Part shown: piece by piece, positions 1 to 64,000 of the stretch | Position numbering within the stretch: position 1 is the first letter of the stretch | How the letters are laid out: every line of letters starts with the position of its first letter | Assembly (NCBI GenBank): GCA_965223505.1 | Contig: CBDCWP010000021.1 | Coordinates: 431,237-495,236 of the forward strand | Reading direction: 5' to 3' | Length of the DNA: 64,000 nt | DNA from: Planctomycetota bacterium | GTDB taxonomy: Bacteria; Planctomycetota; PLA2; JAEUHO01 | Position numbers and translations under genes: made by a program | Notes under the pieces: model-generated | Seen by the model: only the letters and a program-made list of their open reading frames with translations | Database searches by the model: none | What the model was told of the DNA's origin: nothing

Positions 1-503
1 CGAAGCGCCTTCCGCTCTGCCGCATCCGCGTTCTCCTTGCCCTCGTAGAGATCGCGTACGGCCTGCGCGTGGGCGGCCAGGATCGCGGCTGCTTCCTCGC
101 GATCCTCCGACGCGACCTCGTTGTCGATCCGCTCGATCTGCCGTTCGAATCGAGCAAGATCCTGCGCGCGGGCGTTCTCCTGCGCCCGCTTGCGCGCCTC
201 GAGAATCACGCGCGGCGTCTCGCCTTCCGGCTCCGCCCCGTCGGTCGTGCTCGGGAGAACGCGCGACTCGACCGCGCGGAGACGCGCTCCCATCCGTTCG
301 AGCTCGAGCGCGGCGTCGGGCCCCTCGAGAGACGGCGTCGGTTCCGCACGCTCGACGGCGCGCATGCGGCGGCCCAGCCGCTCGAGGGACTCCCTCGTCT
401 CTGTCCGCGCTGCTCGCAGGTCGGGCGCGACGAAGAGATGGTGGTAGAGCGCGACCAATGCCACGGTGGTCACAGCGCTCGCGAACGTGTGTTTGAACGT
501 CAT
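1..503 (-). CDS. Hypothetical single-pass membrane/coiled-coil protein, 3' end runs off the window
   Basis: Hand-translated from ATG 503: MTFKHTFASAVTTVALVALYHHLFVAPDL...; open to the window edge; not in the ORF track. Confidence 0.7.
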   Translation of the reverse strand, partial: MTFKHTFASAVTTVALVALYHHLFVAPDLRAARTETRESLERLGRRMRAVERAEPTPSLEGPDAALELERMGARLRAVESRVLPSTTDGAEPEGETPRVILEARKRAQENARAQDLARFERQIERIDNEVASEDREEAAAILAAHAQAVRDLYEGKENADAAERKAL

Positions 504-550
504 CGGAGGCTCGGTCCGCACCCGCTGCTCGCGGGCGCCGACGGCGTCGG

Positions 551-1057
551 CTACTGCGGTCCGACGCTGATGAAGAAGAAGCCGTCGTCCACCGGGTTGC
601 CGGCGGCGTCGTTCACCGTGAACGAGAAGCTCCCGGCGCCGTCGAATCCGTTGGTGTGATAGACGGGCGATGCCGAGTTGGCGTGATCGACGACGAACGA
701 CGGACGGCCACCGAAGGGCTGGGTGTACGTCACGGTGTAGCTCCCGACGCCGTTGCGCGTCGCGGTGAACCCGTCTCCGTGGGAGACGACCCCGGTGGAG
801 GTCACGCCGCCCCATACGACGCGCAGATCCGTGCCGGAATCCCGTACGTAGCGCGCGTCGTGGTCGTGCGCGTTGCCCGTGTCCGCGATGTGCGCTTCGA
901 GCGCGGCGGTATTGGTGGCCTGTTGCGCCTCGAGCGCCGCGACACGGCTGCCCAGGTCGGTGCCGGTGCGCGTGCGTGCCTGGACGAACGAGGGCACGAT
1001 CAGCACCCCCACGACGGCGGCTACGAACAAGATGAGAGAAGTGCGTTTGCGTGTCAT
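551..1057 (-). CDS. Secreted protein with short coiled coil and fibre-tip-like beta domain
   Basis: AAGGAGG SD before ATG 1057; signal peptide; HIADTGNAHDHDARY; WGGVTSTG...GSYTVTYTQPF. Confidence 0.75.
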   Translation of the reverse strand: MTRKRTSLILFVAAVVGVLIVPSFVQARTRTGTDLGSRVAALEAQQATNTAALEAHIADTGNAHDHDARYVRDSGTDLRVVWGGVTSTGVVSHGDGFTATRNGVGSYTVTYTQPFGGRPSFVVDHANSASPVYHTNGFDGAGSFSFTVNDAAGNPVDDGFFFISVGPQ

Positions 1058-1237
1058 CGAATCCCTCCTTCCCGATGGAGTCTGTGTGCCGTAGATCATG
1101 TCGAATGCGCGGTTCGCTGCGCAATCAGAATGTGCCTCCAGCGATCGAATAGGGCAGTTTCAGGGCATCTTGAGGCCGTTACGTGTCAAGTCGTGGCCCC
1201 GCCGGACGGGCGATGCCCCGTGCGGTACGCTCTCGCG

Positions 1238-2377
1238 ATGCGCAGAACCCTCTCGATTTGGCTCCTGCTTCTCGCTGCATTCGGCAACGTTCACGGGAAC
1301 CCGGACGAGAACGCTCCCGTCCTTCGACCGTTGCCGCTCGTCGAGGGCGTGCGAGACGTGTTGAATCGCAAAGGCGACCTTGCGGCGCTGAAGAAGACCG
1401 ACGAGTACCGCCGCGCCAAGCACGTCGGTCTGGACCTGGCCGACTACGACGGCGATCCCGTCGTCGCGCACGGGATGCGCGATGGAACACTGTTCTACGT
1501 CTTCTACAAGAAGATCGAGCGCGCCTACGCACGGCGTGTTTGGGTCGTGCAGCGCATCAAACGCACCGAGCGCAACTGGCGGAAGGGCGTCGACGAGCCG
1601 GAGACGAAGGTCACCTACCAGGTCGAGGCGTTCAAGCTCTTCAGCGGTGAGCAGAAGCGCGGTGACCAGCATCACGGCGGCTACGGGATCAAGGACTTCG
1701 TTCGACGGGAGATCGTCAAGGAGTACGAGATCGGGTTCGCCGACATTCCGGGGCTCGCGGAAGGCGATCCGTGGCCCTGGAAGAAATCGACGCTGTTCGA
1801 GTACATCGCCCGCTACGGCCGAAGTGACGAGGTCTATCGAAAGGTCTCGTTCCACCGCTCGGTGACGTGGTCGCTGACGGTCACGCTCGACGCGGCCGGC
1901 AATTATCGCGTCTTGGCGCCCGAGCTGGGAATCGACGTGCCCGTGAAACGCACGGACCCCGCCCGCACGTTGCCCGAGCCCCTGACCGTCGGAGCGTCGC
2001 TGGTGCTCGTTCGCGGCGTCGGGCTCGAAGGCACGCGCGCGGACGAGGGCTGGTTCGACGACTACGTCGAGCGGGCGGGCAAGGTGCTGCAGGAGGAGCG
2101 CTTCGCGTCGGGCCACTCGAACACGATTCTCGCCGCCGGGTTGATGGCGAACCGGCGCAAGGACGGCTCGCTCAACACGCTGCAGACCCGGGCGGGCTTC
2201 GCCGGCCGCACCAAGGAAGGGATCGCCGTCGGTTCGCCGCGTTGGGCGGTGCTCAAGGCCTACGGCCAGCCGAAGGACGCGAAGGTCGGCGCGGCATGGT
2301 GGCACTACGGCGACATCGGGTTCTGGTTCGACGGATTGGACCGTGTGGGGCGCTTCTACGTTCGGGCGAAACGCTAG
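1238..2377 (+). CDS. Hypothetical secreted protein
   Basis: Signal peptide MRRTLSIWLLLLAAFGNVHG within ORF 656..2377; normal codon usage from 1238. Confidence 0.75.
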   Translation: MRRTLSIWLLLLAAFGNVHGNPDENAPVLRPLPLVEGVRDVLNRKGDLAALKKTDEYRRAKHVGLDLADYDGDPVVAHGMRDGTLFYVFYKKIERAYARRVWVVQRIKRTERNWRKGVDEPETKVTYQVEAFKLFSGEQKRGDQHHGGYGIKDFVRREIVKEYEIGFADIPGLAEGDPWPWKKSTLFEYIARYGRSDEVYRKVSFHRSVTWSLTVTLDAAGNYRVLAPELGIDVPVKRTDPARTLPEPLTVGASLVLVRGVGLEGTRADEGWFDDYVERAGKVLQEERFASGHSNTILAAGLMANRRKDGSLNTLQTRAGFAGRTKEGIAVGSPRWAVLKAYGQPKDAKVGAAWWHYGDIGFWFDGLDRVGRFYVRAKR

Positions 2378-2395
2378 GTCCTCTATCGCCGGTTC

Positions 2396-3343
2396 TCAAG
2401 CGCCGTCGGGCTTGCCATCCGTTTCCGGCTTCGGCGCGAACTGGAAGGGGACCGTCAAGTCGCCATTCATTTCGAAGGGCGTCGGTGCCGGGAGCGCGAT
2501 CTTCGCGTGCGTCGTTCCCTCGGGGGGCTGCACCGCAGCCCCGGCGGCGCCGCCTCACCCATACCGCATCGCCCCCTCGGCGAGCACGTCGCCGTCGGCG
2601 TTCAAGCACTGCCACGTCAGGCCGATGCGCTTGCCCCTGCGGTAGAGCGTGTTGCCCAGCCGCTTCTCCGCCTGGAAGACGACGCCGATCCGGTGCTGCC
2701 CCTTGCGCTCGAACGCACGCGCCTTCACCACGAGGCCGGTCCGCACGGCGCAGTGCGTCGTTTCGTCGGCCGTCACCTCGATTTCGCGGAAGGACGGCGA
2801 GGTCGTGGACCAGATCCACTCGGTTCCGTCCTTCTCCGCCTCGATGTGCCGGTAGCCGGTCACCTGGTACGAACCCACGGGCAACGGACGCTCGCGTTGC
2901 TCGTCATCGGGCGACCACCGCAGGCGGTACGTCTGTGACCTGTCGCCCTTGCGGAAGAGGAACAGCTCTCCATTGGCGATGGTCGACGTCACGAGCCCCG
3001 TCGGCGTCTCGTCGCCGTGCGAGGCCGTCGCAGACACGACGCAGGTCGGCTTGCCCTCTGCGTCGTTCTCGAGGTACTTGATCAAGGCCTCACGGGCCTC
3101 GGGCGGGGTGCCCGTTCACGAGGTTTCGGTCACCTGCCGCAGGAACGCGCGATCGGTCTCGAAGGTCGTGTCCGGCACGGTGTGGCACTTGGCGCAGGTG
3201 TGATGCCACGCTTCCTTCGCCTTGGCCGTCCAATCGACCGCGTCCTCGTCGGTCTTGTCGTCGGCGGCGAGCTCCATCATGCCGATGGAGAACCACGTGG
3301 CGACGACGACGGCGAGCATGCTTGCGCGTACCGGAATGCTCAT
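2396..3343 (-). CDS. Putative selenoprotein: exported c-type cytochrome (CAKCH) domain protein with two in-frame UGA (3116-3118, 2555-2557), 315 aa
   Basis: GGAGG SD, ATG 3343, signal peptide; ORFs 3116..3646 and 2555..3085 are in one frame; 52 more sense codons follow the second TGA up to TGA 2396-2398; a hairpin follows each UGA. Confidence 0.75.
2524..2542 (-). promoter_or_regulatory. SECIS-like hairpin
   Basis: GGGGCTGC-GGT-GCAGCCCC, perfect 8-bp stem, loop 20 nt 3' of UGA 2555-2557. Confidence 0.7.
3083..3101 (-). promoter_or_regulatory. SECIS-like hairpin
   Basis: CGAGGCC-CGTGA-GGCCTTG, loop 21 nt 3' of UGA 3116-3118. Confidence 0.55.
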
Positions 3344-3630
3344 GACGACCTCCGGCTTCCACGATAGCAGCCTGGTGCGGCGGCCCCGGAGGCGCGGCTG
3401 CGGACGGAGGCGAGGCTCGCCGCCGCCGCGGTGGGGGCGCCTCCCGCGCCGGCGGACAGGCCGTAGCCGCCCGTTAGGGCTCACGTGGAATTCAGCGGTC
3501 ATCGCGAGTGGCCGCTGCCGAGAACTTCGGACAGACTCCCGTTGCCGGTGCTCCTCTCTCACCCGGAGGAGCGCCGGTGTGGACTTGTCAGTGTGGGTTT
3601 GCGGTGCGTCTCCTAGGGGGGGACACACCC

Positions 3631-4248
3631 GTGTCAGTTGAGACAATCGCCACTGCGCGGCCCCGGCCTGCGCAGAGTGGCTTCAGTTTGCTCGAGGTGC
3701 TCATCGGCGCCGTCGTGCTCGCCGTCGCGTTGCTGGGCCATCTCGCCAGCACCGGAACCGAGCACCGTCTGGCGGAGCAGCAGCGCGTTCGCAGCCAGAT
3801 GCTGCAGACGACGCGCCAGTTCATGGAGCGGCTGCGCTCCGACGAGAACTGGGACACGCTCTACGATCGCCTGCGGACCGCGCAGTTCTCGCTGACCGTC
3901 GACGGCAAGGCCGGCACGGCGCTCGACAGCGGGAAGCTCGCGTGGCAGTTGACCGACTACTACCCGGAGATCGTCGTCCCCGAAACGCTCAGCGACATGC
4001 GAGTCCGCGTGGAGGTCCCCGCGACGCCCACGATGGTCAGTGGGGCACTCGGCATGCGGCTGCGCGAGGACGCGAGTCTCGAACAGTTCGGGCTCCCCGC
4101 GGATCTCGACGGAACCGGGACGATTACGTCCGATGTGTGCGACGACAGCTACGTCGCGCTGCCGGTGGTCGTCACGTTTCGCTGGGAGCTTCGCGGCCAA
4201 GCGGCGCGTGAGATGCGGGTCGCCACGTGGCTCAGGGGGAATCGATAG
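3631..4248 (+). CDS. Prepilin-type N-terminal cleavage/methylation protein (PilV-like)
   Basis: QSG|FSLLEVLIGAVVLAVALLG class III signal; GTG start inferred. Confidence 0.85.
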   Translation: MSVETIATARPRPAQSGFSLLEVLIGAVVLAVALLGHLASTGTEHRLAEQQRVRSQMLQTTRQFMERLRSDENWDTLYDRLRTAQFSLTVDGKAGTALDSGKLAWQLTDYYPEIVVPETLSDMRVRVEVPATPTMVSGALGMRLREDASLEQFGLPADLDGTGTITSDVCDDSYVALPVVVTFRWELRGQAAREMRVATWLRGNR

Positions 4249-4833
4249 ATGTCCAAGTCCACTGCTTCACAGCGCGGCTTCACGTACCTCGAAGTGCTGA
4301 TCGTCATGGTGATCGCGGGAACGGCGCTCGCCGGTCTCGGCAAGTCCCTCACGACCGCTCAGGATCTCTCGAGCGAGACGCACCTTCTGGGGCAGGCGCA
4401 TGCCGAGCATCGCAGGAATTTCGAGGCGATCGGCAACGCGTTGCGCTCCGTCGACATCAACACCCTCACCGGTTTCGTCGACAAGACGGTGGACGGCGAC
4501 GTGATCAGCGTCGCCGCCAACCCGACGTTCGCCCGCGTCATCGGCACGCAGGACGACGCTCGTGTCTACAGCGACACCGAAGAACTTCGCTGGGAGAGCG
4601 TTCCCACGGTCATCGACGGCATCGCGAACCCCGGCCAAGTGAGCTTGGTCACGCTCAACAACGACGGAACCGTCAAGAGCAAGGTCATGATCGGCAAGAA
4701 CGTACCGTCCGGCGGTTTCCTGCTGCGCCAGGAAGGGCGCACGCTCGTCATCGCACTCACCACCTACTACGTCCTTCCCGGCCGCGAGCCGTATGTCGTG
4801 AGCAGCGAAAGCGCTGTGTCGCTGAGGAACTAG
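4249..4833 (+). CDS. Prepilin-type protein (PilW-like)
   Basis: QRG|FTYLEVLIVMVIAG. Confidence 0.85.
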   Translation: MSKSTASQRGFTYLEVLIVMVIAGTALAGLGKSLTTAQDLSSETHLLGQAHAEHRRNFEAIGNALRSVDINTLTGFVDKTVDGDVISVAANPTFARVIGTQDDARVYSDTEELRWESVPTVIDGIANPGQVSLVTLNNDGTVKSKVMIGKNVPSGGFLLRQEGRTLVIALTTYYVLPGREPYVVSSESAVSLRN

Positions 4834-4835
4834 TC

Positions 4836-6080
4836 ATGGACACCAAATCGAAGAGCCGCCGGACCACCGAGTCGGGGATGATGATCGTGGTCGTCGCGTT
4901 CGTCGTCGTCTTGATGGCGGGCCTTTCCCTCGGCTTCTTGACCACGGGCCTTTCCGAGCGGCAGTCCGTCATCCACCACGAAACCAGCATGGAGGCCCTC
5001 GAGATCACGGAGATGGGTCTCGTGAAAGCCGAGTCGATGATCCGCGGACAGACCGCCAAGGACAGCGACTCGATCAGCGGCGCGTACGCCGACGGGACGT
5101 TCGAGGTGGGGATGGAGCACGACCCCGACCGGCCCCGTCGCTGGGTGCTGACCGGCGAGGCCTCGAAGGGGCACAGCCAGCGTCGCGTCGAGGTGGAGCT
5201 GCGCATCTTCTTCGACGGGCTGTTCAACCACGGCATGTTCGGGAAGCGCTCGCTGGACATCCGCTCGACCTCGACGACCGACTCCTACGACAGCCGTCTG
5301 GGTACCTATGCCTCGCAGGCCGTCAATGTCGACGCATACGGCGTGCACGCGGACGGCGATGCGCACGTCGGCAGCAACGGGAGCGTCACGCTGAGCGGTA
5401 CGGGAATCGTGCGCGGTGACGCCATCCCGGGTCCGCTGAGCACGACGACGGTGAACGGTACTTCCTCGGTCGATGGGGATCAGATCCCCCTGCAAGACGA
5501 GCTGGACGTCCCCGACATCCGCTACGCCGTGTTCGCCGACGCGCTGGCGAACAACAACAACGCGTCCATCGACGGCACGCTGCCCGGCGTGACCTACAAC
5601 GCCGCAACCTACAAGCTCAGCGTGAAGGCCGGCGCGACCCTCGTGCTCGACCCGGGGACGTACTTCTTCACCGATCTCGTCCTCACGGGCGGTTCCAACA
5701 TCGTTCTGACCGGCCCGGTCAAGTTCTACGTGACGGGACGCTTCAACCTGGGCGGCGGTTCCATCCTCAATAGCAGCATGCGGGCCAAGGACCTTCAGGT
5801 GTACGCGCACCCGTATGCGTTGCCCGCGGGCCACGCACCGGGCACCCACCAGCTGATCGTGAACGGCCAGTCCGCCACGGCGATGGCCGTGTACGCGCCC
5901 GAGCGCGACGTGCTGATCGACGGCGGCGCGCCGTTCTTCGGCGCCGTGGTCGGCCGCGACGTCGTCATCCAGGGTGATTCGCAATTCCACTACGACCGGG
6001 AGCTGGGCGACATCTTCGGCGAGAGCACGGCGACCGTCGAGCGCCTCTACTGGCGCGAGCTCTCGGTACCTGCACGGTAG
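4836..6080 (+). CDS. PilX-like minor pilin with C-terminal beta-helix/adhesin-like domain
   Basis: ESG|MMIVVVAF (no Glu5); DSYDS motif; FHYD..L...YWRE C-terminus. Confidence 0.75.
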   Translation: MDTKSKSRRTTESGMMIVVVAFVVVLMAGLSLGFLTTGLSERQSVIHHETSMEALEITEMGLVKAESMIRGQTAKDSDSISGAYADGTFEVGMEHDPDRPRRWVLTGEASKGHSQRRVEVELRIFFDGLFNHGMFGKRSLDIRSTSTTDSYDSRLGTYASQAVNVDAYGVHADGDAHVGSNGSVTLSGTGIVRGDAIPGPLSTTTVNGTSSVDGDQIPLQDELDVPDIRYAVFADALANNNNASIDGTLPGVTYNAATYKLSVKAGATLVLDPGTYFFTDLVLTGGSNIVLTGPVKFYVTGRFNLGGGSILNSSMRAKDLQVYAHPYALPAGHAPGTHQLIVNGQSATAMAVYAPERDVLIDGGAPFFGAVVGRDVVIQGDSQFHYDRELGDIFGESTATVERLYWRELSVPAR

Positions 6081-6082
6081 AC

Positions 6083-6964
6083 GTGCGCGCGTTCGCCCGC
6101 CTCCTTCTGGTCATGCTCGCCGCGGCGCCCTCCTGGGCTTCGCCGGTGTCGGCGAAACCGCTTGCTACGGCCGAGGTGCGCACGGCACTGGCGAAGGCGT
6201 ACCGCCAGGGCCCCGACGCCATGGTCGCGCTCTGCGCCGAGCTCGGCCGTGCCGGCGGCGTAGCGGCCGTCGAGGGTCTGGTCGAGCTGCACGACCATCG
6301 CTCGGGCCGTGAGTACGAGAAGGCCCGCATCGCGGCGCTCGAAGCGCTGGCGCAGATCGGACTTCGAAGCGAACGCGCCCACAAGCGTCTCGCCGAGTCG
6401 CTTGCCGGCTCCACGAGCGAGCGCCTGGCGGCGATCACCGCGCTGGGCCGGCTCGGCGACGGCCGCGACATGCGTACGCTGCTCACCTTCGCTCGCGACG
6501 AAAGCCGGGAGATCAAGCTCGCGGCGTTTCGTTCTCTCAAGACCCTCACGGGCGCCTCGGTTCCGTTCGTCTACGCCAGGTGGACACACTGGTGGCGTAC
6601 GACGAAGAGGAGCGGCATGGGCCCGCTCTACGCCGCACTCGACGCGCTCGAAGAGGACCCGAAAGACGAAGAGCACTGGCAGAAGCACGTCACCACGATC
6701 GCCGAGAACGGTTGGATCGACCTCGCCGAGGTCGAGATGGCCATCGAGGAATGGCTGGCCGGCTCCGACGCGCTGCTACAAGCCGCCGCCAGTCACCTGG
6801 CCGGCAAGTTCCGTCTCCTCGACTACGGGCCGCGCATCGCCAAGATCCGCGTGCACGGCTTCGATCCGCCTCGGCTCGAGGACGAGATCCGGAAGGCGCT
6901 GAAGGACCTCGGCATGACAGCGGCGCTCGACGCGCGCGTCGCCGCCGAGAAGCTCCCGAAGTAG
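6083..6964 (+). CDS. Secreted HEAT-repeat protein
   Basis: Signal peptide; RIAALEALAQIG and RLAAITALGRLG repeats. Confidence 0.75.
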   Translation: MRAFARLLLVMLAAAPSWASPVSAKPLATAEVRTALAKAYRQGPDAMVALCAELGRAGGVAAVEGLVELHDHRSGREYEKARIAALEALAQIGLRSERAHKRLAESLAGSTSERLAAITALGRLGDGRDMRTLLTFARDESREIKLAAFRSLKTLTGASVPFVYARWTHWWRTTKRSGMGPLYAALDALEEDPKDEEHWQKHVTTIAENGWIDLAEVEMAIEEWLAGSDALLQAAASHLAGKFRLLDYGPRIAKIRVHGFDPPRLEDEIRKALKDLGMTAALDARVAAEKLPK

Positions 6965-6970
6965 CGCGTC

Positions 6971-7921
6971 TCAATCCCAGAGCGACGCGAGCGAGTACGG
7001 CGATCCTTCCGGCGCCCAGAAGCTGCCGTCGATGTAGCGGTGGCCGGCGTCGAGCGCCAAGATCTGCGTCATGTCGTCTTCGTCGAGCTCGAGCGACGCC
7101 GCGGCGAGGTTCTGCGCCATGCGCTCTTTGTTGACCGACTTGGGGATCACGCTCGTTCCGCGGCAAACGGCCCACGCGAGCAGCACCTGTGCGTGGGTGA
7201 CGCCGTGTCGCGCCGCCACCTCGCCGATGACCGGGTGCGTCAGCAGATCGGGGTCGTCTGCCTTGCGCAGCACCTCGGGCCGGTCCGGGGAGCCGAGCGG
7301 CGAGTAGGCCGTGACGTGGACACCGCGCTCGGCGCAGCGGGCGAGCAGGTCCTCTTGCGCCAGGTAGGGGTGCAGCTCGACCTGGTTGACGGCGACGGGA
7401 ACCTCGGCTTGGTCGGCGAGCGCTTCGACCTTCTTCGCGCTGAAGTTCGAGACGCCCAGGTGCCGCACCAGTCCGCCCTTCTTGCACGCCTCCATCGCAC
7501 GCCAGGTCTCCAGCAACGGAACCTCGTCGAGGCTCACGAGATCGGCCGCCGACTCGGGAAAGAACACGCCCGGCTTCAACGCGACCGGCCAGTGCATCAG
7601 GTAGAGGTCGAGCTCGTCGAGCTTCAGATCCCCGAGCGTCTTCTCGAGCGCGGGACGCACGTCGCTCTCGCGGTGCGCGTCGTTCCAGAGCTTGGAGGTG
7701 ATGAACAAGTCCTCGCGTGTGACGTCGCCGTCCTCGATGGCCGCGCGAATCGCCTCGCCGATCTCGGCTTCGTTGGCGTACGCCGCGGCGCAGTCGAAGT
7801 GCCGGTAGCCGAGGCGAATCGCCGTTCGGATGACGGGTGCGACCTCGCCGGGGTCCGACTTCCAGGTGCCGAGGCCCAGGGCGGGAATGGTGCCACCGTC
7901 CGACAGGTCATGGTGCTTCAC
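6971..7921 (-). CDS. Aldo/keto reductase
   Basis: LGLGTWK, GYRHFDCAAAY, FITSKLWN, DLYLMHWP, GVSNF, IPKS; GTG 7921 after GAGGAG. Confidence 0.95.
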   Translation of the reverse strand: MKHHDLSDGGTIPALGLGTWKSDPGEVAPVIRTAIRLGYRHFDCAAAYANEAEIGEAIRAAIEDGDVTREDLFITSKLWNDAHRESDVRPALEKTLGDLKLDELDLYLMHWPVALKPGVFFPESAADLVSLDEVPLLETWRAMEACKKGGLVRHLGVSNFSAKKVEALADQAEVPVAVNQVELHPYLAQEDLLARCAERGVHVTAYSPLGSPDRPEVLRKADDPDLLTHPVIGEVAARHGVTHAQVLLAWAVCRGTSVIPKSVNKERMAQNLAAASLELDEDDMTQILALDAGHRYIDGSFWAPEGSPYSLASLWD

Positions 7922-8042
7922 GGGAGCTCTCCTCTCGCCCGCGTTGTACTCCGGAACCGAGCGTCGAATGAAGTCCTTGCCACGACGAAGGAACACGACG
8001 CGTTCCACGCGCGTCTCCTGGTTTCGCGAATGGAGGTGCGCC

Positions 8043-8294
8043 ATGTCCAGACGAAACAGCCCCGACGATCTCCCGTCCTTTCGATCGGACGAGCAAGCGT
8101 AGAAGGGGGTTCCCTTCCGAGACCCGCGTCGGCCGCGGCGTGCGCGTGGTGCACGGCAACAAGGAGCTTCTCGAGAAGCTCGGCCGCAACGACCTGTGTC
8201 CGTGCGGCTCCGGTCGGCGCTTTCAAGCGCTGCTGCCTTCGTAGCGGCCGCTTTCGACGGCTCGCAGCGGAACGACTACTTCCGCGACGAGTGA
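8043..8294 (+). CDS. Small SEC-C metal-binding protein needing three +1 frameshifts (82 aa if fully shifted)
   Basis: GGAGGT SD, ATG 8043; [18 protein letters not shown] split across frames; TTT-C at 8079, 8221, 8252. Confidence 0.8.
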
Positions 8295-8360
8295 ACCTGC
8301 GCTCCACGGGCTCCGGCCCGTGGAGCATGTCTTCGGAACGGCGATCGCTCGAGTCTGCCG

Positions 8361-9434
8361 CTATTTGTCCGTGATCGCCTGAATCTCGGACAATAGCGCG
8401 TCCGCGACGATGCGGTTCCCGAGCTCGTTCCAGTGCGGGTCCCGGTCGAACTGCGTCGGTTCGGACGATGCCAACTTGGGACGCTCGAAGTACGGAACGA
8501 GATCGATGAACGGGATGCCGAGCGTCTCGCACGCCTGCGCCGCACGCTGTCCGCCGTACGGTGCCGCGATCCAGAGCGGCAGCGAGTGCTCGCCGCAAAG
8601 ATCGCGCAGTCGTTCATAGACGAACTCGAGGGCGACTTGCTCGTCGTCCTCGAAGCGGGCCGGTAGCGCAGGCGCAGCTCCGGACGCCGGCACCACTGCC
8701 GGCTGATCGGTCCGACGTGCCGCACTGACGTAGAAGTGCAGGTAGTTGTAGACCATCGAGTTGTTGACCAGCCAGCCCTCGATCGTGCGTCCGAACTGCT
8801 GCTCGACTTGCTCGTTCTCGATGCGTGCCCGGCCGTTCTCGACGACGACGTACGGCCGCGTGCGCCGAACATCGACGTTCTCCCCTGCGTCGTTGTGGCA
8901 GAACATCAGGAGCACCGCATCCGGCCGTTCGCCGCGATCGAGGCGCTCGCGCAAGAGCAAGTACTCCTGCAGCGAGGAGTACCCGGGCGCACCCAGGTTG
9001 CGGTACACCCGGCCGTCCGAACCCAGATTCATGTGATCGACCCAGGTTCGACCGTCCCGTACACCCCAGCCCCACGTCAGCGAGTCGCCGAGGCACCACA
9101 CCACGTCGACCGTGGACGTGGCATCCTCGGCGATGCGCGACCCGATGTTGCAGCGGCGAAAGCCGTCTTCGTCGTGCGTGATCTCCACGTCGAACTCCGT
9201 CGTGGTGAATCGGGCATCGGCATCGGGACGTCCGACCCAGCCGATACGGGGATGGAACTCGAAGTAGGCGACGAGCACCGTGGGGGTGCGCGGTGCGACG
9301 CCGGCGATGCGCAGGCCGACCTCCGCGAGCAACACGACGAACAGGAGCGAGCCGAGAAGCAACCCAACCCGTGCCGCGACGTATCGAACGCGTGACAGGA
9401 GCCCCTTCTTCGGTATCGGCTCCGACGCGTTCAT
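8361..9434 (-). CDS. Membrane-anchored SGNH/GDSL hydrolase family protein
   Basis: LGDSLTWG, NLGAPGYS, HND, DPHWN. Confidence 0.9.
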   Translation of the reverse strand: MNASEPIPKKGLLSRVRYVAARVGLLLGSLLFVVLLAEVGLRIAGVAPRTPTVLVAYFEFHPRIGWVGRPDADARFTTTEFDVEITHDEDGFRRCNIGSRIAEDATSTVDVVWCLGDSLTWGWGVRDGRTWVDHMNLGSDGRVYRNLGAPGYSSLQEYLLLRERLDRGERPDAVLLMFCHNDAGENVDVRRTRPYVVVENGRARIENEQVEQQFGRTIEGWLVNNSMVYNYLHFYVSAARRTDQPAVVPASGAAPALPARFEDDEQVALEFVYERLRDLCGEHSLPLWIAAPYGGQRAAQACETLGIPFIDLVPYFERPKLASSEPTQFDRDPHWNELGNRIVADALLSEIQAITDK

Positions 9435-9570
9435 TCACCCTCCGTGCGTTTCCGGGACTCTACCGCCGAGGACTGAGAATCCGCTGTTCGTGCCGGGCTC
9501 GTCGGCACGTTGGCCGTCTTGCGAGGCCCGGGCTGTTTGTTCGGCGGTCCGCCGACCGTAAGGTGTCGCG

Positions 9571-9981
9571 ATGCAGCTGGATCTCACCGACGTCGACGGC
9601 GGCGACGACTTCGACGCCGTGCAGAACGGCCTGCAGGCGTTCAACGACGCGGTCGCCTCCGACCCGCAGGTGTGCCCGTTGAACGTCTATGCGCGTGAAG
9701 GCGACGTGCTGGTCGGCGGCCTCTGCGGCCGGACGGTTTGGAACTGGCTCTTCGTCGGACAGGTCTGGGTCGAGGAGGCGCGCCGGCGGTCCGGCATCGG
9801 TCGCCGGCTCATGGATGCTGCGGAGGCGGCGGCGAAGGGACGCGGCTGCAACCACGCGTTCCTGGACACCATCAGCCTGCAAGCGCCGGGTTTCTACGCG
9901 AAGCTGGGCTACCGCGTCATCGGCACGCTCGAGGACTTTCCCCCCGGCGAGCGCAAGTTCTTCATGACGAAGGAGTTGTAG
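9571..9981 (+). CDS. GNAT family N-acetyltransferase
   Basis: RRSGIGRRLM, LDTISLQAPGFYAKLGY. Confidence 0.92.
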   Translation: MQLDLTDVDGGDDFDAVQNGLQAFNDAVASDPQVCPLNVYAREGDVLVGGLCGRTVWNWLFVGQVWVEEARRRSGIGRRLMDAAEAAAKGRGCNHAFLDTISLQAPGFYAKLGYRVIGTLEDFPPGERKFFMTKEL

Positions 9982-10072
9982 GCGACTGTCATCCGCACCT
10001 ACACGGGTGTCGGACGCGATGACAGGGGCGCCATGCGGTTCGCGGCCGCTCGATCCGACGTAGGCTGGCCGC

Positions 10073-10831
10073 ATGGCCGCCAACGCATTCATGCCCAAGC
10101 TCGCGATCGCGTTGCTCGGGTGCCTCGTTCTCATCGGAGTCGTCATGGGCGATACCCACGTTCCCGTCGCCATCGAACCCGACGCCAAGCTGCCGGAGGG
10201 TGTCGAGGTCGCGACCTTCGCGCTCGGGTGATTCTGGGGCCCCGACACCCGGTTCGGGAGTCGCCCTGGTGTTCTTCGCACGCGCGTCGGCTATGCCGGC
10301 GGAACGAAGGACAAGCCGACGTACCGCAACCTCGGGGATCACACCGAGGCCATTCAGATCGAGTTCGATCCGAAGAAGATCAAGTACGAGGAGCTGCTCG
10401 ACATCTTCTGGTCGTCGCACGATCCCTTCGGGCGCTCGTGGTCGACGCAGTACAAAGCCGTGCTCTGGACCCACGACGAGGCGCAGGAGAAGGCCGCCAA
10501 GAATTCCATCGAGGCGCTCGCCAAGAAACACCAGGGGCGCCAGCCGACCACCGAGGTCGCCAAGGCCACCAAGTTCTGGATCGCCGAGGACTACCATCAG
10601 AAATACTCGCTGCGCCGTCACAAGGCGCTCATCGATGCGTTGCTCGACGGCGACGTCACCGAGGAGAAGATCCGCGAGAGCACAGTGACTACGCGTGCGA
10701 ACGGTTGGGTCGCCGGCCACGGCACGAAGGCCGAGATCGAGGCCGAAGCCAAGGCGCTCGGCCTGAGCGAGAAGGCGCTCGAGGCGCTGCGCCGCGTGCT
10801 CGGGGAGCGAATGCCCGTCGGCTGCGGGTAG
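10073..10831 (+). CDS. msrA: Selenocysteine-containing peptide methionine sulfoxide reductase A with N-terminal signal/anchor
   Basis: ATFALG-TGA(10229-10231)-FWGPD...RTRVGYAGG...HTEAIQIEFDP...FWIAEDYHQKY; the UGA replaces the GCFW catalytic Cys. Confidence 0.93.
10243..10263 (+). promoter_or_regulatory. SECIS-like hairpin of msrA
   Basis: CGAC-A-CCCG-GTT-CGGG-A-GTCG, loop 20 nt after the UGA. Confidence 0.7.
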
Positions 10832-10836
10832 CGAGC

Positions 10837-11373
10837 CTAGTGGCGCCGCATCGCGGCGCGCTGCACCGAGCCGAGCTCGTAGCTCGCCACGCGCGGCACC
10901 TTGCCGTTGCCGCCCGAGAGGTGCACGGGCTTCGCGCCGAAGGTCGTCAGCGTCACGATCATCTGATGGCCGGCGCGTGCGTAGGTCGACTCGATTACGG
11001 TGTCGCCGATCCAGAACCGGCTGTGCAGCGTGTCGTTCTCGAAGAACGCGGCGATGAGGATGCCGTTCTTCTCGTCGATCTGATAGTGGTTCATCTCTTC
11101 CCGGACGGGGATCAGCTCGTACGGCCGCGTCTGCTGCTTCTCGCCTTCGCCGTAGAGGATCTTCCAGCTCCAGCCCTTGCCTTCCTTCAGCGGCGCGATG
11201 TGGAGCTCCATCGGGAACTCCAGGACGGTCTTGTTGTTCCGGATGATCTTGGAAGGCCCTTTCCAGACGCCTTCCCACGACGCTGGGAAGACCTTCTGCT
11301 TGAGAACGTCCTCCTCGGCACGCAGCGATGAGGGGACAACGAGGAAGAGGGCGATGATGACGAAGATGCGCAT
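10837..11373 (-). CDS. Hypothetical secreted protein
   Basis: Signal peptide MRIFVIIALFLVV; FPASWEGVWKG, RPYEL, DEKNGI. Confidence 0.8.
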   Translation of the reverse strand: MRIFVIIALFLVVPSSLRAEEDVLKQKVFPASWEGVWKGPSKIIRNNKTVLEFPMELHIAPLKEGKGWSWKILYGEGEKQQTRPYELIPVREEMNHYQIDEKNGILIAAFFENDTLHSRFWIGDTVIESTYARAGHQMIVTLTTFGAKPVHLSGGNGKVPRVASYELGSVQRAAMRRH

Positions 11374-11415
11374 GGCTCTAGGGTGGCAGATGGAGCCCAC
11401 GCCTGCCAGGCTGCG

Positions 11416-12252
11416 TTACCCGGCGTCTTGCTCGAGGAACGGTGTGCGCTCTTTCTGCGCCATCAGGATGAGCGTGCGGCCCCAGAGCACGGGGCGGGAC
11501 AGCATGTTCCGTCCGATCTCACGCAGTGTGCGCTCGATCCGCTCGACGTCCGCCGCGTTCTTCTTGCGCGCCTTCTTCACCGCGAACCACTCCGAGCGCC
11601 GCTGCGAGAGCCAAAGCAGGGGATAGAGCGGCACGGACATGATCGCCGAGCTGAGCGAGTACTTGGCCGGAAGCGGCGGTGCGACGTCGAATCCAGCCAG
11701 CCGCAGCGCGTAGCGAAGCACCGGGTACCGCCAGTGCCACGCGTGGCCGTGGTACAGATCGTCGCCGTCTCGGCCGAGCAGTGTCGTGTACTCGTTGACG
11801 TACCCGCGCCGCGCCGTGCGGTGACCGGTTCGGAAGTACGACCAGCGCGCGCTGAGGTGCAGGACGTTCGGTGTCGTGATCAGGAGCTTGCCGCCGACCT
11901 CGAGGACGCGCGCGCATTCCCGTAGAAACGCGAGCGGCGCCTCGATGTGCTCGATGCCCTCCTGGCACAGCATGTAGTCGAACGTCGCGTCGCCGAACGG
12001 CAGCGGCTTGGCCATGTCGGCCTTGACGCAATCGATTTGGCAGTGGTCCGGGAGAAGGTCGGCCGCGGTGACGTCGAATCCGATCTCGCGCAGCGCCAGC
12101 GCCGTGTTGCCGAAGCCCGCCGGGAGATCGAGCAGCCGGCCGCGGCCGGTCTCGGCCGCGAGAACACGTACGACGTCGCCCGTCGCCTGTGCAGGACGCC
12201 GGAAGCGGCGCTGGGACTCGTCCGTCCCGGTGACCCGCTGTGTCTTCGTCAC
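11416..12252 (-). CDS. Class I SAM-dependent methyltransferase
   Basis: LLDLPAGFG, LPFGDATFD, GIEHIE, ITTPN. Confidence 0.88.
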   Translation of the reverse strand: MTKTQRVTGTDESQRRFRRPAQATGDVVRVLAAETGRGRLLDLPAGFGNTALALREIGFDVTAADLLPDHCQIDCVKADMAKPLPFGDATFDYMLCQEGIEHIEAPLAFLRECARVLEVGGKLLITTPNVLHLSARWSYFRTGHRTARRGYVNEYTTLLGRDGDDLYHGHAWHWRYPVLRYALRLAGFDVAPPLPAKYSLSSAIMSVPLYPLLWLSQRRSEWFAVKKARKKNAADVERIERTLREIGRNMLSRPVLWGRTLILMAQKERTPFLEQDAG

Positions 12253-12293
12253 GACCGCCCTCCTGCGGTGGACGGTTGTACCGCGCCCTGGAC

Positions 12294-13403
12294 CTAGAAC
12301 GGGCGCTTCGTTAGTCCGATCTTGTAGTTCCCGGTCTTCGACTTGTAGTAGTGGCGCACGCGGGCGTAGTACGTCCCCGGCATCAGCAGCTCTTCGATCT
12401 TGGGGTTGTAGCCGTATCCACTGTCGTCGTCCTCGGCGATGCGCCGCGTCTGGGAGTCCGGACCGAGCAGGATCATCACGACGTCCGTGACGCCGCTCGT
12501 CGAGATGCGATAGCGCCCCGCCTCTTCGATCTCGAACTTGAAGAGATCCTCTTCACCGCGCTTGCCGATCCGGGCCTCGATCCGGGGCGCCCCGACGACG
12601 AGGTCGACCGGGCGCTCGGCGCGCCCGGGGTACATCGTCTTGATGAACGACTTGTCGTTGGCCGAGAGGACCCGGTTCCAGCCCACCGCGTAGTTGCCCA
12701 CGGTGAGCGCCTGCGGGACCGCGTACAGCATGATCGACTTCTTGTCGAACTTCGAGAAGCTCGTGTGCGACTTGCTGTACCGGAAGAACACCTGGTCATC
12801 CACCTCGTCCTTCGTCCAGCCGTCCTTCTCCTTGTAGTAGGCGTAGACCTTCGGCTTGTCCCACGGGATCCCGTGCTCGGGGTGAGAGTGCTCGTGAATG
12901 CACCCGAGCGCGTGGCCGAACTCGTGCAGCACGACGCGGCTGTACTCGGCGGCGGACGTGTTGTCGTAGAGCCAGCCGTAGTTCATCGTCGCCTTGTTCT
13001 TGTTGATCGAGAGGGCGTCCGTCCCGAGATACGACCAGGATCCGTCGTCGCGGTCGAAGGCGATGCGGATCTCGGCGTTCGACGACTGCTTGAAGACCAG
13101 ATCGACGTTGGCGAACTCCATCCACTTGCGGGCGTACTTCTCGATCTTCTTGCGCACCGTCGACGAGCCGCCCTTGAAGCTCACGGTGAGCTTGCGCCCC
13201 GGCGCCCAGCGCTTGCCCGTGACCAAAGCCATGCGTGCGCGCTCGTTCGACGGCGGCGCTCCCATGGCCGGGCGCGGCGACCGGCCGAGCGACGGGACGT
13301 TTGCGGGATTCTCGCTCAACGCCCGACTGGCGGCCGTCATCTGCTTCGCCATCGGAAGCACTTTCTCACGACAGAGCTTGATGTGTTTGCGGCGCACGGC
13401 CAT
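12294..13403 (-). CDS. Metzincin (M12/astacin-like) metallopeptidase with C-terminal PPC domain
   Basis: HEFGHALGCIHEH, SIMLY Met-turn, EDDDSG.. PPC motif; no signal peptide. Confidence 0.88.
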   Translation of the reverse strand: MAVRRKHIKLCREKVLPMAKQMTAASRALSENPANVPSLGRSPRPAMGAPPSNERARMALVTGKRWAPGRKLTVSFKGGSSTVRKKIEKYARKWMEFANVDLVFKQSSNAEIRIAFDRDDGSWSYLGTDALSINKNKATMNYGWLYDNTSAAEYSRVVLHEFGHALGCIHEHSHPEHGIPWDKPKVYAYYKEKDGWTKDEVDDQVFFRYSKSHTSFSKFDKKSIMLYAVPQALTVGNYAVGWNRVLSANDKSFIKTMYPGRAERPVDLVVGAPRIEARIGKRGEEDLFKFEIEEAGRYRISTSGVTDVVMILLGPDSQTRRIAEDDDSGYGYNPKIEELLMPGTYYARVRHYYKSKTGNYKIGLTKRPF

Positions 13404-13611
13404 GGCGTCCCCCTCTCGTCAATCACTCACATCAGTAGGCTGAAACGCTAGCAAGTTGTTTCCGCCGTAACAACGGCGCAGTCACCTTGACAACGCGACC
13501 TGCGGTTCGCTACAAGACCGTCGCGCGAATGAACGCGCGGTTGATGTGTTTGTTTGGGGATGTCGGCGCGTGCTGGACGCGCTCGCTGCGTTTCCGCGAG
13601 GGGGATTCGAG

Positions 13612-15627
13612 ATGCCGAAAGCCAAGAAGGTGGGTGGAAAGTTCCGCACGTTCGATGCGAGGCCGGACACGCCCGACTTTCGAGACCGGATGTACGTGCC
13701 GACCCTCGTCGAGGTGCCGGTCCACATCACGTTGGACCAGTACCGCGCGCAGTATCCCGACAACGACGTTCCGGTTCTCAATCAGGGTCGGGAGGGCGCC
13801 TGCACGGGGTTCGCCGCGGCGGCCACGGTCCACTTCCTGCTGCGGTCGCGCGCCGTCGTGCCCGACGACGTCGAGGTGAGCCCCCGCATGCTCTACGAGA
13901 TGGCGAAGCGCTACGACGAGTGGGAGGGCGTGAAGTACGACGGCTCCAGCGTGCGGGGCGCCATGAAGGGCTGGCACAAGCACGGCGTCTGCTCGGCCAA
14001 GAACTGGCCGTACCGCCGCAAGCCCGACCGGCGGCTGACCAACAAGCGGGCGGTCGACGGCCTGCGCCGGCCGCTGGGGGCCTACTTCCGTGTGAACCAC
14101 CGCGACATCGTCGCCATGCACACGGCTCTCGCGGAGGTCGGCATCCTCAACGTGTCCGCACTCGTCCACACCGGCTGGGGCGACGTCGAAGACGACGGCC
14201 TGATCGAGCCCGGCGGCGCGCAGATGGGCGGTCACGCCTTCGTGATCGTGGCCTACGACCAGCGCGGCTTCTGGATCCAGAACTCCTGGGGCAAGTCGTG
14301 GGGGCGGGGTGGCTTCGCGCTGCTCACCTACGACGACTGGCTCGAGAACGGGCGCGATGTCTGGGTCGCGCGCTTGGGAGCGCCGATCGAGCTGCGCACC
14401 GGGCGGGGTTCGGCCGCGGCCAACGCGGGCGCCCGATCCAAGGCGAGTGTCGAGACCATCGCCGATCTGCGGCCCCACATCGTGAGCCTCGGCAACGACG
14501 GGCAGCTCAGCGAGAAGGGACCGTTCGCGACGACACGCGAGGATCTCAAGAACATCTTCGAAGACGACATCCCGCGCATCACGAAGGGCTGGGCCAAGAA
14601 GCGCATCCTGCTCTACGCTCACGGCGGACTCACCCCCGCGAAGACGGCGACCCAGCGTGTCGCGGAGTACCGTGCCGCGCTGCTTGCGAACCAGGTCTAT
14701 CCCCTGGCGTTCGTCTGGCGGTCCGACCTCTGGAGCACGCTCGAGAACATCTTGAAGGATGCGCTCTCGCGGCGCCGGGACGAAGGGGTCTTCGACGACA
14801 TCAAGGACTTCATGCTCGACCGGCTGGACGACGCGCTCGAGCCCATCGCCCGCATCGTCGGCGGCCGTGCGCTGTGGAGCGAGATGAAGGAAAACGCCAC
14901 GATGGCGACGACGAGCCGCGCCGGCGGCGCGAGGCTCGCCGCACAGCATCTGGCGAAGCTGGTCGCGGGCACCTCGAACGTGGAGATCCACCTCGCCGGT
15001 CACAGCGCCGGAGGCGTGTTCATGGCGCCGCTCGCGCAGCTGCTCGCGTCGAAGGGCGTGATTCGCTCCGGCCCGATGAGAAGCAAGAAGGGCCTGGGCC
15101 TGCGCGTGAGCTCGAGCACGCTCTGGGCGCCCGCCTGTACGACGCAGCTCTTCAAGGATGCCTTTCTTCCGCTCATCACGAAGAAGACGCTCCGGAACTT
15201 CGCGCTGTTCACCTTGACCGACGAGGCCGAGCAGGACGACCACTGCGCCAAGATCTACAACAAGTCCTTGCTCTATCTCGTGTCGAACGCGTTCGAGGAT
15301 CGATTCCGGGTCCCGCTGCTTCGGGACGGCGAGCCGATTCTCGGCATGGAGAAGTGGATCAACGACGATCCCGAGCTCAAGCAGACCTTCAGTGCGCGCG
15401 GCCCGGCCGACTGGGTCCTCTCGCCCAACACGTTCAAGCTCGGAAGCCCGAAGGCCGCACGGGCGCGAACTCATGGTGCGTTCGACGACGACACGTTCAC
15501 GGTGCGCGCAACGCTTGCGCGCATCCTCGGCGTTTCCGGGCCGAAGAAGACCTCGCAGGAGGTGACCTTCTTCGAGACACCGCGGCGATTGGAGAGCAGG
15601 CTTCGCGATCTGGCGCAGCGCACGTAG
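13612..15627 (+). CDS. C1 (papain) family peptidase fused to alpha/beta-hydrolase-like domain
   Basis: QGREGACTGF, GGHAF, QNSWG; YAHGGL and GHSAG in the C-terminal half. Confidence 0.88.
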   Translation: MPKAKKVGGKFRTFDARPDTPDFRDRMYVPTLVEVPVHITLDQYRAQYPDNDVPVLNQGREGACTGFAAAATVHFLLRSRAVVPDDVEVSPRMLYEMAKRYDEWEGVKYDGSSVRGAMKGWHKHGVCSAKNWPYRRKPDRRLTNKRAVDGLRRPLGAYFRVNHRDIVAMHTALAEVGILNVSALVHTGWGDVEDDGLIEPGGAQMGGHAFVIVAYDQRGFWIQNSWGKSWGRGGFALLTYDDWLENGRDVWVARLGAPIELRTGRGSAAANAGARSKASVETIADLRPHIVSLGNDGQLSEKGPFATTREDLKNIFEDDIPRITKGWAKKRILLYAHGGLTPAKTATQRVAEYRAALLANQVYPLAFVWRSDLWSTLENILKDALSRRRDEGVFDDIKDFMLDRLDDALEPIARIVGGRALWSEMKENATMATTSRAGGARLAAQHLAKLVAGTSNVEIHLAGHSAGGVFMAPLAQLLASKGVIRSGPMRSKKGLGLRVSSSTLWAPACTTQLFKDAFLPLITKKTLRNFALFTLTDEAEQDDHCAKIYNKSLLYLVSNAFEDRFRVPLLRDGEPILGMEKWINDDPELKQTFSARGPADWVLSPNTFKLGSPKAARARTHGAFDDDTFTVRATLARILGVSGPKKTSQEVTFFETPRRLESRLRDLAQRT

Positions 15628-15693
15628 CCGCCTTCGAGGTGCTCTGCATGCCGGCAGGCTGCACGGCGGCGGCGGGATCGCTACACTGCGGGC

Positions 15694-15990
15694 ATGTGCC
15701 GCAACATCAAGACGCTCTACAACTTCGCTCCCCCCGCAACCGAGGAGGAGGTGCGCGCTTCCGCCCTGCAGTACGTCCGCAAGATCAGCGGGATGAACAA
15801 GCCGTCCAAGGCCAACGAGGCGACGTTTCGCCGCGCGCTGGAGGAGGTCGTGGCCGCGTCGCACCGGCTCCTCGACGACCTGGTGACGAAGGCCGAGCCG
15901 CGCAACCGCGAGGCGGAGCGCGAGAAGGCGAGGGAGCGCGGCCGGAAGCGCGAGGCGGCCCTGCGAGCCCGCTATGCGCAGCGGGAGTGA
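15694..15990 (+). CDS. DUF2277 family protein
   Basis: MCRNIKTLYNFAPPATEEEVRASALQYVRKISG. Confidence 0.88.
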   Translation: MCRNIKTLYNFAPPATEEEVRASALQYVRKISGMNKPSKANEATFRRALEEVVAASHRLLDDLVTKAEPRNREAEREKARERGRKREAALRARYAQRE

Positions 15991-15993
15991 GCC

Positions 15994-16575
15994 ATGGGTA
16001 GATTCGCAGCGCTCGTACTCCTCGGCTTGGTCGCGACGGGCTGCTCCGTCCCCGTGGCGGATGTCACGCCCGGTCCGCCGGAGCTCGGCGACGCGATGGT
16101 CGTCGAAGTCACCGCCAACGGGACCGGCGGCCGCGTCGAGCTCGTCAAGACGAACGTTCACGCTCGTGCACGGGGAGCCGCGTTGGACCGCTATGCGGTC
16201 GCGATCAAGCGCTGGGAGCAAGACCGCCTCGACACCGGTTTGTTCACGGAGTACGCGGACCTCGAGCCGGGACAGACCGCATCGAACCTCGTCTATCACG
16301 ACTGGATGCCCGGCGAGCCCATGGTGCTCGACATCCGCTTCGACGGCGTGTCGTACTGGAAGGGGCGCGTCGGCACGAAGGACGGCGGGCCGAACCACGT
16401 CAAGCTCGTGTTCGAAAACGGCGAGCTGACCCGGCGCGTCGTGGAGACGGTCGACGGTCTGATGACCGACGGGAGCTGGATCGGCGGCGCCACCTGGACG
16501 CCCCCAGACGATCACGTGCCGTTCGAGCTCGGCAAGACCCGGCCCGATCTCAATCCGCGCCCCGTGCCTCGATGA
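15994..16575 (+). CDS. Hypothetical lipoprotein
   Basis: Lipobox LVATGC. Confidence 0.75.
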   Translation: MGRFAALVLLGLVATGCSVPVADVTPGPPELGDAMVVEVTANGTGGRVELVKTNVHARARGAALDRYAVAIKRWEQDRLDTGLFTEYADLEPGQTASNLVYHDWMPGEPMVLDIRFDGVSYWKGRVGTKDGGPNHVKLVFENGELTRRVVETVDGLMTDGSWIGGATWTPPDDHVPFELGKTRPDLNPRPVPR

Positions 16576-16736
16576 TCTTCTGAAGCCCGCGCGCGCCGCG
16601 TCGCCTCGCGCCTGTGATCGCCTCGGCTTGTTCTCGCTGCTTCGTGTTGCAGAAGCTTTGCCAACGCTTTGCGGGCTTTGGACAACTGCACGCGGCGCTC
16701 TCCGTTTGACTGGCCGGTACGGAAACGGAGCGCTTC

Positions 16737-17432
16737 ATGACGGTCGGAGCCGCGTCGATCGAACACAGAGTAAACGCGCATCGCGCCCGCCGGGTCGCGC
16801 TCGCGCCGACGCTTCGCTTCGTGCTCACGTCGAGCTTCTGGCTCGTGATGGCGGTCGGAACCGGCTTGATCGTCTACAACTCCCTGCCGTACTTCACCCT
16901 CTCGCGCGAGATCGACTTCCTCGTCGAGAAAGGCCGGCTCTGGGACCAGGCGGCGTGGCGCGTCTGCTTCTACCTGCACGTCGGCGGCGGTGTGATCTGC
17001 CTCGTCTCCGCGCTGACGCAGTTCAGCCGGGTGATCCTGCGCCGCGTCACGACCGTCCACCGACACGCGGGCCGTATCTACGGCGCCGCGGTGCTCTTGC
17101 TCGTCGCGCCGGCGGGGGCGTATCTGTCCGTCTACGCGAAGGGCGGCTTCTGGGGCCGCTCCGGTTTCGCGCTGCTGGCGGTCTCGCTGTTCTACACGAC
17201 CTGGCTCGGTGTGCGCGAAGCGTCGAATCGCAACTACCGCGCGCATGCACGCTGGATGATCCGCTCGTACGTGATGGCGGCGAGCGCAGTGAGCTTTCGC
17301 GTCTTCTATCTCGCGCTCTACGCGCTCGGCATTCCGAACGAGTACGTGCTCGGAATCTGGCTGAGCTGGTCCGTCAACCTCGCCGCGGGCGAGGCGGTCA
17401 TTCATCTCTCGACGAAAGGCAGGACATCATGA
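16737..17432 (+). CDS. DUF2306-like membrane protein
   Basis: FYLHV, HRHAGRIY, HARWMIRSY; multiple TM helices. Confidence 0.82.
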   Translation: MTVGAASIEHRVNAHRARRVALAPTLRFVLTSSFWLVMAVGTGLIVYNSLPYFTLSREIDFLVEKGRLWDQAAWRVCFYLHVGGGVICLVSALTQFSRVILRRVTTVHRHAGRIYGAAVLLLVAPAGAYLSVYAKGGFWGRSGFALLAVSLFYTTWLGVREASNRNYRAHARWMIRSYVMAASAVSFRVFYLALYALGIPNEYVLGIWLSWSVNLAAGEAVIHLSTKGRTS

Positions 17433-17863
17433 AGTTGATCATCGTAGGACCCGTCGTGGCCGTGCTGAGCGCCGTCGGCGCCATGACCGACGACGCGCCG
17501 CAGCGACAGCCGACGCGCGTCAAGGCAATCCCGTTCGAGGCCGCCGCGTTCGACCGCGTCATCCACCGTCAGGTGACGGGGCGGTTCGAGGATCTGAACG
17601 GCATTCGCAACTTCAGCCGCGCGGCCGTGCGCTCCCGCTATCGGTTCCGCCACGAGTACGTGCGGCCGCCGCAGGACGAGCAGTACGTGCTGTTCCGCGT
17701 CTACCGAACCGACCGTGCCCGCCGCGGTGCGGAGCGCGTCGTGGCCGAAGGGCGCGTCGATCGACGGACGATGGCGGTGACGCTGGCGCTCCCGGAGACC
17801 CCCGAGGCCTTCCATCTCGTGTCGCGCTTCGCGTTCGGCTCGGCGGACCTGCGTCTGCGCTGA
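17429..17863 (+). CDS. Hypothetical secreted protein
   Basis: ATGA overlap with the upstream gene; signal peptide MKLIIVGPVVAVLSAVGA. Confidence 0.7.
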   Translation: MKLIIVGPVVAVLSAVGAMTDDAPQRQPTRVKAIPFEAAAFDRVIHRQVTGRFEDLNGIRNFSRAAVRSRYRFRHEYVRPPQDEQYVLFRVYRTDRARRGAERVVAEGRVDRRTMAVTLALPETPEAFHLVSRFAFGSADLRLR

Positions 17864-17983
17864 CACAAGCGTGTCCGTGCGAGGGGCCGCCCGGTGGGTT
17901 TCGCGGCCCGGCGGCCTCTTTCCGTCTGACCCGGCGGGCCGTTCGCAGTACGCTTGGGCCGAGGGACCGATCGGGAGGACATC

Positions 17984-18613
17984 GTGCGGATTCTCAGCCT
18001 CGTACTCGTCAGCAGCTTCTTCTTGGCCGCCTGCGCCACGACCTCGGGACCGCGCACGCGCGAGACGCCGGCCGGGACGGTCGAGCTGTTCAAATTCTTC
18101 GAGCAGAAGGGCGACCGGGCCGGCCAGTGGGACATCCTGAGCCCGGACTTCAAGCGCAGGCTCAGCGACCAGGCCGGCCGTAACGTCGACCTGGCCGACT
18201 ACGAGTACATTCGCAACGCGTCGCGCAGCGACCCGCGGGTCCGCGCCGCCGAGGAGGCCGTCGGGACCGTGAGCGTGCAGCGCGTGCGACCGCAAGGGCC
18301 GAACCGGGCCGCGGTGACGGTGAACGTGCTCGGCAAGCTCATCGGCAAGAACGCGACGATCGGCATGGTGCGCCTGGAGGCGTGGGAGCTCACGACCGTC
18401 GACGACCCGGAGCCGTACTGGGGCATCGTCGGCGATCCGCTCATCGGCATCGAGTCGACGGGCGACGGAGGCTACGTGGTCTGGACACGTGCGACGCCGA
18501 ACGGACAGAAGACGCGCATGACGTTCCCCGCTTCGCAGGTGAAGGGCTACCGCTCCGTGTCGAAGTGGTACGTCGATGACCTGGGCGGGCTCGAAGAGCA
18601 GTTCATGCAGTAG
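17984..18613 (+). CDS. Hypothetical lipoprotein
   Basis: GGAGG SD, GTG start, lipobox FLAAC. Confidence 0.78.
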   Translation: MRILSLVLVSSFFLAACATTSGPRTRETPAGTVELFKFFEQKGDRAGQWDILSPDFKRRLSDQAGRNVDLADYEYIRNASRSDPRVRAAEEAVGTVSVQRVRPQGPNRAAVTVNVLGKLIGKNATIGMVRLEAWELTTVDDPEPYWGIVGDPLIGIESTGDGGYVVWTRATPNGQKTRMTFPASQVKGYRSVSKWYVDDLGGLEEQFMQ

Positions 18614-18637
18614 CGCGCGAAGCGCAGCCGCTCCGAG

Positions 18638-19105
18638 CTACGCGTCGTCCCAACGCGGTTCGTCGTCGATCCAGTCATCGTCCGCGTACTCTTCGTCGTC
18701 GTAGTCCTCGTCGTCGTAGAACGCCTGTTCGATCTCCCGCTGGATCCGCGCCTTGTCGCGGATGGCGACCAGGACGCCCCCGAGGAGCAGGCAGATGCCG
18801 CTCCCGACCAAGACCGCGACGTTGGGGCCGCTCGAGCGATAGCCCATGCCGCTGAAGATGCCGGAGAAAGCGCCGAAGATGCCGATCGCGATCAACGTGG
18901 CGCCCGCCGCGCCGGCGGCCGGCGGTGTCGGCGTGGCGCAGCGCACGAGCAGCACGATGCCGTTGAACACGAGCATCGCGCCGAGGGCCAGCGCGCCCGC
19001 CACGATCGTGTCGTCGCCGGAGAGCATGGCCCCGCAGACACCGATGAAGAGCAGGACCCCCGACGCCAGGATCAACAGCACGCCGAAGACGATCTTCAGT
19101 GCCAT
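18638..19105 (-). CDS. Small multi-pass membrane protein with acidic tail
   Basis: About 4 hydrophobic helices, FIGVCG motif, D/E-rich C-terminus. Confidence 0.75.
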   Translation of the reverse strand: MALKIVFGVLLILASGVLLFIGVCGAMLSGDDTIVAGALALGAMLVFNGIVLLVRCATPTPPAAGAAGATLIAIGIFGAFSGIFSGMGYRSSGPNVAVLVGSGICLLLGGVLVAIRDKARIQREIEQAFYDDEDYDDEEYADDDWIDDEPRWDDA

Positions 19106-19153
19106 CCGTCCGCTTCCTCCGCCCCGCGGGCACGATCGTAAGCCAAGGGACCG

Positions 19154-19548
19154 CTACGCGTCCGTCCTTGTTTCTTCGGTCGAGCCCGCGCGACGCCGTT
19201 GCGACGTGAGCCGACGAAACGAGGCGAACGCGGGCGCAAGGAGCGCGACCGACGCGCCGCAGACGACCCACACGCCCGATTGCCACTCGGCGAGCGAATA
19301 GAGAGGACCCCCGCGTTGGCCGCGAGACTCCCTGCGGCCAACAGCGACCACTCCCATGGTCTGGGGGAATCGACGAGCCTCGCGCGGAGCAAGAGCGCGA
19401 TTCCGTTGAACAGACACAGGAGACCCGCGGCGCCGCCGACGGCACCGGCATCCAGGATTCCCGCGGTGGACCCGCACAGTCCGAGAAGCAGGGGAAACCC
19501 GGCGAGGACGATGAGAAGGATGCCCGCCGCCAGCTTGACCGCGTCCAC
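19154..19548 (-). pseudogene. Small membrane protein with a single-base frameshift (pseudogene or sequencing error)
   Basis: Hydrophobic reading moves from ORF 19096..19548 to ORF 19154..19477 near the G5 run (plus-strand C run 19308-19312); N-terminus resembles 18638..19105. Confidence 0.6.
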
Positions 19549-19549
19549 G

Positions 19550-19888
19550 CTACCGCCCCTTTCGTCCGCCGTACATCAGGATGCAGACGATTAGGATGCC
19601 GAGGATGGCGACGCCGCCGATGACCATCACCGAGAGATCCGTTTGCCAGCCGCGCCACGCGATCGCGCATCCGCCGACGAGGAGCATGACACCCGCCGCG
19701 ACGAAAAGTAGTCCCGCGGTGTACCCGTGCCATCCCATTCGGATCCACAAGAACGGCGCCAGCAGGAGCGCGGCGCCGCCGGTGACGTAGAGCGCACCCG
19801 GTGTGTCGAGCGCGATGCCGCACGCGAACGCGACGATGCCGGCGATCATGCCGAAGAAGAACTGCAGCCCGACGGGGGTCTGGTTCAC
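19550..19888 (-). CDS. Small multi-pass membrane protein
   Basis: About 4 TM helices, LLVGGCA motif. Confidence 0.72.
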   Translation of the reverse strand: MNQTPVGLQFFFGMIAGIVAFACGIALDTPGALYVTGGAALLLAPFLWIRMGWHGYTAGLLFVAAGVMLLVGGCAIAWRGWQTDLSVMVIGGVAILGILIVCILMYGGRKGR

Positions 19889-19937
19889 TGCGGCCGCCGT
19901 TCGTCTGCGCCCACGTTCGCGGTGTGCCCGTCGCTCG

Positions 19938-21353
19938 TCATGCCGGCACGACTCCGCTCGCGTTCTGAAGCGCGCGCACCTCCTCGAGCCGCCGCTCCTG
20001 TGCGGCGTCGCGGTAGAAGATGTTGAACGTGTCGAACGGGATCACGCGCCCGTCCGGATGCACGATGTGCACGCAGCTCTTCTTCACCGAACGCACGTCG
20101 AGGTTGTACGGGTCCATGAAGTCGACGATCAACACGCGGAAGACGTTGTCGTAGGACAGCTCGCTCAGCTCGATCTTGGGCAAGCAGCACAGGAGCTGCT
20201 GTAGCGAGTCCGCCGACGACTCGGGCGAGTGCGACGTCGAGAAGAGCTCCGTCAGGCGGCCGCGCAAGTCGACCTGCTCGTAGACGATCGTGCTCTCTTC
20301 GCCGCGCAGGAGGATCGTCGGGTCGACCATGCTCGAAAGCGGCAGCACCTTCTCCGGCGTCTTGAGCGCGTACCCCATCGCGACGCAATCCGGATGGCAC
20401 GGAACCGGCATCACGTCCTCGGGCTCGAAGAGCGCCGTCTGCGCGAGGATCTGCTGCCGGACCTCGGAAAGCGTGAGCCGGTCCTTCGCCGGGTCCACAC
20501 CCTCCAGGCGGCCGGCCGCCTGGATCGGCTGGAACGTGACGCCGCGCACGCAGCGCTGCTTCAGGGCTTCGTCGATGATCGTCCCGATCTCGTGGTCGTT
20601 GACGCCCTTCTTGAGCGTCACCACGAGCGTCGTGGAGAGGTTGAGCTCGTTCAGACGGTCCATGGTCTGCTCGCGGATGCGCCGAAGGTCCGCGCCGCGA
20701 AGGTCGCGCAGCGCGCCCTCCTCGAACGAGTCGAACTGCAGGTAGAGCTCGAACCCCGGCATGTACGTCGCGAGCCGCTCGGTGAACTCTCGATCCTCCG
20801 CGATCCTGATGCCGTTGGTGTTGACCATGAGGTGCTTGATCGGGCGCGCCTTGGCGGCGTCGAGGATCTCGAAGAACTGCGGATGGATCGTCGGCTCGCC
20901 GCCGCTGATCTGCACCACGTCCGGCTCGCCCTCGTTCGCCACGCAGGCGTCGAGCATGCGCTCGATGTGCGCGAGCGAGCGGTGCGAACCGTGATGCGGC
21001 GACGACTCCGCGTAGCAGACCGGGCACGTGAGGTTGCAGCGGTCCGTCACCTCGACCAGCGTGACGCAACCGTGCTGCTCGTGATCGGTGCAGATGCCGC
21101 AGTCGTACGGGCAGCCGAAGCGCGTCTCGGTGTTGAAGCGCTTGGGGAGCTGACCGTGCTTGAGCGTTCGCCGTGTCCACCGGTGGTACTCGACGTCGGT
21201 CGAGACCAGCACCCGCTCGTGCCCGTGCTCGGGGCAACGCTTCAGCATGTAGACGCGGTCGTCGCGTTCCACGATCTTCGCTTCGACCTTGCGTAGGCAC
21301 GTGGAGCAGATGCTGTTGGTCAGCTCGAGGAAGAGATCAGGCCGATTCGCCAT
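19938..21353 (-). CDS. Radical SAM protein, Tes/MJ0619 (tetraether lipid synthase)-like family
   Basis: CSTC...CPEHG, CPYDCGICTDH, CNLTCPVC, GGEPT, PCHPDC, SCVH...GRVIPF. Confidence 0.85.
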   Translation of the reverse strand: MANRPDLFLELTNSICSTCLRKVEAKIVERDDRVYMLKRCPEHGHERVLVSTDVEYHRWTRRTLKHGQLPKRFNTETRFGCPYDCGICTDHEQHGCVTLVEVTDRCNLTCPVCYAESSPHHGSHRSLAHIERMLDACVANEGEPDVVQISGGEPTIHPQFFEILDAAKARPIKHLMVNTNGIRIAEDREFTERLATYMPGFELYLQFDSFEEGALRDLRGADLRRIREQTMDRLNELNLSTTLVVTLKKGVNDHEIGTIIDEALKQRCVRGVTFQPIQAAGRLEGVDPAKDRLTLSEVRQQILAQTALFEPEDVMPVPCHPDCVAMGYALKTPEKVLPLSSMVDPTILLRGEESTIVYEQVDLRGRLTELFSTSHSPESSADSLQQLLCCLPKIELSELSYDNVFRVLIVDFMDPYNLDVRSVKKSCVHIVHPDGRVIPFDTFNIFYRDAAQERRLEEVRALQNASGVVPA

Positions 21354-22086
21354 GGCGACTCCCGGAGGTTCGATCGAGACGGCCGAGGCTTCGCAGAGCG
21401 ATGACGCAGCCGATCGCGCTCGCGATCTGGATGGCGCTCAGGAAGAGCCACGTGTCGCGGGGCTTGATGAACTCGATGCAGAATCGATAGGCGGCGTACG
21501 CCGCGATGAACGTGCGGAACAGCGCGCCGTTGGGTCGATCCGGATTGCGGCGAGCGAAGAGCAGGATGCCCAGCCCCACGAGGAAGACGATGTCGTAGAT
21601 CTGGGTCGGGTGGCGGGCCACGCCGTCGCCGAAGTCGACGCCCCACGGGAGCGACGTTGCGATCCCGTGCGTCTTGTCTTCGAGTCCCGTCAGGAAGCAG
21701 CCGACGCGCCCGATTGCCATCCCCGTGAGCAGCGGGGCGACGCAGGCGTCCCCTGTGGAGTGACGGATGCCCATCGTCTTCTTGGCGACCTCGACCCCGA
21801 TCCATCCGCCGAGCAGCCCGCCGACGATCGTCTTGCCGGTCAGGAGCATCTCCAGGTTCCACTCGTCGGGGTGCTCGAGGAACGAGAGCGCCTTCGAGCC
21901 GAGCAGCGCGCCGACGATCGCGCCCGCCAGGATCCAAACCGTCTGGTCGGGCGGCACGGCCGCGCGTGCGTAGCGCTTGCGCGTGGCGAGGTACAGCTGG
22001 AAGCCGACCCCGTACGCGAGGACCTCGAACACCGGGTGCGGATGCAGCGTCGTTCCGCAGCACTCGAGCTCGAAGGGGAATTTCAA
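21337..22086 (-). CDS. Prolipoprotein diacylglyceryl transferase (Lgt)-family protein
   Basis: GKTIVGGLLGG, AIGRVGCF, HPTQIY, YRFCIEF. Confidence 0.85.
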   Translation of the reverse strand: MKFPFELECCGTTLHPHPVFEVLAYGVGFQLYLATRKRYARAAVPPDQTVWILAGAIVGALLGSKALSFLEHPDEWNLEMLLTGKTIVGGLLGGWIGVEVAKKTMGIRHSTGDACVAPLLTGMAIGRVGCFLTGLEDKTHGIATSLPWGVDFGDGVARHPTQIYDIVFLVGLGILLFARRNPDRPNGALFRTFIAAYAAYRFCIEFIKPRDTWLFLSAIQIASAIGCVIALRSLGRLDRTSGSRHGESA

Positions 22087-22261
22087 CGGACGGCTCCCAC
22101 GCGCGCCATCCGATCACAACCGTGCGGGCGGCACCACGCCGTTTCCGCGAATCGCATCGATAAGCGCGGCTGCGTACGCGCCCTCGGGAGCCGCTGGCGC
22201 AGGCGGGTTCGGATCGATGACGTCGCTCGCGCCGGTCACGGACGGCGACGCGAGCCCGGGG

Positions 22262-22570
22262 CTACTCGCCGCCGAAGCGGTTGCCGACGCGCAGCGGCGC
22301 GTCGTTCATCGGCACGTGGCACTGGCGGCACATCGAGCGCTCCTCGTGCGGGGTGACCGGCACGGCCGAGTCCTTCGCGTGGATCTCACTGTGGCAACGG
22401 ATGCAGGCCTCTTCCTTGTAGTCCTGGTGCGGCACCATCGGCGGCGCGCCGAACGACGAGACGTTGGGCGGGGCGGCGTCTTCCGCGCCGAACACCGGCA
22501 CCAGCAGGAAGCCGACGATCAGAAAGCCGGCGATGACGGCGATGAGCTTGATGCGGTCACTTTGGTTCAT
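22262..22570 (-). CDS. napB: Short NapB-like dihaem cytochrome c
   Basis: GAPPMVPH, CIRCH, PH, CRQCHVP; directly downstream of napA. Confidence 0.8.
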   Translation of the reverse strand: MNQSDRIKLIAVIAGFLIVGFLLVPVFGAEDAAPPNVSSFGAPPMVPHQDYKEEACIRCHSEIHAKDSAVPVTPHEERSMCRQCHVPMNDAPLRVGNRFGGE

Positions 22571-22579
22571 CGGTCCCTC

Positions 22580-24907
22580 CTAGCTCGCCGCCGCGATCTT
22601 GACCGCGCACTTCTTGTAGTCGGGTTGCTTCGACATCGGGTCGATGGCGCCCAGCGTCACACGGTTGATGAGCCGGTCCTCGTCGAAGAACGGCACGTAG
22701 ACGTAGCCGCGCGGAACCCGGATGCGCTTGTCGAGCGACACCGGCAACTCCATCTTCCCGCGCCGCGACGTGATGACGATCCGGGGGCCGCTCTTCTGGA
22801 TCCCCAGGTCCTTGGCATCGTCGGGGTGCAGCCACGCCAGGGCCTCCGGAACGGTGCGGTGCAGATGGGGAACGCGACGCGTCATCGTGCCGGTATGCCA
22901 GTGCTCGAGCACGCGACCGGTGCAGAGCCAGAAGGGGTACTCCACGTCAGGCGATTCGGGCGGGGGTTCGTAGGGCCGTGCCCAGACGACCGCGCGCCCG
23001 TTCTTGCGTCCGTAGAACTTGACGCCGTCGGGCGTGTCCTTCGGCACGTAGGGGTCGTACGCGGCGTTGAATCGCCAGGGCGTCTCCTTGCCGTCGATCA
23101 CGGGCCAGCGCATGCCGCGCGTCGCCAAGAGCTCCTCGTAGCTCGCGACGTCGTGCTTCGTCCCGAGCGTGCACTCCCGATATTCGTTGTAGAGGTGCTT
23201 CTCGAGATGGTCGTCCCAGGCCTTCGGGAACAGCGTCTCGAACCCCATGCGCCGCGCAACTTCGACGTACTGCCAGACGTCGGGCCGCGCGTCGCCGGGC
23301 GGGTCGACCAGCTTGGCGAAGTGATGCGTGCGACGCTCGGAGTTGCCGAACATGCCCTCCTTCTCGACCCACGCGGCCGAGGGCAGGATCAGGTCGGCGG
23401 CGGCCGTCGTCTCGGTCGGGTACATGTCCGACACGATGATGAACACGTCGTCGCGGTCCCGCGCCTCTTCGACGAACCGGTGAAGGTCCGGCATCGATTG
23501 GAACGGGTTCGTCGTGTCGACCCAGATCGACTTGATCTTGCCCGCGGCGACCTTGTCCCACATCGCCTTGGCGTGCGTGAGCGGGCTGTCCTCGGGCGAC
23601 GGAATCGTGCCGGGCTCGAGGTCCCAGAGCTCCTCCATCTCCTTGCGGTGCTCGGCGTTCATCACGACGCGGTCCGACGGGAGCCGGTGCGTGAAGGTGC
23701 CGACCTCGCGGCACGTGCCGCAGGCGCTCGGCTGTCCGGTCAACGAGAACGGGCTGTTGCCGGGCTCGGAGACCTTGCCGGTGAGGAGATGGAGGTTGTG
23801 AACGAGGTTGTTGATCCACACACCGCGCGTGTGCTGGTTCATGCCCATCGTCCAGAGCGACGTGCAGCGCAGCTCCGGGTTCCCATAGTCGGCAGCGAGC
23901 TTCTCGATGTTCGCCGCCGAGATGCCGATGTCCGCGGCGACCTTTTCCGGCGCATAGTCGGCGAGGAAGGCCTCGTAGCCCTCGAGGTCGATGGGGCGGT
24001 CCGTCGTTCCGCCGCCGTTCGCCCCGAAGTCGGTCTGCTTGAACTCGAGGTGCGTCTTGACGAACGGGGCGTCGATCTTGCCGTCGCGGACGATGCAGTG
24101 CGCGATGGCGTTGGCCAGCTTCAGGTCCGTGTGCGGCTCGAAGATGTGCGTCTCGTCGGCGCCTTCGTCCGTCATGTGCCGGTACGTCTGCAGGCTGATG
24201 ATGCGCACGTTCGGATCGGCGTGGCGGCGCCGGAGGATCCGGTTGAAGAGCATGGGGTGCATCTCGGCCATGTTGGCGCCCCACAGGAAGAACCGGTCGG
24301 CCGCCTCGAAGTCGTCGTAGCAACCGGGGGGCTCGTCGATGCCGTAGGTCGTGAGATAGCCGACGACCGCCGACGCCATGCAGAGGCGCGCATTCGGTTC
24401 GATGTTGTTGCTCCGGATGCCGGCCTTCATCCACTTCAGCGCCGCGTAGCCCTCCGGGATGGTCCACTGGCCCGACCCGAAGAGCGCGACCGCGTCCTTG
24501 CCGTGCTCGGCGATGAGGCCCGTCCACCGCTCGGCGATCATGTCGAGGGCTTCGTCCCAGGAAATGTCCACGAGCTTGCCGTCCTTGCGCAGCTGCGGCC
24601 GGGTCAACCGGTCTTCGCCGTAGAGGACCTGCGCGAGCCCGTAGCCCTTCGTGCAGAGCAGGCCCTGGTTGACCGGCGCCTTGACGTCGCCGCGAACCGA
24701 CACGATCTTGCCGTCCTTCACGGCGACCTCCGTGCCGCAACCCGTCCCGCAGAAGCGGCACGGCGCCTTCGACCAGGTCGCGCCGTCGTCGGACGGCACG
24801 GGCGACGAGGGATCGGCGAACAGCCGGTCGACCAGCGAAGGTGCGACGAGCGCGCCTGCGCCGCCGATGGCCGCGTACTTGATCAGGTCCCGCCGACTCG
24901 CATCCAT
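22580..24907 (-). CDS. napA: Periplasmic nitrate reductase catalytic subunit
   Basis: Tat SRRDLIK; CRFCGTGC; GSGQWT; NARLCMAS; SLTGQPSACGT; QPDYKKCAV. Confidence 0.93.
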   Translation of the reverse strand: MDASRRDLIKYAAIGGAGALVAPSLVDRLFADPSSPVPSDDGATWSKAPCRFCGTGCGTEVAVKDGKIVSVRGDVKAPVNQGLLCTKGYGLAQVLYGEDRLTRPQLRKDGKLVDISWDEALDMIAERWTGLIAEHGKDAVALFGSGQWTIPEGYAALKWMKAGIRSNNIEPNARLCMASAVVGYLTTYGIDEPPGCYDDFEAADRFFLWGANMAEMHPMLFNRILRRRHADPNVRIISLQTYRHMTDEGADETHIFEPHTDLKLANAIAHCIVRDGKIDAPFVKTHLEFKQTDFGANGGGTTDRPIDLEGYEAFLADYAPEKVAADIGISAANIEKLAADYGNPELRCTSLWTMGMNQHTRGVWINNLVHNLHLLTGKVSEPGNSPFSLTGQPSACGTCREVGTFTHRLPSDRVVMNAEHRKEMEELWDLEPGTIPSPEDSPLTHAKAMWDKVAAGKIKSIWVDTTNPFQSMPDLHRFVEEARDRDDVFIIVSDMYPTETTAAADLILPSAAWVEKEGMFGNSERRTHHFAKLVDPPGDARPDVWQYVEVARRMGFETLFPKAWDDHLEKHLYNEYRECTLGTKHDVASYEELLATRGMRWPVIDGKETPWRFNAAYDPYVPKDTPDGVKFYGRKNGRAVVWARPYEPPPESPDVEYPFWLCTGRVLEHWHTGTMTRRVPHLHRTVPEALAWLHPDDAKDLGIQKSGPRIVITSRRGKMELPVSLDKRIRVPRGYVYVPFFDEDRLINRVTLGAIDPMSKQPDYKKCAVKIAAAS

Positions 24908-25041
24908 ACCGCCCTCCTCGTGGCTTCGACCAGCTTGCGAACTCTACACGCCGCGTGCCCATCCAAGGGACGAAGGAATGACGCAGCTCGGCCCGAACGC
25001 GTGGGGGCCAGTCCCCAGGGATGGGGACCCTTCCGCAGCCG

Positions 25042-26148
25042 CTATGCCTGCTGCATGTGAACCACGCGTTGCGGAAAGGGGATCTCGATGCCCTCCTCCG
25101 CGAAGCGCTTGTAGAGCATCATGTTGACCTCGTCGAGCGCGCGCCCTTTCAGCTCGGGCTCGGGAATCCAGCCCCGAAGCTGCAGGTCGATGGCCGAATC
25201 GCCGAAGCCGCGGACGCGAACGCTCGGTGCCGGGTCGGCGACCAGATACTGGGACTGATCGGCGACCTCGAGGAGGACCTCGCGCACCTTGTCCAGGTCG
25301 CTGCCGTAGGCCACGCCGACGGGGACGCGCAGCCGCCGCATCACGAAGCGCCCGCCGGTTTCGTTCACGATCTTCGTGTTCGCCATGACGCCGTTCGGGA
25401 TCGTGATCTCGATGTCGTCCCGCGTGCGAATGCGCGTCGAGCGAATGCCGATGTCGGTCACGACGCCCCGCTCCCCCGCGCCCGTGATGATGTAGTCGCC
25501 GAGCTTGTACGGCGCGTCGGTCAGGATGAAGATGCCCGCGAAGAGGTTCGCCAGCGTGTCCTTGGCCGCGAAGCCGATCGCGATGCCCAGGATGCCGGCC
25601 GACGCGAGCCACGCGGTCACGTTGATGCCCCAGGCGAGCATGATCACGTAGATGGCCCCGCCCACGACCAGCAGCTTGGCGACGATCTCGAACAGCGGTA
25701 GCGAGCGCGGCTGGATCCAGTTGAAGTCGTCGGCGCGCCGCGCCATCGCGTCCAGGATCGCGTCGCTGATGCGCATCGACGCCCGCATCCACACCCACGT
25801 CCCGATGGTCACGAGGACGGAGACGATGATCCCGATGTAGCGGTCGGCGTCGGCTTTCTCAGCGGCGACGGCCTCTTTCACGTTCTCGGAGGCATCGTCC
25901 GGGGCGGGCGCGACGCCCAGGAAGTCCACGTGCTTCACCGCGAAGCTGACGCCGATGAACAGCAGCGTGAGGAAGACCGGCCAGCGCAACGCGCTCAACA
26001 CCTGGTCGTCGACCTGCGTCTTGGTGTGGCCTGTCAGCAACGGTAAGACGCGCGTGATGACGAGCTGCAGGACGAACGCCGCGACCAGGGAGTACCCGAG
26101 GATCTCCCAGGGGTTCAGAGACTCGATCCAGGCGATGAGGTCGTCCAT
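25042..26148 (-). CDS. mscS: Small-conductance mechanosensitive channel family protein
   Basis: AIGFAAKDTLANLFAG, IGIRSTRI, IEIPFPQR. Confidence 0.9.
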   Translation of the reverse strand: MDDLIAWIESLNPWEILGYSLVAAFVLQLVITRVLPLLTGHTKTQVDDQVLSALRWPVFLTLLFIGVSFAVKHVDFLGVAPAPDDASENVKEAVAAEKADADRYIGIIVSVLVTIGTWVWMRASMRISDAILDAMARRADDFNWIQPRSLPLFEIVAKLLVVGGAIYVIMLAWGINVTAWLASAGILGIAIGFAAKDTLANLFAGIFILTDAPYKLGDYIITGAGERGVVTDIGIRSTRIRTRDDIEITIPNGVMANTKIVNETGGRFVMRRLRVPVGVAYGSDLDKVREVLLEVADQSQYLVADPAPSVRVRGFGDSAIDLQLRGWIPEPELKGRALDEVNMMLYKRFAEEGIEIPFPQRVVHMQQA

Positions 26149-26368
26149 GACGCGCAATGATCCGAGCGCCGAGGGACACGCCGGGAACCGCGCGCGATGG
26201 CTGTTGGCCGACGAACGAAAGCGTCCAATTCGTGCAGCGCCGCGGTGCTCCCGCCGCTGATTGTTAAGAACCCTGAACACTTCCCGGTGCCTGGCGGCCG
26301 CGGCCGCAAGGCGACCCGAAGGGGCCCTTGCAAACGCCGCGCGAAGCCCTATGACCGGTGCTCCCTCC

Positions 26369-26743
26369 ATGACGAGCTACCAAGCACGACTGATCTACGA
26401 TTCGGAGCGTGCCGACGCCCTCGCCGGGCTCCGCGGTTACCGCTCGCGGAATCGGACCATCCTGTTCGCATGCGAAGCGCTCGGTGTCGACCTCGTCGTG
26501 ATCCCGAACGGGACCATGGGGCCGTGCCTCGTGCATGGCCAGGTTCGCCGTCCGGATGACGCGCCGGAAGCGGGCGCGCACGTCGGGTTCGGGAAGGCGT
26601 CCGCGGCCCGAACCGATTCGCACGGTCAGTTCTCGACACACTGGCCCCGTCCCGAAGAGCAGCGCGTCATGAGCATCGTGACCGAACACGAAACCGTCGT
26701 CTGCGTGATGCCGGACCTGTCGGAGGACCGGCAGGAGAGCTAG
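26369..26743 (+). CDS. Hypothetical protein
   Basis: Fills the gap between divergent and convergent genes with plausible codon usage. Confidence 0.55.
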   Translation: MTSYQARLIYDSERADALAGLRGYRSRNRTILFACEALGVDLVVIPNGTMGPCLVHGQVRRPDDAPEAGAHVGFGKASAARTDSHGQFSTHWPRPEEQRVMSIVTEHETVVCVMPDLSEDRQES

Positions 26744-26759
26744 GCACAGATCGAGCCGG

Positions 26760-28040
26760 CTACTCGATCACCTTCAGCGCGACCGTGTCGCGCTTGCCGT
26801 TGCGGATGCGCACGACGTCGACCTTGGTTCCGATCTTCTGCGTGAGCCGGAACCAAGCCTGGAAGTGCTGTTCGCTGTCGAAGTCCTTCTTGCCGGCGAC
26901 GGAGACGACGACGTCGCCCTTCCGCAGCCCCGCCTGCGCGGCGTTGCGGCCCGTGTACGCGTTGTCGCCCCACGTGACGAGGTAGCCGATGCGGAACGCG
27001 AACTCGTCCGCCGGAATCCCGAGCTGCCGCTTCTGGTCGGGGTTCAACGCGCGCCCGCCGAATCCGGGCTTGGGTGACTGCGGCCACTTGGCCGCGCGCC
27101 AGGCGTACGTCTTCGGCGTCATCTCCTTCCAGCCCTTGCCGAGGCGCAACGTCGCGGTCTTCGACGCGTGGCCATTCGTCCACGTGATCTCGAGCGAGGT
27201 GGACTTCGCCGGCGCTTCGTGGAGCACCCGTTGCACGTCGCCGAAGGTGCGCACGACGGCGCCGTTCATCGTCGTGATCCGGTCGCCTGCGACAAGACCT
27301 GCATTGGCCGTCGACGACCCGTCCTCGACCGCGCGCACGAGCGTCTGGTCGTCCCGGTGGAGGGAAAGGCCGGCCTGAATCGGGTCGGGCCACATCCATC
27401 GATCGTCCTTCTTGAATCGCTTGGCCTTCATCGCGTCGCGAATGCGGCCTTCGTAGACCATGTGGCAGTGAAAGCACTCGGGCTTCTTCGAGCGCTGCTT
27501 CCAGTGGGGGATGTCCTCGATCACCGACGCCGGTCGCCGCTTCGGTGGCTTGGGGTCCTTCTGATAGGCCGCGTGATCGCCGAGGGTGTCGTTCAGGACC
27601 TTGACGAAGGCCTCCATCGACAGATGGGACTGGGGGTCGGTCCAGTCGCGTCCTCCGTAGGTGTGGTAGATCGTGCCGTCCGCGTTCATCAGCAGCGTGC
27701 AGAACGTGAGGTCGTAGTGGAAGTCGAAGGTATTGAGGTCCACGCCGAGCATGTTCGTCACGCGGACGCAGATGTAGTTCTTCGCAGCCTCGGCGAGAGC
27801 CTTGGGCGCACGGACAACCTGCCCGTCGAAGGACGCACAGTCCTTTCACGGCTCTCAGCGAAAGACGATGAGCAGCGGTTTTCCTTCCTTTCGGGCCTGG
27901 TCACGTGCTTCGTCGAGATCAGTGATCCACTCGATGGCGCCCTCCGCGTCGGCGTCGTCGGTGAGCGGAACGAATGAGAGCCCGATGACCAGCGCGGCGG
28001 CGAGTACGGCCGGCGCTGTGCATGCCTGAATGCGACCCAT
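26760..28040 (-). CDS. Trx7/PDZ domain-containing selenoprotein with U-x-x-U-x-x-C motif (426 aa)
   Basis: WITDLDEARDQARKEGKPLLIVFR-TGA(27855-57)-EP-TGA(27846-48)-KDCASFDGQV, in frame with ORF 26760..27761 (DLNTFDFHYDLT, YGGRD, CFHCH, PDZ-like repeats). Confidence 0.88.
27810..27845 (-). promoter_or_regulatory. Tandem SECIS-like hairpins
   Basis: AAGGAC-TGTGC-GTCCTT (27829-27845) and ACGGGCA-GGT-TGTCCGT (27810-27826). Confidence 0.6.
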
Positions 28041-28109
28041 GAACGACCTCCTCCCGCGGCAGTCTATCCGTTGCGCCCGGGACCCGGACTTCCGCTAGTC
28101 TCTTGCCCC

Positions 28110-28715
28110 ATGGCCAGCTGGGATCCTCGCGAAGCGCCGCCGCCGCCCGAAGGCGACACCTATCACCTCACGGCGTTCGTCACCCGCGGCCACGGCCGCC
28201 GGGGGTTCAACGAGCGCAAGGCCCACGCGTACTTCGGCATGGAGGTGCGCAAGGACGGCGACGTCATCTGGCGGCGCGTCTTCTCCTGGATGCGCGGCGG
28301 CGGCAAGACGGGTTGGGACGCCTTCAGCAACGACGGCATGCACGCGATGCCGGAGGCCTACGGGTTGCCCCGCCGCGCGCACGACGGGTTTCGCACGTGG
28401 GACGTGGACCGCGCCGGTTTCGTCGCGTGCTTCGAGACGCTTCGGCACGCGATCGAGCACAAGCGTTACAGACTGCTGATCTACAACTGTATCCACTTCG
28501 CGTGGGCGTTGTTGGGGGCGGCAGGTGTGCAGCCCGCGCGGCCGCCGGACGCCGACGAGCGCGTCGAGATTCGTGCTCCGGCCGTGGCGGCGCAGAGCGG
28601 TCTGGGGCCGTCTCCGCCGGTCTGGCCGTTCACGATGCGGCGATTGACGCGCCGTTGGCACCTGGCGTCCGTCGACCGGCAGCCGATTCCGAAGAACGTG
28701 GGTGACGATGGCTGA
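28110..28715 (+). CDS. Hypothetical protein, possible permuted papain-like fold
   Basis: AHAYF ... YRLLIYNCIHFA (His before Asn-Cys). Confidence 0.65.
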   Translation: MASWDPREAPPPPEGDTYHLTAFVTRGHGRRGFNERKAHAYFGMEVRKDGDVIWRRVFSWMRGGGKTGWDAFSNDGMHAMPEAYGLPRRAHDGFRTWDVDRAGFVACFETLRHAIEHKRYRLLIYNCIHFAWALLGAAGVQPARPPDADERVEIRAPAVAAQSGLGPSPPVWPFTMRRLTRRWHLASVDRQPIPKNVGDDG

Positions 28716-28800
28716 GTCGTAGGGACGACCCTGGTGGTCGCCCAACCGATCGACGCGCGGCTGGCGGTGGATACGCGGTTGGGCCGCCACAAGGGCTGCC

Positions 28801-31446
28801 CTACTTGACCATGAACGCGGTGTCGAAGCGCTCCGGGTCGTGCAGCCGCAGCAAGAAGCGTCCGATGCCGGCCAGGCCCGTCATGTAGCCCGGGTCGTAG
28901 GCGTGGGCGCCGATCGCGGTCTTGACCTTTCCGTTCTGTACGAGGTCTTCGGCGAAGCGCTTCGCGATCGCGAGCATGGCGGGGTTCTTGGTGCGCCGGT
29001 ACTGATCGATGAACAGCTCCGCGTTGCCCGAGATGCCGTGGCACTGGCATCCGGAGACGCGCGCCGTGCGCCCGTCGCGCAGGTTCGCGGAGATGCACTT
29101 CCAAAGGGCTTCGACGTACGGCCCTTCCTTCCCGTCCTCGAGGTGGTCGTTGAGCGCCATGAAGAGCAACGCGTTGCCCGGGCTGCCGTGGCACCACTGC
29201 ACACGGAAGTCACCCGGCTTGCGCGGCGGGTGCATCTTCGTCCACTGCCAACCGCCCTTGCCGTCGTCGACCGCGGTCCTCTCGACGAACACGGCCGCCT
29301 TCTTCGCGAGCTCGAGGTAGGCGTCGTCTTTCGTTCGTAGGTGCAGGTGCAGCAGGAAGTAGCCGATGCCGGCGGCGCCGTGCGAGAAGCCGATGTACGT
29401 GCGATCCGATCCGGGGGCGACCGGCCAGCTCACGTGTTCGTCCCCGACGACGGCGTGCGTCAGCAAGCTCTGCCCGAGCGCCGTCGCGCGCGTCACGTAC
29501 GCGTCGTTCTCGGTGGCGGCGTGGAGGTTCAACAGGAAGATCCCGACGCCCGCCGCGCCCGAGATGACGTCGTGAGCCTTCGGTTCTCCGAGGTGCCTGG
29601 CGCAGTCCTCCGCCGCCTTCAGGTACGCCTCGTCCTTGGTGCTGCGCCAGGCGTCGAGATACACCTGACCCACGCCGGCAAGACCGGTGTAGAGACCCGG
29701 CTCGTCCCGGAACGTCTTGCGCGCCGCACGGATGCGCGCATCCGCGAGCGTGCGCCACGACGCGTCGTTCGTCGCCGCGTACAGGTCGAAGAAGAACAAC
29801 GCGATGCCGGCGTCGCCCGTGTAGACGTCGCCCTTGCCGGTCTCGGCGGTCCGAATGTGACGGCCGACCTGCAGGGCGTAGTCGAGGTAGGAACCGGGAG
29901 CGGCCTGTTCTGTCTTCGCGCCCGCCGTTACCGGCGCCGGCGGGGCGACTTCCGTACCCGCGGCGAACGTGACCACGACGTCGCCGCTTCCGCCCCGCGC
30001 GAAGTTGGCCTTCACGTGCAAGTAGCGCTTGCCGCGGTCCTGTTCGATCGCCCACACCGGTTCGAGCGTCTCGATGTCCTTGCCGCCCCACTTCGCGGAG
30101 GTGATACGGACGTCCTTCACCTCGAATTCGTCGGGGAGCTCCACGCGGTCGTAGAGCTTCATCGCCATCGTGCGGGTCTTCTCGTCGAATCGACGAAACG
30201 GGTCCGCGCCCCAGAGATACGTGTACCGGCCCTGAAGCGAGATCGCGATGCGGAGCGTCTTCCCGTCGCGCATGACCTTCGTGCGCAACGGCAGGACGTC
30301 GTCGGAGACCTCGTACGCCTGGTACGAGGGATCGCCGTAGAGCACCCCGCCGGTCGCGCCCTCGAGCATCATGTGCCGGACGGCATCGACCTCCGAGCGC
30401 GCCTTGCGCTCGCCGTCCACCACGTCGGGCACCGTGATGCCGGGCTCGCCGAAGCCCAGATAGCCCATGGTGATCTTGTCGTAGTCGTTGCGGCGAATCG
30501 CACCCAGCGTCTCACCGGCCAGGGCGCGCGCGAAGTCGATCGACATCTCGGGACCCGCGGGGCGCGGGTTGACGTACGCCGTGTAGCCGACGACACCCGT
30601 GCGGATCATCGCCAGCGCGAAGCTCTTCTTCGCGTCGACCTCCTTGATGCGATTGACGAACTCGCCGGCCTGATACTCCCGCTCCGGATACTTGAGCGTC
30701 ACGCCGGTGTGACACGCGTAGTTGAAGGCGATGGACGGGAACAGGTTGAGCTTGTCGACGTCTTCCGCTCGGGGTCCCGACACGACCTCCCACGGCATGC
30801 CGTGGCCACCCATGATGATCGCGCCGCAGCCCTCGAACGAGGGCAGGTGCTCGTCGATGAAGTCCTGGTCGCGCCCGTGCTCGTCCTTCGGCTTGAAGTA
30901 GATCTCGCGCATCGGGCGTACGAGGGCGCCCGAGCGGAACTCCGTGTCGTGCGCGCGGGCCGGCCACGAGCCGCCGGTCACCGCGCCGCGTCCGACCCTC
31001 GGCGCGTGCTTCTTCGTCGGCGCTTTGATGATGTTCTCGACGAACCGGATGGCTTCCATCCCGGTCGCGCCGGTGATGAAGCCGTACTCGAAGTCGACGA
31101 ACGGGTCGTCGTCGACCTTCGTCGCCATCTTCAGGATGCGCCGCACCGAGTTGACGTGAATCTGCTCCGGACGCAGCACGAACACGACGTATCGGGGCTC
31201 GAACCGTCGAAGGAGCGGCAGGGCGGCCTCCGGCTTCTCCGGATCGAACGGCTGGACGCCCAGCTTGTCCGGTCTTGCATCCCGAAGCTTGCGCGCCGCC
31301 TGGTAGTAGTCGCTGTCGCCGGGGCTGCAAAAGACGACGTAGTCGCCTCGCTTCGGCCGGTCGGGCTCGGCGACCGCACCTGTTCCCCCGCCCACGACGA
31401 CGACACCCAAGACCAGCCATAGCGATATCCGAGTCATGCGATCCAT
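28801..31446 (-). CDS. Secreted C25/clan CD peptidase-like domain fused to LanC-like domain
   Basis: Signal peptide; GGHG...YACHTG; GLYTGLAG, DVISGAAG, GFSHGAAG, WCHGSPG, CQCHGISG. Confidence 0.82.
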   Translation of the reverse strand: MDRMTRISLWLVLGVVVVGGGTGAVAEPDRPKRGDYVVFCSPGDSDYYQAARKLRDARPDKLGVQPFDPEKPEAALPLLRRFEPRYVVFVLRPEQIHVNSVRRILKMATKVDDDPFVDFEYGFITGATGMEAIRFVENIIKAPTKKHAPRVGRGAVTGGSWPARAHDTEFRSGALVRPMREIYFKPKDEHGRDQDFIDEHLPSFEGCGAIIMGGHGMPWEVVSGPRAEDVDKLNLFPSIAFNYACHTGVTLKYPEREYQAGEFVNRIKEVDAKKSFALAMIRTGVVGYTAYVNPRPAGPEMSIDFARALAGETLGAIRRNDYDKITMGYLGFGEPGITVPDVVDGERKARSEVDAVRHMMLEGATGGVLYGDPSYQAYEVSDDVLPLRTKVMRDGKTLRIAISLQGRYTYLWGADPFRRFDEKTRTMAMKLYDRVELPDEFEVKDVRITSAKWGGKDIETLEPVWAIEQDRGKRYLHVKANFARGGSGDVVVTFAAGTEVAPPAPVTAGAKTEQAAPGSYLDYALQVGRHIRTAETGKGDVYTGDAGIALFFFDLYAATNDASWRTLADARIRAARKTFRDEPGLYTGLAGVGQVYLDAWRSTKDEAYLKAAEDCARHLGEPKAHDVISGAAGVGIFLLNLHAATENDAYVTRATALGQSLLTHAVVGDEHVSWPVAPGSDRTYIGFSHGAAGIGYFLLHLHLRTKDDAYLELAKKAAVFVERTAVDDGKGGWQWTKMHPPRKPGDFRVQWCHGSPGNALLFMALNDHLEDGKEGPYVEALWKCISANLRDGRTARVSGCQCHGISGNAELFIDQYRRTKNPAMLAIAKRFAEDLVQNGKVKTAIGAHAYDPGYMTGLAGIGRFLLRLHDPERFDTAFMVK

Positions 31447-31571
31447 CCTCTCATGTAGAGGACATCCCGTCGGGGGCCTTTCGGGTCCGAACCACCGAGC
31501 GCGTCGACCCTCGATTCCACGGGCCCGGAGGATCTGGTATCACCGGGGCCCCCGCCGTGGAGGAGGCCCTC

Positions 31572-32858
31572 ATGTCCGTACGTCGCCGTTGGTTCGCTTG
31601 TTTCGCCGCCGCCCTCATGGGTCTCTTGCTCACGTCGGGCGCCGTGTGCGCTGACGAGGAGAAGACGCCCGAAGCACCGAAGGAGCCGGAGGCGACGAAG
31701 GAGATCGTGCGCCAGCCGATGATGTGGGTGGTCGAAGGCGACACGAAGGTCTACCTCGTCGGAACGATTCACATCTCCGAGCCGCGTGTGCACGCGCTGC
31801 TGCCCGAGGTCGAGAAGGCGCTCGAGCTCAGTGACGCCGTCTACACGGAGCTGGCGTTCGACGCGGAGTCGATGGGCCGGCTGCAAATGGCGTTCATGAC
31901 GATGGGCATCCTGCCAGAGGGGCAGACACTCGTAGGCGTGTTGGGCGAGGACCTGCACGCGCGCGCGGCGAAGTACATGCCTGCAATGGCGCCGATCACC
32001 TTCTTTGCGAACCGCAAGCCCTGGGTGATCTGGTTCCTGCTGCTGCAGGCGCAGATGCAGGCATCGCTCGAGAAGATCAAGGAAGCACGCGAGGCCGAAG
32101 CGGCGAAGGCCAAGCCGACGACCGGTGAGAGCGGCACGTCCACGGACCCGGAGGGCGGCGGCGACACGGGCGGCACGACCGAACCCGAGCCGGAGCCCGC
32201 GGCGCCGACGCCGGAGAAGCCGCTGGACTGGGTGCTCTTCGAGCGCGCGGAAAAGGCCGGCAAGACGGTCGGCGGCCTCGAGACGCCGCAACAGCAGTTC
32301 AAGATCTTCGACGAGCTCTCCATCGAAGACCAGGTGGAGATGGTGCGTGCGTCCGTGGAAGCACTGGAGGACCTGAAAGGCGAGAAGAAGAAGGACGACG
32401 AGGAGGAAGGCGAGGACGAGGACGAGGGCGAAGGAGAGGGTGAGACCGAAGCGGAGGATGACGACGGCGACGAAGGCGCCGTCGGCCGCGAGGCCGTCGA
32501 GCAGCTCACCGCGATGGTCAACATGTGGCTCGCCGGCGACGCCGAGGCGCTCTCGGAGATGATCAAGAAGGAGCTGATGGGGGACGCCAAGGCCGAGGCG
32601 TTCGCCAAGGCGATGTTCGACACGCGCAACGAGGGTATGGTCGAGAAGATCTGCTCGATGATGAAGGCGGAGCCGGCCAAGACGTACTTCATCGCGGTCG
32701 GGTCCGGTCACATGCCGGGAACGAACGGGATCGTCGAGATGCTCGAGAAGCGCGGCTACAAGGTGCGTAAGGTCAAGACAGGCGACGAGATCGAGGCGTC
32801 GAAGAAGCAGGAGCCGGCGAAGGAACCCGCCGGCGCCGGATCGGGCGATGGTGGGTAG
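31572..32858 (+). CDS. TraB/GumN family protein with low-complexity insertions
   Basis: YLVGTIH, GLETPQQQ, RNEGM, FIAVGSGH; GGAGG SD. Confidence 0.88.
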   Translation: MSVRRRWFACFAAALMGLLLTSGAVCADEEKTPEAPKEPEATKEIVRQPMMWVVEGDTKVYLVGTIHISEPRVHALLPEVEKALELSDAVYTELAFDAESMGRLQMAFMTMGILPEGQTLVGVLGEDLHARAAKYMPAMAPITFFANRKPWVIWFLLLQAQMQASLEKIKEAREAEAAKAKPTTGESGTSTDPEGGGDTGGTTEPEPEPAAPTPEKPLDWVLFERAEKAGKTVGGLETPQQQFKIFDELSIEDQVEMVRASVEALEDLKGEKKKDDEEEGEDEDEGEGEGETEAEDDDGDEGAVGREAVEQLTAMVNMWLAGDAEALSEMIKKELMGDAKAEAFAKAMFDTRNEGMVEKICSMMKAEPAKTYFIAVGSGHMPGTNGIVEMLEKRGYKVRKVKTGDEIEASKKQEPAKEPAGAGSGDGG

Positions 32859-32861
32859 CAG

Positions 32862-34475
32862 CTACCTGGGCCAGCGGAGCTTCCTGACCACTCCCGCCTT
32901 GTTCGTCTCGAGGATCTCGATCTGCTCGAACGGATAGGGGCCGAGCGTCGTCTTAGGCCACTCGCTACTCGAGGGATGCGCCATGCTCGGTGCAAACCGC
33001 CGCTTGCCGCCGCTCGCGTGCACGGGGAATTCCACTGGTGGGAGGTCTTCGATACCGCCTCCGCGCAGCTCGAAACGAGCGAGCTCCCGCGAAAAAAAGG
33101 CCCTTGACGGGACCTTCAGACCCGGCGTGAACGTCATCGTCGCATTGCTCCATACCCCCGGCAGGATGCGCACCGGCGAGATGACTGCCACCGTTTCCGA
33201 CCAACCCTCCCATGCCAGCAGGTCGTACTCACCGGCCAAGAGTCCCTCGATCTCCCACGTGCTGTTGTCCGGTGCGCTCGGGAACGGCGAAGTCCAGGTC
33301 GCGCCATCAGCGTTGCGGCGACGCATCAGCACGAATCTCGACCGCTCTCTCCTCTCCTTCGTCGAGGCGTGTTCGATGACGGTGATGCGGAGATTGCCGA
33401 CAGTCTCATCCGGGTCGAGCGCGACCGAAATCTCCGGGGCGTCTCCGGACACGACCGAGATGTCTCTGACCCACGGTAGGTAGCCGGCGGCCTCGATCCG
33501 AACGCGGTAGCGCCCGGGCCGGATCCCGCGGTGCGAAGAGAACCTTCCGTCAGGTGCTGAGCCGGACAACTGCGCAACGCGCGTCTCTGATTCGTCCCAG
33601 ATCTCGAAGCGACTGACCCTCCGCACCGGCTTGCCGGTGGCCGCGTCGTGCACGCGCACGCCGACGAAGCAGGCGGGGAACATGGTCACGGTGATCGAGC
33701 CGTCCTCGGCGTCGAACGGGATCACGGCGGGATCTGCGTAGTGCGACTCGGAAACCGGTGTCGCCGTCATTCGGCCCTTGCTGAGAAGGCGAATCTGCCG
33801 CACGGTAGTCGGCCCGGTTTCCATCCTGCCTACGACCTCTCGAGTGTGTGCTTCCGGGCCCGGGTAGCGAAAGGTCTCGGCCGGTGCCCGGCGTTCGACA
33901 ACGGGACTGAACCGTCGAGGCGGTCGGCCATCCGAGGTCTCGACGCGGATTTCGAGCATGTGGCCTTCGGGAACGACGATCGTGACGGGATTGGCTTCTG
34001 GTGTCCACGCATCGCCGTCGAGATAGCCGGGTCTGTGATCGTGATCGCGCGCAAACGCAGCGATCCAATGACCGCGCACGACGTGGCGGTTGAGCTCCCA
34101 ACGGCATTCCGATCCATGCGTCATCGTCTTCGTCAGGCCGGTCAACGAGTCGACGCCGGCGATCTGCTTCGGCAGCAGCACGATGTCGGCATTCACCGGC
34201 GTTCCGTGTTCATCCTCCACCCAGCCTTCCAGCAGGAAGTACGCGTCGGGATTTGCTTCCGTTACTGCCGGTTGCGTCGTCGAGGCCGACTCGTCATACG
34301 TCGGCATCTCGATTTTTTCCTCAGGATGCCCCTCCAGCATCGCGCGGCGATCGCCTGCCGACGCGGCGTCTGCGGGCGCCATCTCGTTCGGACCCTCCAA
34401 TCCCTCGAACCAGAGCACGAAGATCAGGCCCGCCAAGGCCATCACGAGAAGCAGAACCTGCCAGCCTTTGCACAT
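32862..34475 (-). CDS. Single-pass protein with carboxypeptidase-regulatory-like beta-sandwich repeats
   Basis: N-terminal TM; GWVEDEHGTPV, PGRYRVRIEAAGY. Confidence 0.75.
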   Translation of the reverse strand: MCKGWQVLLLVMALAGLIFVLWFEGLEGPNEMAPADAASAGDRRAMLEGHPEEKIEMPTYDESASTTQPAVTEANPDAYFLLEGWVEDEHGTPVNADIVLLPKQIAGVDSLTGLTKTMTHGSECRWELNRHVVRGHWIAAFARDHDHRPGYLDGDAWTPEANPVTIVVPEGHMLEIRVETSDGRPPRRFSPVVERRAPAETFRYPGPEAHTREVVGRMETGPTTVRQIRLLSKGRMTATPVSESHYADPAVIPFDAEDGSITVTMFPACFVGVRVHDAATGKPVRRVSRFEIWDESETRVAQLSGSAPDGRFSSHRGIRPGRYRVRIEAAGYLPWVRDISVVSGDAPEISVALDPDETVGNLRITVIEHASTKERRERSRFVLMRRRNADGATWTSPFPSAPDNSTWEIEGLLAGEYDLLAWEGWSETVAVISPVRILPGVWSNATMTFTPGLKVPSRAFFSRELARFELRGGGIEDLPPVEFPVHASGGKRRFAPSMAHPSSSEWPKTTLGPYPFEQIEILETNKAGVVRKLRWPR

Positions 34476-35776
34476 CAGTCCACGAACCCGAGCTTCAGAT
34501 CGACGGTCTCGCCCGCGCGCACCTCCGTCGTACCAGCGACCTTGCGCTGCACGCTCGCGTGGTCGCCGATCTTGGTGAGATCGCCGGTCGCCGTCACCTG
34601 ATACACACCCTCGGGGAGGTCGCGTGCGATCGCGAACGGTCGCTGTCGCAAGGCACCTGTCGTCTCCACGCCGCGGCCCTCGAAGACGACGCGTGGTGCG
34701 CCCTGCCATCCCTCGGGGTAGATGAGCCGGACCCGCGTGTCCGTCGCCGGCCGCAGCGTCAACAAGACGTCCTCGTGACTCGGGCGATAGTCGGGTTCGA
34801 GCGCGCACAAGCGATCCTGTCGTAGGGATCCCGTCGCGAGCCAGAACGCATAGCTCATGTCGGCTCGCAGTGCCGGGATCCGTGTGGAGCCGCTTCGGAT
34901 GTCCCAGGGTCTGCGGTAGACCTCCTGGCCTCCGGTGGTGTACTCCGTGACCCAGAGCGTGGCGCTCATTCGCTGCGCGGGATCCCAGTTCGTGACGTTC
35001 ACCGTCACCTGCATGCCCGCATCGACCTCGAGAACGACGTCTTGCGTGCCGCCGCGGAACTTCCAGTTTCGCTGGCTGGACACTTCGCGGAATCCACGCA
35101 CCTTGACAGCCAGCTCGTAGACCTCGTCGCGAAGCTGCCCGATGTCGAATTTACCCTCATCGTTCGCTCGGACCGTCTTGTCGATCCTGCCGCCGACGAC
35201 GCCTACGAGCGCATGGGCGAGGGGCTCGCTGTGCACGTTCACGACGCGCCCTTCGATGCTGAGCGCGCGCTCGAACGCCACCTCCGACGAGCCCTGCTCC
35301 CACTCCCGACGCTCGATGTTCAGGAGATCGAGCCGCGACGCGGGCGCCGTGACCGCCAGGGTGTACTTGGGCGTCTCGTCGAACGCGGTCGCCGGAACGT
35401 CATCCTTGTCGATGCGTACCGTTCCCGTGCGGTCCGTCGTGTCCGCCATCGCCTCGAGATGGAAGCGGCTGAAGATCTTCGGCACCGTGTACTCGATCTT
35501 GACCGACGCGCCCTCGACGACGTTGCCTTCGTAGTCCTTCACCGTCAGCAGGTACGCCCCTTCTTCGGCATCGCCGCCGGGGTCGACCGTAGGCTCGGCT
35601 TCGAGCGACGTGCGTGGCTCGCGCCCTGTCAGCATCGGCGCTTCTTCGGGCGTTTCGTCTTCGGCGGCCCGGGACCGATCGTCGGGCGCGTCGTCCCACA
35701 CGCGAGCGCCAAGCGCCGCGATCAATGCGAGCGCACAGAGCGTCCCACCCCAGAGCATCGACTTGCGGCTGCCCAT
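34475..35776 (-). CDS. Single-pass protein with carboxypeptidase-regulatory-like repeats
   Basis: N-terminal TM; IEGRVVNVHSEPL, TDRTG, LPEGVYQV. Confidence 0.75.
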   Translation of the reverse strand: MGSRKSMLWGGTLCALALIAALGARVWDDAPDDRSRAAEDETPEEAPMLTGREPRTSLEAEPTVDPGGDAEEGAYLLTVKDYEGNVVEGASVKIEYTVPKIFSRFHLEAMADTTDRTGTVRIDKDDVPATAFDETPKYTLAVTAPASRLDLLNIERREWEQGSSEVAFERALSIEGRVVNVHSEPLAHALVGVVGGRIDKTVRANDEGKFDIGQLRDEVYELAVKVRGFREVSSQRNWKFRGGTQDVVLEVDAGMQVTVNVTNWDPAQRMSATLWVTEYTTGGQEVYRRPWDIRSGSTRIPALRADMSYAFWLATGSLRQDRLCALEPDYRPSHEDVLLTLRPATDTRVRLIYPEGWQGAPRVVFEGRGVETTGALRQRPFAIARDLPEGVYQVTATGDLTKIGDHASVQRKVAGTTEVRAGETVDLKLGFVD

Positions 35777-35916
35777 GCGCTCAAGCGTAACGACAGGTGC
35801 AGCGGGGGCATCCCGGTTCAGCGCGGCGCGGACCAGGCCGCGTACCGCATGCGCCAAGAGCGACTCGATCCTGAGCAGGCTGTGCGAGCGGCCGGGATCG
35901 GTTCAAGGCTGCGGTT

Positions 35917-37458
35917 TCATTCGACCTCTACGCGCAACGCGACGTCCTCAGTTCCGGCTTCCACGGGACCGTTCGTGTCGAACGGGCCGGTCGCGGAGCC
36001 CGCCGTCCAATGCAGCGCGTAGTCGCCCGGCTGCAATCCCGGAATCGAGAATCCGCCGCGACCGTCTGCGGTGCCGTAGTACGAGATTCCGTTGCGCCTG
36101 GCGAAGACGTGCGGATAGCGCTTCGGGACGTCGTCGGGAAGCTCCATCCGCCCGCTGATGCGCAGGCCCTTCTTCGGTTCGATCACCAGCGCCGCGCCCG
36201 GGATCGATACGTCCTCGATCCACGCGCAGAGGTCGTTCCGGCTGTTGCGTGCCTCGAAAGCGAACGTGCCGGTGGGGATGCGCAGGAAGAGGAACTTCCC
36301 GCTCACGACCTCCGCCTCGTCCCACTCGTAGTACGCCCCGGACGTTTCGTCGCGGTGGTAGCACCGGATCATCAACGGGCCCGAGGTAGGTCCGATGACG
36401 GTCCCCCTGACCTCGTGGGTCTTCCGGCACACCACGCGAATGCCGATCTGGGGAGCCTGAACGACCATCGGCACGCAAGCGAACTCGTCCTCGCGATGAT
36501 TGCCGAACTTCAACAGGTAGCGGCCGGACGGCATGTTGGACAGCCGGAAGTCGTTGCCGCCGTCGAGCAGTGTCCAGTGTCCGACGATCGGCGCCCAGTC
36601 GAGCGGCGTCGCCGTGACCTTGCCGGCGGTGATCGGCGTTCCGTCCGGTCGGACGACCTCGCCGGAGAGCGAAGCACCTTCGTCGAAGCGCAACGTGACG
36701 GGGTTGTCGCGCGCCGGATCTACCACGATGCGCACCAGTGCGGAGCCCCGCGGATCGACGTCGACGCCGAGGCCGCCCCGCGGCGGAAGCGCCCACACCG
36801 TGACCCGGCGTTGCACGCGCGGAACCCGCAAGGTGAACGCGCCGCGTGGGCCCGACTTGGCCCATTGACTACGCCTCTTCGGACCCTCGTTCCATTCCGC
36901 GGCGACGCGTACGTCCGCGAGCGGTCCGCCGCCGGCGCCGATGACGGTGCCGCGCAGCAACGTCGTCGCGCGCAGTCGAAACACGAAACGCTTGCCGGGG
37001 CTGGTGCCCTGAGGCTCGCCGCCGATCCACGCGTCCGTGTCGGCGACGTAGATCCAACCGTTCTTCTCCGTCCAGCCCTCGAAGCCGCCGTTCCCGCGGC
37101 TGTGGGCGATGACCGGAGCGTCGTCCGGTCCCGAGAGCGGTTTCGGCGGCAGGCCGCCGCGAATCGCCACGTCCGCGATGGGACGCCCCGTCTCGTCGAC
37201 CACCGTGCCCTGCACGAAACGACGGTCGGCCGGCGGGACCTCCTCAATGGGCTCAGGTCGAGAGTTCGTCGCATCGATGGGTGTCGGATCGTCGGCAGGC
37301 GCCCGACCCTCCAGACCCGCGCCGGCTTCGTCGTGCACGGTCGCGTTCGACGAGTGCTCGTTGTTGGGCGGCTCGTCGTCCGAGGGATGCGTCAGCAGCA
37401 CGATCACCGTCCACACGGCCAGCGACGAGCCGATCACGATGAGCTTGCGCTTGAGGAT
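35917..37458 (-). CDS. Single-pass protein with carboxypeptidase-regulatory-like repeats (start ATC 37458 or GTG 37437)
   Basis: GTVVDETGRPI, GEVVRPDGTPI, GLQPGDY. Confidence 0.75.
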   Translation of the reverse strand: MLKRKLIVIGSSLAVWTVIVLLTHPSDDEPPNNEHSSNATVHDEAGAGLEGRAPADDPTPIDATNSRPEPIEEVPPADRRFVQGTVVDETGRPIADVAIRGGLPPKPLSGPDDAPVIAHSRGNGGFEGWTEKNGWIYVADTDAWIGGEPQGTSPGKRFVFRLRATTLLRGTVIGAGGGPLADVRVAAEWNEGPKRRSQWAKSGPRGAFTLRVPRVQRRVTVWALPPRGGLGVDVDPRGSALVRIVVDPARDNPVTLRFDEGASLSGEVVRPDGTPITAGKVTATPLDWAPIVGHWTLLDGGNDFRLSNMPSGRYLLKFGNHREDEFACVPMVVQAPQIGIRVVCRKTHEVRGTVIGPTSGPLMIRCYHRDETSGAYYEWDEAEVVSGKFLFLRIPTGTFAFEARNSRNDLCAWIEDVSIPGAALVIEPKKGLRISGRMELPDDVPKRYPHVFARRNGISYYGTADGRGGFSIPGLQPGDYALHWTAGSATGPFDTNGPVEAGTEDVALRVEVE

Positions 37459-37472
37459 GACGGCCTCCGTAA

Positions 37473-38393
37473 CTAGCTGTCGACGGCCGCTTCGACGAGC
37501 CGGGCGTCGCGAACGTAGATCGTGCGCATCACCACGTCGCAGCGCTTGAGCGCACCGCGGAACGTGATCGGCTTGCCGCGCAACGGTCGCAAGGTGTCCT
37601 CCGTGTCGGGCGGCAGCTGCACGACCGCGTCGACGACGCGCCCCGCGAACCCGCCTGCGAGGGTGTGGATACCCAGCGTGACCTTCACGCCGGGGTCGCC
37701 CTCGAACTCGAAGTCCGATCGATACGACTCGATCCGTTCCAGCTCACCGGTCCACTCGACCACGACGCCTTCGTACTCGCGCGCGAAGCGGGCCTCGGCG
37801 TCTGCGCGGCGCTCCTCCGCGAACAAGGTCTCGCAGACGTCGCTCGCAGCGAGCCCCGAGCTCTCGTCGGGATGCCACGAGGGTTCCTCCGCCGGCGGTT
37901 CCGGTTCGCCCTCCGGTTCGGGCTCGAGCTCGATGTCGGGAGCGGGCGCGGGTTCGGGGTCGGACGCGTCGGGCTCCCACGACGGCTCCGCGTCGAGCGT
38001 CGTACGCTCGGAGACCGGTTCGATCTCGACCGCGTCGAGCTCGCGGGGCGTCTCCGGTTCCGGGTCACGGTCCCGAAGAACGATCGGCTCGTCCGTCTCG
38101 TGAGGCCGGCCGAACACGCGCTCCGCGCGCTCGTATGCGCCCCGGTCCGGTTCGTCGTCAGGCGCGTCGACCGGTTGCGGCGGCGGTGGTGGCGGCGGCT
38201 GCGATGGCGACTTCGTCCAGGGTTTGTCGCCCCACCGCAGCGGCTTCCCCAGAAAGCTGATGCGCTTGCGCTTCTTGCGCGGTGCGCCGATCGGCCGGCT
38301 CGCGCGGTCCTTCTGTGCTTTCCCCATGTTCTTGAAGATCACGAACAGGACCAGGAACAGGATGACGCCGATGACTTCCAATTGCGTCTCCAC
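37473..38393 (-). CDS. Hypothetical membrane-anchored protein with Pro/Glu-rich linker and OB-like C-terminus
   Basis: N-terminal TM, PE-rich middle, YEGVVVEWTG. Confidence 0.72.
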   Translation of the reverse strand: METQLEVIGVILFLVLFVIFKNMGKAQKDRASRPIGAPRKKRKRISFLGKPLRWGDKPWTKSPSQPPPPPPPQPVDAPDDEPDRGAYERAERVFGRPHETDEPIVLRDRDPEPETPRELDAVEIEPVSERTTLDAEPSWEPDASDPEPAPAPDIELEPEPEGEPEPPAEEPSWHPDESSGLAASDVCETLFAEERRADAEARFAREYEGVVVEWTGELERIESYRSDFEFEGDPGVKVTLGIHTLAGGFAGRVVDAVVQLPPDTEDTLRPLRGKPITFRGALKRCDVVMRTIYVRDARLVEAAVDS

Positions 38394-38450
38394 ACGCGGC
38401 CGGGACCCACAGTGTAGACGCGACCGAACGGCAACGGGGACTCCCGTGCG

Positions 38451-39815
38451 TCACAGACGGACGCGGCCGAGCACATGCCGCAATGCGCCCTCGAGTGACG
38501 GCTGCTGGTACGCATAGCCGCCGGCCCTGAGTCGGCTCGGTTGAACGCGCGCGCTTGAAAGCAGCAGGTCGTTTGCGGCTTCGCCGAACGCGATCCGCGC
38601 GGCCGTCTTCGGCATGGGCAGCAGTGTCGGTCGACGAAGGACACGGCCGAGGATCTTCGTGAACGTTCGGTTCGTGACGAGCTCGGGGCCGACGGCGTTC
38701 ACGGCGCCTTCGACGTCGTTGACGAGCGCGTGATGAATCGCGCCGACCGCGTCGTCGATGCCGATCCACGGCATGTATTGCGTGCCGCTTGCGAGCCTTC
38801 CCCCCACACCCAGCTTGAACGGGGTCAGCATGCGCTGCAACGCGCCGCCTTTGGGCGTGAGGATGACCCCGAAACGCAGGTTCACGGTGCGCAGGCCGGC
38901 GTCGCGCGCCGGCGCCGCGGCGTCCTCCCACGCGCGGCACACCCCTGCGAGGAAGTTGTCGCCCGGCGCGCTGTCTTCGGTCAGCTCTTCGTCGCCGCGG
39001 TCCCCGTAGAACCCCACGGCCGAAGCGCTCACGAAGACCGCCGGGGGCGATTCGAGCTGTGCCACCGTCTCGGAGAGCAGCCGCGTTCCGTCGACGCGGC
39101 TCTTCAAGATGCGCGCCTTCTTCGCAGCGTTCCAGCGGCCCGCGCCGACGTTCTCGCCCGCCAGGTGGACGACCGCGTCGAAGCCCCGCATCGCGTCACG
39201 ATCGATCGTGCCCGCCGACGGATCCCATCGGATCTCGTCGTCACCGGGTTCGCCGCGCGTCAACGACACGACCTCGTGCCCGCCCGTACGCAGGAACGGG
39301 AGCAACGTCGAACCGAGCAACCCGCGGCCGCCGCTGACGAGAACGCGCATCGGCTTCTCGCATAGCGCGTGTCGCTCGAGGTCCCAGCGCGTGGTCGTGT
39401 GCCGGTAGTGGAAGAGTTGGCGCAGCTGCTTGGTGAGGGCGCCTTTGGCAACGAGGTGGCTGACGAACCCGAGCGGCAATGCGTACTCGATCCGGTCGAT
39501 GAGCTCGCAGCCGCCGTTCGCCGGCTTCATCGCGTGCGTGTGCAACCAGGACTTGAACGGTCCGCTCAGCTGGACGTCCTGGAACTGCTCGCCCTCGACG
39601 TAGCCGCGGTGCTCCGCCACCCACGTCTTCCAGAAGGGACCCATCGGGACCTTGATGATCGCCCGCGCGCCGTCACGGATGTGCGGCGGCTCCTGGACGA
39701 TCTTCATCGGCTGCCACGGCGGACCGAGCCGTTGAAACGCGCCGGGACGTGCGTGCCAGTCGAACACCTCGCGCGGCGTGGCGGGCAGAAGGCACGACGC
39801 GCGGAATTCGGGCAT
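38451..39815 (-). CDS. SRPBCC domain + TIGR01777-family NAD-dependent epimerase-like protein
   Basis: VFDWHARPGAF; VSGGRGLLG, VHLAGE, SASAVGFYG. Confidence 0.9.
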   Translation of the reverse strand: MPEFRASCLLPATPREVFDWHARPGAFQRLGPPWQPMKIVQEPPHIRDGARAIIKVPMGPFWKTWVAEHRGYVEGEQFQDVQLSGPFKSWLHTHAMKPANGGCELIDRIEYALPLGFVSHLVAKGALTKQLRQLFHYRHTTTRWDLERHALCEKPMRVLVSGGRGLLGSTLLPFLRTGGHEVVSLTRGEPGDDEIRWDPSAGTIDRDAMRGFDAVVHLAGENVGAGRWNAAKKARILKSRVDGTRLLSETVAQLESPPAVFVSASAVGFYGDRGDEELTEDSAPGDNFLAGVCRAWEDAAAPARDAGLRTVNLRFGVILTPKGGALQRMLTPFKLGVGGRLASGTQYMPWIGIDDAVGAIHHALVNDVEGAVNAVGPELVTNRTFTKILGRVLRRPTLLPMPKTAARIAFGEAANDLLLSSARVQPSRLRAGGYAYQQPSLEGALRHVLGRVRL

Positions 39816-39817
39816 CG

Positions 39818-40189
39818 CTACATGAGACCGAGTTGCAGCTTGGCGGCGTCGGAGAGCTTGTCCTTGTCCCACGGCGGGTCCCAGACGAGCGCCATGGTCA
39901 CGTTCTCGACGCCGGGCACCTCGCGCACGCGTCGCTCGACGTCGCCGGGCAGCGACTCGGCGACCGGACAGGCGGGCGAGGTCAGCGTCATGTCGATCGA
40001 CACGTCGCCGAGCTCGTCGTCGATCCGCAGCTCGTAGATCAAGCCGAGCTCCCAGATGTTCACCGGGATCTCCGGATCGAAGATCGTGCAGATGGCGTCG
40101 ATGACGCGATCGCGCAGCGGCTTGTCCGCGTTGGCCGGCGGGGCAGGCGTTTCGCTCGGTTGCGGTGTCGGCGTCTCGTCCGTCGTCAT
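39818..40189 (-). CDS. sufT: DUF59 Fe-S cluster assembly factor
   Basis: DPEIPVNIWELGLIY, MTLTSPACP, WDPPW. Confidence 0.9.
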   Translation of the reverse strand: MTTDETPTPQPSETPAPPANADKPLRDRVIDAICTIFDPEIPVNIWELGLIYELRIDDELGDVSIDMTLTSPACPVAESLPGDVERRVREVPGVENVTMALVWDPPWDKDKLSDAAKLQLGLM

Positions 40190-40193
40190 GTCG

Positions 40194-40640
40194 CTACTCC
40201 GTCGTCACGGGTTCGGCGCGGTTCTCCAGCGCGGCCTGCAAGGTGTGCCAGACCAACGTCGCGCACTTGACGCGAATCGGGAACTCCTTCACGCCCTCGA
40301 ACACCGCCAGCTTGCCAAGCTCCGACGCGTCGGCACCCGGCGCGCCGGTCACGAGCGCATGGAAGCGCTCGTACATCGCCTCGGCTTCCGCGCGGGTCTT
40401 GCCCTTGAGCGCCTCCGTCATCACGGACGCCGACGCCTTCGAGATCGCGCAGCCGTTGCCTTCGAACGTGACGTCCATGACGACGTCCTCTTCGAGCTTC
40501 AAGTGCACGACGACGATGTCGCCGCACAGCGGATTGTGTCCGCGGGCGGTGTGGTTCTCGCCCTCGAGCGGCCCGTAGTTCCGCGGGTGGCGGTTGTGGT
40601 CGAGGATGACCTCCTGATACAGCTCGCGTAGATCGCTCAT
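40194..40640 (-). CDS. sufU: SUF system NifU-like protein
   Basis: LYQEVILDH, NPLCGD, GCAISKAS, RVKCA. Confidence 0.93.
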   Translation of the reverse strand: MSDLRELYQEVILDHNRHPRNYGPLEGENHTARGHNPLCGDIVVVHLKLEEDVVMDVTFEGNGCAISKASASVMTEALKGKTRAEAEAMYERFHALVTGAPGADASELGKLAVFEGVKEFPIRVKCATLVWHTLQAALENRAEPVTTE

Positions 40641-41899
40641 CAGGCGAAGACCTCCCGCACACGCTGCAGGCTCTTGACCAGCGCGTCGATCTCCTCCTTC
40701 GTGTTGTAGAGGCCGACCGAGGCACGTGCCGTCGCCGCGATGCCGAAGTGGTCCATGACCGGCTGCGCGCAGTGGTGCCCGGTCCGTATCGCGACGCCTT
40801 CCTGGTCGAGGATCGTCCCGATGTCGTGCGGATGGATGCCGTCCAGCAGGAACGAGATGACGCCGGCCTTCTCGGGCGCCGTTCCGATGAGCCGCACGTC
40901 GTCGACCTGCCCGAGCTGCTCGGTGCCATAGGCCAGCAGCTCCGCTTCGTGAGCGGCAATGCGGTCGAGCCCGACGGTCTCCAGGTAGTCGACGGCTGCC
41001 GCCAGGCCGATGGCGCCGGCGATGTTCGGCGTGCCGGCCTCGAACTTGAACGGAACGACGTTGTACTGCGTCTTCTCGAACGTGACCGAGCGGATCATGT
41101 CGCCGCCGCCCTGGTAGGGCGGCATGCGCTCCAGCAGCTCGGCCTTGCCGTAGAGCGCCCCGATGCCGGTGGGGCCGTACATCTTGTGACCCGAGAACGC
41201 GTAGAAGTCCGCGTCCAGGTCCTGGACGTCGATCTGGGTGTGCGGCGCCGCCTGCGCGCCGTCGACCAGGACCACGGCGCCGTACGCGTGGGCGGCCTCG
41301 ATCATGCGCTTGACGGGGTTGACCGTGCCGAGCGCGTTCGAGATGTGGTTGACGGCGACGATCTTGGTGCGTTCGCCGAGCCGGCTCTCGAACCTCTCGA
41401 ACGGTACGGCGCCGCGCTTGTCGATCGGCGCGACGACCAGCGTGGCGCCCGTCTGCTCGCACACCATCTGCCACGGCACGATGTTCGAGTGATGCTCGAG
41501 CCCCGTGATGAGGACCTCGTCGCCTTCCGACAGGGTGCTGCGGGCGTGGGTCTGGGCAACGAGGTTCACGCCCTCCGTCGTGCCCCGTACGAAGACGAGC
41601 TGCTCCTGGCTCGGCGCGTTGATGAACTGCGCGATGCGCGCCCGCGCGCCCTCGAACGCTTCGGTCGCTTCCTGGCTCAGGTGGTGTACGCCGCGATGGA
41701 CGTTGGAGTTGTACTTGGCGTAGTACTGCTCCATCGCCCGGATGACGTCGTTCGGCTTCTGCGTCGTCGCCGCGTTGTCCAGGTACACGAGCGCATGGCC
41801 GTGGATCTGCGCTTGCAGGATCGGGAAGTCGCGGCGTAGGGCCTCTACGTCGTAGGCGCTCACGTCGGCCTCCGCAGCGGTGGTGTCGGGGGTGTTCAT
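40640..41899 (-). CDS. sufS: Cysteine desulfurase
   Basis: YLDNAATTQKP, SGHKMYGPTG, RTGHHCAQP. Confidence 0.96.
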   Translation of the reverse strand: MNTPDTTAAEADVSAYDVEALRRDFPILQAQIHGHALVYLDNAATTQKPNDVIRAMEQYYAKYNSNVHRGVHHLSQEATEAFEGARARIAQFINAPSQEQLVFVRGTTEGVNLVAQTHARSTLSEGDEVLITGLEHHSNIVPWQMVCEQTGATLVVAPIDKRGAVPFERFESRLGERTKIVAVNHISNALGTVNPVKRMIEAAHAYGAVVLVDGAQAAPHTQIDVQDLDADFYAFSGHKMYGPTGIGALYGKAELLERMPPYQGGGDMIRSVTFEKTQYNVVPFKFEAGTPNIAGAIGLAAAVDYLETVGLDRIAAHEAELLAYGTEQLGQVDDVRLIGTAPEKAGVISFLLDGIHPHDIGTILDQEGVAIRTGHHCAQPVMDHFGIAATARASVGLYNTKEEIDALVKSLQRVREVFA

Positions 41900-43220
41900 G
41901 AGTCGGATGCGTCCACTTGCAGCCGCGAGGCGAGCACCTGCTCGAGCGCTTCGCGAATGTGTTCGTTCGTGACCCGGTCGATGACCTCGCTCGCGAAGCC
42001 GTGGATCAGGAGGTTGCGTGCCGCCATCGGACCGAGCCCGCGCGAGCGCAGATAGAACATCTGGTCGTCGTCGAGCTGCCCGATCGTCGCGCCGTGCGCG
42101 CACTTCACATCGTCGGCGTAGATCTCGAGCTGCGGCCGTGTCTCCGCCAGCGCGTCGTGCGACAGCAGGAGGTTGTGGTTGGCCTGCACCGAGTCGGTCT
42201 TCTGCGCGTCCGGGTGGACGACGATGCGACCGGTGAACGCGCCGCGCGCGTGACCGCCGAGGATGTTCTTGTAGAGCTCGCCGCTCGTGCAGTGCGGGAC
42301 GTGATGGTCGATGACCGTGTGGTTGTCGACGTGCTCCTTGCCGCCGAGGACCGACAGGCCGTTCAAGGTGCACTCAGCGCCGGGTCCGTTGAGGTCGGCG
42401 CGCACCTCCTGGCGGCAGATCGCGCCGCCGAGCGTGACCGACGTCGCTTGGAACGTGCTGTCGGCATCCTGCTTCACGTCCGTGTAGCCGAAGTGGAACG
42501 CCTGCGAGCCCTCGCGCTGCAGCCGGACGAACTGGATTCGGCTGTTCGCGCCGAGCGCGAACTGCTCCACGGTGTTGGTCAGGCGATCGCCGGGGCCCTG
42601 CGCGTCGTAGCGCACGAGAATCGTCGCGTTGCTGCCCGGTTCGGCGACGACGAGCACGCGCGGGTTCTCGACCAGCCCGTCCTGCCACGACGTCATGATG
42701 AAGTCGATCTGAATCGGCTGATCCACCACGACGTTCTTGCCGAGATGGATCAGCGCGCCGTCGGCGAAGAACGCCGTGTTGAGGTCCACGAACGCGTGCG
42801 GCCGGTCACGCTCCATGCGCTCGAGCGCGTCGCGCACACGGTCGCCGTTCTCCTCCATCGCAACCCGCAGGCTGCCGACCGTCACGCCCTCGGGCAGTCC
42901 TTCGATGCTCGAGAGGGTCTTGTCGCGGTGGCCGTTGACGAACACGAGCTTCGGTCCGGGCACGATGTCGATGAGATTGCCCGCGAGCGTCGACGAGTCG
43001 GGCGTGGGCACGGCCCGCGCCGGACGAAACAGGCGTCCTTCGATCGGCTTGACGTTCGAGTACAGCCAGTCCTCGTCGCGCGTCGTCGGGAATCCGGTCT
43101 CGACGAAGCGGCTGATCCCGTGCCGGCGCATCGCGCGCAGCCAGGGCGCCTCGTCGCGCTTCGCTTCGAGCCGCTCGAACGCGTCGAGGTAGGGGTTCTG
43201 CTCGGTGGTGGCGACGTCGG

Positions 43221-43224
<4 letters not shown>
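41896..43224 (-). CDS. sufD: Fe-S cluster assembly protein SufD
   Basis: [26 protein letters not shown]. Confidence 0.95.
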
Positions 43225-43973
<749 letters not shown>

Positions 43974-43984
43974 TTGGGTGGTTC

Positions 43985-45478
<1,494 letters not shown>

Positions 45479-45482
45479 GTCG

Positions 45483-45947
45483 CTACTCCAATCCCTTCAA
45501 GGGGACCAGCGCCGCGCCCATGCGCGCGCTCCATCCGCGTTGCGGAACGGCCATCTCGGAGAGCGGGATCTCTTCGAGCGCCTTGCGAATGGCGATGTTG
45601 ATGCGGTGCCAGTTGCTGCGTGTCGGGCAGACCGACTCGACGTCGCAGTCCGGCGCTTCGTGACTCAGGCACTCGGTGAGCGCGAGCGGTCCCTCGAACG
45701 CCACGATGATGTCCGCGACCGAGATGCTCTCGGGCGCGCGCGTGAGGCTGTAGCCGCCGTTCGCGCCGCGGTGCGACGTCAAGAGGTGCGCCCGGGTCAG
45801 CACGCCGAGGATCTTGCTGACGGTCGGCGCCGGCAGGTGCGTAGCGGCGGCGATCTCACGGGTGCTGCGCGGCTCGCCCTCCGGCTGCGCCGCGAGGGTC
45901 GAGAGCACCGTGATGCCGTAGTCCGTGAGTTTCGTGATTCGGATCAA
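45483..45947 (-). CDS. Rrf2-family SUF system regulator
   Basis: [25 protein letters not shown] start inferred. Confidence 0.9.
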
Positions 45948-45954
45948 GGGAGGG

Positions 45955-46010
45955 AATCCGTACCGATTTGGTCGACATTCGAAGTGTAGGGAGGCGGGCA
46001 GGGGCGTCAA
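45955..46010 (-). promoter_or_regulatory. Sigma70-type promoter and candidate Rrf2 operator of the suf operon
   Basis: TTGACG-N16-TACACT, then AATGTCGACCAAATCGGTACGGATT imperfect palindrome. Confidence 0.6.
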
Positions 46011-46156
46011 CCAATGCCCGAGGCTGCGCTCACCCTGTCCAGGCCCCAGGGAATAGGGCCTGACGGACCGGGTGGGGGGCCTTACGCGGATGCCGGCCGA
46101 CCGTATAGTGTCGGCGGGCCGGCCGAGGGGGTGTCGCGGCCCGGAGTCCGAACGCC

Positions 46157-48007
46157 ATGCGGCACGCCTTCGTTGGATGCCTGCTCCTGGTCGCCGCTGC
46201 GTGCGGTGGCGGGGGCGGCGCCGCCCCCACGCCCCCCGCTCCCGAGGTCGTCGATCTCGGCACTGTTCCCTCGACCGAGGTGACGGCCTTCGTGCAGACG
46301 TTCGTCAACTGGACCGGGCAACCCGCGACGCTGCTCACTGACACCAGCACGGGCGGCTACTCGGTGGCGCCGTTCCAGCTGCCGCTGTTGGTGCAGCCGT
46401 TCGAGGCGGTCGATCTGACGTTACAGCTGATGCCGCCGGGTCCGGGACCGGCGGACGGCATGGTGAAAGTGTTGTTCCAGGCGCCCAACGGCGACCTCGG
46501 CGTCACACAGGAGTTCACGGCGATCGCGGAGCCGCTGAGCCTCGACGTGGACTTGACGCCGCTGGCGTTCGGGGAGGTGCTGCCCGGCACGACGAAGGAC
46601 CTCACCATCAGCGTCGAGAACACGAGCGTCCTGAGTCCGGCGACGCTGAGTCCGATCTTGCTTCCGAGCGCGCTGTTCCAGGTCGTGAACCCGCCGCCGG
46701 TCGTGATCGCGCCCGGTACGACCGGCGATCTGACGATTCGATACGCGCCGACGGGACCCGCGGCGACCGACGGCAACGTCGTGATCAACAGCGTCGGTCT
46801 GCAAGCGCCGATCAACGTTCCGTGTACGGCGACGTCGGGCGGCGAGGAGATCGTCGATCTCGGCACGCAGACGTTCAATGCCAACGGCATGTCGCAGGCG
46901 CACATCGACATCGGCGGCACGGGCATCACCGACCTGCTCTCCGTCGACGTCCCGGACGACGCGATCAGCATGATGATCGAGGGCACCGTGACGGGCACGA
47001 GCATCGTGGGACTCGGTGAGTGGACGGGCCCCGGCGGGCAGGTCTACGAAAACACGCAGCTGACGGGCGAGTTCCTGTGGTTCGACAGCGCCGAGTTCTT
47101 CGTCGCGCGGCTTCCGGCGAGCGACCGAGCGGCGCTCAAGCTGGTGCAGGGCGGCGGCACGTACACGTTCAAGCTGCTGCGCATGGGCGGCAACGACACG
47201 TCGGTGGACGTGCGCGTCATCATCGAGCGGCGGCCCGGGCCGACGGAGAACGTGGCGACGCTCGACCTCAACGTCTGGTTGGCGGACGGGATCGATCCGA
47301 CCGCCGCCAACGCGGCCACGCATCAGGACCTGCAGGACGTGCTCGACAAGATCAAGGAGCTGCTCGGCCAACGCGGCATCACGGTCGGGGACATCGACTA
47401 CTACGACGTCACCAACGCGTCGTACGACCACGTGACGAGCGACGCCGAGTTTCGCGATCTGCTGAAGCTGTCGTCGACGGCGGCGGAGGTGCGGCTGAAC
47501 TTCTTCTTCGTCGAGACGGCGCTGGGCGGTGGCGTGCTCGGCGTGGCCGGCGCGATCGACGGACCGAAGCTCAACGGCACGGCCTCGTCGGGCGTGATGG
47601 GACTGTGGATCGACAACCCGTCGGCGAACGACGTGGACCTCGTCGGCACGGTCGCAGCGCACGAGATGGGGCACCTGCTCGGCTTGTTCCACACGGCGGA
47701 GTCGGACGGGACGCACGATCGGATCGACGACACGAGCGATTGCGGATCGGGCGGGTGCACCGGCGACGGCAATCCCGACAACGACTACTTGATGCACTGG
47801 AGTGCGAGCACCGGGGGCGGGGCGATCTCGCCGGCGCAGGGGACGATCCTGCGCAGTCATCCACTGATGACCGAAGCGCTGCCGACGGCGCCGCTCACGA
47901 GCAAGCCGGCGGCGTCGAGGGTCGGCGGGCCGATCGCGGTGCATCCGAACTGGTGCGGGACCTGTCGTCACTGCGCGAAGAAGAAGGCGGCGGGCGGCGG
48001 CCGCTGA
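46157..48007 (+). CDS. Lipoprotein with Ig-like (ASH-type) domains and zinc metalloprotease domain
   Basis: Lipobox VAAAC; HEMGHLLGLFH; NDYLMHW Met-turn. Confidence 0.82.
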   Translation: MRHAFVGCLLLVAAACGGGGGAAPTPPAPEVVDLGTVPSTEVTAFVQTFVNWTGQPATLLTDTSTGGYSVAPFQLPLLVQPFEAVDLTLQLMPPGPGPADGMVKVLFQAPNGDLGVTQEFTAIAEPLSLDVDLTPLAFGEVLPGTTKDLTISVENTSVLSPATLSPILLPSALFQVVNPPPVVIAPGTTGDLTIRYAPTGPAATDGNVVINSVGLQAPINVPCTATSGGEEIVDLGTQTFNANGMSQAHIDIGGTGITDLLSVDVPDDAISMMIEGTVTGTSIVGLGEWTGPGGQVYENTQLTGEFLWFDSAEFFVARLPASDRAALKLVQGGGTYTFKLLRMGGNDTSVDVRVIIERRPGPTENVATLDLNVWLADGIDPTAANAATHQDLQDVLDKIKELLGQRGITVGDIDYYDVTNASYDHVTSDAEFRDLLKLSSTAAEVRLNFFFVETALGGGVLGVAGAIDGPKLNGTASSGVMGLWIDNPSANDVDLVGTVAAHEMGHLLGLFHTAESDGTHDRIDDTSDCGSGGCTGDGNPDNDYLMHWSASTGGGAISPAQGTILRSHPLMTEALPTAPLTSKPAASRVGGPIAVHPNWCGTCRHCAKKKAAGGGR

Positions 48008-48144
48008 GGGTCTTTCGCGTAACCGCAGGCCGGCCTCGCGCGATGTTCGTTTGGGGGGCCCCGGAAAGCGCCTGGGTCGCGGTGCGTTCGCGGCGCGGCT
48101 TCGCCCCGTCGCTATCCTGATCCGCCCCTTCGGAGCCCTCCCGC

Positions 48145-48870
48145 ATGCCCAAGCCGCGCTACCGCAAGTCCGCCATGGCCGGCCTCCTCGTGGTCGACAA
48201 GCCCGAGGGCTGGAGCTCCATGGACGTCGTACGCCGCGTGCGCAAGGCCGCCGGCTGGGTCAAGACCGGCCACGCCGGCACTCTCGATCCGCTCGCCACG
48301 GGCGTCGTCATCGCCTGCATCGGTCACGCCACCCGCAGCGTCGAGACCCTCATGGGCCTGCCCAAGACCTACGAGACCACCATCGACCTCTCCGCCTTCA
48401 CCAACACCGACGATCGCGAGGGCGAGCGGCAGGAGATCGCCGTCGACACCCCGCCCGACGAGGCTCGCGTGCGCGCAGTGCTCGACACCTTCGTCGGCGC
48501 CATCGAGCAGCGTCCACCCCGGTACAGCGCGATCCGCGTCGACGGCAAGCGTGCCTACAAGCTCGCGCGCTCCGGCGAAGACGTCGAACTGCCCGCCCGC
48601 ACCGTGCATGTCCACGAGATCGAGCCGCTCACGTACGACTTCCCGATGCTCACCGTGCGGATCGTGTGCGGCCGCGGCACCTACGTCCGCAGCCTCGCCC
48701 GCGACATCGGCGTCGCGCTCGGCACCGGCGGCCACCTCGCCCGGCTCTGCCGCACCGCCGTCGGTGAGTACGACCTCTCCAAGGCCGTGTCCCCCGAACG
48801 ACTCGAGCAACGCATCGACCAGTTCGATCTCCTCGACGCGCCGCCGCCGGAGAAGCGCACGGACCCGTGA
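48145..48870 (+). CDS. truB: tRNA pseudouridine(55) synthase
   Basis: GHAGTLDPLATG, PPRYSA, GTYVRSLARD. Confidence 0.96.
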   Translation: MPKPRYRKSAMAGLLVVDKPEGWSSMDVVRRVRKAAGWVKTGHAGTLDPLATGVVIACIGHATRSVETLMGLPKTYETTIDLSAFTNTDDREGERQEIAVDTPPDEARVRAVLDTFVGAIEQRPPRYSAIRVDGKRAYKLARSGEDVELPARTVHVHEIEPLTYDFPMLTVRIVCGRGTYVRSLARDIGVALGTGGHLARLCRTAVGEYDLSKAVSPERLEQRIDQFDLLDAPPPEKRTDP

Positions 48871-48895
48871 GGCGAAGACGCGCTTGCGCGCAGCG

Positions 48896-50908
48896 CTAGC
48901 GGTCCGGCGTCACCAGGTCCTGTTCGATGAGCACCTGGTCGTCGCGAACGCGCACCTTCACGATGCCCCGTCGGTCATCGGCCTTCGTGCCCTGGTCCCA
49001 CGCGCGAAGCTCGTACTCCCCGGGCAGCACGCCGTCGATGACATAGGTCCCGTCCTCGTCGATGTCACTCGACACCCATTGCCCCGGCTCGTCGACCCGT
49101 CTCCAGCCGACCCAGCGTGCCGCGCCCGAAACGGCACCCCGGATGCGCACGCCTTCGATGACGAGCTTGCTCTCCTGGCTCCGTTCCCCCACGACGAACT
49201 CGATCGCCTCGGCCGCATGCGGGTGCCGGTTGCGCCCGCGCAGCCAGACGTGCGCGGCATAGGTGCCCGGCGGAACGCGGTGCGCGAACTTGCCCTCCTC
49301 GTCGTAGCGCGAGTCGATGTACTGCGTCGAGTTCTTGTCGCTCAAGATCAATCGACCCGGACCGCGAATCGGCTCGCCGCACTTCGTGAGGATCGTGCCG
49401 GTAACCATCGGCGTCCCGGTCCGCGTTCCGAAGCTCTCCCGCTTGTGCTCGCCGGCTTTCACCGACACCCGCCGTGAGCGCTTGTTCTTGCGGTCGTCGA
49501 AGTCGTTGCTGTACGAGACGGAGAGCCAGCCGCCGCCGTCAGGCAGCTGCTCGAACGTGTAGAAGCCGTTTGCGTCGGTTCGCGTCTGAAGCAACACCTT
49601 CCACTCGCTTGCGGATCCCGCCTGCTGGAGGGAGATGCGCACCGAGACGTCCGCGACCGCACGGCCCGCGACGTCGTACACGTGCCCGGACACCGACGAC
49701 GTGCCCAGTACGACGATCGCCTTGTCCGTTTCCTCTTCGCCGACGGCCAGCTGCCGATACGCGAGTCGCGCCGGTTGGCCGGGGACGCGCACGCCGAGGA
49801 AGTAGTTGCCGTCCTCGAGATCGTCGAAGCGGAAACGGCCCTCTCCGTCGACCCGCGACATGCGAAGCGGCTCCCTGCCGACCGGGATGCTCTCCGGACC
49901 CCCGCCTCCGCCCGACCGCCAGACCAACGCTTCGCCTCCGGAGAACGGCGTCGCGCCGTCGAACAGCATGCCCTGGAGCACCCCGGGCGGGGACTTCTCG
50001 TGCATGCCGAGCTCCTCGAGCTGTTCGTGGCTCGGCGCGAGCCGCTTCGTGGTCGGCGCGGGTCCCGCGTCTTCCGGCGAAGGGGGCGGCGTCGACGCGC
50101 CTTCGGTCGGCGCGTCCTGCGGTTCATCGTCGTCGTCGATGATGTACGGCCGAAGCGCGGGTCGCTCCTCGTTTGCGACGTCCACGAGACCGGCGACGTC
50201 CCCGCCGTCGCCGCCCTCCGTCGCCGCCGGCTCGACGTTCGTCCACTGCCACACGCCGTACCCCAACAGCAACGCCGCAGCCGCCGCGGAGCCTGCAGTC
50301 ACCTTCGAACCCACTGCGATCGCTCCCACTGTCACCGTCGTCGTCAAGGCAGTGCTTCCCGCAGCAGGCAGCAGGTGGTCCTTCAAGCCCACCAGCCCCA
50401 AGAGCGCCGGTCGCCACTGCGAACCGCTGCGCCCGAGGTCCTTGCGCAAGGCGCCAAGCGCCCGCCGCAACCGGCTCTTGACCGTGTTGACCGGAATGCC
50501 CAGGCGCGCCGCGATCTCCCGCGGGGGCAGATCCTCGTAGAACCGCAGCATCACGACCTCGCGGTGCCGCGCATCCAACGCGAACACCGCCGCGACGACC
50601 TCGCGCAGCACCTCTTCGCGCGCCGCCTGCTCGCTCGTTCCGCGCGTGCGCTCCGGGCGTGCGCAGGCCTCCTCGCGCCGCGCGCGACGCCGGTCGCCGC
50701 GCTTCGACTTGCGTACGGCGTTGCGCAGCACCGTCGCGAGCCAGCCGCGGACCTTGCCCTCGCGCGGCGGCCGGCGCATGGCGGCGACCCACGTGTCTTG
50801 CACGGCGTCGTCGCGCAAGCCGGGATCGACGACCAGACCCCTTGCCAGCGACTGCAGGAATGCTGTGTGTCGCAGGAGAGCTTCGGGCGCGATCACGGCA
50901 TCCGGCAC
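48896..50908 (-). CDS. ECF sigma factor fused to TM and periplasmic carboxypeptidase-regulatory-like domains
   Basis: DAVQDTW, WLATVLRN, EIAARLGIPVNTVKSRLRRA; then a TM and beta-rich repeats. Confidence 0.88.
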   Translation of the reverse strand: MPDAVIAPEALLRHTAFLQSLARGLVVDPGLRDDAVQDTWVAAMRRPPREGKVRGWLATVLRNAVRKSKRGDRRRARREEACARPERTRGTSEQAAREEVLREVVAAVFALDARHREVVMLRFYEDLPPREIAARLGIPVNTVKSRLRRALGALRKDLGRSGSQWRPALLGLVGLKDHLLPAAGSTALTTTVTVGAIAVGSKVTAGSAAAAALLLGYGVWQWTNVEPAATEGGDGGDVAGLVDVANEERPALRPYIIDDDDEPQDAPTEGASTPPPSPEDAGPAPTTKRLAPSHEQLEELGMHEKSPPGVLQGMLFDGATPFSGGEALVWRSGGGGGPESIPVGREPLRMSRVDGEGRFRFDDLEDGNYFLGVRVPGQPARLAYRQLAVGEEETDKAIVVLGTSSVSGHVYDVAGRAVADVSVRISLQQAGSASEWKVLLQTRTDANGFYTFEQLPDGGGWLSVSYSNDFDDRKNKRSRRVSVKAGEHKRESFGTRTGTPMVTGTILTKCGEPIRGPGRLILSDKNSTQYIDSRYDEEGKFAHRVPPGTYAAHVWLRGRNRHPHAAEAIEFVVGERSQESKLVIEGVRIRGAVSGAARWVGWRRVDEPGQWVSSDIDEDGTYVIDGVLPGEYELRAWDQGTKADDRRGIVKVRVRDDQVLIEQDLVTPDR

Positions 50909-50981
50909 GGCGTTCCTCGGGAAAACACTGTAAGTGACATCCCGTGGGACGCGGTTCGGGTCCCGAACATTCCTCTTGCGG

Positions 50982-51854
50982 TCACCGAGGCGCGCCGAGG
51001 TCGACCTGCGTGCGCATCGCGGGCTTCAACGTGAGCCGCAACGTTCGCCGCGGAAAGGTGAAGTCGCCGCCCCGTCCGACCCAAATGCTGGCGTGACCGC
51101 CGAGGAGCCGGGTGATCTCGTACCGGCCGGCGGCGTCCGCCTTCGTCTCGACGAGCGTCGTGGACACGCCGCGCTCGCCCTTGATCTCGACCCGAACCGA
51201 CTCGTGGCCGAGCGGTTGTCCGTCGTGATACACGGTCCCGTGCACCGTGGCCGTCCCGAGCACGATCACGGCGCGCTTCGACTCCGTCAGCGGGTTCAAC
51301 CAGTCCATCGCCATGCGCGCGGGGCCGCCGGGCTCGCGGACGCCGACGAAGTACCAACCCGCGTCGAGGTGCGAGAACGAGAACGTGCCCTCGCGCGTGA
51401 TCAGCGTCGCTTGCAGAGGCTCTCGCCCGGCCGGAACCGCACGGCGGCCCGTGCCGCGCCCCTTCGTCCACAGCAGGGCTTCGGCGCCCGAGTAGGGTTC
51501 CTTGCCGTCGAGAAGCAGGCCGCCGAGCGTGCCCGGCGGCGACTTTTCGAAGCCACCCCGTGCCTTGATGTCCTCCCGCAACAGCCCGTTGAATCCCACG
51601 TTGCCGCCGCCGCCGAAGTCGACCGCGATCGTGTCGTCGGGCGGCGTCTCGTCGATCTCCCTCGGTGCACGTGCGCGATCCGGTTCTCCGGCGGCGCCGC
51701 CCGACAGCTCGGGTGCTCGCTCTCCGACCGTTTCGCCGTCATCGGCGTGCCCGTCGACCTCGACTTCGCCGGGCGCCTCGACAACCTGGATGAGGCCCAG
51801 GATCAGCAGCAGCGCGGCCAAGCCGGCGATCGCGACCAGCACTCTCGGCGACAT
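50982..51854 (-). CDS. Single-pass protein paralogous to the periplasmic part of the adjacent ECF
   Basis: EKSPPGTLGGLL / GREPL / YFVGVREPGGPARMA / AVIVLGT match the neighbour. Confidence 0.8.
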   Translation of the reverse strand: MSPRVLVAIAGLAALLLILGLIQVVEAPGEVEVDGHADDGETVGERAPELSGGAAGEPDRARAPREIDETPPDDTIAVDFGGGGNVGFNGLLREDIKARGGFEKSPPGTLGGLLLDGKEPYSGAEALLWTKGRGTGRRAVPAGREPLQATLITREGTFSFSHLDAGWYFVGVREPGGPARMAMDWLNPLTESKRAVIVLGTATVHGTVYHDGQPLGHESVRVEIKGERGVSTTLVETKADAAGRYEITRLLGGHASIWVGRGGDFTFPRRTLRLTLKPAMRTQVDLGAPR

Positions 51855-51933
51855 TCCCTGAGGTTCCCGCTCTCTCTCCGTCCGGCCGCATCGACGCAGT
51901 AACTAGGTGGTATAAGGACGCCGCGACCGCCGC

Positions 51934-52023
51934 GGAGAGATGGCAGAGTGGTCGAATGCGCTGGCTTGCTAAGCCAGTGTACCCGTCAGGGTACCCCGGG
52001 TTCGAATCCCGGTCTCTCCGCCA
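51934..52023 (+). tRNA. tRNA-Ser(GCT)
   Basis: GGAGAGA...TCTCTCC-G-CCA; anticodon arm CTGGC-TTGCTAA-GCCAG; long variable arm; TTCGAATC. Confidence 0.96.
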
Positions 52024-52045
52024 TCTCCCTCACTGGGACACGAAG

Positions 52046-53449
52046 TTGACCTCGAGAAGACCATCGAATCGCGATGGGAAGCCGGACGGCGGTAGGCGTC
52101 GCAAGGGTTCTCAATCGAAGAAGAAGAAAAGCCGCCGTTCACGCGGACGCGGCGGGGGGAGCGACCGCGCCAAGCCCAAGCGCGTCGAGACCCCGCCCGA
52201 CGATCTGCCGGCGACCGCGTTCGAGAAATTCGATCTCGCGCCCGCCGTCGAGAAGGCGATCGCGTTCGCCGGCTACACCGAGCCCACCGAGATCCAGGAC
52301 AAGCTCATTCCCCTGGCGCTCAACGAGAAGAACGTCGTCGGCCGCTCGCGTACGGGCACAGGCAAGACCTGCGCGTTCTTGACGCCCTTGATCGCGCTGC
52401 TGGACGAAGCAGAGGACGAGGACTTCATCAGGGAGGGGCAGCCGCGCGGACCCGTCCGCATCCTGGTCGTCGTCCCGACGCGCGAGCTCGCGAAGCAGGT
52501 CGCCGGCGAGTCCGAGAAGCTCACCCGCTACCTACCGGTGCGTACGTCGTGTGTGTACGGCGGCACGCGGATCCAGAAGCAGATCGAAGAGCTCAAGACC
52601 GCGGCCATCGTCGTCGGGACCCCCGGCCGTCTGCTCGATCACATCGGGCGACGCACGATGGACCTGAGCAAGGTCGACGCGGTCGTGCTGGACGAGGTCG
52701 ATCGGATGTACGACCTCGGTTTCCGCGACGACGTGGACCGCCTGCTGCGCGCGTCCTCCAACCGCTCGCAGACGCTGCTCATGTCCGCGACGATCAACGA
52801 AGACGTCGAGCGGCTCATCGCGAAGCACATCGGCGACCACGAACGCGTTCTCATCGAGAGCACGACGATGACGGTCGACGAGGTCGATCAGCTCTTCTAC
52901 ATCGTCGAAGGCCGGCGCAAGCAGGACCTGCTCGTCGCACTCGTCGAGGAGATCAAGCCGCCGAGCGGCATCGTGTTCGTGCGCACACGCTTTAGCGTCG
53001 ACCGCCTCGCGCACAAGCTGCGCCAGCTCGGGTTCCCGGCGAACGAGATCCACAGCGGTCTCCCGCAGGGCCGTCGCGAAGCCATCTTGCGCGACTTCCG
53101 CGAGGAGAAGTTCCCGCTGCTCATCGCGACCGACGTCGCGGCGCGGGGCCTCGACATCCCCAGCGTCACGCACGTCTTCAACTACGACATCCCCGACGTC
53201 GCCGAGGACTACGTGCATCGCGTCGGCCGCACCGCCCGAATGGGGCAGCGCGGCAAGGCCATCACGTTCGTGACGCCCGACGACGGTACGGCACTGACCG
53301 AGATCGAGAAGCTCATCAACAAGGAGATCCGGCAGGAGGTCTACCCGGGCTTCGAGATCCAGAAGCCCGAGGAGAAGGCCAAGAAGGCGAAGCCCCCGCG
53401 CCCGCCCGGCCTGCCGCCCTGGGCCAACGTCAAACGCCGCCGCCGGTGA
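52046..53449 (+). CDS. DEAD/DEAH-box RNA helicase
   Basis: TGTGKT, PTRELA, TPGR, DEVD, SAT, ARGLD, HRVGRTAR; TTG start inferred. Confidence 0.93.
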   Translation: MTSRRPSNRDGKPDGGRRRKGSQSKKKKSRRSRGRGGGSDRAKPKRVETPPDDLPATAFEKFDLAPAVEKAIAFAGYTEPTEIQDKLIPLALNEKNVVGRSRTGTGKTCAFLTPLIALLDEAEDEDFIREGQPRGPVRILVVVPTRELAKQVAGESEKLTRYLPVRTSCVYGGTRIQKQIEELKTAAIVVGTPGRLLDHIGRRTMDLSKVDAVVLDEVDRMYDLGFRDDVDRLLRASSNRSQTLLMSATINEDVERLIAKHIGDHERVLIESTTMTVDEVDQLFYIVEGRRKQDLLVALVEEIKPPSGIVFVRTRFSVDRLAHKLRQLGFPANEIHSGLPQGRREAILRDFREEKFPLLIATDVAARGLDIPSVTHVFNYDIPDVAEDYVHRVGRTARMGQRGKAITFVTPDDGTALTEIEKLINKEIRQEVYPGFEIQKPEEKAKKAKPPRPPGLPPWANVKRRRR

Positions 53450-53464
53450 CGGCGCGCTGGACTG

Positions 53465-53919
53465 GGCGCGGAGCATCTGCTTCGTCGTCCTCGCGTGGCG
53501 TCCAACTACGGCCTCGCTCTCAGGCCCTGCACCGGCTCGGCCCTTCGTGCCTGCGGCACCGCGAGACATGGCCCTCCTCATCAGCACTCCGCATCCCATC
53601 CAGCGCGCCGTCAGCGCAACCGGCATCGCATGCGCCCGGCAGCGCGATACGGGCGCCGAGAAGAACCGGCATGAGATGCGCCCGGCAGCGCGATACGCGC
53701 GCCGGTGTGAGCGCCACCCGGCGCGGAGCATCTGCTTCGTCGTCCTCGCGTGGCGTCCAACTACGGCCTCGCTCTCAGGCCCTGCACCGGCTCGGCCCTT
53801 CGCGCCTGCGGCACCGCGAGGCATGGTCCTCCTCATCAGCACTCCGCATCCCATCCAGCGCGCCGTCAGGGCAACCAGCACCGGATGCGCCCGGCAGCGC
53901 GATACGCGCGCCGAGAAGA
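53465..53919. repeat. Two ~200-bp near-identical direct repeats (period 255) with a partial third copy between them
   Basis: Copies start at 53465 and 53720 (GGCGCGGAGCATCTGCTTCGTCGTCC...); ATGCGCCCGGCAGCGCGATACG occurs three times. Confidence 0.92.
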
Positions 53920-54162
53920 GGCCGTGAGTAGGGGGACACCCTCCCCCCACGCGCCGTCCTCGGGTGGCATCGGGCGCGCCGCCCATCCAGGCCGTCCGCG
54001 CGAACCGGATTGCAACGAATGCGGCGCGATCGCTCGTGTGTCACCGTTGTGTCTTGGGTTCGGGGTTCGTTTCGCCGGATAGACGATGCACTCGTTGCCG
54101 CCGACACGCCGCCCGCCTAGCATTGGACCGCTAGAGGGAGTCTGTCGGGGAGGGCAGGACCC

Positions 54163-56472
54163 ATGGGCTGGATCTCAACGTCGGGCCGAACTGCGCTCGC
54201 ACTGTTCTGCGCGCTCGCTCTCGGGCTTGCGTCCAGCGCCTACGCCGACGACGAACCGCCCGTCGGCGATCCCCCCGCCGGTGATCCGCCCGGAGACACG
54301 ACACCCGACGGGAACGCGTCCAACGGCGACACGCCCGTGCTCGACCTCGGGCCCGCGCCGGACGTGCGCAAGCGTCCGCCGCCCCCGCCGCCGCCCGGTA
54401 GCGCGATGCCGAACTGGGACCTCGACCACCTCAACCCCGACGTCGGCTTGCCTCCGCCGATCCCGCCGCCGGATCCGTTCGTCTTGCGCGACATCCAGTT
54501 CCGGCACGACAACCGAACCGCCTCGGCGGACGGTCGCATCACGCCCCTTCGGCGCCTGCCCCAGTGGATCGACGTCATCGAGCGTCGCGACATCGAAGAG
54601 TGGCGGCCGCTCGACCTCGGGCATCTCGCGCGCCGCTATCCGAACGTCCTCATCGGGGACTCGGGCAATCCGTTCCTGCAGATTCCGAACATCCGCGGCA
54701 TGGGCGGCGACCGCGTCAAGATCCTCACCGACGGCGTCTGGCCCGGTACCCAGGCGTTGGGCTCGCAAGGTGGAACGCTCTCGCTGTGGGATCCGGAGTC
54801 GACGGAGCGCGTCGAGATCTATCACGGCCCGGGCGTGTATCTGAAGGCGATCGACTCGCCCGGCGGCTTGATCAACGTCGTCCCGCGCCGGCCGCGTCAG
54901 CACGGCGCCTTCTCGATCGACGCGTCGGCCAACACCTCGTACAACTCCGCGACCGACGGCACCCGCAGCCGCATCGAGTTCGACATCGGCCAGGAGCGCG
55001 TCGCCGCGCTCGTGGGCATCACCGGCACCTGGCACCAGAACCGCCACACCGATCGCGGTCCGTTCGAGACCAGCTACGACCAGTTCGCCGCCGACGTCGC
55101 GATGGACTATTTCCTTTCGCCGACCAGCCGCATCGGCATCACGGCGCAATACGTCGACGCGAGCAGCATCAGCAGCCCGCTGCAAACCGACACCGTGAAC
55201 CAGCCGGGATACTCTCGGTTCTTCCTCGCCGTCTCCCTGACGTCCTTCAACGTCGGCTCCGTGTTTCACGGCCACCGTGCCTCGGTCAGCATCGACACGT
55301 TCCTCGAGGACGACGACAAGGCGACCCTGGCGGGTACGTCCGGAATCGGCAGCGAAGACGACATCGAGCGCTACGACTTCCATCTGGAAGGCAACCTCTA
55401 CCTGCACGAGTGCCACAACACGTGGGCCGAGCTTTCCATCGGTTACGCGCACCTGGACCGAACCGAGACGCTCCTCTGCGTCACCGGCCCCGGCGTGCCG
55501 GCCACGGCGGCGTCCGAGCACACGCACGTCGTCATCAACCCGTCCCCGACGACGCGCAACGCGGACCTGAGCAACTGCATCCCCGTCGTCCGGCAGTACG
55601 AGGCGGAAGAGCTCCTCGTCTCCGGATTGATCGAAGACCACATGCACGGCGCCGGCTACGACCTCTACGGCGGCCTGCGTTTCGACTACTCGTACGTCGA
55701 CGACAACCGCGTCGGCAAGAGCGAGAGCACGTTCCTCGTCGGCGGCGCGGTCGGCATCGCGGCTCACCTGTCGCAGCGTCACACCGCTTACGCCAACGCG
55801 TCCCTCGGATGGCGCCGGCCCAACCTCTACGAGCGGCACGCGATCGAGGTGATCAACGGCCGCACAATCTTCGGCGACGAGGATCTCGATCCGGAGATGC
55901 ACGGCAACCTCGAGGTCGGTGTCAAGTCCTCGTTCCGCAACCGCGTCTCGGCGCAGGGCGCCGCGTTCGTGCACTACACCGACGAGTTCATCGCGCCGAA
56001 GTCGCTCGCCGGCGGCCAGGAACAGATCCTCTCCAACCGTGGCGAGGTGCTCCAATACGGTTGCGAGCTCACCGGCGCCTGGCGCCCGCTCACGACGATC
56101 GAGGGTCTCGAGCTCTACGCGTCCGCCGGCACGACGCGCTCCACGAACACCAGCGTGATTCCCAACGTGCCGATCACGTATCGCGGCGGCACGCGCTACT
56201 CGGTTCCGGCGCCCCGCGGCTATGTGGTTCGCCGCTGGCACGCGGACCTCGCGATCCACGGCGCGACCACGGCACGTCGCGGCAACATCGGCAGCGGTCC
56301 CTACACGACGGCCGACTTCGTCGTCGGCGGCATGTTCGACCTCGGGCGCAACAACGTGGGTCGGATCAACCTCGGCGTCCTCAACATCTTCAATCAGGAC
56401 TACCGTGCCCCGGGCTCACTGCTCATCGTCCCCGGCCTGAGCGTCTTCGGCAGCATCGGTATCGATCTCTAG
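54163..56472 (+). CDS. TonB-dependent receptor-like outer-membrane protein with Pro-rich N-terminus
   Basis: Signal peptide; plug-like NIRGMGGDRVKILTDG, ERVEIYHGP, GGLINVV; LDPE, NIFNQDY. Confidence 0.8.
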   Translation: MGWISTSGRTALALFCALALGLASSAYADDEPPVGDPPAGDPPGDTTPDGNASNGDTPVLDLGPAPDVRKRPPPPPPPGSAMPNWDLDHLNPDVGLPPPIPPPDPFVLRDIQFRHDNRTASADGRITPLRRLPQWIDVIERRDIEEWRPLDLGHLARRYPNVLIGDSGNPFLQIPNIRGMGGDRVKILTDGVWPGTQALGSQGGTLSLWDPESTERVEIYHGPGVYLKAIDSPGGLINVVPRRPRQHGAFSIDASANTSYNSATDGTRSRIEFDIGQERVAALVGITGTWHQNRHTDRGPFETSYDQFAADVAMDYFLSPTSRIGITAQYVDASSISSPLQTDTVNQPGYSRFFLAVSLTSFNVGSVFHGHRASVSIDTFLEDDDKATLAGTSGIGSEDDIERYDFHLEGNLYLHECHNTWAELSIGYAHLDRTETLLCVTGPGVPATAASEHTHVVINPSPTTRNADLSNCIPVVRQYEAEELLVSGLIEDHMHGAGYDLYGGLRFDYSYVDDNRVGKSESTFLVGGAVGIAAHLSQRHTAYANASLGWRRPNLYERHAIEVINGRTIFGDEDLDPEMHGNLEVGVKSSFRNRVSAQGAAFVHYTDEFIAPKSLAGGQEQILSNRGEVLQYGCELTGAWRPLTTIEGLELYASAGTTRSTNTSVIPNVPITYRGGTRYSVPAPRGYVVRRWHADLAIHGATTARRGNIGSGPYTTADFVVGGMFDLGRNNVGRINLGVLNIFNQDYRAPGSLLIVPGLSVFGSIGIDL

Positions 56473-56570
56473 CCCGCGTGTTGCCCGGTCGGGCTTTTGC
56501 CGACGATTTGCATCCGGTGCGTCCCGGTGCGCCGTTCCCTAGACTCGACATGCACATCGGGAGCGTCGGG

Positions 56571-57331
56571 ATGATTCGTTGGGTCGTGGTCGCAGTCGTC
56601 TTGTCCGTCACCGGCGTCGAGAGCTTCGCGGAGGAAGCGGCGCCGCCGCGAACGGTCGCGGACCTGCTCGCCGCGCTACGAAGCCCGAAGTACCAGGATC
56701 GCCGCAAGGCCGTCCTCGCGACGGAGGACCGCAAGGAAGCCGCGCTGCGCGACCGCGTGATCGCGATGGCGCGCGATGACGAGCACCCCAACATCCGCGG
56801 CTACTGTGCGCGGGTGCTCGCTTCGTTTCGCGACGATCCGCGCGTCTTCGACGTGCTCGCGAAGATGGTCGTCGCGGACGCCGGTACGCCGCGTCAGGAG
56901 GCGTTCGTCGCGCTCGGGCGACTCGGCGATCCCCGCGCGTTCGACCTGTTGCTGGACGGGCTCGACGGCGAGCGCATCGAGTCGGCGTACGCTGCGAAGG
57001 GTCTGGGGCTCTTGGGCGACACGCGTGCGTTCGAGCCGATCGAGGCGCTCTACCGCAAGCATGCCGACGATCCGTATCTCGCCGACATGGGGCCCGAGGC
57101 GCTGGTGCGTCTCGACAAGGCGCGCGGGCTCGCTTTCCTGCGCAAGCGCTTTGCCACGGCGTCGTCGGGCGCGCGCTGGGGAATCGCGCGGATCCTCGGG
57201 CAGCACCCGTCCGCGGAGACGCGCACGCTGATGCTCGCCCAGCTCGGCAAGGAAGGCGACGCGGCCCTGCGCGCGACGGCGATCGACGTGCTCGCGGGGC
57301 TGGCCGATCCCGCCTCGCTCGACGGGCTGCT
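56571..57331 (+). CDS. Secreted HEAT-repeat protein, apparently truncated
   Basis: Signal peptide MIRWVVVAVV; ALGRLGDPRA repeats; loses protein-like character after ...SLDGLL with no proper stop. Confidence 0.7.
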
Positions 57332-57441
57332 CTGGCACGGGCGACAGCATACAGGCGTCCCGCGGTGCGATCCGTTCGTTGCCGGGCGTGCGGCGCGGTC
57401 ATACGCTCGCGGCGGCGTGGCCGACGACGTGTGGGGTCTCA

Positions 57442-58377
57442 ATGAGGATCACAGTGCTGGCCGGTGGCGTGGGCGCCGCGCGCTTCCTCGACGGCCTCTG
57501 CCGGGTCGCCGCTCCGAGCGACATAACGGTGATCTGCAACGTCGGCGACGACTTCGAGTGGCACGGACTCCACATCTCGCCGGACATCGACACGGTCATC
57601 TACACGCTCGCGGGGCTCGTGGGCGAGCAGGGATGGGGCGTACGAGACGACACGCGAGCGGCGCTCGATGCGCTCGCGGAACTCGGCGAGGAGCCATGGT
57701 TCCTCGTTGGCGACCGCGACCTCGCGACCCACATCTGGCGCAGCGAACGGCTGCGCACGGGCACCGCATTGAGCGAGGCGACCTCGGAGCTCGCGAGGCA
57801 GCGAGGCCTCGAGCTGCGGGTGCTGTCGGTGACCGACGATCCGCACCCGACCGTGGTCGTGACGCCGGACGGGCCGCTCGACTTCCAGGACTACTTCGTG
57901 CGGGGACGCGCCAGCGCCGAGGTAATCGGCGTGGAGTTTCCCGGCGCTGCCGAGGCGCAGCCGGCGCCGGGCGTCCTCGATGCGATCGCCGAGGCCGAGT
58001 TGATCGTGACGGCACCGAGCAACCCGTTCGTCTCGATCGCGCCGCTGCTCGCTGTGCCGGGTGTGCGCGAGACGATCGAGGGCGCCGCGGCGTCGCGCGT
58101 CGCCGTCAGCCCGGTCGTCGGCGGCGAGGCGGTGAAGGGGCCTGCGGCGGCCATGCTGCACTCGCTCGGGCACCAGGTCTCCGCCCTCGGCGTCGCGCGC
58201 CAGTACGCGGGGCTCGTCGACGTGTTTGTGCTCGACGAGGTGGACCGTGCGCTCGCTCCCGCCGTCGACGCGCTCGGCATGCGCGCGACCGTGACCGACA
58301 CGATGATGACGAGCATCGAGCGTCGCGAGGCGCTTGCGCGCTTCGTCGTCGAGAGCGCGACACGAACACGAGGCTAG
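57442..58377 (+). CDS. cofD: 2-phospho-L-lactate transferase (F420 biosynthesis)
   Basis: LAGGVGAARF, NVGDD, SPDIDT, GDRDLATH, PSNPFVSI, KGPA. Confidence 0.93.
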   Translation: MRITVLAGGVGAARFLDGLCRVAAPSDITVICNVGDDFEWHGLHISPDIDTVIYTLAGLVGEQGWGVRDDTRAALDALAELGEEPWFLVGDRDLATHIWRSERLRTGTALSEATSELARQRGLELRVLSVTDDPHPTVVVTPDGPLDFQDYFVRGRASAEVIGVEFPGAAEAQPAPGVLDAIAEAELIVTAPSNPFVSIAPLLAVPGVRETIEGAAASRVAVSPVVGGEAVKGPAAAMLHSLGHQVSALGVARQYAGLVDVFVLDEVDRALAPAVDALGMRATVTDTMMTSIERREALARFVVESATRTRG

Positions 58378-58378
58378 C

Positions 58379-59038
58379 GTGAACGCTTCCGGCGTCTGCG
58401 TTGTCGTGCCCGTGAAAGGGCTCGACGACGCGAAGTCGCGACTCTCCGAGGTGCTCTCGCCCGAGGAGCGGGCCGCACTCGTGGTTGCGATGCTGGAGGA
58501 CGTGCTTGCCGCCGTCCGCGAGGTGCACGCGGGGCCGGTTGCGGTGGTCACGCCCGAATCACGTCTCTCCGAGGTCGCCTCGACGTTTGGCGCGGAGCTC
58601 CTGCGCGACGCCGGCACCGGCTACAACGCCGCGATCGAGCATGCCGTAGACGTGGCCACCTCGAGCGGATGGAACGCCGTCCTCGTCGTACCTGCTGACC
58701 AGGCGAGGGTGCGCGCGGATGAGCTACGCGAGGCGCTGTCTGCGCTCGCGTCGAGCGAGGTCGTCGTGGCCCCCTCGGACGACGGTGGCACTGGGCTGCT
58801 CGGACTCCGCCCGCCGGACGCGATCGGGCCGGCGTTTGGCCCGGGCTCGGGCGCTGCGCACGCTCGGGCGGCTCGCGAGGCCGGCCGAGCGCTCGTTGAG
58901 TTGCAGCTGCGGTCGCTCGCGGTCGACGTCGATACGCTCGAGGACCTCAATGCACCGTCCGAGCCGCCGTTGGGGCCGCGGACGACCGCCTTCGTGGAGG
59001 GCAGCGACGCGCTGGGTCGCTTGCGCCGCCGGGCGTAG
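58379..59038 (+). CDS. cofC: 2-phospho-L-lactate/PEP guanylyltransferase
   Basis: VVPVK..AKSRL, MLEDV, DGGT, FGPGS, DVDTLEDL. Confidence 0.9.
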   Translation: MNASGVCVVVPVKGLDDAKSRLSEVLSPEERAALVVAMLEDVLAAVREVHAGPVAVVTPESRLSEVASTFGAELLRDAGTGYNAAIEHAVDVATSSGWNAVLVVPADQARVRADELREALSALASSEVVVAPSDDGGTGLLGLRPPDAIGPAFGPGSGAAHARAAREAGRALVELQLRSLAVDVDTLEDLNAPSEPPLGPRTTAFVEGSDALGRLRRRA

Positions 59039-59088
59039 GGTGAGCTCCGGACCTCGGGGCAGGCCGGGGACGCGCTGGTCGAGGTGGC

Positions 59089-59913
59089 ATGGACGCGATC
59101 GCCGAGGCCGGGACGTGGGTGGCGCTCGCGGCGGTGGGCTTCGCGATCGGCACCTACGCGGGTGCGATCGGGGCCGGCGGGGGGTTCCTCCTGGCGCCGG
59201 TGTTGCTGCGGCGTCACCCGGAGGCTGAGCCCGCCGAGATCACGATCGCCACGCTCGCAATCGTCTTCGTCGCGGCGGCGACCTACTCAGTGGCGGGCGC
59301 TCGCGGCGGTCTTCTGGATCGGCGGCTGGCCGTCGTGCTGAGCGCGACCGCGCTACCGGCAGTGTTGCTCGGTGCGGCGGCGACATCGGTGCTGCCGCGC
59401 GAGCTGTTCGCGCTCGGCTTCGCGCTGCTTCTGCTCATCGTGGGGGTTTACCTCGTGTGGCAACCGACGCAGGGGGTGGTCGCGCCGGTGCGAGGCGGCT
59501 GGCGGCGCGAGCTTGTCGATCGTGCCGGCGACACATTCGTCTACCGGCTACCGATGCGCCGCAGCCTCGTCGCGACAGCGGCCGCAGCGTTCGTCTCCAC
59601 GCTCGCCGGTATTGGCGGCGGCGTGATCTACACGCCGCTGGTGACGAGGGTGATGCGCGTGCCCCACGCCGTGGCGGTGCCACTGGCGCAGACGCTGCTG
59701 GCGACCGTCGCGATCGTCGGGGTCTCGTTTCATCTCGCGGCCGGGCACGCATCCGACCCGATGGCTGACGCGCCGCCGCTCGCGCTCGGGATGGTGGCTG
59801 CGACGCCGCTCGGGCGGCGGCTGTACCGCTGGTTCGGCGAGGGCCCGCTGACGAGGGCGCTCGCGGCGGGCCTGATCATCGTCGCGTTGCGGACCGCGCT
59901 GTTCGCCTTCTAA
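59089..59913 (+). CDS. Sulfite exporter TauE/SafE family protein
   Basis: GAGGGFLLAP and GIGGGVIYTP repeats; polytopic. Confidence 0.88.
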   Translation: MDAIAEAGTWVALAAVGFAIGTYAGAIGAGGGFLLAPVLLRRHPEAEPAEITIATLAIVFVAAATYSVAGARGGLLDRRLAVVLSATALPAVLLGAAATSVLPRELFALGFALLLLIVGVYLVWQPTQGVVAPVRGGWRRELVDRAGDTFVYRLPMRRSLVATAAAAFVSTLAGIGGGVIYTPLVTRVMRVPHAVAVPLAQTLLATVAIVGVSFHLAAGHASDPMADAPPLALGMVAATPLGRRLYRWFGEGPLTRALAAGLIIVALRTALFAF

Positions 59914-59935
59914 GCGCTCCCGCGAACGCTCGGCG

Positions 59936-60418
59936 CTAGTCCTTCTCGGGCGAGGGGTGGACGAGCAGCACGGGCACGCCGGGCGAGTTGCGCAGCACGT
60001 GGTCGGCGACCGAGCCGAGTAGGGCGCGCCGCCAGCCACTGCGACCGTGCGTCGCCATCACGATCAGGTCGAACTGCTCGTCCAGCGCGAGCTCGACGAT
60101 GGCCTCGCCGGGTGATCCGCCAAGGATACGCGCACCCACGTTCTGTACGCCCAGCGCTCGCAGCTCATCGGCCTGACGCGCCGTGTAGTCCTCGGCGTCC
60201 GTGCGCTGCGCCTCAACCGACTCCGTCGCCGCGGTAGCAGCGACCGGGCCGGCGAGCTCAGCCGCGCCGAGGCTCGTCTGCGCGAGCACGCGCTCGACAG
60301 TGTCGATCACGGTGACCAGCACCGCTTCGCTGTCGCCCCCGGCGACGCGCGCAACGTGCGGGAAGGCGGCTGCAGAGAGATCGGAGCCGTCCGTAGTAAC
60401 GAGGATCTTCGAGTACAT
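59936..60418 (-). CDS. Universal stress protein
   Basis: ILVTTDGS, DLIVMATHGRSG, LLGSVA. Confidence 0.92.
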   Translation of the reverse strand: MYSKILVTTDGSDLSAAAFPHVARVAGGDSEAVLVTVIDTVERVLAQTSLGAAELAGPVAATAATESVEAQRTDAEDYTARQADELRALGVQNVGARILGGSPGEAIVELALDEQFDLIVMATHGRSGWRRALLGSVADHVLRNSPGVPVLLVHPSPEKD

Positions 60419-60606
60419 CGCGACGACCACTTTCCGGCTACACGCGGTTCTGTGTTTCAGCGTCCACTCGCCAGCGCTGCTGCCGCAGGGCGAAAGGTCT
60501 GCTGCGGTCCCGGACGTTTGGACGGGACTGCGGCGCACAGTCTGACCGAGGCGGGGCCTCGATGCTAGGCTTCGGCCGCGAGATGCGGGTTTCGAGGGGG
60601 CGTGCC

Positions 60607-61494
60607 ATGGCCGAGCTGCGTACCGTCGGGGTGCTGGGATGTGGCCTCATGGGCGGCGGTATCGCGCAGGTCTGCGCGACTGCTGGTCTCGACACAGTCG
60701 TGCGCGAGGTCGAGCAAGATCCGCTCGACCGCGGCATCGCCGGCGTGACCGGACAGCTCGATCGCCAGGTCCAGCGCGAGCGAATCACGCAGGACGAGCG
60801 TGACGCGATCATCGGCCGTCTGCACCCGACGACGAACCTCGAAGAGCTCGCCGACTGCGACCTCGTGATCGAGGCGGTGACCGAGGACCTCGGGCTGAAA
60901 CAGGAGGTCTGGAAGGCCGTCGATGGGATCGTGCAGCCGGAGGCGATCTTCGCCTCGAACACCTCGAGCCTCACGATCTCGGCAATGGCGGCGGCAACGA
61001 GCCGCCCCGAGCGCTTCGTCGGCATCCACTTCTTCAACCCGGCGCCGGTGATGCGTCTTGTCGAGGTCGTGCGCACGGTAACGACCTCGGACGAGACGTT
61101 CGAGCAGGCGATGAAGCTCGCGAGGCAGCTCGGCAAGGAGCCGATCGCGGCGAAGGACCACTCCGGGTTCACCGTGAACCTGCTGCTGATCCCGTTCATC
61201 CTCGACGCGATTCGCGCCGCCGAACGCGGGCTCGCCTCGATCGAGGACATCGACACGGGGATGCAGCTCGGCGCGAACCACCCGATGGGACCGCTGAGGC
61301 TGGCCGACTTCATCGGCCTCGACACCGTCTTCAAGATCGCGGAAATCATGCACGCCGAGCACCTCGAGCCGCGCTACGGGCCGCCGCCGTTGCTGCGACG
61401 GATGGTGCTGTCCGGGATGTACGGGCCGAAATCCGGAAAGGGCTTCTACAACTACTCGACAGACCCGCCGAGCGTCTCCGAGCTCGGGCTGTAG
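60607..61494 (+). CDS. 3-hydroxybutyryl/3-hydroxyacyl-CoA dehydrogenase
   Basis: GCGLMGGGIA, EAVTE, SNTSS, HFFNP, PMGP. Confidence 0.93.
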   Translation: MAELRTVGVLGCGLMGGGIAQVCATAGLDTVVREVEQDPLDRGIAGVTGQLDRQVQRERITQDERDAIIGRLHPTTNLEELADCDLVIEAVTEDLGLKQEVWKAVDGIVQPEAIFASNTSSLTISAMAAATSRPERFVGIHFFNPAPVMRLVEVVRTVTTSDETFEQAMKLARQLGKEPIAAKDHSGFTVNLLLIPFILDAIRAAERGLASIEDIDTGMQLGANHPMGPLRLADFIGLDTVFKIAEIMHAEHLEPRYGPPPLLRRMVLSGMYGPKSGKGFYNYSTDPPSVSELGL

Positions 61495-61506
61495 CAGGGA
61501 CGACCG

Positions 61507-62286
61507 ATGGCCGCTGCACGATTCGAGGGCAAAGTCGCCGTGATCACCGGGGCGGCCGGCGGCATCGGACGCGCCGCAGCCGAACGACTCGCGTCCGAGG
61601 GCGCAAACGTGGTGCTCGTCGACCTCGAGGGAAGCGATCTCGCGGCGGCGGTCGACGCCGTTGAGACCGCTGGTGGCCAGGCGCTCTCCGTCGAAGCGGA
61701 TGTGACGCGCGCTGCCGATGTCGAGCGATACGTGCAGGAGGCGATCGGGCGCTTCGGGCAGATCGACGTCTTCTTCAACAACGCCGGCATCGAGGGCGTC
61801 GTGCAGCCGCTGACCGCATACCCCGAGGATGTCTTCGACCGCGTGATCGCGGTCAACCTGAAGGGTGTGTGGCTCGGGATGAAGCACGTCGCTCCGGCGA
61901 TGGCCGAGCGCGGCGACGGGGCCATCGTGAACACGGCCTCGACGGCCGGTCTCGGCTCGACGCCCGGCATCATCGCGTATGGCGCGAGCAAGCACGCGGT
62001 CGTTGGCATGACGAAGACCGCAGCCATGGAGCTCGCGCGCTCGGGCGTCCGGGTCAACGCGATCTGTCCCTCCCCGATCGAGACGCGAATGATGCGCTCA
62101 CTCGAGGAGGGAATGGCGCCCGGCGACGCGGAGGCCGCGCACGTGCGCTTCGCTCGCAACATCCCCCTCGGCCGCTACGGCGAACCCGAGGAGGTCGCGT
62201 CGCTCGTCGCGTTCCTCGCGAGTGACGAGGCGGCCTACATCACCGGCGGCGTCTACACCGTCGACGGCGGCTCGCGGGCGAGGTAG
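61507..62286 (+). CDS. SDR family oxidoreductase
   Basis: TGAAGGIG, NNAG, YGASK. Confidence 0.93.
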   Translation: MAAARFEGKVAVITGAAGGIGRAAAERLASEGANVVLVDLEGSDLAAAVDAVETAGGQALSVEADVTRAADVERYVQEAIGRFGQIDVFFNNAGIEGVVQPLTAYPEDVFDRVIAVNLKGVWLGMKHVAPAMAERGDGAIVNTASTAGLGSTPGIIAYGASKHAVVGMTKTAAMELARSGVRVNAICPSPIETRMMRSLEEGMAPGDAEAAHVRFARNIPLGRYGEPEEVASLVAFLASDEAAYITGGVYTVDGGSRAR

Positions 62287-62302
62287 CGCTGGCGGTGCGG
62301 CC

Positions 62303-63048
62303 GTGAGCGCCTTCGTCTACGAGCAGATCGGCCACGGCTACGCTGTCTCGCGGCAGCCGGACCCGCGGATCGCGGCGCAGATCGAGCGTGCGCTCGGCGA
62401 TGCCGAGAGCGTCGTCAACGTCGGCGCGGGCACTGGCTCGTATGAGCCCGAGGGCGCGCGTGTAGTCGCGGTCGAGCCATCGCCGACGATGATCGCGCAA
62501 CGCACCTCTGAACGCTGCCGGTCCTGCGCGCGGTCGCCGAAGCGCTGCCGCTCGCGGATGCGAGCTTCGACGCGGCTCTGGCGGTGCTGACGATCCACCA
62601 CTGGACGGACCAGCGGCGCGGCCTCGATGAGCTGCGCCGGGTCGCATCGTCGCGCGTCGTGGTCCTGACGTGGGACCTCGAGGCGGGCGCCGACTTCTGG
62701 CTGCTCGAGTACTTCCCGGCCATCGTCGACCTCGATCGCGGTCGCTTCCCGCCGGTCGACGAAGTCTGCGAGTGGCTGGGCGCGCGCGCCGAGCCCGCGC
62801 CCGTCCCGTACGACTGCCACGACGGCTTCCTCGGCTCGCGCTGGCGAGACCCGGAGGCCTACCTCGACGGCGACTTTCGGGCGGCGATGTCGGGCTTCTC
62901 GCAGCTCGCGCCGCGCGAGGTTGAGCGAGGCGTCGAGCGGCTCGCGCGCGAGCTGCGCGGTGGTGCGTGGGAGCGACGCTTCGGCTCGCTGCGCGAGCTC
63001 GAGACGCTGGACCTCGGGTACCGGCTGCTCGTCGCCGAGGTGGACTGA
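62303..63048 (+). pseudogene. Class I SAM methyltransferase with one frameshift near 62510 (pseudogene or sequencing error)
   Basis: VNVGAGTGSYEP..VEPS..MIAQR in one frame; AEALPLADASFD..TIHHW..DLGYRL in another. Confidence 0.75.
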
Positions 63049-63057
63049 GCGGGCTAT

Positions 63058-63132
63058 TGGTAGCAGGGGCCGGATTCGAACCGGCGACCGACGGCTTATG
63101 AGTCCGCTGCTCTGCCTCTGAGCTACCCTGCC
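63058..63132 (-). tRNA. tRNA with CAT anticodon (probably elongator Met; Ile2 not excluded)
   Basis: GGCAGGGTAGCTCAG...CTCATAA...GGTTCGAATCC...CCCTGCTACCA. Confidence 0.93.
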
Positions 63133-63212
63133 ACCCCGTATTTGAAACGAGGCCGCGCGCTGCTGTCCAGCGAGCGGCCTCGATGTGCCGAAGCGAGCGG
63201 CGCTTGCCGCGC

Positions 63213-63741
63213 CTAGAGCAGAATCAGCAGCACGACCACCATGCTGATTGTCGGTGCGAGGTTCGCCGCGACGGCGATCGAACCCGGCGGACCGCAGATC
63301 GAGGTCCATCGTCTCCATGATCGCGACCGTGTAGGCGGCCAGCGTCAGTCCGATCGCGATCAGCCCGACCCAGATCGCGCCGAACGGAACGATGAGGAAC
63401 AGCGCCAGCGCGCGAGGTACGTTCGCGTAGGCAAGCACGCGGAAGACGCGCAGCGCCTTCGTGCCGGCGAGTCCCGGCGCGACCTCGGTTCCGAGGTAGT
63501 ACGCGATCCCAAAGCTCGACGCCCAGAGCACGAGCGCCGCAGGGAATTGCGCGGCTGCCATCTCGATCCCGAGGCGCACGTGGCCGATGGCGTACAGCGC
63601 GCTTGCAGCGAAGACGAGCGCACCCGCCTCGGTGGTGGCGTAGGGATCAGAGGCGATCTCTCGGAAGACGTTGCGGTCGAGCAGGAAGGTACGAACTAGA
63701 CGGTCGGTGGCGAAGCTTCGATTCCGTGCCGTTTGCGCCAA
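63213..63741 (-). CDS. Yip1-like membrane protein with apparent frameshift near 63283
   Basis: GGAGG SD + TTG; FREIASDP, RVLAYANVP; the last TM (IAVAANLAPTISMVVVLLILL*) lies in the +1 frame. Confidence 0.65.
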
Positions 63742-63843
63742 GGGGGTCCTCCACCTCGGTTCGGCCGCGTCGTGCGGCCCGTGCACACAGGGCCAGCCCT
63801 GATCATCGGCAGCCTGACGACCTTCTGAAGGGGTGGATCCGGA

Positions 63844-63999
63844 CTAAATCTGGGCTTCGCCTGCCACGGACTCGAGGCGCATCGCGCACCGCGCCGAGTC
63901 GCCGAGCAGTACTTCGAAGAGCACGCGACGCAGCGTGCGTTCGCCCCATGGGGTTTCGTGTTCCTCGTCGAGCCTTGAGGAAAGCGTGCGCGCGACGGA
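63844..63999 (-). CDS. 3' end of a hypothetical protein entering from beyond the window
   Basis: Hand translation ...DEEHETPWGERTLRRVLFEVLLGDSARCAMRLESVAGEAQI*. Confidence 0.45.
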   Translation of the reverse strand, partial: SVARTLSSRLDEEHETPWGERTLRRVLFEVLLGDSARCAMRLESVAGEAQI

Positions 64000-64000
64000 A

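Follow-up and report, generated by a model that had tools for sequence, protein, structure and literature searches.

Ligation of haem by a histidine and a cysteine occurs among c-type cytochromes in SoxA of the SoxAX complex, in haem 1 of TsdA, and in NaxLS, PsbV2 and DsrJ, and in SoxAX and TsdA the ligand cysteine participates in two-electron sulfur chemistry. SoxY, the sulfur carrier that works with a His/Cys haem protein of this kind, has an Ig-like fold with a C-terminal GGCGG arm. A native cytochrome P450 in which selenocysteine (Sec) ligates the haem, that of subfamily M, is described in the available text of a preprint of December 2024 (PMC11703216), so that Sec-haem ligation as such is not unprecedented. 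Selenoproteins with haem motifs have also been catalogued, namely ExtKL (NF040886), the GSU2204 family (NF041027) and an octahaem cytochrome of the tetrathionate-reductase family (TIGR04315), all three in the available portion of a 2026 review that lists 119 prokaryotic selenoprotein families (PMC13188914); in the accessible part of a 2022 selenoprotein review a Cytochrome_C554-type protein was the only haem-type entry. Within the full-text literature that we searched, the subscription journals lying outside its scope, we found no c-type cytochrome with a Sec ligand, and the P450 was the single natural instance of Sec-haem ligation that came to light.

The gene that we describe here lies in a 64,000-nucleotide stretch of DNA from a Planctomycetota bacterium (the window, to which all positions refer), and it belongs to a large, new family of exported proteins with two Sec residues that is widespread in Planctomycetota and has been overlooked by annotation. 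The family is like the His/Cys c-type cytochromes in its predicted periplasmic c-type haem, carried on a class-I-like domain, with a chalcogen in the distal-Met loop; it differs from them by having Sec rather than Cys in most members and by a much shorter domain (x21), and in this family a pair of Ig-like domains, bearing a further invariant Sec, is fused to it. A Cys or Sec is invariant in the distal-ligand loop of all 45 N-terminal domains (N-domains) that we aligned, as in proteins of the SoxA, TsdA and NaxLS type, but there was no match to a SoxA, TsdA or NaxLS family in the Pfam and NCBIfam scans or among the 60 PDB matches listed. The best sequence match was to mitochondrial and other class I cytochromes c (PDB 1hrc and 2b4z, for example) and took in both terminal helices; here, however, the distal Met is replaced by Sec or Cys and the middle of the fold is deleted. 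SoxY offers an analogy only, both proteins apparently presenting a Gly-flanked reactive chalcogen on an Ig-like beta-sandwich: its arm is C-terminal, whereas the YG-U-GGGG stretch found here is internal, with some 40–50 residues and three more strands after it, and we found no SoxY match in Pfam at E ≤ 0.1 for 30 members, nor among the fold matches listed.

The P450 of subfamily M, as presented in the available text, is likewise encoded by a gene truncated at a TGA with a SECIS element downstream, and its Sec is a natural axial haem ligand (PMC11703216); that protein has a b-type haem, the P450 fold and Sec as sole protein ligand, whereas a covalent c-type haem with His as the proximal ligand is predicted here, in an exported protein. 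According to the same portion of the 2026 review, ExtKL, the GSU2204 family and the octahaem cytochrome resemble our family in combining Sec with CxxCH in exported bacterial proteins and in being known from sequence analysis alone, but they are multihaem or porin proteins with one Sec, unlike the two-Sec family (PMC13188914); none of the three models (NF040886, NF041027 and TIGR04315) was matched in an NCBIfam scan of the 315-residue protein. The two-Sec family is itself missing from the table of 119 families as available in that review (PMC13188914), and no Pfam or NCBIfam family matched it at threshold. Should residue 76 bind iron, the protein would be the first example of Sec as an axial ligand in a c-type cytochrome; whatever the ligand, the family is large and uncatalogued, is found in 46 of 401 genomes of the phylum and has two Sec sites.

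The features of the gene are as follows.

2396–3343, minus strand: complete coding sequence, 315 codons including two Sec codons (ATG at 3341–3343, final stop TGA at 2396–2398)
3263–3343, minus strand: putative N-terminal export signal, about residues 1–27 (MSIPVRASMLAVVVATWFSIGMMELAA), read from the sequence, with an estimated boundary
3065–3241, minus strand: predicted minimal three-helix class-I-like cytochrome c domain, residues about 35–93, from AlphaFold2 helices and a profile match
3182–3196, minus strand: CAKCH haem c attachment motif, residues 50–54, its C, C and H invariant in 45 of 45 N-domains
3116–3118, minus strand: TGA read as Sec76, a Sec/Cys column within the invariant T-x-[U/C] motif, 21 residues past His54
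3084–3100, minus strand: SECIS-like hairpin 1, with a 6-bp stem and a CGUGA loop, starting 19 nt into the UGA-anchored alignment, identified by covariation
2738–3007, minus strand: predicted first Ig-like beta-sandwich, precursor residues about 113–202 (VIA-align, model residues 88–177; pLDDT 94–98)
2432–2737, minus strand: predicted second Ig-like beta-sandwich, precursor residues about 203–304 (VIA-align, model residues 178–279), spanning the second TGA
2555–2557, minus strand: TGA read as Sec263, in a Y-G-U-G-G loop, TGA in all genome copies
2524–2542, minus strand: SECIS-like hairpin 2, with an 8-bp stem and a GGU loop, 15 nt past the UGA, identified by covariation

Read on the minus strand from the ATG at 3343, the frame passes through C50-A-K-C-H54, 21 residues (TVPDTTFETDRAFLRQVTETS), the TGA at codon 76, TGTPPEAREA and LIKYL, and after codon 76 it stays open for 186 codons up to the second TGA. 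The sequence-only reading of this DNA had described CAKCH, x21 and an in-frame TGA, and we recovered exactly this arrangement, all of it within 3065–3200; it had also put nine residues between the TGA and LIKYL, where a spacer does exist but counts ten residues. Its statement that Met, His and Cys are all absent between CAKCH and LIKYL agrees with the translation. Since the apparent stop at 2555–2557 is a second conserved Sec codon (see below), the real gene is 2396–3343, with 315 codons and both Sec76 and Sec263, and 30 homologues could be aligned along its entire length of 315 residues. With hydrophobic N-termini that are comparable in the homologues, the minus-strand gene is, as judged from its sequence, a single exported selenoprotein of ~315 residues with two selenocysteines. 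The G+C content of the window carrying it is 66–71%.

A six-frame search of 401 genomes of the phylum identified the protein in 46 genomes (49 matches); 30 of the 49 matches had one TGA inside them and the other 19 none, and the frame was open and conserved across it. Counting the 30 best loci together with 17 further loci, the column of codon 76 has Sec in 30 of the 47 genome copies and Cys in the other 17, always at exactly 21 residues from the His, and among the best 30 loci alone it is TGA in 26 and Cys in 4. Conservation of this order is well beyond chance. A maximum-likelihood tree requires at least two switches between Sec and Cys at this column, and the database representatives that cover the Sec76 motif have Cys there without exception (32/32). 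In 23 Sec forms hairpin 1 had 93.5% paired cells, 8 compensatory cells among them, as compared with 0 of 500 shuffles that were as good and at most 68.8% pairing in slid registers; it was absent from all 4 Cys forms among the best 30 loci, and a hairpin of another kind is seen in three Sec76 forms that bear an insert of 4 residues. A comparable stem, AAGGCC/GGCCUU, lies at about the same distance in the SECIS of this genome's selD.

The second UGA is still more constant. Codon 263 reads TGA in every one of the 30 homologues and of the 17 further copies (47/47), and it is followed by 35–60 more in-frame codons with the conserved pattern YG-U-GGGG..A.V.P....GPF..G in the 30 homologues; in the 17 further loci the context differs, being ..V[TSI]-U-G[AS].., but the GPF tail is the same. 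An invariant Gly directly follows Sec263 in the 30-homologue alignment, and the Tyr at position −2 is at least 90% conserved. Hairpin 2 was paired in 93.5% of cells across 30 sequences, with 46 compensatory cells spread over 6 of its 8 pairs, and again 0 of 500 shuffles did as well, the slid registers reaching at most 59.1%. Among the best 150 of 1242 database representatives, 140 end at column 263 and 10 read through it, these 10 carrying G, S, R, P, A, N, E or T there, and Cys occurs at the column in none of the 47 genome copies and none of these best 150 representatives. Residue 263 is thus Sec or else lost, never Cys. Such an absence of Cys substitution is unusual and points to a chemistry that may lie beyond sulfur's reach. 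An earlier reading of this DNA had not noticed that the apparent stop at 2555–2557 is a Sec codon.

The genome encodes the machinery needed to read these codons: a tRNA-Sec (69.2 bits, cut-off 47), SelA (507.2 bits), SelB (335.7 bits) and SelD (338.1 bits), the three proteins all above their curated cut-offs, and selD itself has a TGA. Of the 46 genomes with a family member, 44 had a SelA match at E ≤ 1e-30, as against 290 of 401 in the whole sample, and the two carriers with no SelA match are assemblies of 410 and 990 contigs. The gene thus shows the marks by which selenoproteins are recognized, that is, conserved in-frame UGAs, SECIS hairpins downstream of them and selA, selB, selC and selD; Cys homologues, a further such mark, were found for Sec76 but not for Sec263. 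Both UGAs are, on this comparative evidence, decoded as Sec, and the earlier suggestion that the TGA at codon 76 is a true Sec codon is upheld by the Sec/Cys column, the covarying hairpin and the full set of Sec genes.

How such a family escaped notice is apparent from the databases. A word-indexed protein search found 26 relatives, all of 161–182 residues and all covering the post-TGA part only, from which we conclude that gene callers stop at the first TGA. When the family profile was searched against 1.84 billion cluster representatives there were 1242 matches at E ≤ 1e-3 and 154 at E ≤ 1e-30, and in the best 150 of the 1242 the sequence begins past the Sec76 column, cut by the first UGA, in 118 and covers CxxCH in 32. 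As 140 of these best 150 are truncated, and a gene may be split into up to three fragments, the family is systematically misannotated. In the ESM Atlas the clusters closest to the family (633 and 278 members) are labelled "hypothetical protein" and are commonest in Planctomycetota. A contig search with a single fragment gave one match, in a Rhodanobacter MAG, which we judged to be spurious.

To judge by its sequence profile, the N-terminus is a cytochrome c domain of a minimal class I type, in which CxxCH is invariant. Across the 45 N-domains the columns that never vary are limited to the C, C and H of this motif, the T-x-[U/C] and one Arg, and the spacing of x21 between His54 and residue 76 holds in 45 of 45. 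Searched against the PDB, the profile of the 45 N-domains matched mitochondrial cytochrome c with an E-value of 1.9e-4 over two short stretches, its positions 3–19 aligning with cytochrome c residues 4–20 (the N-terminal helix and CxxCH) and its positions 45–60 with residues 87–102 (the C-terminal helix), and 59 of the 60 PDB matches listed were c-type cytochromes. This match to both flanking helices speaks for the class I type of the earlier reading. Other searches gave less: the profile of the whole protein reached only E 0.45 against the PDB, PF13442 was weakly matched by 10 of 30 members (best E-value 0.0094, below threshold), the NCBIfam scan of the 315-residue protein returned CytoC_perox alone (E 0.077, 12.2 bits against a cut-off of 150), and no cytochrome model of Pfam or NCBIfam was matched at threshold. 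The genome has a cytochrome c assembly gene (PF01578, 81.1 bits).

Within this domain Sec76 falls at profile position 39, in the loop that precedes the C-terminal helix and six positions ahead of the one aligned with cytochrome c residue 87, which is where the sequence-only reading had expected a distal ligand. Its column falls beside Met80, the distal ligand of mitochondrial cytochrome c, and the T-x-U motif resembles Thr78-Lys79-Met80; the x21 spacing is far below that of characterised class I cytochromes. No distal Met or His is conserved before the C-terminal helix in the 45 N-domains, the column being Sec or Cys instead. Three helices, at model residues 13–25, 37–48 and 56–67, make up the N-terminal 70 residues of the full-length AlphaFold2 model; CxxCH terminates helix 1 and Sec76 is placed in the loop between helices 2 and 3.

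For the full-length protein with its 30 homologues AlphaFold2 gave a mean pLDDT of 91.0 and a pTM of 0.85, and for the part up to the second TGA a pLDDT of 91.6. The protein is, as modelled, a haem domain followed by two Ig-like beta-sandwiches, the second of which has Sec263 in a Gly-rich loop. The three strands past Sec263 (pLDDT 90–97) complete the second sandwich in the prediction. The matches listed by Foldseek against the PDB and by VIA-align for the full model were all generic Ig-like sandwiches, falling mainly on model residues 176–279 and so bearing on the Ig-like part of the protein: the top match of the second sandwich, 4zjg_A (Z 7.5, rmsd 2.6 over 76 residues), is generic, and an example for the first is 4ecn_A (Z 6.9).

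What, then, would occupy the sixth coordination position of the iron? In the alignment of 30 homologues no Met, His or Lys is conserved in the protein apart from the His of CxxCH, and no further Cys is conserved beyond CxxCH. The earlier reading had pointed to column 76 of the homologues as the place to look, and it is always Sec or Cys there, also in relatives that have no Sec263. Given a column 76 that admits only Sec or Cys, the lack of any conserved Met or His, and a profile that adjoins Met80 at this point, we consider His/Sec ligation to be the best reading; among interpretations of these alignments, a sixth ligand supplied by residue 76 needs the fewest assumptions, and we put its probability at about one half. 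Nine of nine N-terminally complete relatives without Sec263 keep both CxxCH and Cys76, so the conservation of residue 76 cannot rest on pairing with residue 263; together with the 32 of 32 representatives that have Cys76, this makes position 76 as conserved as the haem-binding motif and independent of residue 263.

The same nine relatives, with Cys76 in place and no chalcogen at 263, weigh against an alternative in which neither Sec is on the iron. The haem would then be five-coordinate, water-ligated or a relay, and a Sec76–Sec263 diselenide (a selenylsulfide in the Cys76 forms) would make the protein a periplasmic chalcogen oxidoreductase. The presence of a pair of strictly conserved chalcogens, with no Cys conserved elsewhere beyond CxxCH, speaks in favour of such an enzyme, as does the available part of the 2026 review, in which redox enzymes with U/C pairs are most of the known selenoproteins (PMC13188914), but residue 76 is situated in the canonical axial-ligand loop, and we hold this alternative to be unlikely.

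The sequence-only reading had allowed that another conserved residue might supply the ligand, and in part this is so: the invariant U263 and the near-invariant Tyr at −2 are alternative candidates, even if column 76 itself retains its claim. Sec263 or Tyr261 would in that case reach from the Ig-like domain to the iron as the distal ligand, leaving residue 76 as a second-sphere or resolving chalcogen by the haem. The constancy of the TGA across all 47 copies, with the invariant Gly next to it and the conserved Tyr, would suit this arrangement, Sec263 stands between glycines as ligands do in haem-thiolate loops, and the pTM of 0.85 suggests that the domains have a fixed arrangement. Against it, residue 263 is substituted in 10 of the best 150 representatives, and CxxCH and Cys76 are both present in each of the nine that include the haem domain; to be dispensable in this way would be abnormal for a haem ligand, and the canonical ligand loop holds residue 76 and not residue 263. 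We think a ligand from the Ig-like domain distinctly improbable.

Returning to ligation by residue 76, we propose that Sec76 (Cys in a minority of members), sitting in the distal-Met loop, occupies the sixth position on the iron. The haem c would then be of a His/selenolate type, a counterpart of the His/Cys haems in SoxA, TsdA and NaxLS, and Sec263 would be the reactive residue. The haem-bound chalcogenolate and Sec263 may cooperate, for example by a redox-linked release of residue 76 from the iron, after which it could form an Se–Se or Se–S bond with Sec263. The one-electron transfer of the haem, which would pass electrons singly, might in this way be coupled to two-electron chemistry on a periplasmic substrate such as a reactive sulfur or selenium species or a soft metal or metalloid. 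It is by analogy with SoxAX and TsdA that we propose a joint two-electron reaction of Sec76 and Sec263. For the explanation as a whole, an exported two-Sec protein in which a Sec76-ligated haem c would cooperate with a reactive Sec263, our estimate is a probability of about 0.5. Its most specific form, a His/selenolate c-type cytochrome in which Sec76 switches between the iron and a diselenide with Sec263, and which acts in the periplasm as a haem-plus-diselenide catalyst converting between one- and two-electron steps on sulfur or selenium species or soft metals, we offer tentatively, as a possibility that may well prove wrong.

We examined the gene neighbourhoods of 41 loci, namely the window and 40 homologue loci, these with as much as 7 kb of flanking DNA in either direction. 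No neighbour is shared by all loci, and 29 of the 41, the window among them, showed none of the metal, ArsR or multihaem kind; in the window the gene stands alone, convergent with an ORF and divergent from pseudopilin genes. Six loci, all of a divergent CxxCHC subfamily, have a multihaem cytochrome directly upstream, in four of them as a compact arsR-multihaem-gene arrangement, and in this subfamily electrons might pass from or to the multihaem cytochrome encoded next door. ArsR-family regulators are found in 7 loci (Pfam confirmed 6 of the 6 scanned), CusA/CusB-type heavy-metal efflux pairs in 4, three of these pairs being co-directional and adjacent, and a P1B ATPase in 1; one of the efflux loci also has a triple-YHS protein. 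Taken together, these neighbours hint, if weakly, at a role for the protein in periplasmic electron transfer connected with metal, metalloid or reactive-chalcogen stress. A catalytic role in sulfur or selenium chemistry, which the earlier reading had raised, is one possibility, and the neighbours point to metal or metalloid stress at least as much.

The efflux pairs, together with the single YHS-domain and P1B ATPase loci and the ArsR-type regulators, would also fit a protein with no haem, in which CxxCH and the two Sec residues bind a soft metal (Cu, Ag or Hg) with very high affinity and which serves as a periplasmic chaperone or sink alongside Cus-type efflux. The family profile, however, matches class I cytochromes in both flanking helices as well as in CxxCH, the His of this motif never varies among the 45 N-domains, and there are the upstream multihaem partner in 6 loci and the cytochrome c assembly gene of the genome to account for, so that we see little prospect for a haem-free metal site. 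That the gene is an artefact, with two or three small genes, a pseudogene or a sequencing error and both TGAs as ordinary stops, has the agreement of the gene callers behind it (the 26 first-found relatives being 161–182-residue fragments, and 140 of the best 150 representatives ending at the TGA), but we give it next to no credence, as dozens of genomes from many families preserve the frame, the sequence and the hairpins through both TGAs, which excludes sequencing error, and as Cys forms and stop-free full-length relatives exist, the read-through folds confidently and the tail completes a domain.

On the opposite strand, ORFs that overlap the gene and cluster as "conserved" are artefacts of high GC over a conserved gene.

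Among the best 150 database cluster representatives matched by the family profile, ten relatives of the selenoprotein are stop-free (P0036, P0039, P0042, P0046, P0058, P0059, P0063, P0072, P0073 and P0090), and at the column of the second Sec codon all of these carry non-chalcogen residues (Cys in 0/10); two of them, P0042 and P0058, instead have a Cys three residues before this column (G-C-T-Y). A further representative, the 642-residue P0033, opens with an unrelated N-terminal region of ~420 residues, fused to a family sequence of the Cys76 type, and its C-terminal end is the YG that precedes the second Sec codon. The divergent CxxCHC subfamily combines Cys76 with Sec263, and four of its homologue loci (L106, L108, L109 and L110) share a compact gene order in which an ArsR-family regulator is followed by a multihaem cytochrome c, both about 1-3 kb upstream, and then by the family gene.

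Searches for the Sec machinery placed the true tRNA-Sec of this genome on a different contig (G000:C43) from the window, and neighbouring selA and selD genes at G000:C8:36851-39232 (L017 and L018). The SelD of this genome is a selenoprotein too, with a GGU-AAK motif, and the SECIS stem of selD is similar to hairpin 1, the stem after the Sec76 codon of the studied gene. Within the window, the match to the tRNA-Sec model at 51933-52020 (+) scored 41.7 bits, below the cut-off of 47, and is probably another long-arm tRNA.

Open reading frames flanking the family gene in the window:
656-2377 (+), 572-residue ORF, convergent with the family gene
3508-4245 (+), prepilin-type N-terminal methylation ORF (PF07963)
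4249-4830 (+), prepilin-type N-terminal methylation ORF (PF07963)
6083-6961, HEAT-repeat protein, 3' of the pseudopilin-like genes

The genes at 3508-6080 (+), which are divergent from the family gene and include prepilin-type N-terminal methylation motifs, have the appearance of an operon of the pseudopilin or type II secretion-like kind. A Pfam scan of the convergent 572-residue ORF identified no families at E≤0.001; this ORF has a signal-like segment after an internal Met. Long ORFs also lie antisense to the selenoprotein gene, at 2507-3367 (+) and at the equivalent position in homologue loci, and while these cluster as "conserved" across loci, we attribute this to high G+C over a conserved gene, and we rejected them as genes and read them as artefacts.

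Follow-up and report, generated by a model that had tools for sequence, protein, structure and literature searches.

Two probable selenocysteine codons in a Planctomycetota gene for an exported CxxCH protein of a large unnamed family

Gene Layout and Reading Frame

The window analyzed here is the whole 64-kb stretch of DNA, and all coordinates are numbered within it. Positions 3343 to 2396 of the minus strand are occupied by one gene, in which two in-frame UGA codons are conserved and purifying selection extends beyond each of them. The features of this gene, together with two sites elsewhere in the window where selenocysteine (Sec) appears to be encoded, are as follows, with the grounds for each:

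2396..3343, minus strand: the entire gene, with 315 sense codons, including TGA at two positions, and a terminal TGA; translation, GC3 periodicity and colinear orthologues
3349..3353, minus strand: Shine-Dalgarno-like GGAGG, 5 nt 5' of the ATG at 3343-3341; direct sequence reading
3266..3343, minus strand: probable Sec-type signal peptide, about codons 1-26; judged by eye, a basic residue and then a hydrophobic stretch
3065..3235, minus strand: predicted small three-helix haem c domain, codons 37-93, with CAKCH and residue 76 inside; AF2 model and sub-threshold class I cytochrome c matches
3182..3196, minus strand: CxxCH haem c attachment motif (C50, C53, H54); present in 32/32 aligned family members covering the motif
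3116..3118, minus strand: TGA codon 76 (UGA1), putatively read as Sec; TGA in 4/4 DNA sequences, Cys in homologues
3083..3101, minus strand: SECIS-like hairpin 1, 7-bp stem CGAGGCC/GGCCUUG, loop CGUGA; the loop begins 21 nt past UGA1
2444..3046, minus strand: predicted Ig-like beta-sandwich region, codons 100-300, with TGA 263 within; AF2 pLDDT >90, including the strands past 263
2555..2557, minus strand: TGA codon 263 (UGA2), putatively read as Sec, in the loop Y-G-U-G-G; TGA in 4/4 DNA sequences
2524..2542, minus strand: SECIS-like hairpin 2, 8-bp stem GGGGCUGC/GCAGCCCC, loop GGU; the loop begins 20 nt past UGA2
2399..2554, minus strand: 52-codon tail after residue 263 (GGAAGAAVQPP...LTVPF...); dN/dS, AF2 strands and homologue tails
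2396..2398, minus strand: terminal TGA, acting as a real stop; weak downstream hairpin, no conservation past codon 300
10229..10231, plus strand (context): probable Sec codon of msrA (FALG-U-FWG); match to MsrA TIGR00401 (E 8e-32) in the segment past the TGA
27846..27857, minus strand (context): a pair of probable Sec codons (U-E-P-U) in a Trx7/PDZ (seleno)protein; NF041199, E 1e-103

Third-position G+C in the frame of the ATG stays at 0.83–1.00 across both TGAs in all 90-nt windows (starts from 3340 down to 2500), and by this periodicity frameshifts are absent from the gene. Codon 76 has the context QVTETS-U-TGTPPEAREALIKYL and is in frame with the ORF at 2555..3085, while codon 263, which is 187 codons further on, has the context MRYG-U-GGAAG. 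The convergent ORF 656..2377 has its stop 18 nt from the terminal TGA (2398-2396). The first-pass annotation had placed the Shine-Dalgarno sequence and ATG, the C50-A-K-C53-H54 motif, the two TGAs and the 18-nt gap correctly, and the hydrophobic N-terminal leader that it took for a signal peptide is evident by eye. In the AF2 model, residues 5-20 of this segment form a helix, and the homologues have similar N-termini with hydrophobic leaders in the alignment. It had also foreseen that gene callers would split such a gene, and the only public record is indeed a 176-aa middle piece (P0002).

Conservation in Related Loci

The window gene was compared with three related Planctomycetota MAG loci (L001, L002 and L003; 51–52% amino-acid identity), giving four DNA sequences. 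All three are colinear with it from the signal peptide through to the tail, and each keeps TGA at both sites with the protein conserved on either side, in agreement with the single 315-aa frame, running through two TGAs and conserved beyond each, that had been proposed from the window alone. The contexts E-T-S-U-T-G-T and Y-G-U-G-G-x-A-G-A-x-V-Q-P-P are invariant in the four loci. The final stop of L003, which lies near the place of the terminal TGA, is not TGA (it is TAA or TAG), and its two internal stops are still TGA.

Selection was estimated by the Nei-Gojobori method from the six pairs that the four sequences provide. The dN/dS values were 0.26–0.59 before UGA1, 0.32–0.71 between the two UGAs and, in all six pairs, 0.20–0.35 over codons 264-300. 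Values near 1 were found for the signal peptide and the final 15 codons, and the sequence past codon 300 is unconserved. Sliding-window synonymous-codon identity was too sparse to decide with n = 4 sequences. The four loci have no gene neighbors in common and so offer no operon clue to function.

Hairpins Downstream of the UGA Codons

For each UGA a separate hairpin had been proposed, the loops lying at 21 and 20 nt, and both structures are present and conserved in 4/4 loci. The stem of hairpin 1 is retained throughout, with three one-sided changes, and two rare codons that lie within it, CGT (Arg84) and TTG (Leu87), are fixed in all four sequences. The mean proportion of synonymous differences is 0.27 in codons 77-95 versus about 0.5 elsewhere. 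In hairpin 2, six of the eight pairs are identical in every locus. Of the other two, one becomes a G-U in L003 and is lost (G-G) in L001, and the other has undergone a compensatory change from C-G to A-U in L001 and L002 which, being common to both, may be a single event. Here also a rare codon, GCT (Ala269), is fixed in 4/4 loci. Among 19 window genes, CGT accounts for 8% of Arg codons, TTG for 8.7% of Leu codons and GCT for 5.3% of Ala codons.

Ranked against the 1285 TGA triplets of the window, the hairpin of UGA2 falls in the top 1.5% and that of UGA1 in the top 7.1%; the window has a G+C content of 67.5%, where the hairpins by themselves are only moderately unusual. Their RNAfold z-scores (-0.68 and -0.84) are not significant, a statistic that is non-discriminating here, as the msrA Sec hairpin itself scores -0.12. 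Downstream of the terminal TGA, 35% of TGAs score equally well, and the z-score is +0.69. The bSECISearch model accepts a stem-loop 3' of the UGA at a spacing of roughly 16–37 nt, with G or U in the apical loop. The two other loci in the window have comparable structures, a GUU loop that begins 20 nt past the Sec codon of msrA and an AGGUU loop at +25 from the second UGA of the Trx7/PDZ gene. Rfam searches for SECIS elements or tRNA-Sec (window at gathering thresholds; positions 2300-3400 at E ≤ 10) returned none, only two chance-level matches.

Selenocysteine Use in the Surrounding DNA

Judged from profile matches, two further genes in this DNA use Sec, those of an MsrA (GUFWG) and a Trx7/PDZ protein (UxxU). 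The first of these had been pointed out in the first-pass annotation, and its predicted Sec lies at the catalytic GUFWG, with the TIGR00401 match beginning at profile position 10. The NF041199 match to the second exceeds the cut-off and begins at profile position 31, directly past the TGAs. Genes for selA, selB, selD and tRNA-Sec were not found in the 64-kb window (ARAGORN and Rfam; 39 + 12 ORF segments), so that the Sec machinery is deduced only from the other selenoprotein genes.

Three candidates were rejected. An ARAGORN 'tRNA-???' at 47828-47911, considered as tRNA-Sec, falls within an ORF, its anticodon is four bases long and Rfam gives it no support. Global reassignment of TGA was discarded because truB stops at a TGA past a full-length profile match, and because the gene described here also ends in a TGA, without a comparable hairpin. 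Finally, two same-frame segments joined by a TGA at 15628-16575 were considered as a third read-through gene, but they represent two adjacent genes, since the second opens with its own ATG and a leader resembling that of a lipoprotein.

The Haem Domain and Residue 76

The three helices of the haem domain are modeled by AF2 at residues 38-48, 62-71 and 81-93, with a pLDDT of 92–96 for residues 41-70, 80 for residues 71-80 and 93 for residues 81-90. Column 76 of the alignment is Cys in 30/30 foreign proteins that cover it, an outcome that the first-pass annotation had envisaged, and five N-terminal homologue fragments end at ET(S/T), directly before this column. By this alignment, codon 76 is a Sec/Cys position.

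Of the His, Met, Cys, Lys and Tyr residues in the haem domain, C50, C53, H54 and C76 alone are conserved across the 33 members aligned, and the domain is without a conserved Met or second His. Besides the His of CxxCH, Cys/Sec76 is, as far as residue conservation can indicate, the sole conserved candidate for a sixth haem ligand. It sits 8–13 residues ahead of a conserved R-x-A-L-x-x-Y-L helix, which aligns, at sub-threshold level, with the C-terminal helix of mitochondrial cytochrome c. In the mitochondrial protein, Met80 is 11 residues ahead of the matching Arg. This loose correspondence hints that Sec76/Cys76 might occupy the place of the sixth ligand in class I cytochromes c.

The Ig-like Domain and Residue 263

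The AF2 model, built with 72 sequences, has an overall pLDDT of 89.3 and a pTM of 0.82. In this model, the loop with codon 263 joins strands 253-258 and 266-271, and four strands of the tail (266-271, 279-283, 291-293 and 297-299; pLDDT 92–98) belong to the sandwich. Searched against the PDB with Foldseek, both models returned generic tandem Ig-like folds only (DUF3823, macroglobulin MG domains and Fabs; TM 0.14–0.30).

Of 170 foreign proteins, 143 terminate directly ahead of column 263 (140 with a final -YG), although these are known as protein calls in which the stop codon is unseen. Twenty proteins with Cys76 terminate at this place. Another 10 read through column 263 with a homologous tail attached, to which the tail of the window protein aligns, and they show the chain running on past this column. 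The first-pass annotation had looked to homologues for Cys at this site as well, but in the read-through homologues it occurs in 0/10; Gly, Ser, Thr, Arg, Pro, Asn, Ala or Glu is found instead, and so the usual Sec/Cys signature is missing at the second site.

Family and Database Searches

A profile search of 1.84 billion representatives (E ≤ 1e-3) gave 359 related clusters, from which 170 foreign proteins were aligned. The family of at least 359 public protein clusters is almost always stored as truncated pieces, entries that would be repaired by a model carrying Sec at the two sites. The complete read-through protein, the three pieces into which it is split and 33 members of the family were compared with Pfam and NCBIfam and matched no family, which upholds the earlier view that the family is unrecognized. 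The cluster records of 10 homologues carry uninformative names, and the ESM Atlas, searched with the natural Cys-type homologue P0040, returned a single lead at 0.75 and nothing that could be used.

The description 'cytochrome c-type' stood in part. It agrees with the CxxCH motif, the modeled helices and the sub-threshold cytochrome c matches (mitochondrial and bacterial), which span the two helices of the haem domain, but a significant family match is missing. The Pfam cytochrome c family (PF00034) was hit at E 0.15 in 1/33 members, and zero Pfam families were found for the window protein. In the NCBIfam scan at E ≤ 1, the one match was CytoC_perox (E 0.078; 12 bits versus a cut-off of 150), and a PDB profile search gave sub-threshold cytochromes c only (best E 0.032). 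On these profile comparisons, membership of the cytochromes c is without statistical support.

No description of the family was found among the papers listed on selenoproteins, SECIS elements, Planctomycetota or selenocysteine-haem proteins, and it is absent from the available portion of the table in a 2026 selenoproteome review (PMC13188914). As far as that portion of the table extends, and judged against the NCBIfam models, the family would be new.

Comparison with Known Haem and Selenium Proteins

The arrangement shared with class I cytochromes c comprises a signal peptide, an N-terminal helix that closes with CxxCH, a second helix in the middle, a loop bearing the ligand and a C-terminal amphipathic helix (R-x-A-L-x-x-Y-L). 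Unlike in those proteins, the candidate sixth ligand is Cys/Sec, and a beta-sandwich is fused to the domain.

His/Cys-ligated haems are found in SoxAX, TsdA and DsrJ of sulfur metabolism, and the carrier arm of SoxY is G-G-C-G-G. The protein resembles these at the motif level only, in having a conserved Cys that probably ligates the haem and, within a G-x-G-G motif on an Ig-like domain, a chalcogen nucleophile, features that together suggest covalent S or Se chemistry at the haem. The arm motif is C-terminal in SoxY whereas it is internal here, and there was no Pfam or NCBIfam match to Sox or Tsd models.

The protein belongs, by its alignments, to a large unnamed family, and by analogy it may work like the sulfur-reducing haem selenoenzyme MccSep. 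According to the available text of its description (PMC13510729), MccSep is a multihaem cytochrome c selenoprotein of Geobacter sulfurreducens (GSU2937/GSU2936) that acts as a polysulfide reductase. Its Sec325 is carried by a D-G-U-P loop of the Ig-like domain at the C-terminus, 3.6 Å from a Cys that ligates haem 2, and His/Cys ligation is given there as a catalytic feature of several sulfur-metabolizing multihaem enzymes. On that account, both are periplasmic c-type haem proteins, in which a helical haem domain at the N-terminus precedes a C-terminal Ig-like beta-sandwich, and in both the Sec would lie on a Gly-containing loop of the Ig domain (D-G-U-P in MccSep, Y-G-U-G-G here). A conserved Cys at or near the haem iron would be the partner of the Sec, as residue conservation suggests in the present case, and both genes are split at the UGA by annotation and have a SECIS-like hairpin within about 30 nt. 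The same text indicates the differences: MccSep has five CxxCH motifs and one Sec, versus one motif and two predicted Secs here, and the position of its haem-ligating Cys would be Sec in the subfamily of the window protein. No match to MccSep by sequence or fold was obtained in the PDB copies used, which are possibly older than the MccSep entries, and the likeness is drawn from the published description.

Two other groups invite comparison, each from the portion of the source that was accessible. In the ncCYP subfamily M P450s, a native UGA-encoded Sec replaces the Cys haem ligand, and the database entries are truncated (PMC11703216); these have a b-type haem, the P450 fold and a proximal Sec, whereas here the haem would be c-type with a proximal His and, putatively, a distal Sec. 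The catalogued cytochrome c selenoproteins ExtKL (NF040886), the GSU2204 family (NF041027) and the octahaem tetrathionate reductase family (TIGR04315) (PMC13188914) are likewise CxxCH proteins with an in-frame UGA but, as catalogued there, have a single Sec and are either multihaem or outer-membrane proteins. None of these three models, nor any other NCBIfam '(seleno)protein' model, matched at E ≤ 1.

Proposed Function and Alternative Readings

There is a good likelihood that the gene encodes a 315-residue exported protein in which UGA76 and UGA263 are each decoded as Sec by means of their own SelB-type hairpin about 20 nt downstream. That the residue inserted at the UGAs is Sec, and not another amino acid, is highly probable. 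The mature protein would consist of the three-helix haem c domain (CAKCH, Sec76) and the Ig-like sandwich, with Sec263 on a Gly-rich loop and with the 52 residues past it completing the sandwich. Sec76 would ligate the haem iron or adjoin it, and Sec263 would swing inward, giving a redox center of the Se-Se or Se-S type. This center would reduce or oxidize substrates that are probably compounds of sulfur or selenium, with electrons passing via the haem, as in MccSep. This joint mechanism, drawn by analogy, is put forward tentatively, at somewhat less than an even chance. In a more specific version, which is doubtful, Sec76 would be the distal axial ligand and Sec263 would take part in a reversible Se-Se (or Se-S-substrate) bond at the iron, making the protein a minimal one-haem counterpart of MccSep in Planctomycetota chalcogen redox, with substrates such as polysulfide, selenite or thiosulfate-type compounds. 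If true, this would be the first natural selenolate-ligated cytochrome c.

It is also possible, if rather unlikely, that this is a two-Sec selenoprotein whose Secs act away from the haem, in a structural or thiol-oxidoreductase-like diselenide or at another metal, while the haem serves electron transfer only or the CxxCH motif is haem-free. Cys76 is retained in the 10 homologues that have neither Sec nor Cys at column 263, so that its role would be independent of residue 263, and this, along with the want of a significant cytochrome c match, fits such a separation. It leaves the haem domain without any other conserved candidate for the sixth ligand, however, and sits less easily with the loose agreement between residue 76 and the class I ligand place, with the precedent of the same domain logic in MccSep (as set out in the available text of PMC13510729) and with the pTM, which suggests a fixed packing between the domains.

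Insertion of a standard amino acid (Trp, Cys, Gly or Arg) at the UGAs, by a near-cognate tRNA or under another recoding signal, is improbable. Such decoding would be in keeping with a window in which sel genes were not found, with hairpins that are not significantly more stable than shuffles and with the want of Cys at column 263. On the other hand, Cys in every one of the non-TGA homologues at column 76 is the standard Sec/Cys signature, the hairpins are conserved at a SelB-type distance with rare codons fixed, the Sec forms of MsrA and Trx7/PDZ fall at known catalytic positions in the same DNA, and TGA doubles as an ordinary stop in the window.

Decoding as Sec may also be set against termination at both TGAs, which would yield three products: a 75-residue exported cytochrome, a 176-residue protein starting at TTG codon 87, and a tail that gives nothing or a small peptide. 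Gene callers produce exactly such pieces, and the TTG is conserved in 4/4 loci with a GAGG 3 nt upstream. We regard this as very improbable, because T77, G78, T79, P81, R84 and A86, between UGA1 and the TTG, are invariant in 4/4 loci, the Cys-type homologues are continuous through column 76 (30/30) and 10 homologues are continuous through column 263; the middle piece, moreover, would have no signal peptide, and its sandwich would lose the four strands under the strongest purifying selection. A pseudogene, or sequencing or assembly errors at the TGAs, would account for two in-frame stops, which do resemble a decaying gene, but is scarcely credible given that both TGAs recur in 3/3 independent MAG loci, that 143/170 foreign gene calls end at the same residue, and that dN/dS is well below 1 on the flanks of each stop with no frameshifts.

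With both UGAs taken as Sec codons, each with its own conserved hairpin, the gene would offer a clean natural test of repeated SelB-dependent events on one mRNA. The one conserved candidate for the sixth ligand, a Cys replaced by the predicted Sec in this subfamily, and the second Sec, which has no Cys counterpart in any homologue seen, would together point to selenium being specifically required at the haem center. Selenium-dependent catalysis at a haem center was first described for MccSep, only in 2026 (available text of PMC13510729), and a protein of 30 kDa with one haem, if it is MccSep-like, would be a far simpler system in which to study it. In the more specific version of the mechanism, the Cys-ligated form of the family would have gained the catalytic Sec first and the ligand Sec second.

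Gene layout and reading frame

The gene proposed in the first-pass annotation, with its ATG at 3343 (-), CAKCH motif, two in-frame TGA codons, 52-codon tail and 18-nt gap to the convergent gene, was confirmed by direct reading. Its landmarks are:

3353-3349 (-): Shine-Dalgarno-like GGAGG, 5 nt upstream of ATG 3343
3118-3116 (-): first in-frame TGA by translation, codon 76 (UGA1)
2557-2555 (-): second in-frame TGA by translation, codon 263 (UGA2)
2398-2396 (-): terminal TGA, after 52 sense codons past codon 263

Translated from ATG 3343 on the minus strand, the protein begins MSIPVRASMLAVVVATWFSIGMMELAADD... and runs on to C50-A-K-C53-H54, in phase with the annotated-type ORF 2555..3085; the terminal TGA and the stop codon of convergent ORF 656..2377 are 18 nt apart. 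The window has 67.5% G+C. In the ATG frame, GC3 stays at 0.83–1.00 in all 90-nt windows starting from 3340 down to 2500 (G+C of codon positions 1 and 2, 0.40–0.80), and codon-position G+C gives no frame change at either TGA. Global reassignment of TGA is ruled out, as TGA ends truB after a full-length profile match and also ends the gene itself. The product is a single polypeptide, exported by a putative signal peptide, and its gene carries two conserved, recoded UGAs, both very probably read as Sec.

Related loci and selection

A scan of representative genomes gave 13 pattern matches, among which three loci (L001–L003) were identified, all in Planctomycetota MAGs. With TGA read as U, all three encode colinear proteins of 308–315 residues, 51–52% identical to the window protein, with a common order of putative signal peptide, CxxCH, E-T-S-U-T-G-T, middle domain, Y-G-U-G-G-(A/V)-A-G-A-x-V-Q-P-P and a tail that keeps ...A-R-F-V-F-P-x-P-x-F...G-x-L-T-V-P-F. 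TGA is aligned at codons 76 and 263, with conservation past each, in 3/3 loci. L003 has TGA at its two internal stops but TAA or TAG at the end of the gene.

dN/dS (Nei-Gojobori) over the six pairs among four DNA sequences (window gene and L001–L003)
Codons 31-75: 0.26-0.59
Codons 96-262: 0.32-0.71
Codons 264-300: 0.20-0.35
Signal peptide and last 15 codons: about 1 or saturated

The values for codons 264-300 make the stretch after UGA2 the most constrained protein-coding part of the gene. Gene neighbours differ at each of the four loci and so offer no functional hint. In the window, the divergent upstream genes (3508-6080, +) encode proteins with prepilin-type N-terminal methylation motifs (pseudopilin-like) and a DUF7305 protein, a run that is not conserved beside the homologues in L001–L003.

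The wider family in protein databases

A word-indexed search with the read-through protein retrieved 23 proteins (22 foreign), each of 173–182 aa and spanning only the middle 54–58% of the query. All 22 foreign proteins end in M-x-Y-G, and one has a more upstream start (...AREALIAYL). The window's own entry, P0002, is just the 176-aa middle piece, so public annotation splits the gene, as had been anticipated of gene callers. A profile built from the four full-length proteins and searched against 1.84 billion cluster representatives matched 359 proteins at E≤1e-3 (207 at E≤1e-10).

The 22 foreign word-search proteins and those among the profile matches listed were realigned (170 foreign proteins). 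In this set, 143 stop exactly before column 263 (140 of them ending -YG), five are N-terminal pieces ending ...ET(S/T) directly before column 76, and three are internal partials. Of the 141 rows without column 76 (140 foreign, plus P0002), 90 have their first residue at reference positions 75-94, which is where the first usable start codon would lie if codon 76 were a stop. Cys occupies column 76 in all 30 foreign proteins that cover it among the matches listed, one of the two outcomes (Cys or TGA) that the first-pass annotation had proposed to look for in homologues. Eleven of these 30 end before column 263 in the profile alignment and nine more in the MAFFT alignment; the other ten continue, and their tails align with that of the window protein. 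At column 263, none of the ten read-through homologues (among the matches listed) carries Cys, the residues there being Gly, Ser, Thr, Arg, Pro, Asn, Ala or Glu. End positions and column residues together define three family states, Cys/other, Cys/stop and stop/stop, and a stop at 76 with a read-through residue at 263 was not seen among the 170 foreign proteins. Extrapolating from the four DNA sequences, we infer that the stops of the metagenomic homologues are TGA. Position 76 is a Sec/Cys position, and position 263 a Sec-only position on a Gly-rich loop.

In one 642-aa member (P0142), a 420-residue N-terminal region precedes the fused haem and Ig-like parts (Cys76 type, ending -YG); this region has no Pfam match and could be a clue to substrate or partner.

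Hairpins and recoding signals

The hairpins placed by the first-pass annotation at 21 and 20 nt are both present:

Hairpin 1 (-): loop starting 21 nt after UGA1, 7-bp stem, CGUGA loop
Hairpin 2 (-): loop starting 20 nt after UGA2, 8-bp stem, GGU loop

Both occur in all four DNA sequences. Hairpin 1 shows three one-sided, pairing-preserving changes (G-U/A-U and C-G/U-G) across the four loci. Six of the eight pairs of hairpin 2 are identical in all four; of the other two, one is a G-U pair in L003 and a mismatch (G-G) in L001, and one has a compensatory C-G to A-U change in L001 and L002, where codon 270 goes from Ala to Glu and codon 271 changes synonymously to match, from GTG to GTT. Being common to both loci, this may be a single event. 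At hairpin positions, all four loci use CGT (Arg84), TTG (Leu87) and GCT (Ala269), which make up 8.0%, 8.7% and 5.3% of their codon families in 19 confidently identified window genes, and the mean proportion of synonymous differences is 0.27 in codons 77-95 versus about 0.5 elsewhere. Compared with what follows every TGA triplet in the window (1285 in all), hairpin 2 falls within the best 1.5% and hairpin 1 within the best 7.1%, and 35% of these TGAs equal the hairpin that follows the terminal TGA. Stability against dinucleotide shuffles is not outstanding (z-scores −0.84 and −0.68), a test that is insensitive here because the Sec hairpin of msrA scores only −0.12. Rfam returned nothing relevant to these hairpins in the window or the gene region.

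Predicted fold and probable haem ligation

The AlphaFold2 model, from a 72-sequence alignment, has a mean pLDDT of 89.3 and pTM of 0.82. It places helices 38-48, 62-71 and 81-93 around the CxxCH (pLDDT 92–96 over residues 41-70 and 93 over 81-90, dipping to 80 in the 71-80 stretch around codon 76), followed by a beta-sandwich over residues 100-300 (pLDDT >90). Codon 263 falls in a turn between strands 253-258 and 266-271. Four strands past it (266-271, 279-283, 291-293 and 297-299) are part of the sandwich, so a product stopping at codon 262 would leave the domain unfinished. In the PDB, Foldseek found generic tandem Ig-like folds only (TM 0.14–0.30). A profile search of PDB sequences gave only sub-threshold class I cytochromes c (E 0.03–2), the matches spanning the N-terminal helix with CxxCH and the C-terminal helix; in these, ...R-e-a-L-i-a-Y-L... 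aligns with ...E-R-Q-D-L-V-A-Y-L... of mitochondrial cytochrome c.

CxxCH is invariant in the family. In a 33-sequence alignment, the only conserved His, Met, Cys, Lys or Tyr residues of the haem domain are C50, C53, H54 and C76; neither a Met nor a second His is conserved. Residue 76 precedes a conserved Arg in the C-terminal helix by 8–13 residues, and in mitochondrial cytochrome c the ligand Met80 is 11 residues before the Arg matched here by the weak alignment. As the sole conserved iron-binding candidate beyond CxxCH, with Met80-like spacing, Cys76 (Sec76 in the window's subfamily) is most likely the sixth haem ligand, judging from the alignments.

Comparison with known systems

The multihaem cytochrome c selenoprotein MccSep, a polysulfide reductase of Geobacter sulfurreducens, is described (PMC13510729) as a periplasmic enzyme whose N-terminal part is a helical haem domain and whose C-terminal part is an Ig-like sandwich. 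Its catalytic haem is His/Cys-ligated, and the Ig-like domain carries the Sec in a D-G-U-P loop, 3.6 Å from the ligating Cys; each of these two residues is essential for polysulfide (and selenite) reduction (PMC13510729). From this description, the window family repeats this design with a single haem: the Cys/stop members correspond directly to the Cys/Sec pair, and the window's subfamily has Sec at both positions. This parallel and the residue conservation lead us to propose, tentatively and as somewhat less than an even chance, that Sec76 and Sec263 could form a Se-Se or Se-S redox centre at the c-type haem. It would act on sulfur or selenium compounds, with electrons entering or leaving via the haem to periplasmic carriers.

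A natural Sec-ligated haem has been reported in a P450 subfamily (PMC11703216). Given that report, a selenolate-ligated haem here would not be the first of its kind; a selenolate-ligated c-type cytochrome, if true, would be. SoxY has a G-G-C-G-G carrier arm, and the SoxAX and TsdA haems are His/Cys-ligated. The G-U-G-G loop on an Ig-like domain recalls these as a lead only, and the window protein matched no Sox model in Pfam or NCBIfam.

Neither the window protein nor any of 33 family members has a match in Pfam or NCBIfam. For the window protein this includes the NCBIfam '(seleno)protein' models and the three cytochrome-type entries in the table of the 2026 selenoproteome review (PMC13188914), namely ExtKL (NF040886), the GSU2204 family (NF041027) and octahaem TIGR04315. 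Term searches of the main text of the deep-Sep and BSepDB papers found no mention of cytochromes or Planctomycetes, and full-text literature searches found no description of the family. The earlier reading as a two-Sec haem protein of an unrecognised family is supported. The family is new among selenoproteins and uncatalogued; it numbers at least 359 clusters, nearly all of them stored as fragments. It is classed here as a haem selenoenzyme whose two Sec codons lie far apart, a separate hairpin following each, and which probably has Sec at the haem-ligand position. The recoding mechanism itself is ordinary bacterial Sec insertion.

Selenocysteine use and other genes in the window

The 64-kb window, a piece of a larger genome, contains no tRNA-Sec (ARAGORN, Rfam) and no selA, selB or selD among 39 + 12 ORF segments (NCBIfam scan). 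Two known selenoprotein-family genes have in-frame TGA at catalytic positions:

10100-10831 (+): msrA, Sec form of methionine sulfoxide reductase A, TGA 10229-10231 (F-A-L-G-U-F-W-G)
26760-28010 (-): Trx7/PDZ (seleno)protein, TGA 27857-27855 and 27848-27846 (NF041199, E 1e-103)

The msrA that the first-pass annotation took as implying Sec use does have its TGA, at G-U-F-W-G. The TIGR00401 match begins at profile position 10, directly after the TGA, and a hydrophobic N-terminal stretch precedes the Sec codon. Its hairpin has a GUU loop starting 20 nt after the UGA. The Trx7/PDZ gene reads V-F-R-U-E-P-U-K-D-C, with two Sec codons in U-E-P-U and one hairpin (AGGUU loop) 25 nt after the second UGA; the family is tabulated as CxxU, with one Sec, in the 2026 review (PMC13188914). 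The GUU and AGGUU loops resemble the GGU and CGUGA loops of the two-UGA gene.

Two same-frame coding segments joined by TGA at 15628-16575 (+) were rejected as a selenoprotein: they are adjacent genes, the first ending at the TGA and the second starting from an ATG one codon on, with a lipoprotein-like leader. A 'tRNA-???' called by ARAGORN at 47828-47911 (-) has a four-base anticodon, lies inside ORF 46109-48004, lacks Rfam support and is probably a false positive.

Other genes of the window include:

19941-21437 (-): radical SAM protein, best match 'radical SAM (seleno)protein TrsS' (E 2e-97, below cut-off), also matching tetraether lipid synthase Tes (E 3e-82)
22583-24943 (-): NapA, periplasmic nitrate reductase (E 3e-291)
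22265-22579 (-): 105-codon open segment in the NapA frame after its TAG, with coding-like GC3 and no family match, probably a small gene adjoining NapA
28804-31539 (-): large protein whose C-terminal domain resembles lanthionine cyclases (LanM/LanL models, E 1e-50 to 1e-47, short of the cut-offs)
39821-45496 (-): SUF cluster of a SufT-like protein, SufB and a SufS-type cysteine desulfurase, the last best matching the family 2A encapsulin cargo desulfurase model (E 8e-201, below cut-off)
57232-59035 (+): adjoining F420 biosynthesis genes cofD (E 3e-90) and cofC (E 5e-52)

Follow-up and report, generated by a model that had tools for sequence, protein, structure and literature searches.

What does the small gene at positions 8043 to 8294 of the window, the 64,000-nt stretch of Planctomycetota DNA analysed here, encode, given that its reading frame is broken three times within 250 bases? 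The sequence-only reading of this locus had proposed a mini-gene for a SEC-C zinc protein, translated by three serial +1 frameshifts. Errors in the assembly, decay of a pseudogene, a set of separate small ORFs and correction at the level of the RNA or of a special tRNA were considered as alternatives, each where the evidence bears on it.

All elements of the gene lie on the forward strand. A Shine-Dalgarno sequence (GGAGGT, 8032..8037) precedes the ATG at 8043 by 5 nt, and the consensus of the family DNA alignment in this start region is AAGGAGGTG, then CATG. Segment 1 (8043..8081), in the frame of this ATG, encodes the leader M1-F13 and runs into shift site 1, TCC TTT C GAT (8076..8085), in which TTT occupies 8079-8081, the skipped base is C 8082, the next 0-frame codon is CGA and the unshifted frame stops at TAG 8100-8102. 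Segment 2 (8083..8223, D14-F60) is the conserved core and takes in the first half of the SEC-C motif; it ends at shift site 2, CGC TTT C then AAG (8221..8224; TTT 8221-8223), with CAA as next 0-frame codon and a stop of the unshifted frame at TAG 8242-8244. The ten residues of segment 3 (8225..8254, K61-F70), in the second +1 frame, are followed by shift site 3, CGC TTT C then GAC (8252..8255; TTT 8252-8254), where CGA is again the next 0-frame codon and the unshifted frame is open as far as 8374. Segment 4 (8256..8294) is back in the start frame, comprises the 12 residues D71-E82 and the stop codon TGA (8292-8294), and holds in continuous form (TTC CGC at 8280) the position of a fourth site known from the family. 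Read with TTTC as one Phe step, the gene gives one protein of 82 residues with exactly three such steps (F13, F60 and F70), while ribosomes that do not shift terminate after 6 codons at site 1, 6 at site 2 and 40 at site 3.

The Shine-Dalgarno sequence, ATG, TTT codons, stops and gene end had been placed correctly to the base in the sequence-only reading. It had also pointed out that the remaining two Phe codons of the gene are TTC, the norm in this DNA. These codons lie at 8110 and 8280, and TTT accounts for only 27 of the 441 Phe codons in the 45 high-GC3 ORFs of the window versus three of five in the small gene (binomial P 0.002). The gene is flanked by a divergent aldo/keto reductase gene upstream (6974-7921, reverse strand) and a convergent GDSL hydrolase gene downstream (8364-9434, reverse strand). 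No promoter was called at the gene by a promoter scan, and an Rfam scan of 7850-8450 gave no match at E<=1.

The joined protein was examined for domains and homologues. With site 2 shifted, it matched the Pfam SEC-C model (PF02810) with 37.9 bits over 19/19 model positions, above the gathering score of 20.4 bits; the unshifted ORF (8140-8241) reached 30.0 bits over 14/19 positions (model 1-14). The motif covers residues 48-66 (8185..8242, forward strand) and is split by site 2. Its C-x-C ... C-C/H ligand pattern was present as C52, C54, C63 and C64, the second pair lying in the +1 frame past the site, and this knuckle is predicted to be a metal-binding motif. The sequence CPCGSG...CC, as in the C-terminal metal-binding domain of SecA and in YecA/YchJ, matches Pfam SEC-C; unlike those proteins, the family has no SecA, UPF0149 or NTF2-like domain. 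NCBIfam contained no dedicated model, its YchJ/YecA-type models matching the SEC-C stretch only and all below their cut-offs, and the N-terminal 45 residues matched no named family.

A search of 5.8 billion proteins yielded 2012 candidates, 2004 of them with E<=0.01. The best homologue (E 1.8e-30) was 70% identical over 96% of the query, and the top homologues showed 63-85% identity, several of them spanning 96-99% of the query. In an alignment of 26 sequences all four segments of the window protein aligned with continuous proteins, with Phe conserved at every junction, and an alignment of 72 other proteins showed 13 invariant residues, all of which the window protein retained. The family consists of small basic proteins of about 65-85 residues with a SecA-type SEC-C knuckle, for which a basic N-terminus, a beta hairpin and the zinc knuckle are predicted from a low-confidence AlphaFold2 model (continuous homologue P0004, 72 sequences; mean pLDDT 62, pTM 0.40). 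A profile search of 1.84 billion representatives returned 897 proteins at E<=1e-10; among the best 150 of these predicted proteins, a manual count found 44 that end exactly at the site-3 Phe and 10 at the site-2 Phe. Metagenome proteins that were fetched either finish at GSG..F or share the wrong-frame tail of the window. The closest relatives of the small gene were found in Gemmatimonadales MAGs, at 72-74% nucleotide identity. In the ESM Atlas only other small SEC-C clusters were encountered, some labelled viral, which is a lead only. Phage collections contained no family member, and plasmid collections contained two unannotated, degraded copies, on Ca. Manganitrophus plasmids.

The family was then analysed at the DNA level. 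A genome scan with one genome per species gave at least 581 confirmed loci, and the best-scoring 80 of these were taken for DNA analysis, so that genes with long unbroken cores are over-represented. The DNA was read anchored on the core frame, the family profile was aligned to it allowing frame changes, and each site was classified. Of the 81 sequences (80 loci plus the window), 79 contained the extension motif, and the other two (L046 and L047) run off their contigs; the 79 classified genes are thus those of 78 other species and the window. At least one +1 shift was needed in 77 of the 79, and none of those with all four sites determined was fully continuous. Homologues are therefore not uniformly continuous genes lacking TTTC conservation, the finding that the sequence-only reading had named as fatal to its proposal. 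The tBLASTn comparison across genomes that it had suggested showed many loci matching in two frames, and the reading of their DNA placed the shifts at the same Phe positions.

Four sites that recur across phyla were identified, each at a conserved Phe, and the DNA alignment has single-base gap columns exactly there. The shifted form was nearly always TTT plus T or C, and most relatives have a stop (UGA, UAG or UAA) as the 0-frame codon that comes next. The C-UUU-C context first noted at the window sites is not the rule for the family, which is UUU with U or C behind it, the preceding base being C, G or A. Where shifted genes have TTT plus a pyrimidine, continuous genes have TTC, TAC or TAT. 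Three +1 shifts was the commonest architecture (39/79), and the commonest pattern was sites 1+3+4 (35/79), with 11 further genes having the same pattern with two steps at site 1. The pattern of the window, 1+2+3, was unique among the 79, yet each of its sites singly is common to other genomes.

Site 1 is Phe13, before E/D-x-x-SKRR. Among the 81 sequences, the best Shine-Dalgarno sequence and start codon lay one +1 shift away from the core frame in 59 and in frame with it in 2; another 14, each with seven T in a row, need either two +1 shifts or a single -1 shift, and 6 were left unassigned. The forms observed were TTT-CGA, as in the window, in many loci, TTT-TGA in 10 loci, and TTT-TTT-CGA. 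In the leaders of 58 relatives with the same frame arrangement as the window, the shift codon encodes F in 55, and position -4 is D or E in 41. Residue 16 is Met in many Planctomycetota, where the leader stop overlaps it (ATGA) or follows two codons later, and Thr or Ser in about one third of members.

Site 2, Phe60, lies within the SEC-C motif and was shifted in 11/79 genes, plus the truncated L047. It has the form TTT-CAA in nine sequences (the window, L026, L028, L047, L050, L057, L067, L073 and L075), TTT-CCG in L016 and L034, and TTT-TAA in L080. Site 3 is Phe70, before DGxxRxxYF, and 61 sequences were shifted between residues 64 and 70. The shift was at TTT plus T or C before an Asp or Glu codon in 51 of the 61, mostly as TTT-TGA, with TTT-CGA in L012, L055, L063, L069, L072 and L074. 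The exceptions were CTT-T in three sequences, CTG-T/C in L037, L045 and L065, and four shifts located elsewhere in the region, including three Acidobacteriaceae at CTT-CGG-C. Across the gene as a whole, L026, L050 and L073 called for +2/-1 steps. The sequence-only reading had ranked the second shift as the best supported; that shift does restore the motif, but homology supports sites 1 and 3 as well, and other genomes have sites identical to them.

The three-site picture drawn from the window gene was incomplete for the family, which has a fourth site at Phe79, immediately before R-E/D-stop (the junction lies between YF and this tail). A +1 shift was needed here in 62/79 genes, in the forms TTT-TAG (36), TTT-CAG (18), TTT-CCG (6) and others (2). 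TTT plus T or C was present in 60 of the 62, one exception being TTC-T in L068. Site 4 was continuous in 12/79 genes, including the window, with TTC, TAC, TGG or AGC directly followed by the Arg codon, and unclear in 5.

Coding-type conservation in the shifted frames had been set as a check on the proposal, and it was found. In the 27 nt after site 3, the entropy at the three codon positions was 0.66/0.55/1.28 in the +1 frame (60 loci), and the R-E/D-stop tail after site 4 was alike in shifted and continuous genes. The signal in the leader frame was weaker (1.34/1.28/1.59). From these codon-position patterns, the frames entered by shifting are judged to be under purifying selection.

These data bear on whether the three extra bases could be homopolymer over-calls in the window assembly, the real gene being continuous. 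Each of the three is one surplus base in a TT(T) run, and the combination of sites 1, 2 and 3 is absent from every other gene of the 79, as such an artefact might have it. Each site nevertheless occurs in the same form in independent genomes obtained by different assembly methods. The carriers include MEGAHIT- and SPAdes-named contigs, long-read MAGs and isolates, two of the latter with finished chromosomes; among the isolates are Stieleria magnilauensis TBK1r (L061), Novipirellula sp. SH528 (L065), Massilia pinisoli JCM 31316 (L019) and Acidobacteriaceae KBS 96 (L038). Within the window, 21 of the 27 TTT codons in the 45 high-GC3 ORFs precede C and those ORFs stay in frame, so TTT-C is neither an assembler artefact nor an automatic shift, and a coarse frame-switch scan of the window found no break at TTT-Y outside the small gene. 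Assembly error is accordingly regarded as exceedingly improbable.

A recently inactivated copy with three independent insertions would also have its table-11 frame broken three times within so short a distance, and one family member, carried by a Ca. Manganitrophus plasmid, has indeed decayed. True decay has a different appearance, however: that plasmid copy (L081) has an in-frame stop and has lost Cys and Pro residues, whereas the window gene keeps all 13 invariant residues, has no nonsense or missense change at conserved positions and has an intact Shine-Dalgarno sequence, start codon and post-stop hairpin. All three of its lesions are of the single kind that re-pairing of tRNA-Phe can absorb, and the same lesions are under purifying selection in 77/79 genes. 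Pseudogene formation is thus very unlikely, and the window gene is taken to be intact, not dead or misassembled.

It might further be supposed that no frameshifting takes place, and that the locus consists of separate ORFs, namely a leader peptide, an independently initiated or reinitiated core and an untranslated 3' remnant. The many Planctomycetota genes with Met16 and an overlapping or nearby leader stop are in keeping with this arrangement, and databases annotate 55-residue proteins running from Met16 to Phe70; in such members, ribosomes restarting at the overlapping ATG could avoid site 1 altogether. Residue 16 is Thr or Ser in roughly a third of the family, however, and the core frame of the window gene (segment 2) has no ATG, GTG or TTG until GTG 8140, although the invariant residues S17, K18, R19, P24, S25, E26, V29 and G32 lie upstream of it, which means that this stretch is read from site 1. 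Site 2 falls between the two Cys pairs of the metal-binding motif. Finally, the tails after sites 3 and 4 keep the amino-acid pattern and third-position variation seen in continuous genes, a pattern that calls for translation in that frame, with no start codon available. Separate translation of the segments is, on these grounds, very unlikely.

The window gene and its family are probably decoded by programmed multi-site +1 ribosomal frameshifting at UUU-Y, as the sequence-only reading had suggested for the window gene; that 77/79 family genes are shifted at the same Phe positions supports this. The steps set out here are deduced from the sequence pattern and from established knowledge of +1 frameshifting. 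At each site, peptidyl-tRNA-Phe would occupy UUU in the P site while the A site holds a 0-frame codon that is a stop in most relatives and a minor sense codon (CGA or CAA) in the window. While this codon waits, tRNA-Phe would re-pair one base forward, on UUU or UUC, and decoding would restart at a GAN, AAG or AGR/CGC codon. In the window copy, three such events (8079-8082, 8221-8224 and 8252-8255) would produce the 82-residue protein. A pyrimidine as fourth base is a requirement for re-pairing of tRNA-Phe from UUU to UUU or UUC. CGA makes up 8.1% of the Arg codons and CAA 12.5% of the Gln codons of the window, but the A-site codons are dictated by the next residue (D, E or K), so that their rarity is not independent evidence. 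Unless every one of them were efficient, three serial shifts with sense codons in the A site would yield little protein.

No stimulator can be proposed, since RNAalifold detected no conserved structure in 78 aligned genes (-0.2 kcal/mol, 4 pairs); no conserved Shine-Dalgarno-like element was visible before the sites when the alignment was judged by eye. Several exceptions weaken a pure re-pairing account: the CTG sites, the one TTC-T site, the +2/-1 steps and the seven-T leaders, for which polymerase slippage or re-initiation at the Met16 ATG is possible. None of these escapes applies to the window gene, which has no core start codon before GTG 8140 and whose metal site is split by site 2.

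The shift is presumably ribosomal; removal of the extra base from the RNA by transcriptional slippage or editing, or its decoding by a dedicated four-base tRNA in place of ordinary slippage of tRNA-Phe, was also weighed. The seven-T run at site 1 of fourteen relatives is long enough for polymerase slippage, whereas runs of three or four U are far below the lengths of known slippage sites. Slippage at runs of 6-9 is discussed in the accessible text of PMC5009743. If a tRNA read UUUY generally, decoding would go wrong at the 21 ordinary in-frame TTT-C codons of the window. ARAGORN did return, within the window, a single unusual tRNA-like hit whose anticodon has four bases (47828-47911, tcgg); this anticodon is unrelated to UUUY, and the hit had no Rfam tRNA support and was dismissed. 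An RNA-level or tRNA-based explanation is considered highly improbable.

Ribosomal frameshifting of this type may be compared with known systems. According to the part of PMC5009743 available to us, +1 frameshifting in bacteria is particularly likely at UUU_Ynn, and the influenza cassette is UCC_UUU_CGU. The likeness to the influenza PA-X site drawn by the sequence-only reading is borne out to that extent, and site 1 of the window, TCC-TTT-CGA, is one base off this cassette. Yersinia YopN-TyeA, a Mesorhizobium ICE and influenza PA-X share the UUU_Y tetranucleotide with presumed re-pairing of tRNA-Phe (PMC5009743, as far as accessible). Those are single sites giving a minor fusion or alternative product, whereas the serial sites of the SEC-C family are obligatory for its sole conserved product, and lineages carry different subsets of the four.

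In prfB (RF2, CUU_UGA_C), the P-site tRNA slips +1 while UGA waits in the A site. With a stop after UUU in most relatives, the corresponding sites of the SEC-C family resemble the RF2 site: most relatives have UUU-UGA-C/T at site 3, and three have CUU-UGA-T/A, the RF2 tetranucleotide. UUU_U replaces CUU_U in a minority of prfB genes, according to the same source (PMC5009743, available portion). The differences are that prfB has one site and the SEC-C family three or four, that the A-site codons of the window are sense codons (UUU_CGA and UUU_CAA), and that no conserved upstream Shine-Dalgarno stimulator was seen by eye; CUU_UGA_C, an SD-like stimulator and a UGA-reading product, which define an RF2-type cassette, are not features of the window sites. 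The product is not a release factor, so that there is no evident autoregulatory loop of the prfB kind. Several +1 shifts per coding sequence, often with a stop as signal, are found in Euplotes nuclear genes and in some mitochondrial genes (Perkinsus), as reported in the accessible parts of 10.1101/2022.02.17.480897 and PMC12275403. In those organisms termination or decoding is changed genome-wide, unlike the present case of one gene family in ordinary bacteria.

The neighbourhoods of the homologues, which the sequence-only reading had recommended for inspection, were studied by clustering and Pfam-scanning the flanking ORFs around the 80 loci (the best 80 of at least 581). RNA-repair genes were present within 4 kb in at least 26/80 loci, mostly directly downstream and on the same strand, and a repair gene was the first downstream same-strand ORF in 14/72 loci. 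The genes seen were Hen1, Pnkp, RtcB, RNA ligase, Ro60/TROVE, a Thg1-like gene with an AAA_33 kinase, and RlaP. No repair gene was close by in some two thirds of the loci or in the window, and repair proteins searched by tblastn against the 64-kb window matched nothing at E<1e-3.

With low to moderate confidence, the small protein may act in the response to damaged RNAs of the translation machinery, and its serial shifts may, with similarly low to moderate confidence, make its output steeply dependent on slowed decoding or termination. As the yield would be the product of three or four slip probabilities, the gene could serve as a gauge that responds steeply when A-site decoding or termination slows, as damage to tRNAs or to the decoding centre would cause. 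The association with repair operons would give a concrete form to the translational sensor envisaged in the sequence-only reading. SecA-type domains are reported to bind SecB and ribosomes, and iron is a reported ligand. Tentatively, the gene might operate, by itself or at the head of an operon, as a frameshift counter, in which serial UUU-Y slips turn a modest global slowing into a steep rise of a ribosome- or RNA-binding zinc protein that switches on or assists RNA repair (Pnkp/Hen1, RtcB, Ro60, Thg1-like, RlaP). Such slowing could arise from tRNA cleavage, hypomodified tRNA-Phe, damage to the decoding centre or too little release factor, and lineages would tune the response by moving sites among the four Phe positions and by the choice of a stop or a sense codon after UUU. 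This remains a possible rather than an expected role.

The system had been put forward as undescribed, and this is apparently so. No description of a SEC-C family with serial frameshifts was found in the literature searched, the scope of which did not include the RNA-repair survey of Burroughs and Aravind 2016, and no paper linking SEC-C to RNA repair was found in the literature search. To our knowledge, programmed +1 frameshifting in bacterial chromosomal genes comprises very few cases, each with a single site, and little has been established on the regulation of RNA-repair responses outside the RtcR system. The accessible portions of PMC5009743, PMC3711429, PMC12776372 and 10.1101/2025.10.02.679949 contain no mention of the family. 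UUU-Y +1 sites are known; what is apparently new is a bacterial family with three or four obligatory sites that vary among lineages and are tied to RNA-repair operons. If serial shifts within about 80 codons are its normal mode of expression, this would be a new recoding architecture with at least 581 species representatives, and annotation would systematically mis-call the family, giving stubs of 55 residues or ORFs whose N-termini are falsely extended. Its recurrent place before RNA-repair operons would connect recoding with how cells respond when the translation machinery is damaged.

The small gene may also be compared with leader-peptide control (pheL and pyrBI-type attenuation, ermC induction that depends on frameshifting), being a short ORF with its own Shine-Dalgarno sequence, a strong hairpin only a few bases further on and, in a third of the loci, an operon; leader-ORF frameshifting that opens downstream expression is described in the text of PMC5009743 available here. 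It would be more than a leader, since it encodes a conserved folded-domain protein that also stands alone, as in the window, where the downstream gene is convergent and not co-directional. RNAalifold on the 78 sequences found no alternative antiterminator structure. The window hairpin (8301..8326, forward strand; GC-rich, 11 bp) begins 6 nt past the stop codon and is terminator-like without a T run; a consensus terminator scan did not call it. The fold of 8295-8354 had an energy of -28.4 kcal/mol (RNAfold). In 74 family genes, the 60 nt past the final stop had a mean of -22.7 kcal/mol versus -15.3 kcal/mol for control windows, with a folding z below -1 in 69% of the genes, and several of these post-stop hairpins resemble terminators placed between the small gene and the repair genes.

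A strong hairpin was found a few bases past the final stop codon in most of the family genes, as observed in the 60 nt following the stop in L001-L080, the best 80 of at least 581 loci of the small SEC-C family. In the window, the hairpin that follows the stop of the small gene lies at 8301-8326. Several of the hairpins in these 80 loci were terminator-like, with a T run, and such hairpins were present even where same-strand genes for Hen1, Pnkp or RNA ligase, which belong to RNA repair, lie downstream (for example in L021, L039, L040 and L062). This location of terminator-like hairpins between the small gene and the same-strand repair genes suggests that the repair genes are possibly under attenuation control.

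Some family members required a +1 shift at one of the recurring phenylalanine positions but carried a codon other than the typical TTT-Y. Site 3 of L037, L045 and L065 has CTG in the P site, with T or C as the next base, and site 4 of L068 reads TTC-T. Re-pairing in the +1 frame is impossible with either form, so these four members may use another +1 mechanism, or may shift poorly. In L026, L050, L073 and the gene of the predicted protein P0018, the +1 change at site 2, which splits the SEC-C cysteine pairs, was accompanied by a +2/-1 change close by. As annotated, P0018 crosses the second cysteine pair in the wrong frame and regains the correct frame afterwards. These four may represent either frameshifts that are compensated or copies that have degenerated.

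Many family proteins, including P0053, P0127 and P0137, carried long false N-terminal extensions in the frame of the conserved core, of up to about 150 residues. In the over-extended members this frame is without a nearby stop or a proper start. Such false extension by gene callers is a systematic error in the annotation of the family. A degraded, unannotated copy of the small gene (L081), with an in-frame stop and with cysteine and proline residues lost, was located at about 3960-4200 of the Ca. Manganitrophus plasmid CP114562.1, between a tyrosine recombinase gene on one side and SIR2/ATPase genes on the other. The same match occurred on a second plasmid, CP114554.1.

Elsewhere in the window, ARAGORN called a tRNA-like gene at 47828-47911 (-) whose anticodon has four bases (tcgg) and is oddly placed; no Rfam tRNA was found there at E<=1, and the call is probably a false positive. 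A coarse GC3-based scan flagged two places where one long open stretch may pass into another by a +1 change of frame, at 58366-58375 (+) and 62257-62260 (+), TTT-Y being absent at both; the remaining five flagged places resemble ordinary gene boundaries. Among 45 high-GC3 open reading frames, a crude set that possibly includes wrong-strand frames, the stop codon was TAG in 28, TGA in 16 and TAA in one, and this predominance of TAG is unusual for a genome of 67% GC.

Follow-up and report, generated by a model that had tools for sequence, protein, structure and literature searches.

The bacterial gene for release factor 2, prfB, shifts frame at a CUU_UGA site that has an internal Shine-Dalgarno (SD) sequence at a set spacing, and argI is another case of +1 slippage, at UUU_Ynn. 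prfB is a chromosomal gene in which a short zero-frame ORF leads up to a P-site tRNA that re-pairs in +1, often at a stop codon, and its frameshift is described as a sensor (PMC5009743). The same source describes UUU_Ynn as especially +1 prone in bacteria, with slippage in YopN-TyeA and pheL presumed to reflect re-pairing of tRNA-Phe, and in a cell-free screen UUU is given as one of the most shift-prone P-site codons (10.1101/2025.10.02.679949). Several shifts per gene are needed in Euplotes and some mitochondria, where they correct indels in many genes through permissive machinery (PMC5009743). The regulatory +1 frameshifts that we found described in bacteria have one fixed site each.

Here we analyse a small gene in a 64,000-nucleotide stretch of DNA from a Planctomycetota bacterium (the window) and the family to which it belongs. 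Like prfB it is a bacterial chromosomal gene with a short zero-frame ORF, and at some sites of the family GAGG lies 3 nt upstream. However, prfB has one fixed site, an obligatory stop and known autoregulation, whereas the family carries 2-5 serial, movable Phe sites; we considered a prfB-type autoregulatory frameshift (a single CUU_UGA with internal SD and an RF2 product) and rejected it. The UUU_Ynn cases share the tetramer but are single-site and low-level and yield a minor fusion or incidental product, while the shifts of the family appear to be obligatory and repeated and are conserved across phyla. The influenza PA-X site UCC_UUU_CGU resembles the first window site, UCC-UUU-CGA, but involves a eukaryotic ribosome, one site and a minor second product. 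In contrast to Euplotes and mitochondria, ordinary genes of the host read UUU-C in frame and the design is seen in one family. The chemistry of the sites is already known, but we found no description of serial, movable and count-conserved gating of a bacterial gene: full-text searches, which covered mostly open-access papers, gave no account of the family.

The window gene is split by three frame changes

A first-pass annotation of the window had proposed a gene with a strong SD and an ATG at 8043, three TTT codons at 8079, 8221 and 8252 (each C-TTT-C in the frame set by the preceding shift), stops ending at 8102, 8244 and 8294, and TTC at the two remaining Phe codons. We confirmed each of these elements in the sequence. 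The layout is as follows, in window positions.

8032..8037, + strand: Shine-Dalgarno sequence GGAGGT, 5 nt upstream of ATG 8043
8043..8081, + strand: segment 1, frame 0, residues 1-13
8079..8082, + strand: shift site J1, UCC-UUU-C(GA), TTT at 8079 in frame 0
8083..8223, + strand: segment 2, frame +1, residues 14-60, comprising the basic region and the initial half of SEC-C
8110-8112, + strand: F23, TTC, unshifted, within segment 2
8185..8242, + strand: SEC-C metal-binding motif (PF02810), interrupted by J2
8221..8224, + strand: shift site J2, CGC-UUU-C(AA), within the SEC-C motif, TTT in frame +1
8225..8254, + strand: segment 3, frame +2, residues 61-70, finishes SEC-C
8252..8255, + strand: shift site J3, CGC-UUU-C(GA), TTT in frame +2
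8256..8294, + strand: segment 4, frame 0 regained, residues 71-82 and TGA
8280-8282, + strand: F79, TTC here, shift site J4 in most relatives
8301..8326, + strand: 11-bp GC-rich hairpin directly 3' of the stop (-26.7 kcal/mol for 8295-8345)
6971..8044, - strand: aldo-keto reductase, divergent neighbour (coordinates of the listed ORF; the gene probably begins near 7921)
8361..9434, - strand: SGNH/GDSL hydrolase, convergent neighbour

Read from ATG 8043 in the zero frame, the gene gives a 19-aa peptide halted by TAG 8100-8102, and without the shift at J2 the reading drops the last two Cys and terminates at 8244. When each TTTC is read as one step the product is 82 aa long. The + strand of the whole 64-kb window contains CTTTC 32 times, so three C-TTT-C within 175 nt, all aligned with the codons of the frame then being read, are not a matter of chance. 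A separately assembled contig (X1, record 1; possibly from the same sample as the genome) is identical to window positions 7700-8700, with zero differences or gaps.

The flanking genes lie on the opposite strand and a hairpin follows the stop, which makes the gene look monocistronic. The hairpin is probably the transcript end; it is without a U-run, and the terminator scan made no call there. Across the family, the 60 nt past the stop score z < -2 in 95 of 160 genes. A search for a sigma70-like promoter at the window gene found none, and the reductase and the hydrolase are not kept next to other family copies. Frame +2 is open throughout the gene (7040-8374, + strand), mostly as the antisense shadow of the reductase, and relatives show stops there.

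The first-pass annotation had held that the second shift restores a SEC-C motif. Consistent with this, the read-through product has a full Pfam SEC-C domain (PF02810) at residues 48-66, with four Cys, E 1.6e-9 and 37.9 bits against a cut-off of 20.4. The 82-aa product is basic (21 K+R, pI 10.7). Its N-terminal part has no match in Pfam or NCBIfam, the 8 NCBIfam hits of the product all fall under the cut-off, and the full-length family models of YchJ, YecA and SecA do not fit it. The SecA tail, YchJ and YecA share the SEC-C motif, whereas here the protein stands alone. A fusion search gave no clear fusion: among 7 longer candidates there were 3 hits, two with SEC-C only and one without a domain. 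A fold model of the natural continuous relative P0004, built from a 61-row alignment, was weak (pLDDT 62.5, pTM 0.38), and its fold comparison matched SEC-C peptides only. The metal-binding domain (MBD) of SecA is reported to bind ribosomes and to prefer iron, and SecA-like MBDs to bind iron (10.1101/613315). By homology, the SEC-C domain of the product may bind Zn or Fe.

Relatives in many phyla keep the frame breaks

The family has a patchy distribution over hosts from at least 11 named phyla, and databases contain the gene solely as mis-started or truncated 'SEC-C domain' fragments. From the species-genome scan we took the best 80 of 165 confirmed relatives, and from the metagenome scan the best 80 of 559. 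Among 80 loci kept from viral contigs 3 are clear family members (L194, L195 and L196), two of which lie among many tRNA genes; plasmids gave no family match at E 1e-8. The counting set was assembled from 110 genome loci, minus 12 weak or partial matches, plus 83 metagenome and viral loci, and then minus 13 loci without an anchor and one duplicate, which left 167 genes with the window copy included. A start with an SD-like site is present in 152 of the 167, and these served for the restoration tests; GGAGG stands upstream of the chosen start in 130 of them. Related copies are not independent, so every enrichment figure given below is overstated by kinship among the genes. In the window's phylum the family was found in 18 of 300 other genomes at E <= 1.5e-9, and in samples drawn around the hosts of L073, L045 and L018 it was found in 4/300, 3/299 and 3/150 genomes.

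Many of these records are metagenome-assembled, which could point to sequencing or assembly errors, or to pseudogenes, as the source of the frame breaks. Conservation refutes this reading and leaves it a negligible probability, since the contig is identical in a separate assembly, sites of the same type occur in cultured isolates (e.g. L008 from Massilia, L012, L017 from Marinicella and L073 from Caulobacter), and none of the 152 genes is fully continuous. The scans rank continuous matches first, so their bias runs against finding no continuous copy. Neither the homopolymer over-call nor the uniformly continuous homologues that the first-pass annotation had named as grounds for giving up its proposal were found.

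Reading UUU-Y as a four-base step restores the protein

With the standard code the full protein is obtained from 0/152 genes. When in-frame TTT-Y is read as a four-base step it is obtained from 124/152. We compared 671 step rules, of which the second best was TTT-N (89/152) and the best without TTT restored 13/152; TTT followed by a purine restored 0/152, as did rules based on A, C or G runs. The 28 unrestored genes comprise 8 that use CTT-Y, 3 in which the shift apparently takes place on a Lys codon that follows GGAGG, 9 with an unshifted TTT-C (7 at F23 and 2 at F60), 2 missed by the search pattern alone, and 6 that are truncated, mis-started or otherwise broken. Evenly drawn genome samples supplied further genes: 9/9 need 2-3 TTTY steps, some at a fifth position, F23, and a tenth is without a start site.

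Two variants stand out among the unrestored genes. In L018, L019, L034, L144, L157, L172, L188 and L189, CTT-Y straight after the Cys-Cys pair is the probable shift site, at a position where the window gene decodes CTT-C in frame. In L045, L061 and L078 the frame offset of J2 maps to TTC-AAG-G or TTC-AAA-A, immediately following GGAGG, which suggests a +1 shift at a Lys codon; these three, and L055, have the gene within an rpsU-yqeY-dnaG region.

Coding-type conservation in the shifted frames, which the first-pass annotation had named as support for its proposal, was found in segments 2, 3 and 4. Column conservation at the first, second and third codon position is 0.89/0.91/0.52 in segment 2 (164 genes), 0.73/0.81/0.58 in segment 3 (73 J2-shifted genes) and 0.77/0.87/0.54 in segment 4 (65 J3-shifted genes). 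Each segment thus varies most at the third position of its shifted frame, and a conserved frame break that joins coding segments is a feature of the family.

This pattern also bears on the reading that the full protein is never made, the target of selection being the RNA itself or a fragment translated from an internal start. Some relatives do have an in-frame ATG that opens segment 2 and are annotated from there, and a few copies look decayed (L094, L102 and L290). Against it stand the third-position variation in all three segments and the fact that, for every site, genes that have the extra base and genes that do not encode the same residues. In the window gene there is no Rfam match, segment 2 is without an ATG, and J2 splits the Cys ligands. 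We regard this reading as very improbable. Programmed multi-step +1 frameshifting at UUU-Y, as first proposed for the window gene, is strongly supported by the comparative genomics.

The sites move but their number is kept

The sites of the family lie ahead of the core (J1), within SEC-C (J2), at J3, and ahead of the final Arg-Asp/Glu (J4), so that relatives have shift sites that the window copy is without. F23 serves as a site in L280, L281 and L196, the last of which is without J1. The frame offset from start to core at J1 is +1 in 130, +2 in 17 and 0 in 5 of the 152 genes, and 145 of the 147 offsets match the count of in-frame TTTY steps; among 133 steps at J1, 72 have UCC or UGC as the preceding codon. 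The first-pass annotation had ranked the second shift as the best supported and the first as weaker. In the family, however, J1 is the most conserved site, with 147/152 genes offset. At J2 an extra base is present in 99/167 genes and is part of TTTY in 96 of these 99, and at J3 it is present in 74/167, of which 65 have TTTY and 9 another tetramer, mostly CTTY.

Restored genes use 2 (18 genes), 3 (91), 4 (14) or 5 (1) steps. The variance of the step total is 0.29, compared with 0.83 for shuffled site columns and 0.53 for the lowest of 5000 shuffles. A need for a net shift divisible by three was rejected, because 33 of the 124 restored genes have 2, 4 or 5 steps. J2 and J3 are both absent from 8/156 genes, against 32.8 expected. 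A tree of the 129-nt core requires a minimum of 15 changes of J2 (shuffles 39-56) and 29 of J3 (shuffles 44-59). The opposite trend of J2 and J3 on this tree was not significant (3.0 opposite and 0.1 same changes, median p 0.25, with 6-7 independent pairs on supported branches). Since the alignment is short and the relatives are not independent, the data only suggest compensation between J2 and J3.

The codon after the site points to ribosomal slippage

We examined the zero-frame codon that would occupy the A site at each step. UAG is in excess at YAG A sites (35 vs 18.6 expected, n=51) and UGA at YGA A sites (57 vs 34.9, n=102), whereas UAA is depleted at YAA A sites (10 vs 26.8, n=78). The Arg that follows J4 is encoded by AGR in 94/122 cases, compared with 99/910 in the core, and this choice of codon puts YAG into the A site. 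A bias towards UAG and UGA and against UAA favours slippage of the ribosome over that of the polymerase. The A-site codon is a sense codon in 234/370 steps. GAGG ends 3 nt upstream of J2 in 14/99 shifted but 0/65 unshifted genes.

Where F23 is unshifted and precedes Pro, TTT is depleted (6 vs 24.2 expected, n=71). The gene does not avoid CCC-Y (34 vs 32.3 and 54 vs 33.3) or CTT-Y (4 vs 4.0), and general +1 slipperiness at CCC-Y was rejected for this reason. A depletion specific to UUU-Y together with the A-site bias fits re-pairing of the P-site tRNA-Phe, and, judged from their sequence, the TTTY sites permit such re-pairing in +1. We found no tRNA-Phe with a four-base anticodon: both tRNA-Phe genes of the window genome (92% complete) and 5 array copies have 7-nt loops.

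Transcriptional slippage usually takes place on a homopolymer run of about 7-9 nt. Loss of the extra base from the RNA, by polymerase slippage or U-deletion editing, would yield the same protein if one U were deleted per TTTY; TTTT is favoured at J3 and J4, and runs of 6-8 T occur at some J1 sites. However, the window sites have three T each, J2 has TTTC in 85 genes and TTTT in 11, which is under expectation, and the rules for other runs restore nothing. In addition, the codon that follows the site in the zero frame is under selection, which is a mark of the ribosome. We therefore consider RNA-level loss of the base very unlikely, if marginally less so than a protein that is never made. The frame breaks are real and conserved, and the slip is very probably ribosomal.

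Ordinary genes of the window genome often carry TTT-C in frame, with TTT at 2014 of the 9781 Phe codons that precede C, so this tetramer is not by itself strongly prone to shifting while cells grow normally. No structure 3' of the shift sites is shared across the family, and no shared upstream motif was found among sigma54, ECF, LexA and CIRCE patterns and k-mers. With UUU-C routinely read in frame and neither a shared structure nor a promoter motif, efficient shifting probably needs a particular state of the cell.

Some copies lie beside RNA-repair genes or in tRNA arrays

Most copies have unrelated neighbours. In 29 of the 167 loci, however, the gene is beside RNA-repair or ribosome-stress genes or in an array of at least 4 tRNAs, while the other 138, including the window, have no RNA-repair gene or array in the flanking DNA examined. 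The recurrent neighbours are RtcB (6 loci), RNA ligase (6), HNH (6) and AAA_33 (5), and rarer ones are TROVE, RlaP and RsgA (2 loci each) and Hen1 and RtcR (1 each). Four or more tRNA genes, with a maximum of 34, are present at 9 loci. The tblastn queries for these neighbours were drawn from the family loci themselves, so that self-hits account for about 9 of the protein matches; across the 5.15-Mb window genome the same queries matched only five places.

In Anabaena, chloramphenicol is reported to induce rtcB and an HNH gene jointly with a tRNA array (PMC8421152); the TrcR regulon to which these belong also includes rsgA, and loss of TrcR, which de-represses the regulon, raises frameshifting (PMC10272220). 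Some family copies lie within such cryptic tRNA L-arrays and some beside RtcB, HNH and RsgA, but most lie outside arrays. In the text available from these two sources the gene is unmentioned, and in that of PMC8421152 the word 'frameshift' is absent. The first-pass annotation had named tRNA-Phe status, slow CGA/CAA decoding and ribosome stress as possible triggers. The neighbourhoods lend support to ribosome or tRNA stress. Slow CGA/CAA decoding is not supported as a signal across the family, because the A-site codon differs among sites (UGA, UAG, CGA, CAA, CAG and UUU).

A possible gauge of ribosome frame-keeping

Our data are best accommodated by the following mechanism, which remains conditional. 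A strong start site would drive a monocistronic gene for an 82-aa basic SEC-C protein. At in-frame UUU-Y, peptidyl-tRNA-Phe(GAA) would slip off UUU and onto the UUY that overlaps it, during the time in which the A site waits on a slow codon or a UAG or UGA stop. Since the full protein requires all slips, its yield would scale roughly as p cubed, being negligible in healthy cells and rising steeply when decoding slows through tRNA cleavage, ribosome damage or ribosome-targeting drugs. The product would probably bind ribosomes or RNA and act as an accessory in RNA repair or in the response to ribosome stress. Both the stress regulation and the job of the protein are inferred. On balance we lean towards a gate that opens under translation stress and controls a helper protein that binds ribosomes or RNA. 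To the same degree we favour the view that the serial, movable UUU-Y shifts form a cooperative gauge of frame-keeping, by which the factor is made only when translation is damaged and selection keeps the number of sites but not their places.

The main rival keeps the same ribosomal shifts but takes the state of tRNA-Phe as the signal, through loss of ms2i6A37 (by way of MiaA or, when iron or oxidative stress prevails, of MiaB, an Fe-S enzyme) or through an unmodifiable array tRNA-Phe. miaA mutants show more +1 slips at UUU. The depletion confined to UUU-Y fits this rival, the window genome encodes miaA and miaB, and some array tRNA-Phe genes lack the A36-A37-A38 loop that MiaA needs (MiaB carries a 4Fe-4S cluster; PMC5699536). 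The increased frameshifting on de-repression of the TrcR regulon would also suit it. SecA-like MBDs bind iron, and a SEC-C product that did likewise would complete the circuit. On the other side, about 8 genes shift at CUU-Y and 3 apparently at a Lys codon, the A-site bias suggests a delay in the A site, and recurring iron-related neighbours were not seen at the family loci. Among five host genomes tested, tRNA counts were 43-54 in four and 73 in the fifth; 4/5 hosts thus have ordinary counts, and we rejected array tRNA-Phe as a generally required activator. Taken together, we find it rather unlikely that tRNA-Phe is the signal.

Nearly as likely as a tRNA-Phe signal is a constitutive dampener, in which shifts at a fixed rate allow a few copies of a harmful or costly protein and nothing is sensed. 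A count near three also suits a tuned set level, the search for a stimulator or promoter motif common to the family found none, and the A-site codons are mixed. However, the strong start is kept in most genes (the 130 with GGAGG), although weakening it would be the simpler way to dampen, and copies are placed in stress-induced operons and arrays.

If true, this would be a new design of gene control, a threshold device made from decoding errors. The family offers hundreds of natural site variants for the study of tRNA-Phe slipping and a ready reporter of translation stress, and it points to an unannotated member of the RNA-repair/tRNA-array response.

Further observations at family loci and in the window genome

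The tRNA gene sets show several irregularities. A 12-tRNA array of the window genome (L274; G000:C40:191174-192297) has a tRNA-Phe with a G32/U38 loop, whereas the housekeeping tRNA-Phe has A37-A38. Array tRNA-Phe(GAA) genes with G37 occur at L038:2125-2199, L046:1380-1454 and L194:2488-2722 (2 of 3 in L194), and the two verrucomicrobial array tRNA-Phe(GAA) genes are without the usual T-loop sequence. At G000:C12:6550-6638 ARAGORN calls a tRNA-Leu with anticodon AAG, which is rare in bacteria, and it calls no Leu(GAG) at the default threshold.

Rfam gave no relevant family on 12 neighbour loci. In L080, where the gene lies between TROVE and RtcB and adjoins RtcR, the region L080:2450-3350 around the gene holds repeat copies, GAATGC-N5-GGRASTACAT / CCTTGTCG, with tRNA-like ends. 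They have no Rfam match and are possibly undescribed Y-RNA-like or tRNA-like elements. Directly 5' of the gene in L008 is an unannotated ORF (L008:1968-2912) that recurs in L011, L012 and L046, two of these four loci having RtcB; it had no Pfam hit in L008 and L012. Finally, a short 16S rRNA-like fragment (L096:1786-1958) lies just 3' of the gene in L096, between two RsgA genes.
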